A stretch of 64,000 nt of DNA from Yuukianura sp. NJ FZ-2021 (lineage: Eukaryota). Of the stretch, positions 1-64,000 are shown piece by piece. The stretch spans positions 4,588,001 to 4,652,000 of the forward strand of contig CM102286.1 of NCBI GenBank assembly GCA_046563655.1, given 5' to 3'. Under the pieces are notes generated by a model. That model did no database searches. It saw nothing but the letters and a program-made list of their open reading frames with translations, and was not told the DNA's origin. Position numbers and translations under genes: made by a program. Each line of letters opens with the position of its first letter. The first letter of the stretch is position 1.

Positions 1-2727
1 GTCGCGCAATACCCGGCTATAAAGTACCACCCAACCAAAAAAAAATTTTTTTGCAACACTACTTTCGTTTTCATTTCTTTCGTGGCCTACGTGCTGCCAA
101 ATAATAAGCCTATCTACACAAATTGTGTCTATCCAACACTTTCACTTTTGCAGAATTTCTGAGTGATTTGGTTTGTCGCGTGTTGTTTATAAGCAAAGTA
201 ATTAAATCCAGGTATTTCACTTTTTTGTTTGGTGTTTGTGCTGTGTCTCTGTGTGCGTAGGGCTTAACAAACTTTCTTTTATACAAAAAGTTACATTTAA
301 TCGCAGGATTTGGTCAATGTCAGTCAGTAGTACCCACAGGCACACCTTAATTTTCATACAATTTACATGACGCACTAAGGAATTTTCGAGGAGCGGATAC
401 ACGGAGTGTGAAAAGCACCAAACTTTTAATTTTTAATCACAATTTTATTAAGACTGCTGTAGTCATTAATCAGCTGCTTAGTCATCCTCATTATCTTGTG
501 ATGAAGTAAACACTGGACGTGTTAGCAGTTAATATTGCGTAAGGTGTGACATAACGTAGGTAGTATAACTTACCTACGCTTAATTCTTATCGAGGAGGCG
601 TTAGCGTTTAACATTCTTATCGGTCAGCTGAGCTTTAAGGGCACCCACCGACCCACCCATTCCATTGAGTTCGTTGACCTCCACGGCCTTCCTCATCTGT
701 GTTTCTGTGTCGTCCGTGGGTGGTAGAATTATAAGGTAAGTTTAATTTGTTTACACTTTAGTGTCTACAATTGCAAATTGTGTATTGTTATTTTCCTTCT
801 TTTGTCCTTTCACATGATGTGTTTTCGATTTTCGTTAGATAATAGTAGTTACTTGAATGAAATGAGATCATTGACCTAACCTAACATATTCATTTATTGA
901 AACCATTGACAAGTTAAAGTCGTTATGATCACTTTACAAAACGTCACCAGTCGTCGTCGACGGAACATAAAATTCTGCATTATTAATGTTTTGCGTTTTT
1001 GGTTTTACAGGGTTAACGGTTGACTACGTCAGTTCGCTGTTTGTCGGAATCCGGAAATACACTAAACATTCGGAATCGAAACTACCTCCAAGCCCCAGAA
1101 TTAAGGTAAACATCTTAACTGTTTATTAATGATTGTGCCTTGAATATTGGAAAATTGCTACATCTAATAGTACTTACAAATAAACTGATCATCCAGCAGT
1201 GCTGGTCCAGCACGTAGAACGTAATAAGGGGCATAAAATTCCTTGGAGTCAAATAGTTCCTAATTTTATAATGCACTTCACCCAATGCTGCTGCGATCCC
1301 ACCATGAGATGTATTCGTGCATTGGTGAAACGGGGGATGCGATGACTGAAAAACCAAAGTTATCCGGCTAAGACCATAAACTCTAAAACCCACATCCACC
1401 GATGCCTATTTTTGAACCAGTGACATCAATGACTAATTAGCTAGATCTTCCTGTTTTGTCACGTTTTTGTTCCTAGGAAATCAAGGTCGAGAACCGGCTA
1501 GCAACAGACTTCCCTGTTGTGGACGTATCGTTAATCAAAACTACTTTCAAACAATAGGTGGATTGTGTTACGTGTTAACAAAGTTAACTAAACTGTTTCC
1601 TAGTAGTTACAAGCAAAACGAAAGTTTGTTCGAGGTCCAGTTTCTAGAAAATTCCGACTAAAATCCACTAGTTAACCGGGAATGTCCTGTGGAACGGTTG
1701 ATGGTTTTGTTATGATAACAATGCAAATCATTCCTGAATAACTCACTTGCTTTCATTTAATTGACCAAGAATTGCGTTAACTTGTTTTGGCCGGAAAATC
1801 GACTACTAAATTAAATAATTAAAGTTAATTTTACTTTTATTCTTTTCAAACCAAAATTACAGGGTTGGCCATTGTTAGACCACTTCTCATCTCAAAGACT
1901 CAATTTAGGCTCCTTCTCTTGGATTCATGTCAAGATCAACTCAATGTCATTCGCCCGTGCTTACAACCTCCGACTAAAATTCTCTTTTCATTTCTTTTAC
2001 AGATTATTTGCAAAAACACATCTTGTGAAGCCGTTGTTCTTGCTATGTGCTCGGCTCGAGCTGACTGCTTTTGTGCCGCCTCGACCAGTTCTATCTAGAG
2101 AAGATTACGTGAAAGTTGTCGGGTGCTAGACTTCGGCTGCAGAATTTCAATGATTTCACTAAAGCTTCTCGCAAACCACTTCTTGAAACAGCCATAACAA
2201 GTCAGTTTATTATTTACATCTCATAAACTCATTTTTGCTTGGTTTAGTGTTTTTCTTGGATTACTTTTTTATTATTTTTAGTCGTGACATCTATAAATTC
2301 CATTGAAAAATTGTCATTTCGATGAATTGGAGCGTTGAAGAAGGCTGGGTGAAACTTTTTCTTAAACAATAACTTTGTTTCAGTGTTTACTCGAAACTGA
2401 CAGTTCGTTGGTAGACATTCCAATTCATTTTGTTTTTACTAAACGTTTATTCCAAGAAAATCATTCAAGTTTTCAATAGAATGTTTATTACTGGTTTTAT
2501 TCTTGGGTATAATTTTTAATTTTGTTTAATTTCCAGGTTTCCGTATTACATCGACTCCCATTCTCTAACCGAACAGCGATTGACAATAATTTTGCACCTG
2601 AGTTGTAAATACGAAGTACTTTGCTTGACAACTGGAATTCCTACGTACCTAATTACTCATAAATCGATTGGCGTCCTTTCAAGTGCAGAGAGATTCTTCT
2701 TGATTACGTGGATTCTTATGGTGGATT

Positions 2728-5700
2728 ATGGAATTGGACAGCACATCAATCGAAAATCAACTGATTAAATCCCACGATCATCGGCCAAACACACATCTTG
2801 ATAGAGAGGTGATAACATTTTTATTGAAAAGTTGAAACAATTTATTTAGAAGTGGCAACTCACGTGTACTGAAACAACATATTGCGCCTGACATTCGTCA
2901 CGTAATATGTTAGATAATCAAGTACAGTACCAAGTACATTTGTTTTATTCGGTGTTTAAAAGAAAATAGTTTTTCAACACTAACAATATAAGCGGAATTC
3001 GGGAAGTATGGCGAAAATTTCCAGCTACACTAATTGATTTCATTATGCTAATCGATATTATGATCATACATTGATGACTGATTTAACGCTTGGCTTAAGC
3101 AGGCAATAATTATGCATAAGCCTTGTAGGTTTAAAAATTATAATTTTATGATTACGACTAACTACATTTATTAGCACAATTAGTAACGCTTTTAGACAGT
3201 TTGAAGTCTTACGCAACTTCATCCCTAAAGTTATTGCCACTTCAGAGCAAACTGTCACGCTACGTGACCGAAAAGCGTTTATGTAACAAATCATTTTACA
3301 GAACGCCCCAGTGCATGTTATTAGTAATTATACAGTGTTTAATCCTTATTAAGTCTCGGGAGTTCCATAAGTGTTGACTAGTGATGAGGGATTCCCGTTT
3401 GTTCAAACGACAGGTGAATTATGATGATTTACATCCTCCATTGTCATCTGGTTTGTACTCTGCTAGTTTACACAGATTTGTTTATGGAGTTTGAACTAGT
3501 GCTGGAGTATGGAAAAAGCACTAGAAAATGCTTTATGGCGAGTATGAACTTTACGGATAAATTGGTGGGAATTCTCCCCCTTTTACGATTTTGGTGTGAT
3601 AAATTTTTTTTAATATAAAAAGGGAGGTTTAACTTCAAGTACTTTTCAGTTAAGCTTTGAATAGCCAGTTGCTTCGGACCTTAGGCCTTGTCGTTCTCAA
3701 GCTGATACACGAGGCAATATACCACTTAAATTCTCGCCGTAGTGCGCAGAAGATATTTTGTTCAAAGCGTGTGCTTCAATTTGACGTAACGTAATGCTAT
3801 TAGTGCAATATTCTTCACCGAAATTTTGGTTCCCACGGGCACGGTACCATTGTGAGGTAAGCTGAAAGCTGAAGCGTTGTGAGAGCAAATCCTTAACTAC
3901 TCTCACTTTCTGCATTTTTTGCTTTTTTTTGGTAAAATGTTGGCTACGATTTTGGTTAAGTACTAGGTAGGTTTGGTTAGTAATTAAGTCTAAACTGATG
4001 CATTTATGGATGGGAAAAATTCATGCAACATGAAAACTTAAAGTAACTATATTTTTTTCATTTGCATTTACAGGATGAGGATGACGTTCTCTGTCAATCA
4101 TCTTCACATGGAAAGCCTGGCGGAGACGACTCGGAAGATGAAAAGGAAAGTTTAAGTAGCAGCATCAGTAGTGGTGACTCAACGTCAGAAGACTCCGATA
4201 TTTGTACAACCGATTCTTCAGAGCCGTCGTCGCCTGTCACTTGCATCCCGTGGGCGGATCGTACAACTACTCAGAACCAAAAAGACAGGAATGTCGTTTT
4301 TAGCCCCACTGCCAAAACAGGAGAAAGCTCCCTATCTATGCCAATTCACATGGATCGAAAACGAAAGGAGCATGATGAAAATTCTTCATTTCGAGAGGAC
4401 CATAAGATCATAAGGTATAATAAATCATCCATTAAGTCATAAGGTGGATGATTTAATTTAATTTCGTACTTTGTCATAATTTGCTTTCGATGATTTTGGA
4501 CTTTGATTTATTGATTGCCTATTTTGAAATGTGACATTTTTATTATCATTCAGATCAGTGGAGCCAGATGAACGTCAGACCAGTGACAAAGACAATGGCG
4601 CTAAAAACATTGGGTTGAGTGAAGGTGAAAACGTTGGAAAAGTAAGTGTGAGTAGATTATCTGATTAACTGATAGTATTGAAATCTATAAATAGTTGTTT
4701 TTGTGTTGTTTTTCTAAACGTTTGAATGAGTGTTTCAATCCTTCAAAATTTGAAGTTACAGTGAAAGAGTATGACACATCATACGCCGCTAATCGCTGAT
4801 GATGAAGTAGTCCTTGAGATGAATCTGTACAATTTGTAATGTATTATTATTATTATTATTTCCAGAATGAAATCCAAACTGACTACGTCAATACCGTACT
4901 AACCGTATCAAGATTTGGAGATGAAAAGAATTTTGGCAATTCAGCAACCTCCGAACCTCGAACGGATGCGGATTACGGAATGAGATCCGTGCCAACAAGT
5001 TTTGAGCCAGAATTACAGAGGCAATGGGAACGGACAGCAGCTCAATGGCAATCCAGAAAATTATGTAGAACTCATCGTCCAAGACACTATGCAAGGTCGG
5101 CAAAGAGTTTTTCAGAGGCAGAAGAAGCTATTAGACACAAACACTGCAATATAGGAGGACTCAAAATTTCTCCGTCGAAACCATCTTCATCCATTTCTGT
5201 TTCTGATGTAAGAGAAAGGAAAAATACCAAGGCTACTAAGCACATTCCTAAAATCTTGGTTTGCGGTGCATGAAGCCAGACGAAGCGGAAAACATTTTTG
5301 GCATTGAAATTAATGATTTTGTTTTTGTATGTAGGCGAGTCAAGATTCATTTGAATTTGCGGATGAAACTGACCAACTCACGACCAGCATTAGTGAGGAT
5401 GACGAAAGCAACCAGTTGATTTTAAGTTCGGTAAAGTTGGAACCACTCCCACAACTGGACTTGTCAACTCTTCACCATCAAATGGAATCTGAAGCGCCCG
5501 TTTCACTTTCGAGGCGATCATCGGTAAGTGAATTAAAAGAATTACAAAAAAAAAATTTTTTTAGAAGTTTTGTGCTAAGTATTTTAATGCGAAAACAGGA
5601 TCAAGTTATGTTGTCGCCAAGGAATAGCATCACGTTGACAGAAGACTATGCTATTCCGCCAAGCCCACCGATTCATCAGTTGCCAATTGATCCTCCACTA

Positions 5701-6869
5701 AGCCGCCAAATCCTGGATGGGAATCAAGAATCCAAAATTCAATTACTCTCTCGTCAAATTTTTAATTGGAAGAAGCAACTCAAATCTTTGGAAAAAGAAC
5801 ATCTTCAAGTTTTTGGATACAAGCCATCTCATGCTGACAAAATTAATCACAGAGAAATGAGAAAATGTCTTCAGCATATTAACAAAGCAAAACAAGAACT
5901 GAAACGTAAGAAAGCCTTTTTCGTTTAAATTATTTTTGTATCAACTGCAATTTTGGAACCAATTTCAAAGTTATATGTTTCTATTACAGAAATCCGCGAA
6001 GATCCTTCGGCAGTGTCCGGCGTAGACTCCGAGACTAAAGTTTTTCAAGGTCCAATGTCATTGAAGGAGCTGGAGAATACTGTGTCGGAAGTCCAGAATG
6101 CTTTAACGGAAGACCGAAAATTTCACTGCCGACCTGAGGATTTACTTTTGATGAACTCGGCAGAACTAGTCACCGAGAAGGGAATTATGCAAAAACAATT
6201 GTTGCTTTTGGAGAAGCGACATGGACGTCCGACCAACAAAGAAGAGAAGGAAATTGTCCGAAAGCTTTACGAACGGTACAGAGTCATCAAGAAAATGAGT
6301 AATCGCTGCAGTACAGTGAAGGAGAACAGTTTGGATTTAGTTCCAATACTGGAACATGAAACACTTGACTTGAACACTGAAAATGAAGGAGGAAACAGTC
6401 CCATGCCACCGTTCACAGAGACAAAGCGGTCTCCTCGTGCACTACGACGGCGGTTGGCCGGAAGCAGTCGTACTCAAATTGCTGAAGATGTCTCCATCTA
6501 CGTCGAGTACCAAAACCATGATTATAATGACATGGAACTGTGAGTATAATTTGTAAAGTTTTTCCAACAAACTAATTTAAAGTTTTTACTAAACTTTGTA
6601 CTTTTTTGTTCCATTGCAGAAATGAATTGGAGCGTCATTATAAAATTGCTTCAGAAGAGAAGCGAAGGCTCCGATCGGCTCTTCGTGCTATCGAACCGGA
6701 AACCCAAGGAACGACTTCCGGACAAAAACGAGATGACAAGTACTCCACTGTAGAATCGGAAATGATGCATCAAAAGTACAAGCATACGCGTGCCACGCTA
6801 CGGCTCCTGGATGTCCTCATCAACAAACGAAAATACCCGTCTTTGGTTCAAGACGTTAGAAAACACTAA
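2728..6869 (+). CDS. FAM13 family protein, multi-exon, no RhoGAP domain visible in the window
   Basis: Putative first coding exon 2728-2808 (MELDSTS...LDRE|gt) splices in phase 0 to 4074 (DEDDVLC...). Later exons give QKQLLLLEKRHGRPTNKEEKEIVRKLYERYRVIKK and YKHTRATLRLLDVLINK, matching the FAM13A/B C-terminal region. Several upstream exon-like segments (about 600-735, 1011-1105, 2001-2200) look like 5' UTR. Confidence 0.8.
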
Positions 6870-7764
6870 ATCGAAGATCGTTTTTTAAATACCTTTTAGT
6901 TTTTTGAGACTTTTAGTTATTAACTTTGACTGCCGATATACTGATTATATTATGTTAAGAATCTCTTATTTTGTCGTACTACTCCGTGTTTAACGTATAC
7001 TCAAATCTATGAAAGACATTGTGCTTCATCGCGTACGGGCAACTTTTAGGTCAACCTGACGTTAAGGTTGGACTTTAGTCCTCTAGTTTATAAATTACGC
7101 TAATTGTGTTATTTATAGTTACATAAGTGTATAGTTTGCCCAAGTATTAAGCTTCTCCTCTTTCCTATTGTATGCTGAAGTGTTTTCGTTACCAGTTTTC
7201 ATAAGCTAGTCGTTAGCTGTACCAAATACTTTGTTGTTTCCTATGAGTCAAGGATTTACATTGCTCATAATACTTGTATGTTAGGGTTATTTACCCTGTA
7301 AATGATGGCTTTTAAAATAGCTTTAGTTGTGGCCTTAAGGAATTACTTTTTTACCTCAAGGTTTCACCGGTGTAATTCACCAAAGAATGTTCAAAACGGT
7401 GCAGGATATGACCTGTGAGGGAGTGACGTTTCAAATTTTTTGAAATTGTTTCAAAAAAGTTGAAATTTGGGTTTGTAGACTCTGAGAAGTCAGGAAATTG
7501 TAACTGAAGCGATAGGAGACAATGTTGTACCTGTTTTGAAAATTTTGACTCCTCTTGGCGCACATTTATTTAGAAAGACGAATTAGCGGGAGTTGACGAA
7601 AGTATTTAAAATGGCGAGAGGGAAGGAAGCATATGGAGAGCTGTGCGCTTGTAAGCATATCTGTGCTCAGTTTTTGTAAACTGATTAGAACTTTATGCCA
7701 GAGATTGAAAGTGTAGTTGTTAATGTATTGTGGCTTTTATTAAATTTTTCCGTAAGGGAATTAT

Positions 7765-9030
7765 TCAAGTGTCATTCGACAGTTTTGTTGTGTCTTCATT
7801 ATTGTAGGAACCAAAACGGGTATTGTTGGTTCTTGCTTCATAGAGTTTGGCTACTAAGCCTTTGACATAGGGATGGCTGTTGACAAATACGTCTTTGGTG
7901 GAGTCAAAGAATTGTTGAAGCGATCCTGGAGACGATGTGTCTTGTTCATATTCGTAAGCTTGGACAACCATGTCCAACTTGTCCAGATCTCTGACCAACT
8001 TGGCTTCCGGTGTTTTCCCTTCCTCGTACTCCTGAAACAAATGACTCTTGAGTAATCCGTGAAATCAATCATTCAAAATGTTAAAATAGGTGCTGAGTTG
8101 TTAGTTTACTTTGAAAAGCTCGCGAATTTCATCTCCCTTGTTCCCATTCAGGAGAGAAGCCATATGGTCAATTGCGGTTGTTTCCATGAGATGCTTTTCA
8201 GATTCGGGAACGCCGCAATGCGGCGTGATGTCTCCAACAATGGCTTCTCCCATATCATGCACAATCGACATTTTGATACATCTAGAGTGAAAAGGACATG
8301 TTTGAGTTGAATGAATCAACGCTAATCTTGCGCAAACGTTTAAATTGATCATATCATAGGTCATGTTTACTTGTTAAGGTCAATTGCTGGGCCTTCAACG
8401 ACAAACGCACTCATGACGGCCATTCGGTACATGTGAGCAGCGACGGTTTCTGGCTTCTTGATTCCACTTCTTACCCATCCAGTTCGGTCAAGGTGCTAAA
8501 ATTCAAATAGATTTAAAAAAAGAAGGTTCTCCTCAGACTTTGGCGTAACAAATATTGTTCAAAACTCTGCCAGAGGTCATAGGTCAACCTAAATTAATTC
8601 AACTGAAGAGCTTAGAAATGAAAGTGAGCCATAGAAATGCATATGGTTATAAGAGGTAACTGTGGCGTCCGATCAGAATTTCGAATTTCATGGCGCCATT
8701 CACATTTCAATATTGTTTTGAGTTTTTTTTTCCATCAAACGGAACGGCACATGGGATTGGGATATAGATGGGTACGGCTTAAGGGACTAACCGAACCGAG
8801 TAAACGAGGGTATTTCCATAATCAATCATTCTTAATTAACTCATCAATTAATTATCTGATTTGCTGTTTTACAGTTCTACTGTTGCATCGCCCAAGACTG
8901 GCGCCACTGGTGGGACTGGGACAACCTGCAAATTAATGTAAACTTCAATTTCCATTTGAATATAAAGGTTTACCTTCAACTTTGACATCAAGTTCAAGAA
9001 GTTCAACTCTGACGACATTGAATTAGCCAT
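7765..9030 (-). CDS. HDDC2: HD domain-containing protein 2 (5'-deoxynucleotidase), 4 exons
   Basis: Exon 9030-8974 MANSMSSELNFLNLMSKLK; exon from 8495 HLDRTGWVRSGIKKPETVAAHMYRMAVMS; then CIKMSIVHDMGEAIVGDITPHCGV and EYEEGKTPEAKLVRDLDKLDMVVQAYEYE. These are the canonical HD motifs. Confidence 0.93.
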
Positions 9031-9213
9031 GCTAAACGGGAGAGGTATGCCACTTTATTATTGTCAATAACTTCCGAATTTAAGTACTTTAATTTATTGA
9101 ACAAAGTCGCCTCCTTGATTTTTCTTTGCGTTAGATCAGATGTACACGCTGCTGGTATTAGCTGTACTGCACAGCGTTGGGCATTTTCATTTTGCCTGAT
9201 GCTAACGTAATCG
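9031..9213. promoter_or_regulatory. Compact bidirectional promoter shared by HDDC2 and MRPS28
   Basis: Divergent start codons are only about 180 bp apart. Confidence 0.6.
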
Positions 9214-9986
9214 ATGCAATCAGGTTAAGTCTAAATCATTCATATGTTTTTTATTTATTTGCAGGTTTATTTTTGGGAGGACGTGTGCTTCTTACAAGAG
9301 TTCTTAATTTTGAAAGTCACGCGTCTAATCCAGATCCCAACTCAGCAATTAATCGAACAGAATACACCAAATTCCTTTTCCGTTCATTGACATCTTCAGA
9401 GCAAAATTCACCTACAAACGAACCGATTTCAAAATCTGAGCAATCGGAACCTTCCTCCACGTATGAAAGCTCATCTAGAGGTGGATTTGCAAAGGCATTC
9501 GACAAGTTCGGTGGAAATGAAAGTTTTGTCAAATTGTTGAGAAATAGTCCGCTGGTCCAAGTAAATTACTCTTAAATCCATAATTTTCATTCCTGATTTA
9601 TTTATGAAAAACTCATTTTTTATTAGCTCGGAGATCCAGCTGGAAAAGTCGTCGAAGGAACTATTTATAACATTGTCGGTGACGATTTGTATATTGATTT
9701 TGGTGGAAAGTTTCCATGCGTTTGTACAAGACCTCAAAAAAATGGAGAGTAAGTTTGTTTTTCCTAAAAATGTAGCTATTCTTATTCATGACTTTTGTTT
9801 TGAACCTAATCAATTTTGTTGCGTAGCCTTTACACGAGGAATCGGAAAGTAAGAATTCTGCTCCGTGATTTGGAGCTGTCCACGCGATTTCTTGGAGCTA
9901 AAACAGATTTGACAATACTTGAAGCTGACGGAGTCCTTCTTGGACTTGCTAAAACTTCCGTCGAAATCCAAGAAAACAAGTCGTAG
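9214..9986 (+). CDS. MRPS28: Mitochondrial small ribosomal subunit protein S28 (bS1m), 4 exons
   Basis: Spliced product contains [48 protein letters not shown]...[33 protein letters not shown]. Probable ATG at 9214 followed by a 41-nt intron. Confidence 0.9.
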
Positions 9987-10796
9987 CATAAACAATGCAT
10001 GACGGTGTTTAAAGGCAATTTTCGTGAAGCTTAATTTGGAAAGTTGGTGTTGATTACACAGAAACGATGGTGATGATCATGAGGATCGTAGTCCTACATA
10101 AATTTTGTAACTTCTGTATTCAATTACTACGTACTATTGACTATAAGTTGTAATTTTATCTTAATAAAAGCAATATTGTTTGAACAATTTCGGGTCAGCT
10201 AATGTATCCCTTGAGTAGAGTTTTCAGGGTTTGCGGGAACTTTGAACTCGATTACAATTTACAACTTTGTGTAAACAAAAGGGAGACGTCAATGTTTCCC
10301 TGTTTATCCATTTTTCCATTCGCATTCAACTAGTAGCTTTCTTCGTTCACTTTATCACTTTCATTGTTTCATTGGATCCAGCCAGAGCGAGATCGGGTTT
10401 TGGAATTTTTAGTCAATCGGTTCCAAAATTTTCGATTAGGAGAATTCAAAGGTAAGCCGATTTGCGATGCCCACAAACATATGTAGGTCACTTGTCGAGT
10501 CAGTTAATTTTATGATTTGTTAAGGGTCTTTCTACACTGTCTGAGTTCTGAAGGCAGTCCAAATGTCACATTGGGAAGTTCCAAATTGGAAATAGAAGTA
10601 AACGGACGAACGCGAAGAAATGATGAAAACATTTGTCATTGTCTGACTCTGAAGTCTGATTTGTTATAGGTAAAAGTCCTGACAGTTCTACAATACTAGC
10701 AGACTTCTACTCTACTAACATCATTTGTTGTCAACTCTAATTTATTTCTAGAAACTGATTGTCTTTCCTTATTGACCTTTACTGGAAACTGGAGTG

Positions 10797-12674
10797 ATGT
10801 CTGCTGACGGTACCCATGGAGGCGGTGTTTATACACATCCGAATCCGATAACACCAGGCTATCCAGTCCCTCCACCCCCACCCCCACCAGCATATCCCCC
10901 ACCTCCATTACTTCGTTTCAACGGCGATAAGAAGTCAAAATACCCAGGATATCCAAACTACACAGTTCAACCGTCAACTTCTGGCAGCCATTATGACAAA
11001 ACAGAGCTTCGACCTCCATTACCTGCGGCGGAACCGGGTCATCTCCATCCGCCTGGTACATTCCAACAAATACCCAGTTCAGCTCAATGGAACTTTAGTT
11101 CGTATCAAACTCCGCCTCCCCCACCACCACCACCTCCCGTACTGCGAATGCCACGGACATCTCATTTTCAGGTTCTAGGACCGGGGTCATCACCATCGCA
11201 AGGACTAAATGTTAGGTCACCGTTATACACACGAACCCCACAACAACAATCTCGACATCCTAGATACGATTACCGACATCCTGGCAGCAACATGTCTCAT
11301 CCACCGCCAATGCATCGCTTCCAGGGTGAAGGAATGAGGGTTAGGCGGACTTTTGTACATGATGAATTTGTGCCATTAGAATTTGGCTATAGTTATAAAG
11401 ACAACCGTCCTAAACCCTCGTCAAACGTGAACGTTGCAATACAGCAAGAGTCCTGCAGTGATGTTCTTGACGACGTAAAACCAAAGAATGAAGTACCACT
11501 TAGCTGGAATAATGGAAACTTTGAATCCCACGAACTCAACAACACCGGACAAAACATAATCGACACAACATTACCATTTGTTCCTGTTGCAGCGGAGACC
11601 ATTGACTTAGCACGGATGACAAAAGTAATTGAAGAGGAAAAAGCTAAGGCCAACTCTGCAACAATTAATGCTCTCGAGCGGCAAGGAGTCATTGAATCTA
11701 CTTGGCCTAAACAATTACGAGAAATGTTTCAACCTCTTTACTGTAAACTCTGTACCCTGACGGTAAGCAATGTTCAAAAATACTGGTCAATTTCATAATT
11801 TTCGAAATTCACGGGTTTTTAATTGGAATTTGTCTGATTGTTAGCTTTCTTCCGCGATTGTGGCGAAGGCTCACTACATGGGAAAAAAGCATAGAAAATG
11901 TATTGATGGCTGGCTACAGAACTACAGGAGAGAGGAAAAGAAAGCGTTGAAGTCCGGCTCTCTTTCTTCTGTTCAAAATTGGATAACCACTCGAGGCATT
12001 CATCCAGAAAGCAAGCGCAAAGTGATTGCCACCGCAAGAATTATTTCACCAGAAGAATTGAATACTGCTGCCGATATGGCTGGTGCTGCTCTGAAGCCTC
12101 CTGGAACCGAAACGGTTGACTCCATCAACACTACAACTGCAAATGCACCCATACCGCCACCAATTTCCGGTGCGAACTTAATGCCTCTGGGGAATTGTGC
12201 CCGGTGGGGAAAACGAGCTATGGAACCAAACAATTTCGCTAGTATTAATGCGAAAGAAGGAATCAGCAAACGATTTCCACTGGGTCGTCCTCCAGTCAAA
12301 AAGTCTAAACAGGACTGTAAGTTTACTTATTATTACGATTGGTAGAAAGTGAAACTGGAAAGAAAACGAATTATTGACAAACTATAAACTTTTATACTTT
12401 TTTTTAGCAAACGGTGGAAAAAATTTTGATTTCTGTGACATCTGTAATGTTGCCTTAACATCTCACACACATGCTGAACAACACTACGGCGGCCAAAAGC
12501 ATAAGAAGAAACTAGCAAACTCGCAAGTTTCGAATTACGTTTACCCTGGTTTTTTATAAGGTTAAAATATGAGAGTTGTGAACGTAAAGCGAACTCTTTC
12601 TTCTTCTTTTTTTTCAGAAAAATTGTACCTCCGGCTCCGGATATCGTCCGTCCGGCTTCTTTACATCCAGATGA
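10797..12674 (+). CDS. Proline-rich protein with two matrin/U1-type zinc fingers (ZMAT/ZNF385-like)
   Basis: YCKLCTLT|LSSAIVAKAHYMGKKHRK is split by an intron. The second finger is FCDICNVALTSHTHAEQHYGGQKHKKK. The N-terminus is poly-Pro. The last exon (12618-12674) is inferred from splice sites. Confidence 0.8.
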
Positions 12675-13015
12675 GTTATACTCCGCCCCACAACTACAGC
12701 AAAATCTGTCTTTTCAGTACTTCTAACGTTGCCGGAATTTCTAGCTACACGTACGCAGAATCTTACGTTGTATCTATTCAATGTAATAGTGTGTTTTTTA
12801 AGTCTGATGCTGTTATCTGTTTGACCTCTACCTAAACGAAACCCACAGATGATATGCTTTGTTATAACTAGAGTATATAAGTTACAGCAAGCAAAATGGT
12901 TCTTAGTTCCAGTAATGCTAAGAGTATTCGTACAAAGTACACTTACTCATAATTAGTGTAATAGGATAATACAGTTTATTTATAAAGTTTGAGAATATAA
13001 TTGGCTGGTCTGTTG

Positions 13016-14643
13016 TCATTCCTCCTTTAGGGTGTATAGCGTTCGAGTAACTTGTCTGTCACCTTGCTTGATATCTTTGTCTCCCCAGCCCCATGGTCCT
13101 GGATGAGTGTGTGGATCGTTGTGGCTTCCGTCACCAGTTCGCTGGACACGCTGGAGCACAATTTCCTTGGGAACAGTTTTCAAATCATAGGCCCATCCGA
13201 TCTTGGCAAAGAGGTCGATGAAGGCTGCCGAGAAGTTGTACCGATAGACTCCTACTTCGGCCACTTTGTAATCCCAGGGAAATACGTGATGATAGTTGTG
13301 CCATCCTTCGCCAAAAGACCAAAACGACACTGTCTTATTTTCTCGTGGACCAATCGTCCTACAAATTTCGATTTTCATCAATGAGTTTTGGTAAGTTTAA
13401 GTCATATTCAACATAACCTAAAAATTGGAACGCTGGAACCATATTTTCTTGCAATATTTAATTTTTCTAGTAACTCACTTGTCGTAGGGCCGAGTCCCGA
13501 AAATATGTGCAGCACTGTTCACCAGCCATGTCATATGAAGTGTGATGCAGTATCGGAATTGGGCACAGAAGAAGAACGCTACCCAAAATTGTTCGCCCCA
13601 GAAGTAGTAAGGTACGATGGCGGGAATTAGAAAGCAGATTGAGAGAACCAATGGCAAATAATACCTAGAAACATTCAACATTATAAACTCAAGTGTCAAC
13701 CAGTTTCTTTGTTACTTTAGATACGCCTTCTCTACGACTGGAAAAAGATGGTCAAGGACAATTGTCCAATAGAAGGCTTACTTTCTCTGGAAGACGACCA
13801 CGGGATCCAGTTCAAGGTCACTCATGTCAATAAGTTTCCCCTTCTCCTTGACTGCGTCATCTTTGCGACACATCAGCCAACCCATATGCGCAAAAAAGAA
13901 TCCGCGGTGAGCATTGTGCGGATCGGCAGCTGTCTCTGAGAATTTGTGGTGTACGCGGTGATCTCTGGCCCATTCGTAGATATGGTTCTAAGTAAAAATT
14001 TGTTTCAATACATTTAAATTTTTAATATGAATTTTTAAACATAATTCCAGGATGAAGTACTACCTGGAAAGCCACGGTTTGGCAAATACAGAGGATTATC
14101 CGAAGCGGAAGCTTGGCTTTGTAGGCACGGTGTGACCAAAGTCTATGGGCACCAGCGGTAATTCCAAATCCACACATGCAGTAAAGCAGGAATCCTACAA
14201 CATCATTGGACCAATTACTGAGTAGGAAAACACATTTACAAGCATCAAATTCAAAAACGAGTCAAGACACGCGATGATTTCCTGAAAATTTCTTGATCAT
14301 TTTCGAAAGTCTTACCCCAAAGGAAAGTTTTGAGCATCACTTGCCCAGAGACCCAGAGATAGGCTCCATAAAGTGCTGCCAGATGAAGGTAGACAAAGAG
14401 CAGCACATTTTTGTAGACCAACTTCAGCGGGGTGTGCTCATCGCCTACTACCTTCGCGTCCTTGTCAGGCAGCAGTGCATAAATGTCATCCTCTTTGTTG
14501 TTATTGTTGTTGTTGTTCCAATGCTGTTTCTGATACTGATTTGTTCCCATTTTGACTGAGTCCTGAGTTTTCAAGTTACGGTCAATTTTCAGCGTTGTTT
14601 TGTTAAATGTTTTAGTAGCTGCTGGTGAAGGGCCTGGGGTCAT
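13016..14643 (-). CDS. Acyl-CoA Delta9-type (first desaturase family) fatty acid desaturase, 5 exons
   Basis: Three His boxes across exons (HRLWSH, HRVHH, HNYHH), plus [16 protein letters not shown] and [17 protein letters not shown]. Confidence 0.95.
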
Positions 14644-15739
14644 TCCAAAGTACAGTCCACCGTTTAAGATTTAAGCGAAAAGTAATTCAAAGTTACTGAA
14701 ATCAGAGGGAAATCGTCAAGTTAAGAAAACGGTCGTTAGCACGGTGCAGCATTGGTATAGTTAAACTTTAACTAGAATTTTAAATTTAACATTAGGAATT
14801 TTAAACTTTAAACTGTAGACGACACCATTCGATATTCGTAGAAAAAGAAAACTGGGAAAATTCAATAGCTCGGCGTCATTTCTTGAGGAATTTTTGCCAT
14901 TCACGCGGTTGTACGATTTGTCGTCCCTGTTAAGCAATGACGTAAATCTATTTTTAATAACAACAAATTGAGGACGGATCACGGGAAATTATTAATTGAA
15001 TGAATAAATACTGCATCGCTAGCGCGCAAAAAACAACTTTGTTGAAGGTGTAGCGAAAGAACTTGTTGCAGCCTTGAGAATTTGGCAACTGGCATTGAAA
15101 ATGTTTGACTTTGTAGCATGTGACAAATCATAGAATTTCAGAATCATTGTTGCAGTAATTAAGCCAAATGACTCACACCGTTGAGATTCATTAGCGTCGC
15201 TATTTGTTAACTAGAGGTGTCAATACGTTTATGAGCAATACAGTATCTGCTAATCCTGTTGCGTAACTCCTCCAACGCGTAATGTTAAGTTGATTCCGAC
15301 ATTCATTTATAATTGGTATAACTGCGGACCAATCTAAGGCAAACTCTCAAAATATTGTCGAAATGTCGAACCTATTGTGTAACAACACTAACGTTTGTAA
15401 ATGGAACTAGTGTAGTACTTATCACTAAAATACATCAATGGTCAAACCTTTAGCTGTTAAACATTTTAATTTTGAATTTTTCCGTTCACCTTGACTTGCT
15501 CATGAGTATTTGACATTTCAAAATACATTCATTTACAAGCTGTAAATTATAACTGGCAAGACAAGTTATTTAGTTGCCTACAATCATTTATAATTGATTG
15601 TATTTGATCCCAACAGTGGTTGTTTGACCTACCTTCAACTCTGAAGTTTAGGTCAACTCAGACACTTTCTGATTGTTAAAACGACGAAGCACTGTCATGA
15701 AAGTTTTTGACAGAAAAAGTAAATTCTGAAAATTGTACC

Positions 15740-16552
15740 TGCAGAAACTTGGAATTTTAACTTGCAAACAAAGAAAACTTACGAGTCAAATGCTGGCAAG
15801 CTGCAGTGGCGTCGTATTTTCACTGCATCATTTTCCAAATTTCTTCAAATCAGAGCCAATCTTCGTAATTTTTGGAAAAACTATGCCACTACTACTAAGG
15901 AAAAAGTCCTCAATGCACTGCAGTTCTGTTATAACTTTAGTTTTTTTTTTCAACAAATGACTCAAGTTGGACTCAACAATTAAAGAAGCGTAGGATCGTC
16001 GGAGCTTCCCAAATTTTCACTTACTGTTTGCAAAAATTTCGCAATTGCTTCGCAACTAACCTTAGGAAGTAGGCTATCAATTCAGCCTTAAGTGAACCCA
16101 AAATGGCCAACAACTTTCCAAATGTCAAAGTCCACCAGAGTCACTATGTGATGATGCTGAACTGACGGTTCCCACGACAGGATTGTAGTCTAAGTAGAAA
16201 CATGGGTAACCTCTTTCTTTAAAATTTGGCCCAAAAGACAACATCAGTGGCCGGGAAAATGTTGTAAAACAAGTTAGTGAGCAAGGGTTTGGTAAAGATC
16301 CACTTTAAACTAAAAACGTTAAGTGGACTCCCTTTAAAGGCGTCTCATATTGAGAAGATCAATTCAGTAATCAAGGGGTTGAAGAACACGAAGACCATCT
16401 TGCATGTAGGACTTCACAAAAGTTTCAATATCCCGTTGGATGCGTCAACATACATGAGGACTATAATGGCTAAAAGCTGAATAGATTTGCAGAACTTTGC
16501 AAGAATGAAGATGAAGATGAGGAGAGTTCATGGTGTACTTAAGAGGGTGAGA
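15740..16552 (-). pseudogene. Degenerate exon-like segments with hydrophobic, stop-interrupted reading frame
   Basis: Polypyrimidine-CAG acceptor near 16553 and GT donors near 16060 and 15780 flank codon-like sequence (LIFIFILAKFCKSIQLLAIIVLMYVDAS...) interrupted by several stops. Family not recognised. Confidence 0.3.
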
Positions 16553-16937
16553 TCTGCAAAAGAAAGAACAGTAAAAGATTTAAAAGATAATAGCCCAGAG
16601 GTATTGGAAAATACGTGGAACTTACGATTTTGCCAACGGCATTAATGTTGACCTGAAATTGGTTAAAACTTGAAAAAAATGGCATCTTGAAATGAATACA
16701 ACTTTTAAAATGCTGACAAATGAATCATGTAATGCCCCCTCACCTAAACGACTTTTCTTCCATCAACATAATACCAAGTGTCTTATCGTATATCAGGAAG
16801 AGCTTGGTAGTAAGGTTGAATTAATTAATTACAACGCGGAGATATTTCGCAATTTTAATTTTAACGCAATTTTAAACTTTACTGCCTAACCTGTTAAAGA
16901 AAAAGTATTTCTTTGTTTATCCACCTTGCGTTAAATA

Positions 16938-18648
16938 TACGCGAAGATCCATACGACAGAGGACTAGTCAATGACTACGCTCGAGATTCCGGCCCCAGTT
17001 CACTCGAACTGGCACACTCCGGACTCACCGAGAGAGATTCACATCCCTCCCTGCCCTGTGTCACCTGAACAGCTACTTGCAAGCCTCGATCCGTCTTCGC
17101 GCCCAGTCTACTGCAATGCCGTATGTTCTCGCGTATAAGGAAAAACTGAAAGTCCCGTTAAATCAAAGTTGCCATAGCAACGAAATACTTTTGCTTTAAG
17201 AGGTTTGGCAGTAAGTCCTGTTTTAAAAAAAAATCTCGCCCCAAACAATTTTTTCTACCTTTTCTCTACTTTTTTTTTGTTTTTTTTTCTAATGTCAAGT
17301 CAAGTCTCGTTAACTCTAATAATAACACTTCTGCTGCGCATTCAAGCAAGAGACACAGGGACTAAGTTTTTTACCACATCCCCGAACCAATGCGGATTGA
17401 GACTTTGAAACGATCTGTGCCTGGACACATTCGCCAAGAAGTGATTCCGTAGGTTTCGGTTGTGGGATTTAGTATGTGTTCCTAAGTGATGGTGCACAGA
17501 AGGTTTAGGAAAAAATTTAGAAATATTATTTAGAAAGGAGTTTTTTTCACTTTTTGTGTTTTAAGAAATTTCGGCTACGTTAAGTAAATTTTTTAAGTTG
17601 AGATTCGAGTTGTGAAAAACGAAATTCGGAATTAGTCTACACGAAGATACATACGACAGAGGACTAGTCAATGACTACGCTCGAGATTCCGGCCCCAGTT
17701 CACTCGAACTGGCACACTCCGGACTTACCGAGAGAGATTCACACCCCTCCCTGCCCTGTGTCACCTGAACAGCTACTTGCAAGCCTCGATCCGTCCTCGC
17801 GCCCAATCTACTACAATGCCGTATGTTCCAGCGTATAGAAAAAACCGAAAGTCACGTTAAATGTCAAGTCAAGTCTCGTTAACTCTAATAATAACACTTC
17901 TGCTGCACATTCAAGCAAGAGACACAGGGACTAAGTTTTTGTACCACATCCCCGAACCAATGCGGATTGAGACTTTGAAACGATCTGTGCCTGGACACAT
18001 TCGCCAAGAAGTGATTCCGTAGGTTTCGGTTGTGGGATTTAGTATGTGTTCTTAAGTGATGTACACAGAAGGTTTAGGAAAAAATTTAGAAATATTATTT
18101 AGAAAGGAGTTTTTTTCACTTTTTGTGTTTTAAGAAATTTCGGCTACGTTAAGTAAATTTTTTAAGTTGAGATTCGAGTTGTGAAAAACGAAATTCGGAA
18201 TTAGTCTACACGAAGATACATACGACAGAGGACTAGTCAATGACTACGCTCGAGATTCCGGCCCCAGTTCACTCGAACTGGCACACTCCGGACTTACCGA
18301 GAGAGATTCACACCCCTCCCTGCCCTGTGTCACCTGAACAGCTACTTGCAAGCCTCGATCCGTCCTCGCGCCCAATCTACTACAATGCCGTATGTTCCAG
18401 CGTATAGAAAAAAACCGAAAGTCACGTTAAATGTCAAGTCAAGTCTCGTTAACTCTAATAATAACACTTCTGCTGCACATTCAAGCAAGAGACACAGGGA
18501 CTAAGTTTTTGTACCACATCCCCGAACCAATGCGGATTGAGACTTTGAAACGATCTGTGCCTGGACACATTCGCCAAGAAGTGATTCCGTAGGTTTCGGT
18601 TGTGGGATTTAGTATGTGTTCCTAAGTGATGGTGCAGAGAAGGTTTAG
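16938..18648. repeat. Tandem array 1 of a ~570-bp unit (blocks A-B-C, about 3 copies)
   Basis: Block A (atacgacagaggactagtc...) starts at 16951, 17651 and 18220. Block B (gtcaagtcaagtctcg...gaaggtttag) starts at about 17294, 17863 and 18433. Copies are near-identical. Confidence 0.97.
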
Positions 18649-18780
18649 TCAAAAATTTAAAGTTCATTTTACTATTTTTTGAACCAAAATTACGAAACAA
18701 ACTCCAGATTTTTTCAGTATTATGCATAATGAATCTGTATAATTTTGTGAAAGAAGTTTCAAAGAAGAAGAGTTCCGTCC

Positions 18781-19070
18781 ATGAAACATGAAGAGGAAGT
18801 GGGACTGTTGATGGCAGATATCGCTAAGGACTTTCCTCGCTTGCAGTACATTCTAAGGTCACTTCAATTTTCAAAACTTAAGTTTTCAGCTAAGTTGACA
18901 TGTTCGTGATATTTATTTGTAAATTTTACTATTTCAGAGAGAATTTTAACATCGTCCTGTACGTATTCGGATCCAAAGAACCAATTCTAAAAAGTTTCAA
19001 GTCCTTTCTCAACGATGAGTTTATGATTGTAGACATCAACAGACATTTTCCAAAGTTAAAACCTAAGAAT
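18781..19070 (+). pseudogene. ORC2-like gene fragment (two exons, intron retained), copy 1
   Basis: 18781-18857 and 18938-19070 splice in frame to MKHEEEVGLLMADIAKDFPRLQYILRENFNIVLYVFGSKEPILKSFKSFLNDEFMIVDINRHFPKLKPKN. This resembles the ORC2 motif FNIVLYGxGSK...VINGFFP (recalled, not searched). Confidence 0.7.
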
Positions 19071-19143
19071 GTAAGTTTCTAAAATCACACTTCTAATACC
19101 AACCGGAAGTGAATGTATCAACTGTGCTTGATTGGAAATTTAG

Positions 19144-20575
19144 GTTCTGCTGAGTTTCTGGGAACCGGCAATGTGACATTGGACACCAGAATCGCTATAA
19201 TTGGGAGCGGAATTGCCGGCTTATCGACTGGACTTGTCCTGCACAACGCTGGATTTACTCAAGTAAGGATTTACGAACGGGACGATTGTTTTGACCGGAG
19301 ACGACAAGGGTATGGACTCACAATGCTACAAGGAAATACTGCCCTCAGAAGACTCGGAGTTTATGACAAGGTCAACCAGATTGACACGCCCTCCACATCT
19401 CACTACATCTTCGACTGTCATGGCAACATTGTCGGATTCTTCGGAACCAAATTCTGGCCATCACCAACCTCTGACAAGAAGGCCAAGTACAACCTCCATG
19501 TCAGCAGACAGAATCTACGCAAAATACTCTATGAACAACTGACACTAAAGGCACAAGGAATCGTTCAGTGGAACAAGATGTTGGATTCCATTCGTCAACT
19601 ATTTCCAGTTCCAGAAGAGCCTAATAACGGTGAGGATTCGTGGGAACTTTCCTTTTCGGATGGACATTTTACTAAGGTGCAGTTGGTAATTGGTTGTGAT
19701 GGGATTAACAGTTTCGTCCGTCGTCAAGCCTTTCCGGAAGATGACAATCCGCTCAAATATTTGGGAATCCTACTTGTTCTTGGCAATTCAAACATAATCA
19801 ATTCAGTAAAATCACTATAATAGAAGTAATATAAAATAAAAGTACAAGTGTGTTTCTTTTTAGGTATCACTAGGACTGATCACTACCTAAGTCAAGAACG
19901 AGTGTTTCAAACTGTGGATGGAAACACAAGACTGTTTGCAATGCCATTCTACGGAGATGAAAGCAGTCCGCATGAAAATATGATGTAGCAACTGTCATTC
20001 CCAGTGGAGGAACAAGAAGCGAAACAATTAGCTGCCAACTTGGATCAACTAAAAAGAAGAGTTTTAGAAATGTGTGGAAACTGGCACGATCCGATTCCAT
20101 TCCTCATCCAGTCAACTAATTTGTCACTGCTCATGGGTACCCCTGCCTACGACAGAGACCCTCAACCGCCATGTCAAACTTCGAAGTCATTGGTGTTGCT
20201 TGGAGATGCTGCTCATCCAATGTGTCCCTTCAAAGGTCAAGGAGCAAATCAAGCCTTACTGGACGGAGTCTACTTTACAGATTGTTTAAGTCGTGGAGTG
20301 AGCATAGATTCCGCTATTCGTAGCTTTGAAACTGAAATGTGGAACAGAGTTCGTCGAAAAGTGTTGGATTCCAGAAAAAGAGCAACAACTTTCCATCACC
20401 CGGGCGTCCTCGGAGGTGACTTTTTACTTTACCGGGGAATTGGACAAGAATTTCTCCAAAAGTTAAAAGAAAAAGGAGTCAACAGCGCAGTGGAGAAGCA
20501 ATCGATGACCTAATTATTTCAGAACTCAAAGGCCTCAATCTCAACGGTTACGGCAACTCAACTGCTCAAAGATGA
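19144..20575 (+). pseudogene. Group A FAD-dependent monooxygenase, disrupted copy 1
   Basis: Motifs IAIIGSGIAG (GxGxxG), GCDGINS (DG) and LLGDAAHPMCPFKGQGANQALLDG (GD). Lesions: GC donor at 19783 (GT in copy 2), in-frame TAG at 19986-19988, and a 1-nt deletion near 20486 relative to copy 2. AATAAA at 20628. Confidence 0.85.
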
Positions 20576-20646
20576 CAATTATTTAAAAAAAAAGTCAACG
20601 TTATTTGTGTAAAAGTGTTAAAATGTAAATAAAGATTTCTGTTCAG

Positions 20647-21240
20647 TTAATTTGTAAAATACAAGTTTTTAAGGTCCATCTTTTTCCTATTTGTGAGGTG
20701 TAGTACTTCCACTTTCGCCTGGAGAATAAGATTACTGAAATTCTTAAAGTGAAAGCGGATGTCCGGTTTTTTTGAAATCTCGTTTGGTGAAACTTGTTTT
20801 GCTAACACTTGAAAGGAAATTGCGATTAAGTTTAGTCTGGAGATGCTTTCTTTTGAGGGACCTTGACTTTCACTTTGAGAAAACCAAATCATGTTGCTTT
20901 TCCATTCGTTTGGCTCAATTCAATTTGTCCATCCCAACATCAATCTTTCTTTTCACTTACATCCTCCTTAAGTTGAAAAATTGAAGGTTGCGTGTGGTAA
21001 ATCATGTTTTGATTGGGCGGAAATGAAACTGTCCATCGCTGGACCAAGTCTTCATCGTCACCTGTCACTAGCAGCACAGGAATCTCCTGGACAAACTCTA
21101 CCGGAACTCCCATCCACTTTCACAAATCCATTTTTCTACTTCTTCAACTTTTTCCTCAACATGTTGGATAAAGAAAGTGATGTGTAGGAGAGAGAAAGCG
21201 ATGTAAAATGTGAAATCGGAAGTCGATGGAGCTTGTAGCT
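20647..21240 (-). pseudogene. Degenerate unknown ORF remnant between the two duplicated blocks
   Basis: Codon-like minus-strand sequence (WMGVPVEFVQEIPVLLVTGDDEDLVQRWTVSFPP...) broken by several stops, continuing into the 20647-20892 ORF. Confidence 0.3.
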
Positions 21241-23065
21241 GGAAGAGTGAAAGTGTTGTAGTTTTGTCTTTTGTGTGAGATAGGAGGAATTAAGCGTAAT
21301 TAAGATAATCACTCACTCAGGGTGACAAGGACCAGAAATTCCTGCTCAATTGGACGCACTCAAGCGAAGGCTTCTGTTTTAGCACAAACCAAATTCATCA
21401 CGCGCCTCTCAACAAAACCCATTCAACGCAACGTGAGAAAGTCAGATATGGTGATAGGAAAAGAAAAGCGGAAATCTGAAAATTTGCTTTTCCTTTAAGA
21501 GCTTTGGCAGTAAGTCCTGTTTTAAAAAAAATCTCGCACCAAACAATTTTTTCTACCTTTTTTCTACTTTTTTTCTAATGTCAAGTCAAGTCTCGTTAAC
21601 TCTAATAATAACACTTCTGCTGCGCATTCAAGCAAGAGACACAGGGACTAAGTTTTTTACCACATCCCCGAACCAATGCGGATTGAGACTTTGAAACGAT
21701 CTGTGCCTGGACACATTCGTCAAGAAGTGATTCCGTAGGTTTCGGTTGTGGGATTTAGTATGTGTTCCTAAGTGATGGTGCACAGAAGGTTTAGGAAAAA
21801 ATTTAGAACTATTATTTAGAAAAGAGTTGTTTTCACTTTTTGCGTTTTAAGAAATTTCGGCTACGTTAAGTAAATTTTTTAAGTTGAGATTCGAGTTGTG
21901 AAAAACGAAATTCGGAATTAGTCTACACGAAGATACATACGACAGAGGACTAGTCAATGACTACGCTCGAGATTCCGGCCCCAGTTCACTCGAACTGGCA
22001 CACTCCGGACTTACCGAGAGAGATTCACACCCCTCCCTGCCCTGTGTCACCTGAACAGCTACTTGCAAGCCTCGATCCGTCCTCGCGCCCAATCTACTAC
22101 AATGCCGTATGTTCCAGCGTATAGAAAAAAACCGAAAGTCACGTTAAACGTCAAGTCAAGTCTCGTTAACTCTAATAATAACACTTCTGCTGCGCATTCA
22201 AGCAAGAGACACAGGGACTAAGTTTTTTACCACATCCCCGAACCAATGCGGATTGAGACTTTGAAACGATCTGTGCCTGGACACATTCGTCAAGAAGTGA
22301 TTCCGTAGGTTTCGGTTGTGGGATTTAGTATGTGTTCCTAAGTGATGGTGCACAGAAGGTTTAGGAAAAAATTTAGAACTATTATTTAGAAAAGAGTTGT
22401 TTTCACTTTTTGCGTTTTAAGAAATTTCGGCTACGTTAAGTAAATTTTTTAAGTTGAGATTCGAGTTGTGAAAAACGAAATTCGGAATTAGTCTACACGA
22501 AGATACATACGACAGAGGACTAGTCAATGACTACGCTCGAGATTCCGGCCCCAGTTCACTCGAACTGGCACACTCCGGACTTACCGAGAGAGATTCACAC
22601 CCCTCCCTGCCCTGTGTCACCTGAACAGCTACTTGCAAGCCTCGATCCGTCCTCGCGCCCAATCTACTACAATGCCGTATGTTCCAGCGTATAGAAAAAA
22701 CCGAAAGTCACGTTAAACGTCAAGTCAAGTCTCGTTAACTCTAATAATAACACTTCTGCTGCGCATTCAAGCAAGAGACACAGGGACTAAGTTTTTTACC
22801 ACATCCCCGAACCAATGCGGATTGAGACTTTGAAACGATCTGTGCCTGGACACATTCGTCAAGAAGTGATTCCGTAGGTTTCGGTTGTGGGATTTAGTAT
22901 GTGTTCCTAAGTGATGGTGCAGAGAAGGTTGAGTCAAAAATTTAAAGTTCATTTTACTATTTTTTGAACCAAAATTACGAAACAAACTCCAGATTTTTTC
23001 AGTATTATGCATAATGAATCTGTATAATTTTGTGAAAGAAGTTTCAAAGAAGAAGAGTTCCGTCC

Positions 23066-23355
23066 ATGAAACATGAAGAGGAAGTGGGACTGTTGATGGC
23101 AGATATCGCTAAGGACTTTCCTCGCTTGCAGTACATTCTAAGGTCACTTCAATTTTCAAAACTTAAGTTTTCAGCTAAGTTGACATGTTCGTGATATTTA
23201 TTTGTAAATTTTACTATTTCAGAGAGAATTTTAACATCGTCCTGTACGTATTCGGATCCAAAGAACCAATTCTAAAAAGTTTCAAGTCCTTTCTCAACGA
23301 TGAGTTTATGATTGTAGACATCAACAGACATTTTCCAAAGTTAAAACCTAAGAAT
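23066..23355 (+). pseudogene. ORC2-like gene fragment, copy 2
   Basis: Matches 18781-19070 (the overlapping ORF translations are identical). Confidence 0.7.
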
Positions 23356-23428
23356 GTAAGTTTCTAAAATCACACTTCTAATACCAACCGGAAGTGAATG
23401 TATCAACTGTGCTTGATTGGAAATTTAG

Positions 23429-24781
23429 GTTCTGCTGAGTTTCTGGGAACCGGCAATGTGACATTGGACACCAGAATCGCTATAATTGGGAGCGGAATTG
23501 CCGGCTTATCGACTGGACTTGTCCTGCACAACGCTGGATTTACTCAAGTAAGGATTTACGAACGGGACGATTGTTTTGACCGGAGACGACAAGGGTATGG
23601 ACTCACAATGCTACAAGGAAATACTGCCCTCAGAAGACTCGGAGTTTATGACAAGGTCAACCAGATTGACACGCCCTCCACATCTCACTACATCTTCGAC
23701 TGTCATGGCAACATTGTCGGATTCTTCGGAACCAAATTCTGGCCATCACCAACCTCTGACAAGAAGGCCAAGTACAACCTCCATGTCAGCAGACAGAATC
23801 TACGCAAAATACTCTATGAACAACTGACACTAAAGGCACAAGGAATCGTTCAGTGGAACAAGATGTTGGATTCCATTCGTCAACTATTTCCAGTTCCAGA
23901 AGAGCCTAATAACGGTGAGGATTCGTGGGAACTTTCCTTTTCGGATGGACATTTTACTAAGGTGCAGTTGGTAATTGGTTGTAATGGGATTAACAGTTTC
24001 CTCCGTCGTCAAGCCTTTCCGGAAGATGACAATCCGCTCAAATATTTGGGAATCCTACTTGTTCTTGGTAATTCAAACATAATCAATTCAGTAAAATCAC
24101 TATAATAGTAGTAATATAAAATAAAAGTACAAGTGTGTTTCTTTTTTAGGTATCACTAGGACCTAAGTCAAGAACGAGTGTTTCAAACTGTGGATGGAAA
24201 CACAAGACTGTTTGCAATGCCATTCTACGGAGATGAAAGCAGTCCGCATGAAAATATGATGTAGCAACTGTCATTCATAGTGGAGGAACAAGAAGCGAAA
24301 CAATTAGCTGCCAACTTGGATCAACTTAAAAAGAAAAGTTTTAGAAATGTGTGGAAACTGACACGATCCGATTCCATCCCTCATCCAGTCAACTAATTTG
24401 TCACTGCTCATGGGTATCCCTGCCTACGACAGAGACCCTCAACCGCCATGTCAAACTTCGAAGTCATTGGTGTTGCTTGGAGATGCTGCTCATCCAATGT
24501 GTCCCTTCAAAGGTCAAGGAGCAAATCAAGCCTTACTGGACGGAGTCTACTTTACAGATTGTTTAAGTCGTGGAGTGAGCATAGATTCCGCTATTCGTAG
24601 CTTTGAAACTGAAATGTGGAACAGAGTTCGTCGAAAAGTGTTGGATTCCAGAGAAAGAGCAACAACTTTCCATCACCCGGGCATCCTCGTAGGTGACTTT
24701 TTCCTTTACCGGGGAATTGGACAAGAATTCCTCCAAAAGTTAAAAGAAAAAGGAGTCAACAGCAGCAGTGGAGAAGCAATC
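23429..24781 (+). pseudogene. Group A FAD-dependent monooxygenase, disrupted and 3'-truncated copy 2
   Basis: DG motif D->N (23983), 10-bp deletion near 24160, shared TAG at 24262, +1 insertion near 24326, TGG->TGA at 24359. Homology to copy 1 ends abruptly at 24781. Confidence 0.9.
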
Positions 24782-24793
24782 GTCGTCGGACTG

Positions 24794-25121
24794 CAGACGT
24801 CGGGTTTTGGCACATTCCTGGCAGATATCCACGTCAGTCGGGGAACTTTGTAGTTTGTCCACTGCGAGTACATCGGTCGTCCTTCCTTGTCCAATGAGAG
24901 ACTCGTCAAGCAGAAACTGACTTCGCAAAAAGTTGAAGTCAGAGATTGCGATAGGAAAGGAACAGCGAAAAGTAAAAAGAAATTGGCAAAACTTACAGAC
25001 GTCGGGTTTTGGCACATTCCTGGCAGATATCCACGTCAGTCGGGGAACGTTGTAGTTTGTCCACTGCGAGTACATCGGTCGTCCTTCCTTGTCCAATGAG
25101 AGACTCGTCAAGCAGAAACTG
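24794..25121 (-). repeat. 126-bp direct repeat (24794-24919 and 24996-25121) that looks like a duplicated minus-strand exon
   Basis: One mismatch seen between copies. Both begin with a CAG acceptor on the minus strand. The 25121-24996 copy ends in a GTAAG donor, the other has GC at that position. Confidence 0.85.
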
Positions 25122-25178
25122 CTTAAAGATGGACATCACGGTGAGGGCACTTGAACTTTTCAGTTTTTGAACCAAATA

Positions 25179-25335
25179 CAGTGCGAATTTTATGTTTTGG
25201 ACCAAAAAACCTTCTCTAAAGCCTGTCTTCCTCTCCACCTCGATTTCAACCCTTGATCCCAGCGTCGAAATCGAAGTGGAAAGGAGAAGAGGTTTTGGAG
25301 ATGGTTTTTTGGTCCAAAACATAAAATTCGCACTG
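25179..25335. mobile_element. Foldback MITE, Tc1/mariner-type ends
   Basis: TA|cagtgcgaattttatgttttggaccaaaaaacc ... ggttttttggtccaaaacataaaattcgcactg|TA: perfect ~33-bp TIRs, TA target duplication, interior also imperfectly palindromic. Confidence 0.9.
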
Positions 25336-25548
25336 TAAGTATAACATCACGATGTTAGTTCTTGTGCACTGTAGCACTTTCACTCACAAATTGTTCAGCA
25401 AAAACGAAATTCGCACATTGTTGCACAAAAAAGTCAACTTTTGCAGTTTTTTTTTTGAAGAGAAAGTTAACGTAGGTCTTCACTGGTCAAAGTTCTCACG
25501 ATCACTGAAGGGCTCCAAGATGGCGGCCGACGACAGCAGAACGCACCC

Positions 25549-25576
25549 TTCTAGAACATTCTAGAACGTTCTAGAA
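25549..25576. promoter_or_regulatory. Heat-shock element: six alternating nGAAn/nTTCn units
   Basis: TTCtaGAAcaTTCtaGAAcgTTCtaGAA is a perfect HSF consensus array. A YY1-type motif AAGATGGCGGC lies at 25517-25527. Confidence 0.8.
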
Positions 25577-25592
25577 AGACAGTGAACCTATA

Positions 25593-25825
25593 CAGTAGAC
25601 TTTCCCACTTATTCCATTTGCCAAATACAAAACAATTTCAATTGACAAATACAAAACCCGCAGCAGTACACTGGCGGTAAAATGGCAAAATGAAACATGC
25701 AATGGCAAATGGGGGATTTGCCAATGACAATTTGACCACACACTCATGTAATTTTCTAACCCCAGTGTAGTTCAATTGCATTTTGTTTTGTATTTCGCAA
25801 ATGGAATAAGTGGGAAAGTGTACTG
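25593..25825. mobile_element. MITE with TA target-site duplication
   Basis: TA|cagtagactttcccacttattccatttgccaaatacaaaacaa ... ttgttttgtatttcgcaaatggaataagtgggaaagtgtactg|TA: TIRs over 40 bp with few mismatches. Confidence 0.88.
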
Positions 25826-27252
25826 TACTTCCAAGCAGTGTCCCTATATGAAAAAGTTAATGGCTATAAACGGTTTTGGACATAAACAGTAAAGGGGGAG
25901 GGGGAGGGGGGGGGTTGACCGTCCATCCATTGTTGTCCAAGTATTAGTACTTTTGTATGAAGTAAATAGTAATGTTACTATAATATACTAATAAACTGCC
26001 TACTATAGTCACGGTTCACAGTACTTAATCCGTTTTCTAGAACATTCGATTACTATGTATGAAATCAATCATAGACATTTAAAGCCGATTAGAAACCAAA
26101 ATACTCTGATTCCATTCATTTGTACTGAAGATAAAAATAAAATGTGAAAGACGGATATAAAAGTTCTAATTCTAAGTTCAATTTTTGTTTTGAAACATGT
26201 AATCTAAGGACTTCAGTTGTGCAAAATTTCGCGGAATGTAAAATATGCACTTTCCCTTGAAGGAGAAAGTTTTTCTTACGGCAGAATCGTCCGATCAGAG
26301 AATTAGTGGTTTTTTGGATCTCTCGACCTCACTCAAATTGGACCAAACTACGAAGCTATGAATGATTCAGTCCTAGTTGGGGGAGCCCTCACAAAATTAG
26401 GTCACTGTGTACACGAATACAATAGGCGACCTTTGATGTTTTGCTGCATGTTAGTGTCCAAAGACGCCTGAGGGTTGACCTGACCTGCCTTATGCATTGG
26501 ATAATTACATACATAACTTTTGTGAAACTAAATCCACAGTTTATTGTAATTTATAAATAGCTTTATAGGGTAGTTTAAAATAAATACGGGGAAATACAAT
26601 ATATGTGCAATTTTTCACTTAATTACTTGCTCAGTTAACTTAAATTTAGCCTATCCCGTTAAATATAAACAATATATTCAAAGACCGAAGTTTGTTACAA
26701 CTCTTACACTATGTTTAATTTAAAATATTACATTTGTAATTCATTAGCCTCAAAACAGCAGTACATTATTATGTAGTAGTACATGTATTATATGTATTAT
26801 AATATATGCAAAGGTGGGTGTCAATGTCAATCCATGAAAACTTCCTATTCCTAAACCTAGAAGTCAATTTTTAAAAATTGATTAAAAGCTATTACAATGA
26901 CTTCGGATAATTAAGTCCACTCCTGTTCTTCGTCTCGTAAAAACCCAGGCCATAACTAGACTATTCACTGCTAAACTACTTTTAAAAAATTATATCACTA
27001 ACGCAGATGTTGGATGGAGAGTCACCACAATACAAGTACTATTAGGTCAAAACACACTTCTAGTGGAATCCTAATTGAAGATTAACATCTGAGATCCGAT
27101 AATTGGTAACAAAACATGAAAATTACACGAATGGGATTGTTAAGCAAAAGCATTTGATGCTAGATTGGTTGTAGCCGTCCAGTTTTGACTCCATGCTGGC
27201 ACATCTTGACTGTCAAACGTAAAAATCCATTCGTATTCTTCTTAGTTCTTCC

Positions 27253-30206
27253 TCAGTATAAACTGGTTGGAATTTCTTTGAACATGAATTCCGAAGTACA
27301 TCGATCCTGTTGTAACAGTAAATTGTGGATTTCTGAACGTAGACTTTCGTATTTGTGTTCAGGAGCATCTCCATTGCTGTAACTAAAAATTAAAAACAAT
27401 CCGTTTTAAACTCATATGAACCTTGAGGTCTGAGGTGTAAAATTATTCTCCTGTCCTAACCCTGTATCCGAACCGAACTTTCCGTCGAACCACGAATCCA
27501 ATCCGAGTGCGGCGTCTGACTGGTCCATTGCATCCGAGGAGTCTTCTGCCGTTGCGTAAGTAGTTTTGTAGTAACGCTTATGATCCGATTCTACGTAGTT
27601 GTGCAACTTTGCTTCGTGTCGTTGAACCGAAAATTTCGTAGTAAATACCCGGGTACAAAAATTACACTGGAAATTGATTGGTTTCAAGCCGGTCTTCTTT
27701 GAAATGCCATTTTCAGAAGAAGTACTTGGAGTTGCAGAGCGACTGTTCATTGGGGAATAACTGGAATAAGGCTGCGTCTGTGGCATACCAAATGACGCTG
27801 AGGGCATACCGTAAGATGAAGGCGACCCATGGTATCCTCCGTTAGAATAAGATATGATTCCGTTTCCATTTAGTTTTACACTTTTGATCTTCTTTGGAAC
27901 AACGACTGGAACTTCCTTGACGACTTTCGGAGGTGGTGGAATCATGCAAGTGTAGTATTCCAGTGGTTTAGCTGCTTTGTGGTTTCGGATGATGTGATTT
28001 AAAACGGACTGTTTGAGACTGTAAGTTTTGTTGCAGATAGAACATTTGTGCGGTTCCAGACCATAGTGGGTGTGCATATGTTCCCGTAAACTTTCAACGT
28101 TGGCGTACACCTAGAGTGCAAATAAGAAAAGTACCGATTAAAAATTCATTACTAACGTCGATGACAACCAATTGAATAGTATTTTACATGCTGGCAGAGT
28201 TCGCACTGGCGTTGGTCTTTCGTAACATGCATTCGTATATGAACAAGAAGGTCGGAGAGCATCATCTCTTGTCCACAAGTTTTACAAATCCTGAACATAA
28301 AAAGTAAAGTTATTTTAAAAAAATTTTTTTTAAATATTTTTATAACATGATTTACCTCTTATCGGACTCAGTTGAAGTGCTGTTACCTTCGTTGTTCTTC
28401 TTCCGCCTCGGTTTCGTATAAACGACTGGTGTGGTATGGGCACGTCTCAGCCCAACGAAGCTTGGCTTTGGAAATTGTTGCGTCTCTGGAGACCGTCTCT
28501 TGTGTATAGACTCGTGTGCCTTCAGTTGTTTCTTTTTTGGGAATTGGGCTTGACACTGACCACACTCGTATGGTCCAAGTGACTTTTTCTTGTCCTGATC
28601 ACCATCGTCAGACAACACGGTCATGGTATCAGTGCTAATACCCTCTCCGTCAGTTACGTGAGTCAGCGCATGACGCCTTTCTTCCCTCAAAGTTGCAAAA
28701 CTGGCGTTGCATGATGCACACTGGAAAGCGTTCGCTGAGGGATGACTTGTGGCAATGTGCCTTGCGAGAGAATGCTTCCAGTGGTAAGCTTTGCCACAGT
28801 TTTGTAGTTGACAAGCGTATGCTTTTAAGCCATAATGAACTGTCATGTGATCAACGAGATCCTTCGGGTTAGCAGGTTGGAAATCGCAGTGAAAGCATTC
28901 CGTTTGACCTTGCTGAATGTGAGTGTTGATGTGAGCGTACAGGTCGGGGACAGCTATAGCATCACCACAATCCAAACAAGTTTCAAACAGGTCGCTGCAA
29001 AACAACATAACATTATGAACATTATGAATCTTAGAATTAAGTTTTGTACTAAAAACTAAAACCGAACGAACCCGTCGGCATCCGCCGTTTCATTTGATGT
29101 CTGACTACTCTCTCCTTCCGGATTTAGATCCGGTGGTTGCGAAGCCGATGAGGAACTGTTGTTAATGTCTGACCCATTGTTGTACTCCAATTCGGGCATC
29201 CTGGAATTGCTAATAGGTTTCGGATGTGACGATTGATGAGACAGCAGTCGTATTTTGGACAAGAACTTCTTTCCACAGATAGTACAGCACAGTTGAGATT
29301 TAGTAGGGTGTTTCTTTTGTTTATGTAACCGTAGATTAATTTCTTTGTTAAAAATTATGCCACACTGTAAGCACTTGTGCATGCCCCACTGGTTCCGGGA
29401 TACTTGCTTCGGAGACTTTCCCCGAATTCCACTGAATACACTGAACGGCCTCGCAAATCTTTCACTTCGTTCTATTGATTTAAATTTTTCAGAGTTCGAC
29501 GCACTGCGAGGCTGGCAATTTTTCTGTCCTCTGTTTAAATCCTCCTTCCTGATCCTGCATTGAATTTAAAAAAAATTATCAGTTAAAAATTTGACATACC
29601 AACGATTTTTTTTTACGAACTAACATCCCGTAACGGGTTTCTATCTAAATCGACCATGCATTTCCAAAGGTGGTGTATCGCCACACCCAAAATTTTGAAT
29701 TGAAATTTACATCGTCAAGTATTTTGGAAAATATTCTTATTCTCATCTTCAGCTATAATTCATGTTATGCATAACTTTTAGCCGCAGTGTTGAATGTAGC
29801 GTGAAAAGAGTTGAACAGTTTGAAGAGAGAGAGGTAGTCAAAGCTATAGCCAAGTGAAAGTGACAGGAAATTGAGGTCAAGCAACGCGCAACGGTAACGG
29901 TATGCATAGAAATCAGGTCGCTTTTATGATAAAATGTACATTGTACTAAATACCAGTACAAAACTTGCAAGTTATGTTTACGTTATACCCCACTTAAATC
30001 AGCTGATAGTTTATGTTTATGATAGGAATTTGCACTTACCTGGATCCAATGTCAGCGATAAGTACTCTAGGGCGTCTCCGATTGACGAAAGCAATCAATT
30101 TCTCCTCCTGATGAGCCTTTTGATGAAACTGAAGTGTAATTCTATTGATGAAAATTCTTGAGCAGTCTGTACAGGAGTAGTAGAAGTTTTCATCACAAGG
30201 AGCCAT
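27253..30206 (-). CDS. Multi-C2H2 zinc-finger transcription factor
   Basis: Exon 30206-30040 (MAPCDENFYYSCTDCSRIFINRITLQFHQKAH) splices in frame to the exon holding HKCLQCGIIFNKEINLRLHKQKKH. More fingers lie in ORFs 28352-29008 and 27412-28110. Probable last exon ends at TGA 27253. Confidence 0.85.
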
Positions 30207-31343
30207 GAACCACCCAAAGAGACACCACGTGGGACGTGAGTCACGAAGTGGCCGAATAGGGGCAGGGAGGGAGCTACGCTGGGAACACGGCGATTTACTG
30301 ACACTATTGTCACCGTTATAACTTCTTTAAAATTAATCAACTACAGTGTCAATTATACAGGAAAATTACGGTAGGTCATTGACACTTTCACTCTATTTGC
30401 ACTTTCACTCTTCCTGTTCTCTCCACAGCATCTCTCTTTTCTCCTCTCCTCTCTGTGGGTTTTGAGAGTAATACACCAGTAAACTCTTCACTTCAAACAA
30501 ATTTTCAATTACCTGTGTTAATTGATTTTTTGGATCCACGATTAATCACTTTAGACTATCTGCTATACACTAATAAGGAACAATATTAGTCAATTGACCG
30601 GTAGTATGAGCCACCTTTACTGAAATATCAAATGTTGGGATTGCACTTCTGAGAAAGTGTACAGAACTTACTTCACTTTGAGAAGAGTGCAAATGCTTCT
30701 TGGAATGAAATTGAAGATGACTTTTGACCTTAGTAGGACGGTTTGGTTAATTGAGGTGTCGAATTAAGATGTCAGCTGAAGAGATGTACGGCTGTATTGT
30801 CCGTGTCTGTTCCCATCTCCTGTGTCAAGGACCCTCTTCCTAGTTGGAGATTTTAGACCGAGGAAAACCGATCAATATCCGTCCTACCACTGCGCTATAC
30901 TTACACAAAATTCACCCCTGCTTTTCACACAACCGAATGTACAAAGTTCTATTTGTTTCATAAAGCCTGCCTTTAGCTCCTAGACAAATGTTTTATGGTT
31001 CAAATAAATCCTGCACTACCCTGTTTTATATTTTTCAGCAAAAGCTTAACCTATTTTGAACAGTTTTTGAAACAAAAGCTTCCAAAGTGCGAGGAAAGGT
31101 CAATCCGTGAATAGAAAAACCCGAACCTTTAGCACATCAATTCGGGGGAAAAAATTCGTCATTTTTGTTACATTTTATTTTTCGACATTTCAATTTCATG
31201 TAAAGTGTAACACTATGGCGCTCTGCTGAAATTTAATTCTGAAAACTCAATCATTCATTTGATTTTTTTCGATAATTTTATTTTCTAGATTAATTTTGTT
31301 TTAAACTAGGTAAATTGGAAACTAATTGCAAGGTACCATTCAA

Positions 31344-31484
31344 GAATCAGAATCCATTTTGAAAAAAAAAAGTTGAACGAACTTCATTTCCATCCAAGAG
31401 GCTGAGCATACGTGTGTATGTTCAACTTCTTGGATGTAAATGAAGTTTTTTTCAAACGTTTCTTTTCAAAATGGATTCCGATTC
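31344..31484. repeat. ~140-bp imperfect inverted repeat (foldback/hairpin)
   Basis: gaatcagaatccattttgaaaa...cttcatttccatccaagaggctgagcatac|gtgt|gtatgttcaacttcttggatgtaaatgaag...ttttcaaaatggattccgattc. Confidence 0.85.
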
Positions 31485-32863
31485 ATCACTTTCCGATATT
31501 TTACTTTAGACGAAGATTACTTTATACTTTATAATGGTAACTTAAACATAATTTTGGTCCACCAATGCAGAGTAACCATTTGACTCTTTGAATTTTATTA
31601 TAATAAATTGTAATAATATATTAATATATAACGTGTATTTTACTACTACACGTAACAAACAGGAGCAAATAATAATGCGGCAACAAAGAATTAAACATTA
31701 AACTGGCTATGCATTCTGTTTTATAGCACAATAATGAGTTCTTTACTTTTGTAATAAACCAAAAACAACTTTGGTCAAAATTAATTACGTTATAACCTTA
31801 TTACTTTTAACAAGTTAATTTGTTATAATGTAGTTAAGTAGATGGTTGCCTTGATGTCGACTCGATTCGTTTCAGTTTCACGTTAAGCGTTAACTATCAA
31901 TATACATTGTACGGGGTTCAATATTAATTTACTGCCTTTCCGATGCTTCTCTTGTCCAACTTCTAACTTAATTTTTATAACGCCTTCAATTGCCAGTCTA
32001 GAATTACTTCAAGGTACTAAAATCGTTTGTTGCTGTTTCCTTTATAGCATCCACCTAAGTCTTTGCTTTGAATTTGAGTAAATTCAAAACTAAACTTTCA
32101 TTTTACAATGGATGGTATCCTACTAAACGCTAAACCTAATAGTAGTTACCATTTTTGAACTTTGGCGTTACAAAATTACAAAAGCTACAAGGTACAAAAG
32201 AACACATCACGGAGTCAATCGTAATTCTAACATTGGAGAAGACGTTTAACTTTAAATTAACTAATGAATTACTAATTAACAGCTTAATTAGGTTCTAACT
32301 GCTATAAACTTGAGACCAGTGGAATAAGTTTGGAGTTTTTCCATTCACTACTTTCAGTAGTAAATTTTTAGGAATTTCAATTCTCAAATTTCTTAAGGAG
32401 ACACGATTTATAAAACAGATTTTGTCAGTAATAAATTGTGTCTCCCATTTTTTTAGTTTTTTGAAAAAAGGTGCCCGACAGAAGCCTACCGCCTAAAACT
32501 AAATTTCTGCTACTTTAACATGATTTTTCTTATCACAGATCTTATAAAACATTGGCTTGATTTTAACTCTAAATAGCAGGCATCGGTTTGGCTTGAGCCG
32601 CACTAGCTTTTTCTAAAGAGTTAGTTAGTTTCTGTCGAGAAATTTCTGTTTTTTTTAAAAATAAATGTTGACATTTTTAAAATGACTAAAAAATAAAGAC
32701 CAGTTTCGAAATGAAAGGTACTTGGGTAGATAAAGTCAAAATAACGTATGATGTAAGCGATTTTTGACAAAATTATGTCACAACGGGGTTTTAAAAAATG
32801 TACCGAGTCGACGACGGCATTTCTTGGCACAAGTTGATTGAGTCGTTTCAGCGGTGCGAAATT

Positions 32864-34015
32864 TCAGCGCTTCTTGTGATGAAAGGCAGCGTTAGCATGG
32901 GACTTCATGTGCTGCCGCAAATGTCCACGGAGACGGAATGACATTTGACATACCGGGCACTTGTCGGTGTGAACTAATTCGTGACTCTTGCGCTCACTCG
33001 TTGTTACAAATCTGAAACCAAAAATTACTTTTTCTGTATTTTTGAAATTTCAAATTTTGAAAATTTCAACGCTTACCGCTGTTCGCAAAAGTGACATTGA
33101 TGCGCACGAACTTTGGTATGAAGATACATAGTGTGAACTCGGAGCGAGTTCTTTGCTGCGAAACTTTTTTGACAAAAATTGCAAGTGTACGGCTTCAGCC
33201 CCTGGAAAGTTTTACAAAAGTGTTAATTACTGATCTAAGAAATTTTGTTAGGAAATTTTTTAAAAGTTAATTAGTTAATTTAACTGTGTGAGTGTTAAGA
33301 TGTTCCCGAAGATGATGTTTTGTAGGAGCTTCGTAATTGCAGACTTCGCAGCGTCTTGGCCCCATGTGATTCCGCATGTGGTCAATGATGTCGCTCATTT
33401 CTTCTCCGCATGTACGACATTTTTCTCGCACACCGACGTTACTAAGAATTGAAGAACAAATATTTATGATTTTTAATTAATTTGTGCCAGTAAGATAACG
33501 AGAGAAGTACAATTAAATCTACTTCAAATATCCCACTTGAATTCTGTCATGGACGTCGTCGTAACAGGAGACGGGTATTCTCCAAGAAGTGGCTTCTGCT
33601 CTGCTGCCATGTCCATGTCTTGAAATGTCGTTGGAAAAAATGTCGCCATTTGCGACATCGTTTGATGTTCAGCTGCTGTGGTCACCGTTTCCAACAACCC
33701 CGTTTTGCCATTGTTTCCGTGGCGTTCGTTTCCACCGCTGCGATCAGGAAAATTTAAAATTTGTGATTTTTAAAGTCCAAATTTTCCACAAAACTTTTCA
33801 TTAAATTTTGAATTTTCAAATTCCAGTAGTAAGCGCGCAATTGTAGCAAAAGCTTCGATTTAGTCAAAATGTTAAAAAAAATTGTCGAATTTTTGTGCTT
33901 TTGTTGTGTGAGCTTACCCCGAAAATGCCCGACTTTCTTGATTTTGATCTTGTTCGTTCCACGAGTTGTTAGGTTCCGTGAAGTGCACGGTATGTGAATA
34001 AGGATACAAAAACAT
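32864..34015 (-). CDS. Small C2H2 zinc-finger protein (about 5 fingers, 5 coding exons; finger exons absent from ORF track)
   Basis: Spliced exons give RCEVCNYEAPTKHHLREHLNTHT|GLKPYTCNFCQKSFAAKNSLRVHTMYLH...HQCHFCEQR|FVTTSERKSHELVHTDKCPVCQMSFRLRGHLRQHMKSH. Probable ATG at 34015. Confidence 0.85.
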
Positions 34016-36076
34016 ATCTGCACTTAATTGCAAAGTCAATGTACAAAAATTATGAAATTTCGCTATTGATTTTGTAAGTTTGAATTGGATTTTGACAACA
34101 CGAGAGATGCAGTAGTTCCATGCACGTAGGACAGGATACGTATAAAATCCTCCAGAAAACTAAGTGCCTCATACCTAAGTAATAAACAGACCCAGCAAAA
34201 ATATTAGCAAATGGAAAACAACAACGCACCCAAAGAAGAGAGGCGAAAACACGAGACTTTTCCAATGACGATGATATGTTTACCAAAAAAAAAGCAACCA
34301 ATGGAATTAAATAGACACTTACCTACCTCTCCGTTCCCTGGTTATTACGCCTAGTAAAACATAGTCATAGTCCTAAACTTTACTCCCGAACAAACCTCTT
34401 CTGATAAATTTGCAAACGTCCACGACGGAATTTGTTTTTGCACTCGCAAAAAATTGTTTACCAAAAGATATTCTGCTGCTGGGTTCCAATTTTCCGCCTT
34501 GGAATTATTTGGAACCTTTCCTCTACTCTGCTGCCTCCCTCAAATACACTATAACTTAAGTGTCAAATGGATTCTGCTGGATATCCGAATATCTTTCTCA
34601 TCCCATTGGAATTTGGCATTTTCAAGCATTTTTCCAAAGGAATTGGCTATTGAGAACTTTGGCCGATAGCATTTAAGTAAAAACTGGTTATACCCTAACT
34701 ACAGTCACCCTATACGTTGCCCAAATGACATCCAGTATCTAAATAGGACTAATATTTTTGAAGCAGATTTTACTCAATTTATAGTTCAAAATGGATTTTT
34801 ATAATAAAATATGGTATTTGCTAACATTTATTATTAACATGTTTTTTGATACTGATGAACTGATGTTCACGCGAACAGGTTAGGCACAGAGAAAGTCGAA
34901 CAGCTAAATCAGGTGAAAGTAAATTCACTTCGAGTGTTCATAGATGAGCGTTTTTACTGCCTTAATCAATGTAATTTAGTTTTGTTTAGTTTTTTTTATA
35001 GGTAGTAGTGTATGAATTAATTGGCAATTAAGTAGGCCAGAGAAGATTAGTTTAATTGAATTAACAGCCAAGCCACGTAAGGTTGAAGGTTATAACGAAA
35101 TATCTAAAAAGTTCAGCAATAATCTCAACTTTGAGTTTAAAAAAGTTCGTCGAAGTTTAGGAATAATTTTAGTTTTCAATGTCGTGTTTATGTTTAGAAA
35201 TAAATTTAGAATGTTCAAAAATAAAGTTTTGTTGACTGTCGTTGCACAAGTATGAAGCAATAACTTTATTTTTGCAATTGAATATTGAAATCCAATTTCA
35301 GATACAAGCAGTATTAATTTTTAAGATGCTGTAGTGAATCTGTAGTAGACTGGGAAATTTTTGAATTGTTTTGCCATTTTTTTTAAAACCACTTGAAAAT
35401 TTGTTTTTCATTATAAATTGTTATTGTAACTTGGTATAATAAAAGTAGGAAACATTTCTTTTCTTGTGGCTTTTGGTAATTTGGCTATTTAATCTATTTA
35501 CCGCTAGGCTGGGAAAAATGACTCATGATTTTCTGTAATGTCTGCCAAGGTCAATATATTTGACCACGTTTTATCTTAACTAGTTTTCATACGTTGCTGT
35601 ATATTTGAAATACATACTGTAGCGCATGAAATTTTATCGCAATTTTTCCTATGGAATACGGGTTACTATGTTTGTTTTTCGAAAGTGAGTTTAAAAAAGC
35701 TTTCGATTACAGTAGTAAACTATTTAAAAATCGCAAGACATATTATATGCCTAAGCGCTTCGGTATAGTTTCTGAATAAAAATGGCATTAGTGAAAAGTT
35801 TTCAGATTTTCTTCATGTGAACTAATTACGAAGAGCAATAAACGGAAAAAAACGCAATATTTTTACTGAAAATAACATTTTCAACTTTAATTACACTTTA
35901 TCATATTTCCGTGAAGAAATCTTAAAAGTGCACTACGAAGTGAACATGAACATAGACGTAATAGAAAATTATGGTAATAAGACGGAACTCTGCTTACACG
36001 CGACAAAACTTTGAACTTATTCAGGCGTTTGTTAAATGTTTTAGAAATGAGGTTTTCGTAAAATTCCTTCGAATCG

Positions 36077-36504
36077 TTAACCTACACGTCCAGGTCTTCC
36101 AGCAGGAGAAGCATACGTCCAGGGAGCCATCACCTTCTGACCTCTCTTGGAATGTCGCTTCCTGGAGTGTCGTTTACCGGACTTCTTATGACTGTGACGA
36201 CGCACTCTGCAACATTTTCAAAATGTTACAAATTTTGTGTGTTGGTTCAAAATTTATTGAATTGCATTACCTCGGCAGAATTGGATCAGCTAGAAGAATC
36301 GCTTCTGCGTTGGCATTCGCAACCTCGTTTGATGAAGCCAACATTTCAGAAGATGCTTCAGCGTTCCGCATGTATATCAATACCACCACCAAAACGCTTG
36401 CAAATACCTGAAAAATTATGGTATAGTTATTAAATTTTAAAAAAAATGGATAGAATTAAAATCATTGAAGCTAAAGGTTAGCTTACCAAGCGATAGAAAT
36501 TCAT
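36077..36504 (-). CDS. 94-aa secreted prepropeptide with cationic His/Lys/Arg-rich C-terminus (candidate antimicrobial or bioactive peptide)
   Basis: Exons 36504-36487, 36407-36271 and 36206-36077, all GT-AG and in frame: MNFYRLVFASVLVVVLIYMRNAEA SSEMLASSNEVANANAEAILLADPILP RVRR HSHKKSGKRHSRKRHSKRGQKVMAPWTYASPAGRPGRVG*. TATAAA on the minus strand at 36607-36602. Confidence 0.8.
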
Positions 36505-37682
36505 CTTAGACTTTCTTAGAAGGAAACTTTTTTGCTCAATCCAAAAAAACTTGCAGAAGAGAAGAAACGTTGGAATAAGAAATGACTAACCGATGACAAT
36601 ATTTATACTAAAATTAGCAAATACCGCCCTCACTGCCCCAAAAAGTTTTCCAAATTAATGAGGTTGACCTAGTTACTTTCCGAATTTTTTTTTCGAAGGT
36701 AAGTAAAGTTCAAGATTATCGGAGCACAAAGTGGTGCAATGGGATTTTTTTTGGACATGACGCAGATATGACACATCTTCAGATGACAACTTACAAAATG
36801 TCAATGTCATCAATACAATTTTTTTCAGAACGTCCCACTTTCGTAGTCAATTAACGAATTTCAATGACCTCGTTCTCGCTATCGAAAACATTAGCAACAT
36901 GGCTTACTATGTCATAGAGTACTGAAAACAAACAGAAATTTAATAATTTTGGTCGAGATTTTCTAAAGAATTTGAAAAACCAATACAATGCGAATTAATT
37001 TTCAACGTATCTAATAAATTCTCTAAAAATAAAAATTGGACAAGCGGACAAAATGGTACATAAGTTTGAAATACTACGAATAAGCAGGGGCGACATCATA
37101 ATGGTGTGAGTCACGTTTAACTTTTAAAGCTGCATTTTTTAATTTAAAAATATTGCGATTTCGCAATCATGCTATGATTGTTTGTTTCTAAGAAATTTGA
37201 CTATGCTTAGCAAAAATGTCCAATCAAGTGTAGATGTTAGGTTGTTTAGTTTAGTGATTCACAAAATTGCAATGTCCTAAACCACAAGTCTAAAAATACT
37301 AATGAAAATTTTCATTTGAAAGGCAGCATTGCTACTGGCTGGAGCTGACGCCGGCCTTGGCTAAGCGATTCAGGTCGAACTCAGAAATATCTTTTTGAGT
37401 TGTGCTTTTCTTTTTTAAACAGTTTGAACAACCTTTCCTAAAAAAGTTCGAATGAAAGAGTGAACCAAGTACTGCTGGCACCTTGTCCTTTTGTCTTTTG
37501 TAAACCTTGAACTGAAAATCCCTTCATCCTATTGTCATTTTTTTCAAAAATTCTTCGTCAATTGCCCTTCAACTTCTTTTTCCACTTGAACTTGGTATTA
37601 TCCTTTTTCTAAAATTTCAAAAAAGTGCTTTCCGGAGTCCTTTCAGCAAGTAGTTTACTCTGAACAAGCGAAAGAAACACAA

Positions 37683-39830
37683 ATGGGCTCAAATCTGCTT
37701 ACACTTTTTTGTGTGTTAGTGGTACACTTGGGAATTGTTGGGCCAGGTCAAGGTCAAGAAGAAAACTTTTACTACGGAAGTTGCAAGTCTCGGTTTGAAG
37801 CAAATCCCAGCGACTGCTCGTCATATTTTGAATGTAACTTTGGAGCACGTCTTCTTCGGAAATGTCCATCGTCACTTCACTGGAATCCAGCCATCACGGC
37901 TTGTGATTGGCCATGGAATGCTGGTTGCGAAGAAGTATCTGAGGAAGAGGTAGCTCCAGACGCGGAAACACCGGAACAGAACGGCTTAGAATTCGAACCT
38001 GCGCCGGAAATCGACTCAGGAGAACAGACGCTGCGTAAGTTTAAATTATTCCAAGATGTACATTAAAAACAAAATTTTGGAAATCTTTTGAAAAATCTGA
38101 GACGTGTTTTCAAAGCTAACTTTTTTTGGGATATTAAAAAGTTACTGAACCATGTACTGAGGGATCCTTCGCGCCGAATCAAGAAGACTGCAGTACATTT
38201 TACATTTGCAACCACGGAAAGCTTACACTGCAAAGCTGTGGGGCTGGCTTACAATGGAATAGTCAAGCCAATAGATGCGATTGGCCCAGTGCAGCAAATT
38301 GTGGTGGATCAAGCCCAGGTCAAGGTCAAAGTTCATCCCCAGGAGCACCATCTCGTCCGCCCATTGAAACCCCAGTAGCTCCTGAACCTACAACTACCAG
38401 CACAACAGAAGCTTCGGTTGTCGTTGCTCCTGTAGCGCCGAAACCGCAGCCGACGCCATGGACTTCAGGTAAAAACTTCAAAAACTCAAAAATAGAAGTT
38501 ACTATTTTGGATTTTCTAAAAAATTTTCTTTCTAAAAATAGGATTGAAATTGATTTGTTACTTTACTGACTGGGCGTGGTATCGCCCTCTGCCTTCGGGC
38601 AAGTACATGCCATCCGACATTGACCCCTCCCTCTGCACCCACATTGTCTATGCCTTCGGTCTCCTCAATGGAAACGATTTCGTGATACAACCGGCCGATA
38701 CTTGGGCGGACTTTGACAACGGTTTCTACCAAAAAGTGACGAGTCTCAAATCCGGTGGGACTAAAGTCACCTTGGCTCTGGGTGGGTGGAACGACTCTGG
38801 CGGCAGCAAATATTCTACTTTGGTCAACGATCCCAAAAATAGAGCCACTTTTATCAAATCCGTCGTTGCATATCTGAAGAAGTACAATTTTGATGGCCTT
38901 GACTTGGATTGGGAGTAAGTATCAAAATTTTAAATTTAAAAAATTCAAAATTTGGCGCCTTTTTTCATACAATGTCGTATCCACAGGTATCCATCGTGCT
39001 GGCAGGGCAACTGTAAGCAAGGACTGGGTGACAAGGCAGGATTTGCAGCGTTGGTCAAAGAACTTCGAGCAGCGCTTCCAGCCGGATCGCTTCTATCGGC
39101 TGCAGTTTCGGCCAGCAAACTTATCATTGATGCCGGTAATTTCAAATCATCAGCTTCAAAACTTGACGCTAATTTCAAGATCTAGTATTTAGTACTAGTA
39201 TTTCCGTATTTCTTCAAGTACTTTCTAGTATTCAAGTATTTTTGTTGCAATGTAGCTTATGATGTGCCAACACTATCCAAGTACTTGGACTGGATTGGAG
39301 TAATGGACTATGATTTCCATGGAAACTGGGACGGAGTTACTGGACACATCGCTCCACTTTACTACACTCCAGGCGATGCCGTAGCATTCTACAACATCAA
39401 CTCCTCAATTCACCATTGGATTGAAAGTGGCGCTGCTCCAGAGAAGCTGATTCTTGGTATACCGCTTTACGGCCAGTCATTTACCCTTGCGTCAACTGCC
39501 AACCACGGTCTTGGTGCGCCGTCGCAAGGACCAGGCCAAGCTGGAACATACACAAGACAGGGCGGTGTTCTTGCTTACTACGAAATCTGCAGCCAAACTT
39601 GGACGGTTGTCCAAGATCCTCAAGGTCGAATGGGCCCATACGGTTACAATGGGAACCAGTGGGTGTCGTATGACGACGTTGCCATGGTTACAAAAAAGGC
39701 CAACTACGCCAAGCAACATGGACTTGGAGGTGGCATGATTTGGGCGCTAGACATGGACGACTTTACAAACAAGTGCGGCCTTGGGAAGTATCCACTCCTT
39801 AGTGCAATTGCAAAAACACTTAAATCTTAG
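37683..39830 (+). CDS. Secreted GH18 chitinase with two N-terminal CBM14 (peritrophin-A) domains
   Basis: Signal peptide; CBM14 #1 (CKSRFEANPSDCSSYFEC...CDWPWNAGC); CBM14 #2 (CTEGSFAPNQEDCSTFYIC...CDWPSAANC); Pro/Thr linker; GH18 with intact DGLDLDWE|YP, VMDYDFHG and MIWALDMDDF. Confidence 0.95.
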
Positions 39831-40269
39831 CTCTTAAACCTAAATACTGTTAACTATAATATTGATTACATAACTTATTCCCTCCTGTTTTAAATGAAAA
39901 TTAAGTTAACACAAATAAATTTATTGCTTGACGTTGGGACTGATGAGGAAGGAACTATAAAAATTAATTATTTCTCAACTAGACAATACTACCCATATTC
40001 AGGTTGACATTGAGAATCACATTTAACAGAAAAGTGGTAAGAAGGTGGGCAATATCCGACAAAATAAATGCAAAATATCCCACAGACGGGAATTGCTAAA
40101 TTAATTGGCGCCCTAATTTAGACTAGTCTAATTTAAACTAAAGAAAAAAAAACTTGGGTGAGTAGTATTGCCAAAGAAAGATTGTTCCTGTACGCTTTCT
40201 GTTTGTACCAATTTTGAATTAATCATCACAGACTTCATCAGTCCAACTTTCTCATTTCCGTTGCGCCTT

Positions 40270-43200
40270 TCAGTGGCAGTTTGAGCATTTGGGGTGGCAC
40301 TTCTTGCCATTGTATCCACAGCGACACCCAGCAGAATCATCCCCTCTTCCTTTTGGTCCCCAACGTGGGCCTGAGTGGAAAAAGTTCAAATTATTAAACT
40401 TAACGTCTATAATGAGTTCCTTTAGGTAAATCCATTGCAGAATCAAATTACCTTTAGTGGCCCAACAAATATGAGTCTGACAAACCACACAAGTCATTCC
40501 ATCGCACCCACCATTTTTGATAATCACGACCTTGCAAGTGGGACACTTCATTGCTTCTCCTTTGCTGATCATACGCTAGAAACGAAAAAAAAATAACGGA
40601 ATTATACAGCAGTAGCGGTGAGTATGCAGTAGAAGCCAGAGGTATTTGCGCTTGACAAGTTCTTACATTGAGTTCTTCCCTTGAAGCCAGTTCAAACTCC
40701 CCTTCCTTGAGACGACTTTGATACTCAGCGCATGTCAAAGCGTCGTGAATTGCCTTACAAGGAACGCAGTTCTTCTTACTACAAATATAGCAGCGGAATG
40801 TCCTCACTTGATTATCTTCAATCTCAGCCCAACCAGTACAATTGACACTTTGGCAATGGAATGCATTCGACATCCCCATCTCAGCAGCAGCCAAAGACTT
40901 CTTCAGCAACTTGTCATAGATGTCCTCAGTAGCAAGCTAAAGACACAGCAAAGGTAAAGCTAATGTTGAAAAATCCGAACGTAAACGTTTTCAAAATTGC
41001 GTCTTACCGCTCGCACTTCCTTGTCCGTAATGTGCATTTGGCATGAGTAGCTTCCAGATTGATAAGGACACTTGACACGAATCTCTTCCGAATGTTCAAT
41101 AGAACCCACGAGACAGTCTCTAAAACACAAAAAGAAACATTCATATTAGAACTTGAAGTAAAAACTTTCATTTTCGTAAGCTACCCACCGACAGAAACGG
41201 TGAAAGCATTCCTGTAGAATTACGCCTTGGCCTTCGTCGACATCCACGATACAAATAGGACATTCGAAGACGTGGTCAGTCTTGATAATGTCAGCAAAAA
41301 CATTCATGTCGGGCTTTTTATCCTCGCAATTTCCCTAAAATTAAAATTTGAACACTTGCAGTTAGGATAAATTGATTAACTAACCAAGATTACCCAATTC
41401 GACTTACACTTTCTTTGTCGCCGTTAAATTTGGAAACCAACTGAGCCCAGCTTGCTTCCCACTCCAGTCGGACTTTCATCTCTTCTTCAGTCTCTGCTGC
41501 TGGCAACTTCATGGCAATAATTTCTTCTCCATCAGACTTATCCTCTTCAGACGTACTATTAGCCAAATCAATTACTCCTCCCTCCATTTCCACTCCTACT
41601 CGTCGTTTCTTCTTGTTGGGACAAGTTCCTTCGTGTGTGGTTTTGCAGTCAAGGCAGTTAAGTTTTGAGCAAACTGGGCAGTAGAACAGGCGTAGCTGAC
41701 CTTCAATTACACATAATCCAGAGCATCCAGGAACAAAACACGGAGTCAAATCACTGTCAGCTGCTAATGCACTGGTCAAGGACCGTTGTAAGTACTTCTG
41801 AAAAGCGTCTTCATCTACAAGCTAAGAAATGAGAAAAAAGTTAGAGACTACGCTAAATCTTGTATAATGTCACAAGTTGGTTTCCAGACCTTCTTAATTT
41901 CTGGATCCGACAACACACCGTTACATTTTCCTTCATCTCTGAGTGGACAAGAGATCTGTGGGTCCGAGCTGTGCTTCACATAATTTTCTAAACACTCCCT
42001 GTCAAGTAGAACCAAAATTGACGTAAATTGCTTAACTTGTTTAAATACATTGTTAACTTACAAGCAAAACACATGAAGACACGATTCAATTCCAATTGTT
42101 TCAGTGGTTGGTTTTGAAACAGCACAGAACGAGCAGTCCACAAACACGAGTGGGATTGGAGAATCAGCAAGGTCGAAGACATTGGTCATGGACTTCTTTG
42201 TTTGTCGTTTCGGTTTTGCCTAGAAAATGGAAGCTTATTATGCGACTTCCTCAAATTGCAACAATTTCTTTTACAAATGGTTTTTCAGCGAGAAAAAAGT
42301 GCTGTAATTTGAAGAAGTCGTCTTATGTAATAAACATTCTTTAAGATGTGAGATTCAAAATCAAAGCAGTCATACCTGCTTTTGTTTTGGACTGCCAATC
42401 GGTGGTGTAATCTGAATAGGAGTTTGATTCATATCTGCCTTTCTTTTTCTAGAAGTGTTAACAGTGTTTGGCTGCACGTTGGGCACAGGAATCGGAATGG
42501 GTTGCGTTTGAGCTGGACGTCCACGTCGCTTCGGTGTAGGAGGGTTTACAGCAGTCGGGTCGGAGTCAGCCGGTTCTGTAGCTTTTCTTGCTGCTGCATT
42601 TTTTGTTTTGGATCTTGTTTGTGGAGGTTCAATTGTTCCAGCTTTCTTGGCATTGATTGTTACTTGATTGGCTAAATGATACATACGCAGTTGATGATTC
42701 AATTGCTCCAGCTGAAAAGGCGTAAATGACTTCTTACGTTTCTTCGTCTTAGCAAGTTCTGGCGGGAACGGAACCCAGTTCCCAATGTCAGCAAGGGATG
42801 GTGGAGTCGTTGTAATTTGAGGCAAAAGTGGAACGGCCCCACTGGTGCCAGGCTGGATTGAAAACGGATCAAACAATTTGTTTGCAGTTGCTGACATTTC
42901 AGAGTCGTTTGCGGTTGCGGTGGCACTTCCGTTTCCTGCCGTCTTTCCAGAACTGCTTGCTGTTTCTATAGGTGGAATTGCAGTAGTTGCAAACTGAAAA
43001 CCTGAATCCAGTTGAAGATCATGAGTTCCAAAATCAGAGTACTTTACGGTACGTTCCGTTTTAACGGTAGTGATGGTCGGAGAGGTGATATGAAATGCAT
43101 TAGTGTTATTAGGATCATGTCCAAGTCCAGTCGTCGTACTAGTAGCTGTTTTAGTTGTAACCGTAGTAACCCTAGAAATGCCCAATGTTGGATTTTGCTC

Positions 43201-43656
43201 AGTCTTACGTGGAAGTTCGGGAACCTGATTCGTCGTCGAAGTGGAAGTGGCTGAAGTAATAGTTGCCGAGGGAATTCTGAGTTTGGCGAATGGCAGCGCA
43301 TTACTGGGCTTGATGGTTCCTCCCCGCAACCATGCATCAGCAATTGTGCCATTAGCCGATGCGACAAAACGTGGCGTGGCGGACAGGCCGCTTCCGCTAC
43401 GCAACCATACATCAGAAATTGTACCATTAGCAGATGCGACGAAACGTGGCGTATGTGAAGCTAAAGGAGATGGTGGTCCATTCGCTTCCCTAGCCTTTTG
43501 AAGGTCAGCCGAACTGGCAGTGAAAAAATTGTAAGGCGTGATTGTGATTCCTCGACCTTCACCCCCTTGGCGCACCTTGGTGACCGGTTCTAGCGGTACA
43601 TTTTTGCGGTTGTCGTCCTTGTTCATTTCTATACCTCCTTGCTTGACTTCGGTCAT
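40270..43656 (-). CDS. RBR E3 ubiquitin ligase, HOIL-1/RBCK1-like, with extra RING1-IBR module and long Thr/Ser/Pro-rich N-terminus
   Basis: C-terminus [64 protein letters not shown] matches the RBCK1-type RING2 and tail. RING1 ECPIC...LQECFHRFC...CP and [14 protein letters not shown]...[16 protein letters not shown] precede it. Probable ATG at 43656. Confidence 0.85.
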
Positions 43657-44155
43657 TTTCACGTTAACTGAAACACATAACGGTAAAACTTCATTAACCT
43701 CCCCCCATTCGACATTTGTTAACACAAGCCCGTAATATACTAACAATTCTGCGAAACGTTAGGCTATTAAGGTTTACCTTCCGATGGTGTTACTGCTAAT
43801 CCAGATCGTAGTTCAAATTCAACAGTACATTTTCTAATGCTCCTGCTCCGTACCGACCGTATTCTAAGCTGAGTTTAGGGATAATTTGCTGGGGATGATG
43901 ACAATCCGTACTCAGCATTCACTCATTTGTAGCCTCATTTAATACTAACTTTACTTTAATTCACTTCCTTCCTCCGTTTGATCTGAAACCGTGGCCGGGA
44001 GCGTTTTACAGAAGAAAGAAAACAACGAACAATTTACTTTAGAGTAATGTGCTAATACTCAGAATTGTCAGAAACTGTCCAGCCGCTCTGACGAGGTACG
44101 TAGCGCACGGTTGCGGACTGCAGACTCAACTGGAGCTTATCTTCTCATGTCCCTG

Positions 44156-44220
44156 ATTAATTTTGTCGTATATTTTGTCGTATTTCACTGAAATACGACA
44201 AAATATACGACAAAATTAAT
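44156..44220. repeat. Perfect 65-bp palindrome (32-bp arms, 1-nt spacer) in a divergent promoter
   Basis: attaattttgtcgtatattttgtcgtatttca-c-tgaaatacgacaaaatatacgacaaaattaat. Confidence 0.97.
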
Positions 44221-44688
44221 GTGAGAACCATTTAAACCATTTGTACGTAAGATCAATGATAAATGGAAAGGCGGGCAGAAGAGTGCGACTTATCTGAGTT
44301 GGAGTAAATACCACACAATTTTTGGAGGGAAACAAACGGATTTGAACATTTTTGTGGAAATCAGCTGTAAAAGTGTCTTCTGCCGGCGGACGCGGAATTC
44401 TGCAGTAGTAATTAATTAGTAATTAGACACTTTTTTACCGCTTTTGTGGCTTTAATCACTTATTTGCGTGCTGCTCAGACACTTCTCTGGACTATTTGTG
44501 TGACGGATCCGACGTATGTACGTTTTCAGATCGAATGAATAGGTAATTGGTAACGTTATTTTGCGTGCCTTTTATATGGTTTTGTAAGTGTCAATTGCAA
44601 TAAATCGCAGTGTCGCAGGGTTGATCTGCAGCTCCAAATTCATTTGCTTCCAGCGTTCGAACAGTTTTTTGGTTTACGAGATTCGATA

Positions 44689-45788
44689 ATGTTGTACTTG
44701 ATTGGCCTTGGACTCGGCGATCCTTCTGACGTGACTGTGAAGGGATTAGAAATTATCAAAAAATGCGACCGTGTTTATTTGGAAATGTACACCTCTATTT
44801 TAGGTGCTGGAAAGCAAGAATTGGTAAGGTGACTGCGTGATGAGTAGTTACTGGAAATTTTCACTTTAATGATTGCAGGAGAGCTTCTACGGACGAGGAA
44901 TAGAAATTGCAGATAGGGATATGGTGGAACAAGGCGCTGATACAATGTTAAATGATGCCAAGACTAAAGATATTGCTTTGCTTGTCGTCGGAGACCCGTT
45001 CGGTGCAACGACTCACACAGACATTGTGCTGAGGGCCAAGGAAATGAATATTCCAATTCAAGTTATTCACAACGCTTCCATTTTAAATGCTGTTGGCGCA
45101 TGTGGACTTCAGGTGAGAACGTACATTATCAGAACGCACAAGTGGTTAAATTGGACACGGTAACTGTTAATGGTTTGTTTGGGATCATCAGCTTTACTCA
45201 TTTGGCGAAACGGTTTCAATTCCTTTCTGGACCGACACATGGAAGCCGGATAGTTTCTTCAAGAAAATATGCGAAAATAAGAAAAGAGGACTCCACACGC
45301 TTTGCCTTTTAGGTAAAAATAAGATTACACAAATAAATTCAAATAAAATTTTAACTTTCATTTTGATTTATCACCTCTTCGCAGATATTAAAGTAAAAGA
45401 ACCAAATCTCGACAGCATGGTCAAAGGAAAATTGGTATACGATCCTCCGAGATTCATGACAGTTTCGCAAGCGGCTTCTCAGTTAGTGGAAATCATGAAT
45501 AACACCGCGTTGGATGAAGATGTGCCAAGTAAGAATATGCAATAACCCTGAAAATCTTGTACAGTTTAATTCACTTGAAGTATATTTTTTGAAGGATGCT
45601 TACAAGAATCGGATCTTTGCATTGGAGTGGCTCGCATTGGAAATTCAACACAGCAATTTGTTGCTTGTACGTTCCGGGAAATGCTGTCGGTGGATTTAGG
45701 TCCCCCACTACACTCGATTGTGATTCCAGGTGAACTGCATCCGCTCGAACTTGAGTTTATATCATCTTTCAAACTTAAATTAAATTGA
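44689..45788 (+). CDS. DPH5: Diphthine methyl ester synthase, 5 exons
   Basis: [104 protein letters not shown]. Confidence 0.97.
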
Positions 45789-46263
45789 ACATCTACGTGT
45801 TTATAAAAATTTTATAATGGAATTTTTATTTCATGATTTCCGAGAATATAAATACGTCTTCTATCACCTAACGACAACTTAAAGTCCAAGTTTGATTAAT
45901 TTTATTGATTTCTTCAAACTCGCTTTTAAACTTTGTTAACTTTCCTTTGCAAAAAATTCAAAATTGGTATTTGAAGTGGGCTTTTAGCAGTGTTAGCGTT
46001 AGCAGCTAAAGTGTTTAGAATAGAGACAAAGGCACGAACTAGGAAGTATTGTGATGATCAATTAGTTTTTTTTTCTTAAATGTAAAGTAAGTTTTAAATT
46101 ATGAAACCTTAAGATTGACATCGCCGTTTCGTTTCGAAAGCCTAATCGCTTCGAATCATATACCGTGCTAACCTTATTCTTAAACTCAAGTTAAAAATAA
46201 CGGTGGTTCCATTTTTTTGCAGAGAGACGGTGCGAGATTGACATTTGATTAGCACCCATGGGG

Positions 46264-49200
46264 TCAGAGGTAACTGTTTCCTGGATGATGGTATCCCCAC
46301 TGATCATACGTTCCACTAAAGTACTGATGGTGGTGATGATGATGAGGGTATGCAGCATAGTTAGTGCTTTGATACTCCGATCCAAATACGTTTGCCGATC
46401 CTGGTGGGGTGTGGCCACTACCACTGCTGCTGCTGCCCTCACTCTGCTCCGATTTGGCCATTGGCATTTCAGGGACGATGCAGTGGCTATGATGTTGGGG
46501 ATCGGAGTATGTTGACATCAAAAGAGGACTGTTCTGAACATAGTGGTTGAGGTCATTGGACAGATGACCTTTGGGTTGTTGGTATTCCCAGAGGGGGTTG
46601 AAGGTCATGGAGGACTCATGACCCATGCCACCACTATTCGTGGATTCTAGACGCCTTCGTTTGCTAGAATTGGCTTTATCTGTGGGGGTCGTCGGTGGGG
46701 TTGGTGGGATCGGAGGACGAGATTTCGTGTCCGATTTTTCCGAGGGAAGCGGGGAAGCATCACTGCAAAAATAAAAAATTATAAATTTTAAAAAAAAACT
46801 GCTCATTTAGTTTTTTTAGATTAGACAAAACTGAAACTTTTTGCAAATCATTGCACACCATGCTGCTAAATTGAAATGTTAATTTACAACATTTTTTTTT
46901 TTTTGAAAATCTTAGGTACTGGGCCCTTCAGCTCCAAAGTACTCAAGAGTCATGGGCCCTTCAGTCAGAATTATTTCAACAATATCTTTGGCACTTCCAA
47001 AAGCAACGAAGTTCATGATTTGTTGACCTTGTAAATGAGAATTGACCAAAGGTTGGAAAAGCGCATGCGTAAGGCTGTGAAGGGCCCTAGGATCATGATA
47101 TTCGATCCATAACATTTTAAGTAAATCAATTAACCTGAAGCTGGCAGAAGATGACGAAGGGCTCTTGTCATGTTGACGATGATGACGGTGAAGATGGTGG
47201 TGATGGCTGGATGCTGGAGGGTCCGTACAAGTACTTGTGCTGGTACTGTTCCCTTGTTTCCGTCGTCTCGGTTGATACTTGTAGTCTGGGTGCATTCGTT
47301 TATGTTCAGATCTTAATCGCTCTGCTTCCAGAACAAAAGGGCGTTTTTCATCTTCACTTAGGAGCCTAAAGTGGCAAAATCAAAGTGAGAAATTTAATTC
47401 AAGTGTACCACAAACAAAAAGGCGTTGTACTGATCTAAAAAGCCGTGATGATGCTTTGAAATGGATCTTTACAAGAATACTTCAGATCATTCCTGTTCAC
47501 TCCAATTGTCAATATTGTTTTTTAAATGAACATTCGTCAAGCTTTCTTTTCGTGAAATATCAACAAAATGGTCATCCACAGATTTTAACAAAGGGGGTTG
47601 TGGGGGGTAAGGTTTCAAAACTTTTCAGAATTTTTTTCGATTCACAAAAAATGAAGCATTTTTCCTTCTTTTTCACGTTTCAAGTGGCACATCGATTTAA
47701 AAATTCGATGGTATAAAATAGTTTTTTTTTGTCAAAATTTAGGTTTTGTCATCATTTTTCTTTTTCCTAATGTTTCAAAACATTTTCAGTCGTTTTCAGA
47801 CACCAAAAAATTGTTTCGCACAAATCCTCCCGTATTGATTTTGTTTTTCGATTTTACCCTTTTTGAACTTTTTGGAAAATTGATGGAAATAGAAAAAAAT
47901 ATACTTTGCTCAAACCGCTTTTAAACTTATTATTTTCATATCATACCTATAATATGAAGCAAAATTTTGGAAGTGTTGAAATTTTGCGACACTCAAATTT
48001 AAAAAAAGTAATTTCCGTAAATCCAACCGCATGTAAGCTAGCTCCTGTTTGACAACAATGCCTTACGTTTAACGTTGAATTACCTGATTATTTTTATTTT
48101 GAGAAGTTGTTGTTGTTTTTTACTCTGATGCCCGGTAGTTAACTAATTGTAGTTGTCATAAACAAAGCTAATCTATCTCTCACTTGTCTCTGCTATCTTT
48201 TTTCTCGGTTAAAGATGCTCCCGGTTACATCGTTTCCCGGATCTCTGCTTAGCGTCACTCAACAAGTTAAAGTCTAAATGTCTACTTTTATTACCCGCTA
48301 CTGCCGTAAACCTTCCTCACCAAAATATCATTCTTGTTCCCATTTAGATCTTTCTAACCTCTCCCATAAGAGCGTTTAGTAAATTTATTTCTTCAAAAAA
48401 AGTTCATTTTCCAGAATCCAGATTTTGAACAGTGACATTATGAAGATAGCGGGGGTTTAAGAAAACAAATTCAAAATTTGTTCGTCTGGTTTGAGCCAAA
48501 AAGCCTTGGAATGGAAAATGTACAAATCTGTAGCCTCGGAATGGTGTTCATAATTATTATTCGAGGATTTTATGAACGTCGAATCGTTACTCTTAGGTGA
48601 TTGATGACCTTTTGACATTTTGTTAGTTCAACATTGGTGTTTTAGGATATTTAGGACTCAATGTTTAAAAAAACCAAAATGTTTTGTGCGTTTCTGTTAC
48701 TAAATTTCAACAAAAATTTAGGTGAAAATTTTGAATTTTGAGTACCATTGATTAAAATGGAAATGTTTATAAACACAGATAACTTGGTATTACTCTAGGC
48801 TATTAAAACCTGGAGGGAAAGTTGAAACGATTTGTTTTAAAAAATGGGAGTGACCCCCGTTGGTTCTGTACTAAAATCAAAAGTCACGTTTGTGGACATC
48901 TCCGTATGCTGAAGTTAAGTGTGGGGTCAGCGTTTTTGACCTGGGTTCAAACCGTGTTCTGTTCTTTTTGTCTTTTACATCATTTTAAGCATGATTCTGT
49001 AAATTTTTCAGAAAATGACCAATGACTAACCTCCAAAGTTTCCCAAGACTCTTGCTCAATTCAGCATTGTGTAGCTGGGGGTATTGCTCCGCTAAGCGTC
49101 GTCGAGCTGCCTTGGCCCAAACCATAAAAGCATTCATGGGCCGCTTCACGTGGTCATCCTTCACACTGGGTGTCGTGGACCTAATCGTAAAAATATTGCG

Positions 49201-49892
49201 CTTGTAAATTAAGTCATTTCGCTGAATCCAACTCATTCGTTTGTGAAAGACATAGTTTACATTAGACTCTGGAACCGTTTATAACGCAATACGCAGTTTG
49301 AGAATCAGATTCCAAATTTCGTCATAACTTTTGCGCATGGTTATAAAAGTTCGGAAATTGTCAAAATACGTTGCTGTAATCTTAATAACAGTGTGATCTG
49401 ATTCAAAATGTTTAACTTTTTTCAAAAACAAAATTCACGAATTGTGAATGAAAACAATGAAGCATTGGCTTGTTCAAACAATGTACATTTTAAGCAAAGG
49501 TCAACGACCAACACAAAGTATTGAATTCAAAATAAAAAAAAAAAATCCAGATTTTTTTTCTTCTAGAAGGGAAAAAACGTAGTGAATTCTTATGAAAAGA
49601 GCACGATTCGTCAGAAACGTGAAAATGAAAATACGCAGCAAGAAAAATGCCTGCTTCGGAACCAGCGTGCTATTGCAGTTTTTTGAAGAAACTACTGACC
49701 CTGCCATCTAAAAAGTTGACCTGCGTAATAAATTAGTAGCGTCTCGTGCCAACATCCCTCTGTTGCGTTTTTTAAAATCTTTGAAAAAACTTGAACTTAC
49801 TTTTTAGTATTGGAGACCAATGACCAGTCGTACCCTTGGAGCACTTTGGCTGCTGCTCTATCAATTTCTGCCACTTGGGCTTCAGTAGCCAT
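46264..49892 (-). CDS. SoxE-group HMG-box transcription factor (Sox8/9/10, Sox100B-like), 4 exons
   Basis: Dimerisation motif [17 protein letters not shown], then HMG box [77 protein letters not shown], then PPTPPTTP. Confidence 0.93.
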
Positions 49893-52800
49893 TGTTCCTG
49901 ACCTGACCTGACCCCTTTGAGGCACAACAATGAAATGAATGTTATCTGGCAAGATACTCACTTCCTTATTCCAGGTTCCGAAATTTTGAAACTTTCCGAA
50001 CCAAAAATGAATGAAGCCACTTTTAGACTCCAAATTCAAACGCTGAACTTTCACCGGGGGATGAAAAGGGCTCTTTGTACAAAGTGCAGAACCTTTTCCG
50101 AATTTAGTTTGCGGCTTATGAGTGATGAGTCACCACAAGTGAGAACGAAGTCATTGTTTTGTCTTAATCCTTTCCGAAATAATTATAAATTTAGAAGTGG
50201 TCAAAGGTCTAAACTTCAGTTTTAAGATTTTGAACAAGAGTATTGTAACAAGCACAACGTGCAACTATAGGGTCAGATGACCTCTGCCCAACAACGTTTA
50301 CTTTAGTGCGTTCAACTAAACAAGTTAGTCACTCCAGAAGTTATATCTTGGATGATAGGCAAAGAAAACTTGAATTGCGTGTTGTTTAATTGGAGTAGTA
50401 GATTTACACTAATTTTTTTGAAGTAGTAGCAGGGTATACTATGCCGTTGGCTTGATTCGTGAATGAATGGCTTGGAAATGAGTGAGTGAGGGGTGAGTTA
50501 CTGAAACTGATCTTTGAAAAATTCAAAAGAATCTTCAACGGCATCTTCTACGTTGGACCACAGATCAGTTCAAGAAAATTTTGGGCTGACTTTTCCGTTC
50601 AGAGCTCCGCCCTAGGGGAAGTCCTTCGGAAGTCTATTGCAATAAACCACAAATTGCATATTCAATAAAATTTTGAGATTCGAAAACTTTTGTTTTTTGA
50701 AAATCGTATAATTTTGAATTTAAGGTGAAGAAACGCAGAAAAAATACGACATTTAAAAAAATTGTGCACACATCGTTCACACAACAAAAGTTTTGTTGTC
50801 GAAAGAATGTTCAGAATTTGTAGTGGTTGAGATGAAAATTTTTTCAGAATTTTTTATTTGGTAACTCAGAATTTGTTGCAAGTTCATTGTACAACTTCGG
50901 CACAATTAGAAACAATGAATTCATGTTTTTGATTTTGGTCATTTGGTGCACAAGCAGCGTGTGGTCACTTTTATGAACTCGTCCCGCCAGATTTTGAAAC
51001 AAAGGTCATCATCAAATGGCATCTTGAATCGTGAAAACAAACATTCGAAGAGAAAGTTTATGTTTCACAAGTTTTGTTACGTAAGTGTTAGTTCTGTTTA
51101 CGCAAGTTTTTCAAGCGTGATTTCATAATTTGCAATTTGTGGCCTGAAAAATAGTTGATCTAATTATAAAACAGCGGGTAACTTTAAGGCCAGGAGCCCT
51201 TAAGGATGAAGCAAATTTAAAACCCAAGGGACGAAAATGTTATGTTCACAATAAACAAATGTAGTGTTTGGAGCGATGGAGGCTGAATCTAGGCTTCAAG
51301 GGCCTCCACGAAGGGACAGTGATGTGTGGGCATCTCGGATTTCCGAAAAAGGCGGGGGTCCCTTTTGACAATGGGAGTGTGACCCGATGACTTGTTCATC
51401 CTAGCATGAATTCGGATTCAAGAGTTCCCTGTTACATCGCACCCAATGTACATCTTTTAGTATATTGCATTTCCCTGGATCATAATTAGACCATTTTCAA
51501 GTCTTTTCAACTTATCGACTTCAAAAATCTGTTCAAACCGTTAATAAACTTGTCTGAAAAAACTGCCGACTTGGAAAGTTTGAAATTAGGTCACTGGATT
51601 CCAGATTCAGCACGCAGTAATAGGCTTGGCACAAGATTTACAGTTGGTGGTGGCGATTAATTTTAAGTTTTGCCGTTGTCATCAAAAATTTAAAGTTTTA
51701 GTTTTTTAATCAAAATAACACTGACCTAAAACACACCAAAACTGTACACTTCTTACTTTTAATCGCTGAATTCTGCATGATAATGTTTTGAATCCAAAAC
51801 AACTTATAATTTCCACTTTCTTTAAAAAGTTTGTGTCTCATGATTTCTTTCCTCGAAATCTTGAATTCAGTGGAAAAAACAAAAATAGCATTTTGTATTT
51901 TTTGTTGAATTTCATTCTGTAAAGTGCATTCTCAATTTTTTTTTTTGCTTTGACCTTACGATTTGAATTGTTTCATTGAGAAGATGTCAACTCAGCGCGT
52001 ATGCAACGGAACCTACATAAAACGCATCACGCTTTTTTGAAAGCTATCGTAACGTCGTAGTGTTTTGCTCCTCCGTGGCTTTATAAACTGACAAGATTTT
52101 GACGAAGGACAAGAAAATGCTGTTGATAAGAAGCCCTGTGTTTATCTTTGGCTTTGCCCATCCTCGACCTTTGACCTTCGTATCATGTGAGGTTCCAAGT
52201 GGGTTCAATGCCGGAGTGGAAGGATTCTATTGTAGGAACCTTGGAGGGAGTAACTAAAAGGCTCTGATTTTAGTTTTGAATTATTTAAGGGCCTCTACAT
52301 GGTGTACTTAAGGGTACTTGGCACTTGAGGAGCTTCGATTTGACATAGGTTTGGACTATAGAGTTTTTTTTCAGATGCAAAAGTTTGCTTCAGATTTTGG
52401 TTTCAGACTTTTGATGTTATCAAGGAAGATTTCCGAGTAGTATATAAAAGTATATTAAAAAGTTTAGGAATTGGAAGTCATTGGTTTTTTGAGGAAGGCA
52501 CAAGATCAGAATCACTTTTCACGGAAAATTTAACTCTGTAGAATTTGTCGCAATTAAGGATGAGGGCATGAGCTTCCAAAGTATGACTAGAAGTTTGAAC
52601 TGTTAAAAATCTTCCAAAACCCAACGAACATGGCGGAGACCCCGAAAAGTTACCCGGGTATCTTTGACTTGTCAACATATTTCCTCTGCCGATAAATCAT
52701 TCCTTTCCAACTAAATCTTTCCTGTCTAATTGTAACAGAGATACTAATGAGTCGTTCTAGCAGTCGGCATCTTTCAAATCCTCCCGCGGCAAGCCCACCC

Positions 52801-54702
52801 CTTTTCAACAAAAACGGAAAATCCAGACGGCGGTGCTAGAACCTGACTAGTGCAATTTTAAACAAACCAAAGAGTTTCAAAAGTTGTTTTAAATTCAATA
52901 TTAAAAAATCTTAATTTCAACTCTACAATATTGACCGGAGCGCGTATTATTGAAGTTCTGAAAACCAAAAGCCTAATTTTTGAATCCAGAGGGAAAGTGA
53001 CGCTCAGGAGAAAACTTTCTCTTTTAAAATTTTCGGTTTTCTGTTAGCACTTTCTCGAGAAATTGAGCAATTTCTTGGAACTTTGAGCTTGTTTCGCATA
53101 AAACCTTGTGTGAGTTGCGAAAATGGTGGTAATTGCACTGGGTTTGGGGTCGTTCCGGTCGAATTGCGACTGTAAAGTGAGGAGTAAACATTAGTCGGGT
53201 GCCAGGAGATCCGGATCGGCATCACCCAGAGCAGCCCAATTAAAAGGGAGCCGTCAAAGAGAACCGCTTGTTTATAAATACTCTCCCTTTGTCGGCCCAT
53301 TCCTTTTGAAGTGCTCACCCGGGAAAGCTACGAAGCGCAGAAGATGACTTGGAGCCCCACGGCTTGGAGACTCTCCGCACCGCCGCGGTCCAGGACAGCC
53401 TCCTCTTCCGGTCTTTATCAATGTGTCACCACCAAGGAAACAATTAATCAGTTACAGCTTCCACTGACCGCCCTGCTGCCTCTTGCGTCAGAGAAAGTTT
53501 TCAGACTATGGTGAATTTTAGCATTTCATATCAAGGAAGCACGTTTCTGAGAAACCACGTCTATATGTTGTGCCGGTAATGATATCATTTTGCCAAACCG
53601 TGTTTGGCAAAGGTATCGGCGCATGCAGCCAAAAACAATGAAAATGTGGAAAGTTTTATTACGTGTAGTTAAATAGTTTCGGGGAAAGCATCGTTCAGTG
53701 TGAGGAGAATTTTATTTTGCAATGATTTACTTTGAATTTACAATTCTGATGACCGAGAATTGAAGCGTGTTATTCGGCGTAACGAGTCCAAAATCTTTAC
53801 CCTTTTGGACAGTTCTGCTAAATGACAACGTTGCAACGGAAAAAACTTAGGGAGGTCATGTGGGGACATTTCGAGGTCAACATTAAAAAGCAAATCATTA
53901 ATTCATTATACCTTGTAAAAGGTGATGATGATGACTATTTGACCTCGTATTCCGATGTCCTATGCCTCATGCTACATGAGCTAATTTACGCTTGTGTTTT
54001 GCTCGAAATCAATTAAATTAACACAATTGAGTAATATAGGACAATCCTACAATTATATTATTCGTAATTATTAATCAATAATCGAAATTACTTCACTTTT
54101 GTCTAACTTAACAACCGAGATGGGTGTAAAAACTTAGAGTATATTTTGTGACTTGCCCGTCTATTCATTTCATTGGTTCTGTCCATAGTTGCTCTAGAGG
54201 AAGTTTTTGTACGACCCTACAGATGAGGCGAATGAAAAAAATAATTAATAAAAGTGAACCTAGTGTTAAAAGATTTGGAGTGAAGAGGAAGACAAAGAAG
54301 TTGCAATTGGAGTTTTCTCGTTTACTAATTTTGATTGCAATCGGAGTTAAATGGTAAGTAATTGAATGTCTGATAATCGATATTGCTCATTGTTGATCAT
54401 TGTTGAAGCTGGAGGTTTTATTTTGCACGTTTCAGATGAAGTTCAGTTTGACATAATTCAATCTAATAACATGGAAGCCGGTCCCTTTCCATAGGGTATA
54501 TCGTCACCTACTACATCCTCGCGACGTCGATCCGTTTGCTCCCTCCAACGTAGAAGGTAAACGTGTGTTACAAAGAGGCAGTATCAATTGGTCAATAGAG
54601 AAATCAACCAGGTACGACTTGATGATTTTTGATGGCCGCTCTGTGCTTTAAATGTGTTCTGTATGAATAGTTTGAGACGTCTTTGTTATTGGAGAATCCA
54701 AT

Positions 54703-57700
54703 ATGCCAGGCGTTGGCAGAGGTCAATGGAAGAATTCTGGAGGCGGCGGTGGAGGTCGTCGTGGTCGTGGAGGCGGTGGTGGAAACCAATGGCAAAACAA
54801 CAGCAATAATTTCAATCAGGTAGTTTGTGTTAACTGTTTATGAGAAAACGTTCCATTCAATTTAGAAAGCCGTGTTTGTTTAACTGGAGAAGGTTAACTT
54901 GTTTACTACAATTCATAACTTTCTAGAGCGCAGCCAAGGGCCCCCCTCCACGACCGCTATTACAAACACAAATATCGCCTCCTGCACATTACGCTAATCA
55001 GAATCAAAACCAAATCGATCATCAACAGCAGTTCCGACAACAACAACAACAGCAGTTCCGACAACAACAACAACAACAGCATTCACCTTTCCAAAGACAA
55101 CAGCAGCAGCAAGTTTTCGTACAACCTCAAGCACAAAGTCAGGGTCAGGGAATTGGTACTGGTACGAACCAAATGTATCGAGGATCAAATCCTGCATTTA
55201 ATATTCAAGGCCAAAGCCAATTGCCGGGTGCCCAGAACCAGATGCAACTTTTCGCCCTGCAACAACAGGCTATGGCATACGCCAATCCCAATATGAACCA
55301 AGAATTTAGACAGCAAGTTATGACGCAGTCGCAGCCACAACAGACTTTTGTCGCGCAAAATTATTTACAACAACAGGTTCCGAGCTTGGTCCAACAGCAA
55401 CCGCAAACTGTTACACAACAGGGGCAACTTTTTAACAATCAGCAACAGTTATTCCAACAGCAACAGCAAATGTATAATGTACAGCAACAGCAGTCACTCC
55501 AACTGCAACAGCAAACACAACAACCGCAGCAAGCATTCACACAGCAGCAGCAGTCGCTTAATCAACAGTGGTTGCTTAATCCAGCAAGTCAAATCGCGGG
55601 TTTTTCAAATATTCCTGCTACTCTTCCGAATTTATTTGGTAAATTACTACAAAATTAGTAATTATTTATAACACTCGCTAAGTACTATCAGAAGGTTTGT
55701 TTATGAATACAAACATTTTGTTTAGGAGGTGTCCAACCACCGTTGCCCCCAACTCCAGCTCCACCGCCGCCACCCGTCAGCCTCACTACTCCTACTAATC
55801 CTCCTCCGCCTCCAGAAGAGCCTAAATCAGATAAGCATGATTTAGGCAGAATCAGGTCAACAAATCTTCCAGGTTTACTGGAGATAATTGCCGGAAAAAG
55901 TAAAGATGGAAGCAAGATACCCGGGTTGGATTTGGAACCAGCACCATCTCCAACCCCAAAACAGGCAGTAGAAGTTGGAAGCGACTCGAAGGACGACACT
56001 AAAAAGATAGACGAAGCCACTAATTCAGAGACGACCGTGAATAAACTGCAACCACCAGAGATAACTATTGAAGACGACCCGCCTACAGAACCTCCAGTGC
56101 CAGTCTCTGTACCCGCTACGGCTGTAATTGTTACACAATCCGAATCTGAGCCAGTAACTGTACCTCCAGTTGCTGTTGCGCCCATACTTGAAGCTTCGGT
56201 GACTTCAGGAACCTCATCTGATGCTAATGGAGGTATTACTGCTTCCAATGCCCCAGTTTTTTTGGAATCACAATCCGCCCCGGTCCCTCACCTTACAGGA
56301 ACTGACCAAAGCAGTACGGGGACAGCACCAAGTAATACTGGTGAGACTACGAATACTACAAAAGGGGCTTTATTGGCTTTCGATAAAAAGTTTCGAGAAT
56401 GGGAGAAGCAGTTCGAGGATTGGAAAAAATCAAGTAGTGGTCATCCTGACAAGGTGGCTTACAGGAAATACCTTGCGCAGTGGGAATCTATGCGAGAACA
56501 ACTGGTACAGCAGAGACGGTTCATTATTGAAAATATTAACAAAGACCGTGGTGACATGCCCAGTGCTTCAACCGCAGCTTCATTGCCGCTGAAGAATTGG
56601 AATAGTGAGGCACCAACTTTTGTTGCTCCAAATCCAATGACACGTAAGTAAATTATTACCCGATTTGTATCAGCTTACAGTATTCCTGAACGCAAATGTT
56701 TCATTGATCATTTTTTTAGAGCCTACTCAAGGAATCGAAAATGCTTCTGGAAACCAATTCAACCAATTTAATGCAGCACCATTGCAGAATGTACTTCCAC
56801 AGACTTCTCAAATAGACACATCTTCATTTCCCGCAATTGATGCCCCTAAACATTCTCAACCAGCAACGAAAGATCCTTATGAGATAAGGGATTTGTCGAA
56901 ATTGATTCAGAATCCATTTGCCGTCACTGGCGGGCCAATTCCATTCGAACAGCGACGATTTCTCCAACCGCAGCAGATGAAGACACAAATCCCGCCACAG
57001 CATTCCCATTCCCAAGGACGGGGAAGTTTACATGACAACTCATTGGACACAAGAGGAAGTGGTGGAAGGCCAGAGTCTCCTGTACATCGGGTATCTAGAA
57101 CGGTACAACATTCTATATTTTATAAACTATCTTAAGTATTATTTTCTTAGTGCTAATGCTAACGTTTATCTTTGTGCTACTATTTTTGAAATAGCCACAT
57201 GACGACAACCATTCCGCGGATCTTAGCGACGACTACAAGAAATATGAACCAGACTTTGAAAATGAAAAATTTTCAAGAAACATTGATCATCGTAACAGAC
57301 TTCAACAAGACTCATTTCAACGTGACCAGTATGGTTCCCGTCGACCGCCTTTCGATGACCAATTTCATCAGGATGAGCCACAAGAAATGTTCACAAGGAA
57401 CAAGCCTTCGAACTACGGATTTCAAAATGCATCTCATCACGGAGGGCCTCTCAGTTCTTCCCGTTCTAGTGATTCGTTCCAATTGAATCGCCCATCTGAC
57501 ACCCGTTCTGGATTTACGTCGCAATTTGGGAATCCTACATCAGCTGAGCGCGAGAATAGAAATAGAGAAGACTTTCTACAACGCCCTGCAGACGAGCCTT
57601 CAACCGACTTTGAGTTTTCTAGGAGAGACGACATCGGGAAAACTGAAGAGGCAGATGCCTTAGGCGGCCCGGTGACATTTGACTATGGACATGGTAGTAA

Positions 57701-60700
57701 TCCAATTGCGGCAGACACAGAAGCTATGTTTTCCAGGGATAGAAACGTGGGATCTAGTTTTCTCAACAAACCTACGGATGATGACAATGAACCGGTGACT
57801 TTTGACTATGGACACGGAACTACTTCACCTGTACCCGGTACTTGTTACATTCATTACAGTAGTTCTGACAAGTTTCTTCTTAATTTCCGAGTTGTGTCGC
57901 TCAATTCGTTTTTTTTTGTTTAGTTGCATCCGATTCACTTATGGAACCCCCTGTGGAAGAAGAGTTAGACAGTTATCACGATCGATATCAGGATCCACCG
58001 AATGAACCAGTGGAAGAGGAATACTACTTTCACGGACCTCCGCCATTTTACCATGACGACATCCCACCTCATGACTGGGGATTCCATGGTGGACGCGGAA
58101 TGTTTCGCGGAAGAGGAATGCCACCTATGCGAGGATTTCCTCCGGGACGGCCACCATTTCGCCCGCCATATCCAGGAATGTATTACGACGACTTTGGATA
58201 TCCATACCCGCCAGGGCCAAGATTTCGACCTCCGTTTTTTCGTGGTCCAGGGCCTCGTTTCTTTGGACCAGGGCCTCCACCACCCGAAGCGTTCTACCCT
58301 CCCGACATGCATAGACCGTCACGTCCTCTATTTCCTATAACAGAATTCGAGAGGCCCGCCAGAATTGCTCCGCCGCCTGAAGCTGAAATCATTCCATTAA
58401 GTACTCCAGAATTACGCCAAGCACCACCGAGGGATCTGGAACCGATATCGCCCGAGGGATCTCCGAAAGGAAGTAGTAATAGCGGTGATTCGAAGGATCG
58501 TGGACGTACGAAATCACGAAGTGAAAGAGAACGGCAACGAAGTTCTAGTCGGGACAAAGAACGCAGCAGTGATAGAAGTCGCAGACATATTGAGAGAAGA
58601 AGTGAACGCGAGGTAAGTCCAGTTTCGCGCCGAAGACATGATTCAAGTCCGCGTCCACGAATTAGGAGAAACCGTAGTCGAAGCCGAAGTCCACGCGAAC
58701 GTTACGAGCGTGAACGTGATTACCGTCGGACGTCACCGGTTGATCGAAGGGGTTTTGGGTGAGTCATGATTTCGATTTCATCTTTTAATTCGTAACAAAT
58801 CCAAGCCAGTTTTGAATTTTTGAACAAAAACGCCGAATATCGGTGTTTGATTTTTTTCACATCCCCTAACCTTACCTGATTTTCCTAATGCCTTGGGATT
58901 CAATGTGTTCAGATGTGTCTAAAAGTGTTTGTGTAAAAAGTGTTACATTTGTGCTGATTGAATTGAAATCTGCAGTGGAAGACGTTCTTCCCCTACATCA
59001 TCTTCTCGTCCAATGCTAATAGAAGAAATTCTGAATCTTCCTGGAAGAAAGAAGAGACCTTCACAGATTGTTATTGTGCTCAGAGGTTTACCTGGGTCAG
59101 GAAAAACTCATGTCGCCAAACTTATTAAGGCAAGTCTCTCATCAATCTGACATAGTAAATTGATTTGACAGCATCTAGCATTTGATATTTGTTTTGTATT
59201 AGGATCGTGAGACTGAATTCGGAGACAGTGCTCCACGCATCTTATCTCTGGACGACTACTTTATGACTGGAGAAGTTAAGAAGACTGTGAAAGATCCAGT
59301 GACTGGAAAAGAAACGAAAGAAAGTGTATCCACTTATGAATACGATGCTGATCTCGAAAACGGTTATCGAAACGACATGTTCAAAACGTTTCGGAAAACG
59401 ATCGAAGCGGGATACTTCCGTTTTATAATTTTGGATTGTGTAAATGACAAGTTCAAGCACTTTCAAGAAATGACCAACTTTGCCAAAGCTAAGCGGTTTC
59501 AGGTAAGAAATTCTGACAATTCATAGTAATTCAATTGACGTGGAATGTTAACATTTGGTCCTTGCCAGGTATATGTGGTAGAAATGGAAGGAAAAGCGGA
59601 AGAGTGTGCCAAAAGGAATATCCATAATCGAACTTTGGCTGAAATTAAAGAAATTGAGAGGAACTGGGAAAGAACGCCATACCAATTCACGAAACTTGAC
59701 GTACGAAATCTTCTTCAGGATCAGGATGTGATTAATGTAAGTCAGCAATTGCATATTTTCAATCTGAAAGAAACCTTGGGGGTACGTTTAGAGTCGAGTC
59801 AAAAAGTCTGCTAATTAAGCAGCGAAAGCTAGTTTATGTATCCATCTTGTCCGTCTGTCTGGCCAGCCGGCCATCGACGTAAATTATCTCGAAAACGGCT
59901 CAACATTTCCGGGATCTGTTTTCGCCGGTAGAGAACTAGTGAGTCGGAGATGTTCACTACTGAATATCACCGCGGTGGGTCAACTCCTTCTGGGTCAAAG
60001 GTCAAGGTCAACCGGTTTCACCTCCGGTAAAATGAAAAATGACCTATACAAACGTTGTTCATCTCTTCGCGGCAAGCAACTTTTTTTGGATCTCATGTTA
60101 CCTTAAGTGACCTCCTTCCGGGTCAAAGGTCGACTTTTTTTCGGCGTTATATTAAATCTTATTTTTTATGGGTATTCTTGGTAGGTGGAAATGGAGGATG
60201 TATCAGACGAGGATAACTTGCCAGAGGGAGACACAAGTGCTGAAGTAATCGAAATTGAAGATGTAAGTTTTTCAAGAATTTCTATAAAATATATTTCCTT
60301 AGAAGTTATAAACAATTGGAATTGCAGAGTTACATAGCGAGAACAAGGTACTATATATTTTCGTTTGATTTATGTAAGTTTTCTTTTGGGTGATGCTTAC
60401 GACTTTTTTTTTCGAAAACTATTTAAAATCCATATGCTTATAGTATACTTATGGAATTCCGCATATGGGTGGGGAGGGGATTTGAGAATTGTTATTTTAT
60501 GACGATTTAGCGAAATGAAGAGTCCGCTCCTAGCGACTTTTGTTCAGACTCACGTCAGATTGTTCAAAATTCAAATTCAAAGTTAATTCAAACGCTCCAG
60601 TATCCAGTAGTTTTGTTGTACTAGTGTGAGTTTGAGTTTAAGTTTTTGATCCTGCACGACAATACGGAACTCACTACCACTTACTGGAATTGACTTACAA

Positions 60701-61387
60701 GCAAGAAGTTTACAGCAAGAATTGCAAGTTCGGAAAGGATTCCGGTCTGCCGAAATTGCCGTACAATCGTTCTGGTAGACTTTTTCCGCAGTTGAGTTGA
60801 GCGACGGTAGTAAATAACGAAGTTGAAGGTTCACGATTCTGGATTACAGATAATTAATACGTAAAAGTTCCATGTATTGTCCAGCGTCTACAACTAATGT
60901 CTGTTTACAGGAGGATGAGCCTTGGGCTACAAGCAAGTGGGAGACCTCGGAGGACAAATTGAGTGAGTTAACAACAATTTCTTAAGAAAACGAAATGTAT
61001 AATTAATAACCTTAACATTACTCATTTATACTCTCAGATAAACTGGACGGACTTGCGAAAAGACACAAGAATGCTGATTCGGACGAAGAAAGTGAGGCTC
61101 CGCAGAGCCTTGAGAAATGGTTGCAAATGCACGTACCCGACGACTACTCGTATCGCCGTGATACTCAACCCGGCAAGAAGCGAGTGAGTAAATTCTATTG
61201 TTTTATTTCTAAGAACGGTTAATTTGTTACTTCGTTTTTATCTCCGGATAAGGTTCGTTGGGCTGATATTGAAGCACGAAGGGAACAAGAACGTGCAAGA
61301 GAAATTGGTTTTGTTGTCGGTCACACTGATTGGTCTCAAGTGGGGAAAGATGCAAGTTCTGCCCTTACGAGAACAAAGTACATCTAA
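54703..61387 (+). CDS. YLPM1: YLP motif-containing protein 1 (ZAP3)-like, multi-exon
   Basis: Gly/Gln/Pro/RS-rich N-terminus; P-loop IVIVLRGLPGSGKTHVAKLIK; RILSLDDYF...YEYDADLE; C-terminal KKR|VRWADIE...IGFVVGHTDW with the PP1-docking RVxW motif. Confidence 0.9.
59815..60145. mobile_element. Probable non-autonomous Helentron/DINE-1-like insertion in a YLPM1 intron
   Basis: gtccgtctgtct microsatellite-like start, tatctcgaaaacggctc and ggtcaaaggtcaaggtca motifs, and an internal duplication ctccttcYgggtcaaaggtc (about 59984 and 60112). The host intron is much longer than its neighbours. Confidence 0.5.
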
Positions 61388-62153
61388 AGTGTTGTGTCAA
61401 CGACATCAGTTTCAAGAACGATATTTTGAAGTCAAGAATTCAAGTTTGAACTCAAGTGAAGAAGTTGATCCTCAAGTTTCGTGTTTTTAGAGTTTGAAGA
61501 TCAAAGTTTCACGAATTCGGATGCAGAACTTCTTTCACCTACATAAATCGTAGGTGTAACTTTTTAAGCTGTATTTAAATTATAAAAAGCAAGATTTTAA
61601 AAATGTTTTAGAAAATGGGAAACGGGGAACCTTATTATTAGTTGCGTATAAAAATTCTAATAATATTGAAAAAGGATAAGCTTAAACGGGGTGTTATTTA
61701 TTTCTACGTGGGATTTTTTTCAAGTGAATCCAGTGCAAAAAAAAATAGTTTTCTAAGCTGAGATCCGTTAGTTTTGTTGAATGAGGGAAGAATTGGCTGG
61801 ATTGTTTATTTCCATTTCAACAAAACTTTTCTAAAATTAACTTGCAATTAATTTATAAGCTGACCTAATTTTCTTGTTTCTACTCAAATTTATTTTGATC
61901 CCTAAAGTTGAAATAATTTGTTCTAAAATTGCCTCTCTATCTAAAAATGTGCTTACTGACAATAGTGTTTGTTTTTTATCGATATGCTTAAAGCTAAATA
62001 CTAAAGGGGAGTGGGGTAAATTTGTTTCTCCATTTTTCTTCAACGTGTATCTACGGGTGGCAACCTGTTTCTAACGTTTTAAAAATGTATGGATGGATAT
62101 TGAATGGATGTGAGTTTTGGGTTTTCGCGCAGTTTCGACTTGATGTTGAAATG

Positions 62154-63165
62154 TCAGCCAGTTGGAGTGAGCAGTAGAGTGGCATTTCTGCATTCGTTGA
62201 ATAGAACTCGGCATGACTTCCTTCGGGCTAGGACAAATCTTTCCTGTAGTAAACTATTCCCAACTCCAGCTTGATTTCTCACAGGAACAACGACGATTTT
62301 TCTAGAACGATTACGATGTTGGAAATACGTATTAACATAATATACGTTTTTCTATGTATTTCATAACTAAGATTATTAATTTACAAGGGATTTACCTTGC
62401 TAGTCCAAATGGTTGCTGGAAGTTGAGATTTAAGAAACGTTTCTTGGTCGCTTGAAGTCTCCGATAAAATACGCATGCGTATAACTGTACAACGCATTTG
62501 ACCGGCACGATCTGAATCGTTCTGTTTGCGTTCATTTGTCTTTTGAATCTGTTCAACTTCCAGTTTCGAATTTTGTCGGAATTGAAAATGTGACGCTTAT
62601 CCTGGAGTGTAGTGAAATTGAAAACTTGAGTGTCATTGTGATCATTCGGGTCGAACGTTATGGAGTGCGGAGTTTCTGTATCCAAATCGTCACTTCGCCT
62701 CTGTCTCTTCTTCCCGTTTGAATCAATATCATCGAAACTTGGTAATGTCCATGGTGAAGTATCCAGTGCTCTCCGTCTCCGACCTGGCATTGTCATATTA
62801 GTTGTAGGCATGCGAGTTCGAAGCAGCGACGTTTGAAGCAGATTTAGAAAGAAGAGAAATGACAGAAGGCCCAAAGCGGACACTGCGGCTGAACTTGGTC
62901 CAGCGTCATACTTTTCCCTGAAATTTTGACTCAAATTAAGGTACAGTAACTTAAAATTTTTGAATTTTCAATTTACCCCCAGCCCCAACCTCCTGTTGTT
63001 CCGAAAATTCTATCGCTGAAGGACGCTTCATGCGCAACAGGAACTTTTGGTGCATAGTTGTAGTACTCCCGGGGTCTTTCGGTCGTAATTTTCGGTGGTT
63101 CGTAAAGGTGGGGCGGGTAGTAGTAGTCTTGAAACCGGTTGAGTCCATGCAATGGAGACGCCTGA
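62154..63165 (-). CDS. Uncharacterised protein, 3' exons only; 5' end not resolved
   Basis: Three GT-AG exons: FQDYYYPPHLYEPP...GGWGWG, then AAVSALGLLSFLFFLNLLQ (hydrophobic) with RRRR/RQRR/FKR basic sites, and a Cys-containing last exon ending at TGA 62154. Confidence 0.6.
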
Positions 63166-64000
63166 CTAAAATTTTGGAATCCCAGTTCCATCATTTCGAA
63201 ATTTCAAATTAGACTTTTTTGAATTTCTACAGTACCGTTTTCAACGGAAATTGGAACAACACTGAGCCTGGTTGACTAAGCGTCAGCGTTTCAAATCCAG
63301 ATGAAATTGCGAACTTGTATTATAAAATTGGGGTTTCGATGATTATAAAAGGGTGGGTTCATCTTAAAAAGTTCGCATGTTGTCGTTTTGTTGTTGAAGT
63401 GTACATCTTCCGTAGTATGTGTATGTTGGCGTGATTTGGATTAAAACTGTCTAGAATTAGCAAACGGTTACAATTGTTCAGGCTCCAATTCCAACATAAT
63501 TGTTAGTGTCATACATTTGCTTTACGGTGTGGACTCAAACGGGGAAATGTCGCTCATCCTCGGTGGAATAATATTTGGAACTTGTCCAACAATCATAACA
63601 ATTTGTTAAGTTAGATTGCAATTTGCTAAAAGTTAGAGTGCAATTTGTCCACCTATTTGTCTTTGTAATTGTAACGGGTCGGTTACGCTTTAGTAGTGCT
63701 TTGGTGAGACTATTTGTTTTAATATTTGATGTAATATTTCAAGCTTCAATAGAATTTTTAGGTTTCGGTTACATGCAAAATATGACCCACTTTCCGTCTG
63801 TTGAACCTGCAAAAATTGTTTCCTGTGATAGGTTAGCGTAGAATAGCAACTCCTACATTCCAGGTAACTTTCCCTTTGAACAAATTGTTCCGGGCCTTTG
63901 TATAATACGTGATCTGATCATGCCAATCAGATCTAATTTTAGAAACATAACTTAACAGTATATTTTATTTTAACATTCAAAACCATAAGGCTTCACTACT

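Follow-up and report, generated by a model that had tools for sequence, protein, structure and literature searches.

A candidate three-exon gene for a small secreted cationic peptide precursor, head to head with a chitinase gene in the springtail Yuukianura sp. NJ FZ-2021

The window analyzed here is a 64,000-nt stretch of the Yuukianura sp. NJ FZ-2021 genome (assembly GCA_046563655.1, contig CM102286.1, positions 4,588,001 to 4,652,000), and plain coordinates refer to positions within it. On its minus strand, the segments 36504-36487, 36407-36271 and 36206-36077 join into an in-frame reading of 285 nt, which encodes 94 aa followed by a stop codon. An earlier note on this DNA had proposed that three exons with canonical splice sites are joined here into a 94-aa ORF, and we found that they do join in frame, by removal of two GT-AG introns, 79 and 64 nt long. 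The features of the locus, from the chitinase gene on one side to the zinc-finger genes on the other, are:

37683-39830, plus strand: chitinase gene, divergent, 5 exons, 591 aa (signal peptide, two CBM14 domains, linker, one GH18 domain)
36741-36750, plus strand: kappaB-like site
36721-36714, minus strand: GATA-like site in the upstream stretch
36601-36607, minus strand: putative TATA box (TATAAAT), with the initiator-like site 31 nt downstream
36572-36578, minus strand: initiator-like site, YYANWYY, with the predicted transcription start at about 36576
36487-36504, minus strand: coding part of exon 1, 6 codons, start of the predicted signal peptide, donor score 6.2
36408-36486, minus strand: intron 1, 79 nt, phase 0, GT-AG (GTAAGC...CAG), 21% GC
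36271-36407, minus strand: exon 2, with the remainder of the signal peptide (36407-36354), a 27-aa propiece (36353-36273) and two bases of an Arg codon
36207-36270, minus strand: intron 2, 64 nt, phase 2, GT-AG (GTAATG...CAG), 27% GC, interrupting the furin site
36077-36206, minus strand: exon 3, with the end of RVRR (36206-36197), the 39-aa mature peptide (36196-36080) and the stop codon TAA (36079-36077)
36143-36202, minus strand: polybasic half, with three (K/R)RHS units, three internal Lys-Arg sites, one of them as Gly-Lys-Arg
36188-36196, minus strand: His-Ser-His, an X-X-His end of ATCUN type, N-terminal only once RVRR is cleaved, predicted to bind metal
36080-36142, minus strand: C-terminal 21 residues past the last Lys-Arg, a Pro/Gly/aromatic segment ending in Gly
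35965-36411, plus strand: 148-codon open frame antisense to exons 2 and 3, spanning intron 2
35886-35891, minus strand: ATTAAA, candidate polyadenylation signal, 185 nt past the stop codon
27412-34015, minus strand: cluster of C2H2 zinc-finger genes, the nearest with 5 exons and 242 aa, from 34015

The divergent arrangement with a chitinase reported earlier is present: the two genes lie head to head, with 1,178 bp between their start codons. The chitinase has its best relatives among arthropod proteins named "chitinase 10". It is 60-62% identical to the "probable chitinase 10" P0112 of Folsomia candida and 56-63% identical to insect and crustacean proteins. P0112 shows a similar short architecture of signal peptide, linker and one GH18 domain, with one CBM14 domain vs. 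two in the protein described here, whereas the "chitinase 10" group as such is multi-domain.

The splice sites of the peptide gene are ordinary for this genome, falling between the 25th and the 61st percentile; the exon 1 donor stands at the 42nd percentile among 310 trained donors and the intron 1 acceptor at the 61st percentile of the trained set. Short introns are also typical of the genome, as 167 of 310 modeled introns measure 55-90 nt. Since intron 2 splits the first Arg codon of RVRR, the furin site is present only in the spliced message, and the unspliced frame of exon 2 terminates straight after that Arg. On the upstream side, the candidate start site fits the initiator consensus YYANWYY, and the predicted 5′ UTR of about 72 nt contains no upstream ATG. 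The ATTAAA hexamer past the stop codon is weak as a signal because such hexamers are common in AT-rich DNA. One kappaB-like and one GATA-like site were found at most 180 bp from the predicted start, at background frequency; chance expectation for the 1.18-kb intergenic stretch is about 0.15 and 0.5, respectively, so that neither is significant.

Judged by its sequence features, the locus very probably holds a real gene for a secreted precursor. GC content is 46% in exon 2 and 52% in exon 3, compared with 21% and 27% in the two introns and approximately 33% in the flanks. It drops from 54% to 32% past the stop codon, and exon 3 is coding-like as far as the stop. The predicted frame gave the best coding score among the same-strand frames of both exons, with 3.5 bits for exon 2 and 6.7 bits for exon 3 (reference values: median 6.8 for coding windows, n = 81; mean -23.2 and 99th percentile 6.4 for non-coding ones, n = 948). 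In exon 2, one antisense frame outscored the predicted one (8.0). We also applied a simple gene finder trained on 200 kb of flanking DNA and on the rest of the window, with positions 34401-37600 held out. With a score of 12.2 bits, it retrieved intron 2 and the exons on either side of it, exon 2 being opened at Met19 and exon 3 closed at the proposed stop codon. Exon 1 was left unpicked, and the three-exon model scored 6.8; the finder contains no signal-peptide model and leaves a hydrophobic run, a micro-exon or a TATA-initiator pair unscored. Simulated non-coding DNA (1 Mb) gave no calls scoring 0 or more. Reversed real DNA (528 kb) gave five calls of at least 12.2 and 12 calls of at least 6.8, and the coding score alone is thus indecisive. 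None of the 34 reversed-DNA calls scoring 0 or more combined a signal-like start with a furin motif. A repeat search of 33700-37700 returned short, chance-like pairs only.

The alternative that no expressed gene exists here, and that the locus is a chance or decaying GC-rich patch, is improbable. It would agree with the lack of any homologue in our searches, with the rate at which reversed real DNA reaches the coding score (about once per 100 kb), and with the 148-codon frame open on the opposite strand. It is opposed by the presence, in one place, of GT-AG introns of ordinary length, contrasting GC content, a promoter, a signal peptide and a furin site that spans a splice junction. In addition, the antisense model reached 6.0 bits vs. 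18.2 for the minus-strand model, about 12 bits lower, and the plus-strand frame is best read as a shadow.

The features that the gene finder leaves unscored bear on the first exon. Of 28,472 non-coding 12-codon control runs, 52 matched the in-frame hydrophobic run of the precursor; 123 of 5,812 acceptor-like control sites had an ATG micro-exon in frame at a distance usual for introns; and a TATA box paired with an initiator was found 0.042 times per kb of non-coding background. Because each of them is rare by chance, they support exon 1 and, with it, secretion of the product. A non-secreted product, either a 76-aa basic nuclear peptide started at Met19 or a fusion of exons 2 and 3 to the zinc-finger gene, is highly improbable in comparison, although the finder itself prefers the Met19 start (12.2 vs. 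6.8). In the fusion version, a donor at 36116 would open a 2.4-kb intron leading onto the downstream C2H2 zinc-finger gene, to which our exons would contribute a nuclear-localization leader. With long introns and a high gene penalty the fused model indeed scored 46.0 vs. about 44.2 for separate genes. Yet the identical setting wrongly joined spurious antisense sequence to the chitinase, and both fusions disappeared when the penalty was lowered. Moreover, the 37 nt past the 36116 donor are coding-like in frame to the stop, which was matched by 0.6% of 4,426 controls, and the zinc-finger gene has a start and donor of its own. We thus regard the fusion as unlikely.

The predicted translation starts with a signal peptide, as judged by hydropathy: its core reaches a 9-residue value of 3.3 and it ends in AEA, after which cleavage is predicted from the (-3,-1) rule. 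This agrees with the hydrophobic signal peptide ending in AEA that had been described before. The 27-aa propiece contains four acidic and six Ala residues, as its earlier description as acidic and Ala-rich implied; "acidic" is, however, an overstatement for a net charge of -4, which balances just one third of the charge of the tail. The RVRR site, the 39-aa tail devoid of acidic residues and the terminal Gly were all confirmed in the translation of the joined exons. The tail has a charge of +12 and a pI of about 12 (6 Lys, 6 Arg, 4 His, no Asp or Glu), so that calling it "His-rich", with 4 His in 39 residues, went too far. Its final Gly is a possible amide donor. No Cys is present in the whole precursor.

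The mature sequence consists of two dissimilar parts. Residues 1-19 include nine Lys/Arg and all four His but no apolar residue, while residues 20-38 include eight apolar residues, three Pro and three Lys/Arg. Three (K/R)RHS units arose in 2 of 200,000 shuffles, for a pattern that was itself defined post hoc. Over their 15 bases, the last two units show three differences, of which two are silent and one exchanges Arg and Lys, and such codon differences can be taken as slight evidence of selection at the protein level. A dibasic pair precedes each HS unit, and at one of them it forms Gly-Lys-Arg. The maximal 11-residue helical moment was 0.67 vs. a shuffle mean of 0.57, and 19.5% of 2,000 shuffles reached that value; a cecropin-type pore former is therefore unsupported. 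A single-sequence AlphaFold prediction for exon 3 was uninformative (pTM 0.14, no secondary structure assigned).

Searches for relatives were run with single exons of 42-45 aa as queries, which are short and compositionally biased, so that sensitivity was limited. A word-index search of longer proteins returned nothing for exon 3, and for exon 2 none of 138 candidates reached E ≤ 10. HMMER comparison of exon 3 with 1.84 billion protein representatives gave three matches at E ≤ 0.001, all rejected as homologues since they are tandem-repeat proteins that add up weak stretches. The best ESM Atlas scores (0.84 and 0.80) were within the chance range. There was no Pfam family for exon 2 or exon 3 at E ≤ 1, no PDB match at E ≤ 10, and no match in metagenome contigs to an exact degenerate pattern of the C-terminal motif. 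In the genome of origin (98.66 Mb, 22 contigs), protein and DNA searches retrieved the gene itself only. The exon 1 pattern had 23 matches in that genome, with hydropathy above 3 in this gene only (next best 2.69). Three motifs of the tail matched 21 other places, all of them unrelated, and the models in the 200 kb of flanking DNA and in the window included no small gene resembling it. As the earlier note recognized no family, none emerged from Pfam, PDB, the protein representatives or the genome of origin; cuticle proteins likewise gave no match in Pfam. By these searches the gene is an orphan, with no relatives detected and a single copy in its own genome. No description of the peptide was found among the papers listed in our literature searches, which covered few subscription papers.

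Two side observations come from the motif matches. A short frame with three RHS units, but with no gene model or further likeness, lies at L048 (G000:C4:12039938-12039960). Several matches form near-identical groups, namely L066-L068 (G000:C7:4777671-4792202), L005-L007, L013/L022 and L025/L026, indicating local repeats or duplicated elements.

We compared the predicted precursor with known kinds of peptides. On sequence grounds it appears likest to histatins in composition and N-terminal motif and likest to furin-processed insect immune peptides in layout, and it belongs to none of the AMP families compared. With histatin-5 and the histatins in general (HTN1/HTN3) the mature peptide shares its short length, predicted secretion, strongly cationic character and richness in His, Lys, Arg, Ser and Gly. 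It also shares the X-X-His ATCUN N-terminus, provided that the predicted cleavage takes place (PMC12155162). Differences are equally clear. There is no histatin match in Pfam (E ≤ 1), PDB (E ≤ 10) or the representatives; the HEXXH zinc motif described in PMC12155162 is missing from a mature peptide that has no Glu; four His are found in 39 residues vs. seven in histatin-5 (PMC7701195); and histatins do not share the propiece, the furin site or the Pro/Trp/Tyr C-terminal half with its possible amide. To the earlier suggestion of a histatin-like, metal-binding peptide with three (K/R)RHS units, the ATCUN end adds one concrete point; HEXXH and histatin homology are absent. Any likeness to histatins is convergent. 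The ATCUN-type, putatively copper-binding end had been overlooked before and is a testable lead.

The class features of furin-processed immune precursors are present here as a signal peptide (by hydropathy), an RXRR site and a short cationic product. Drosophila Baramicin A, Attacin C/MPAC and apidaecin-like precursors share the signal peptide, RXRR processing and possibly the release of several peptides per precursor. The layout, previously called typical of arthropod antimicrobial peptide (AMP) precursors, matches RXRR-processed Baramicin and apidaecin-like candidates (PMC8423362, PMC12958777). The last residues, RPGR-V, loosely recall the VXRPXRTV motif of Baramicin IM10-like peptides (PMC8423362), but they occur once only, lack the leading VX and the Thr, and are not arranged in tandem furin-flanked repeats; the likeness is probably due to chance. 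In contrast to the furin-processed immune precursors, ours has a single RXRR site and is not Pro-rich. Proline-rich AMPs are characterized by PRP motifs. Those of the apidaecin and drosocin type contain about 20-30% Pro (PMC12958777), vs. 3 Pro in 39 residues and no PRP here.

Cecropins, including three from Sinella curviseta, resemble the product in being Cys-free, cationic and about 38-41 aa long when mature, and in precursors that end in Gly (PMC10051947). Unlike them, the peptide has no Pfam cecropin match and no significant amphipathic helix, and the three springtail cecropins shown in that paper have neither a 27-aa propiece nor RVRR. A possible lead, a cecropin-like start of the signal peptide, was dropped as the same three cecropins begin differently (PMC10051947). 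Springtail defensin, Alo and diapausin have six conserved Cys (family motifs of Alo and defensin in PMC10051947), whereas this precursor has none. Lastly, single-copy amidated precursors of the CAPA/periviscerokinin type share the signal peptide, the dibasic sites and the Gly amide donor, and differ in that no family motif was recognized here by eye and no homologue was found.

The small secreted prepropeptide with furin site and cationic tail proposed earlier holds as a predicted structure, and function can be approached by analogy. Our leading reading, held tentatively, is that an intact, single-copy, lineage-specific gene encodes a furin-released, non-amphipathic, polycationic defense peptide that would act like histatin. 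According to established processing rules, the signal peptide would be removed after AEA, furin would cut after RVRR, and the terminal Gly would be converted to a C-terminal amide. The product would have 38 residues and a charge of about +13, would be largely unstructured, and would begin with His-Ser-His as its free N-terminus. Analogy suggests that the polybasic half may bind anionic microbial surfaces (fungal or bacterial walls, possibly also nucleic acid once taken up), with the short Trp/Tyr/Pro half as a possible anchor. The X-X-His end would bind Cu(II) only after processing, leading to oxidative damage or to copper buffering. Such action would be histatin-like, with no helical pores of the cecropin type.

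Several points argue for this defense reading. Exon structure, composition and promoter evidence back the reality of the gene, and the tail carries +12 with no acidic residue. Arthropod immune peptides that are restricted to one lineage usually take the form of short, secreted cationic orphans processed at RXRR (PMC8423362, PMC12958777), and the three collembolan cecropin precursors likewise end in a bare Gly (PMC10051947). The X-X-His N-terminus that cleavage would create is an ATCUN motif, as found in histatin-5, hepcidin and piscidin (PMC12155162, PMC7701195); that of histatin-5 binds Cu(II)/Ni(II) and is able to produce reactive oxygen (PMC12155162). Springtails inhabit microbe-rich soil, yet in a survey of five species homology found only 5-13 AMP genes of known families in each, and the survey anticipates further, non-homologous ones (PMC10051947). 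On the other hand, histatin-5 itself reportedly acted as a copper buffer and did not kill streptococci (bioRxiv 10.1101/2022.01.07.472205). The helical moment does not exceed that of shuffles, the propiece offsets only one third of the tail charge, and the kappaB and GATA sites are at background level. From composition alone, the chance of finding His in the third position is 10-21%, and convertases could destroy the basic half at the three internal Lys-Arg sites. The gene has no relatives found and is single copy, whereas many AMP families are multi-copy.

The same Lys-Arg sites are central to a neuroendocrine or paracrine explanation, which we consider unlikely. Convertases would cut RVRR and the three Lys-Arg sites, the basic half would be discarded, and the 20-residue C-terminal amide would act on a receptor, possibly together with an extra 6-residue amide from the Gly-Lys-Arg site. 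The dibasic pair before every HS, the one Gly-Lys-Arg and the terminal Gly would all suit such a precursor, but spacers so basic and so short are atypical of neuropeptide precursors. All that the end of the 20-mer has in common with CAPA periviscerokinins is Arg-Val-amide; the Phe-Pro of their end motif is missing. By eye, the 20-mer carries no familiar C-terminal motif of the neuropeptide families that PMC4770511 lists for non-pterygote hexapods. The single copy is in line with neuropeptide genes, which are usually single-copy, yet neuropeptides are also usually conserved across hexapods (PMC4770511) and no relative was found in 1.84 billion representatives.

The position next to a chitinase gene and the basic half with no apolar residue bring up another explanation, namely a polycation that is secreted for a surface or reproductive function outside immunity. 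It would bind acidic glycans, nucleic acid, cuticle or peritrophic matrix, or take part in a spermatophore, egg coat or glue, possibly being co-expressed with the divergent chitinase. We rate it as rather unlikely. Reproductive and surface proteins are often fast-evolving, which fits the orphan, single-copy status of the gene. The chitinase stands head to head at 1.18 kb, and springtail chitinases have been proposed to function in molting and in digestion of fungal walls (PMC5644144). But in a genome this compact, adjacency says little about co-regulation, and there was no Pfam match to a cuticle protein (R&R), CBM14 or other chitin-binding family. Nor did the papers listed in our literature searches show a comparable furin-processed cuticle protein or springtail spermatophore peptide. 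A chitinase neighbor is as compatible with molting as with an antifungal or gut role and does not discriminate between them.

A more far-reaching version of the defense reading would see in the gene a convergent invertebrate counterpart of histatin, with a copper-binding ATCUN end that is unmasked by furin at a site assembled by splicing. It would be the first member of a new family of antifungal metallo-peptides in springtails, separate from the five AMP families described there. The precursor would also yield the amidated 20-residue peptide, and the products might be deployed with the chitinase against dietary fungi. Taken as a whole, this version is unlikely.

The present evidence, drawn from sequence, backs the gene and not its function. 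The gene probably encodes an orphan precursor of a familiar general kind, in which the two-part mature peptide is unusual. As a candidate AMP it is a concrete one, a 38-mer that is cheap to synthesize and assay. Should it prove active, it would represent a non-amphipathic defense peptide that binds metal in a non-insect hexapod; if it served in signaling or reproduction, its gene would still be an orphan without annotation, one of those that gene finders miss because of their micro-exons.

Other genes in the window were noted in passing. The stretches 18455-20513 and 22767-24853 are a near-identical tandem duplicate about 4.3 kb apart, with upstream DNA included, and represent either a recent duplication or an assembly artifact; the duplicated gene looks like an FAD-dependent monooxygenase. 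Two IBR-domain stretches of the RBR ubiquitin-ligase type lie close together at 40270-41821 (minus strand). A gene with a tetrapyrrole-methylase domain (Pfam) at 44873-45545 (plus strand) is presumably a diphthine synthase, and the HMG-box gene at 46191-50129 (minus strand) looks like SoxE from its translation. Separately, a two-exon model at L035:8241-8944 (plus strand) predicts a Cys-rich protein that starts like a signal peptide, contains the furin motif RAKR and has a hydrophobic C-terminus.
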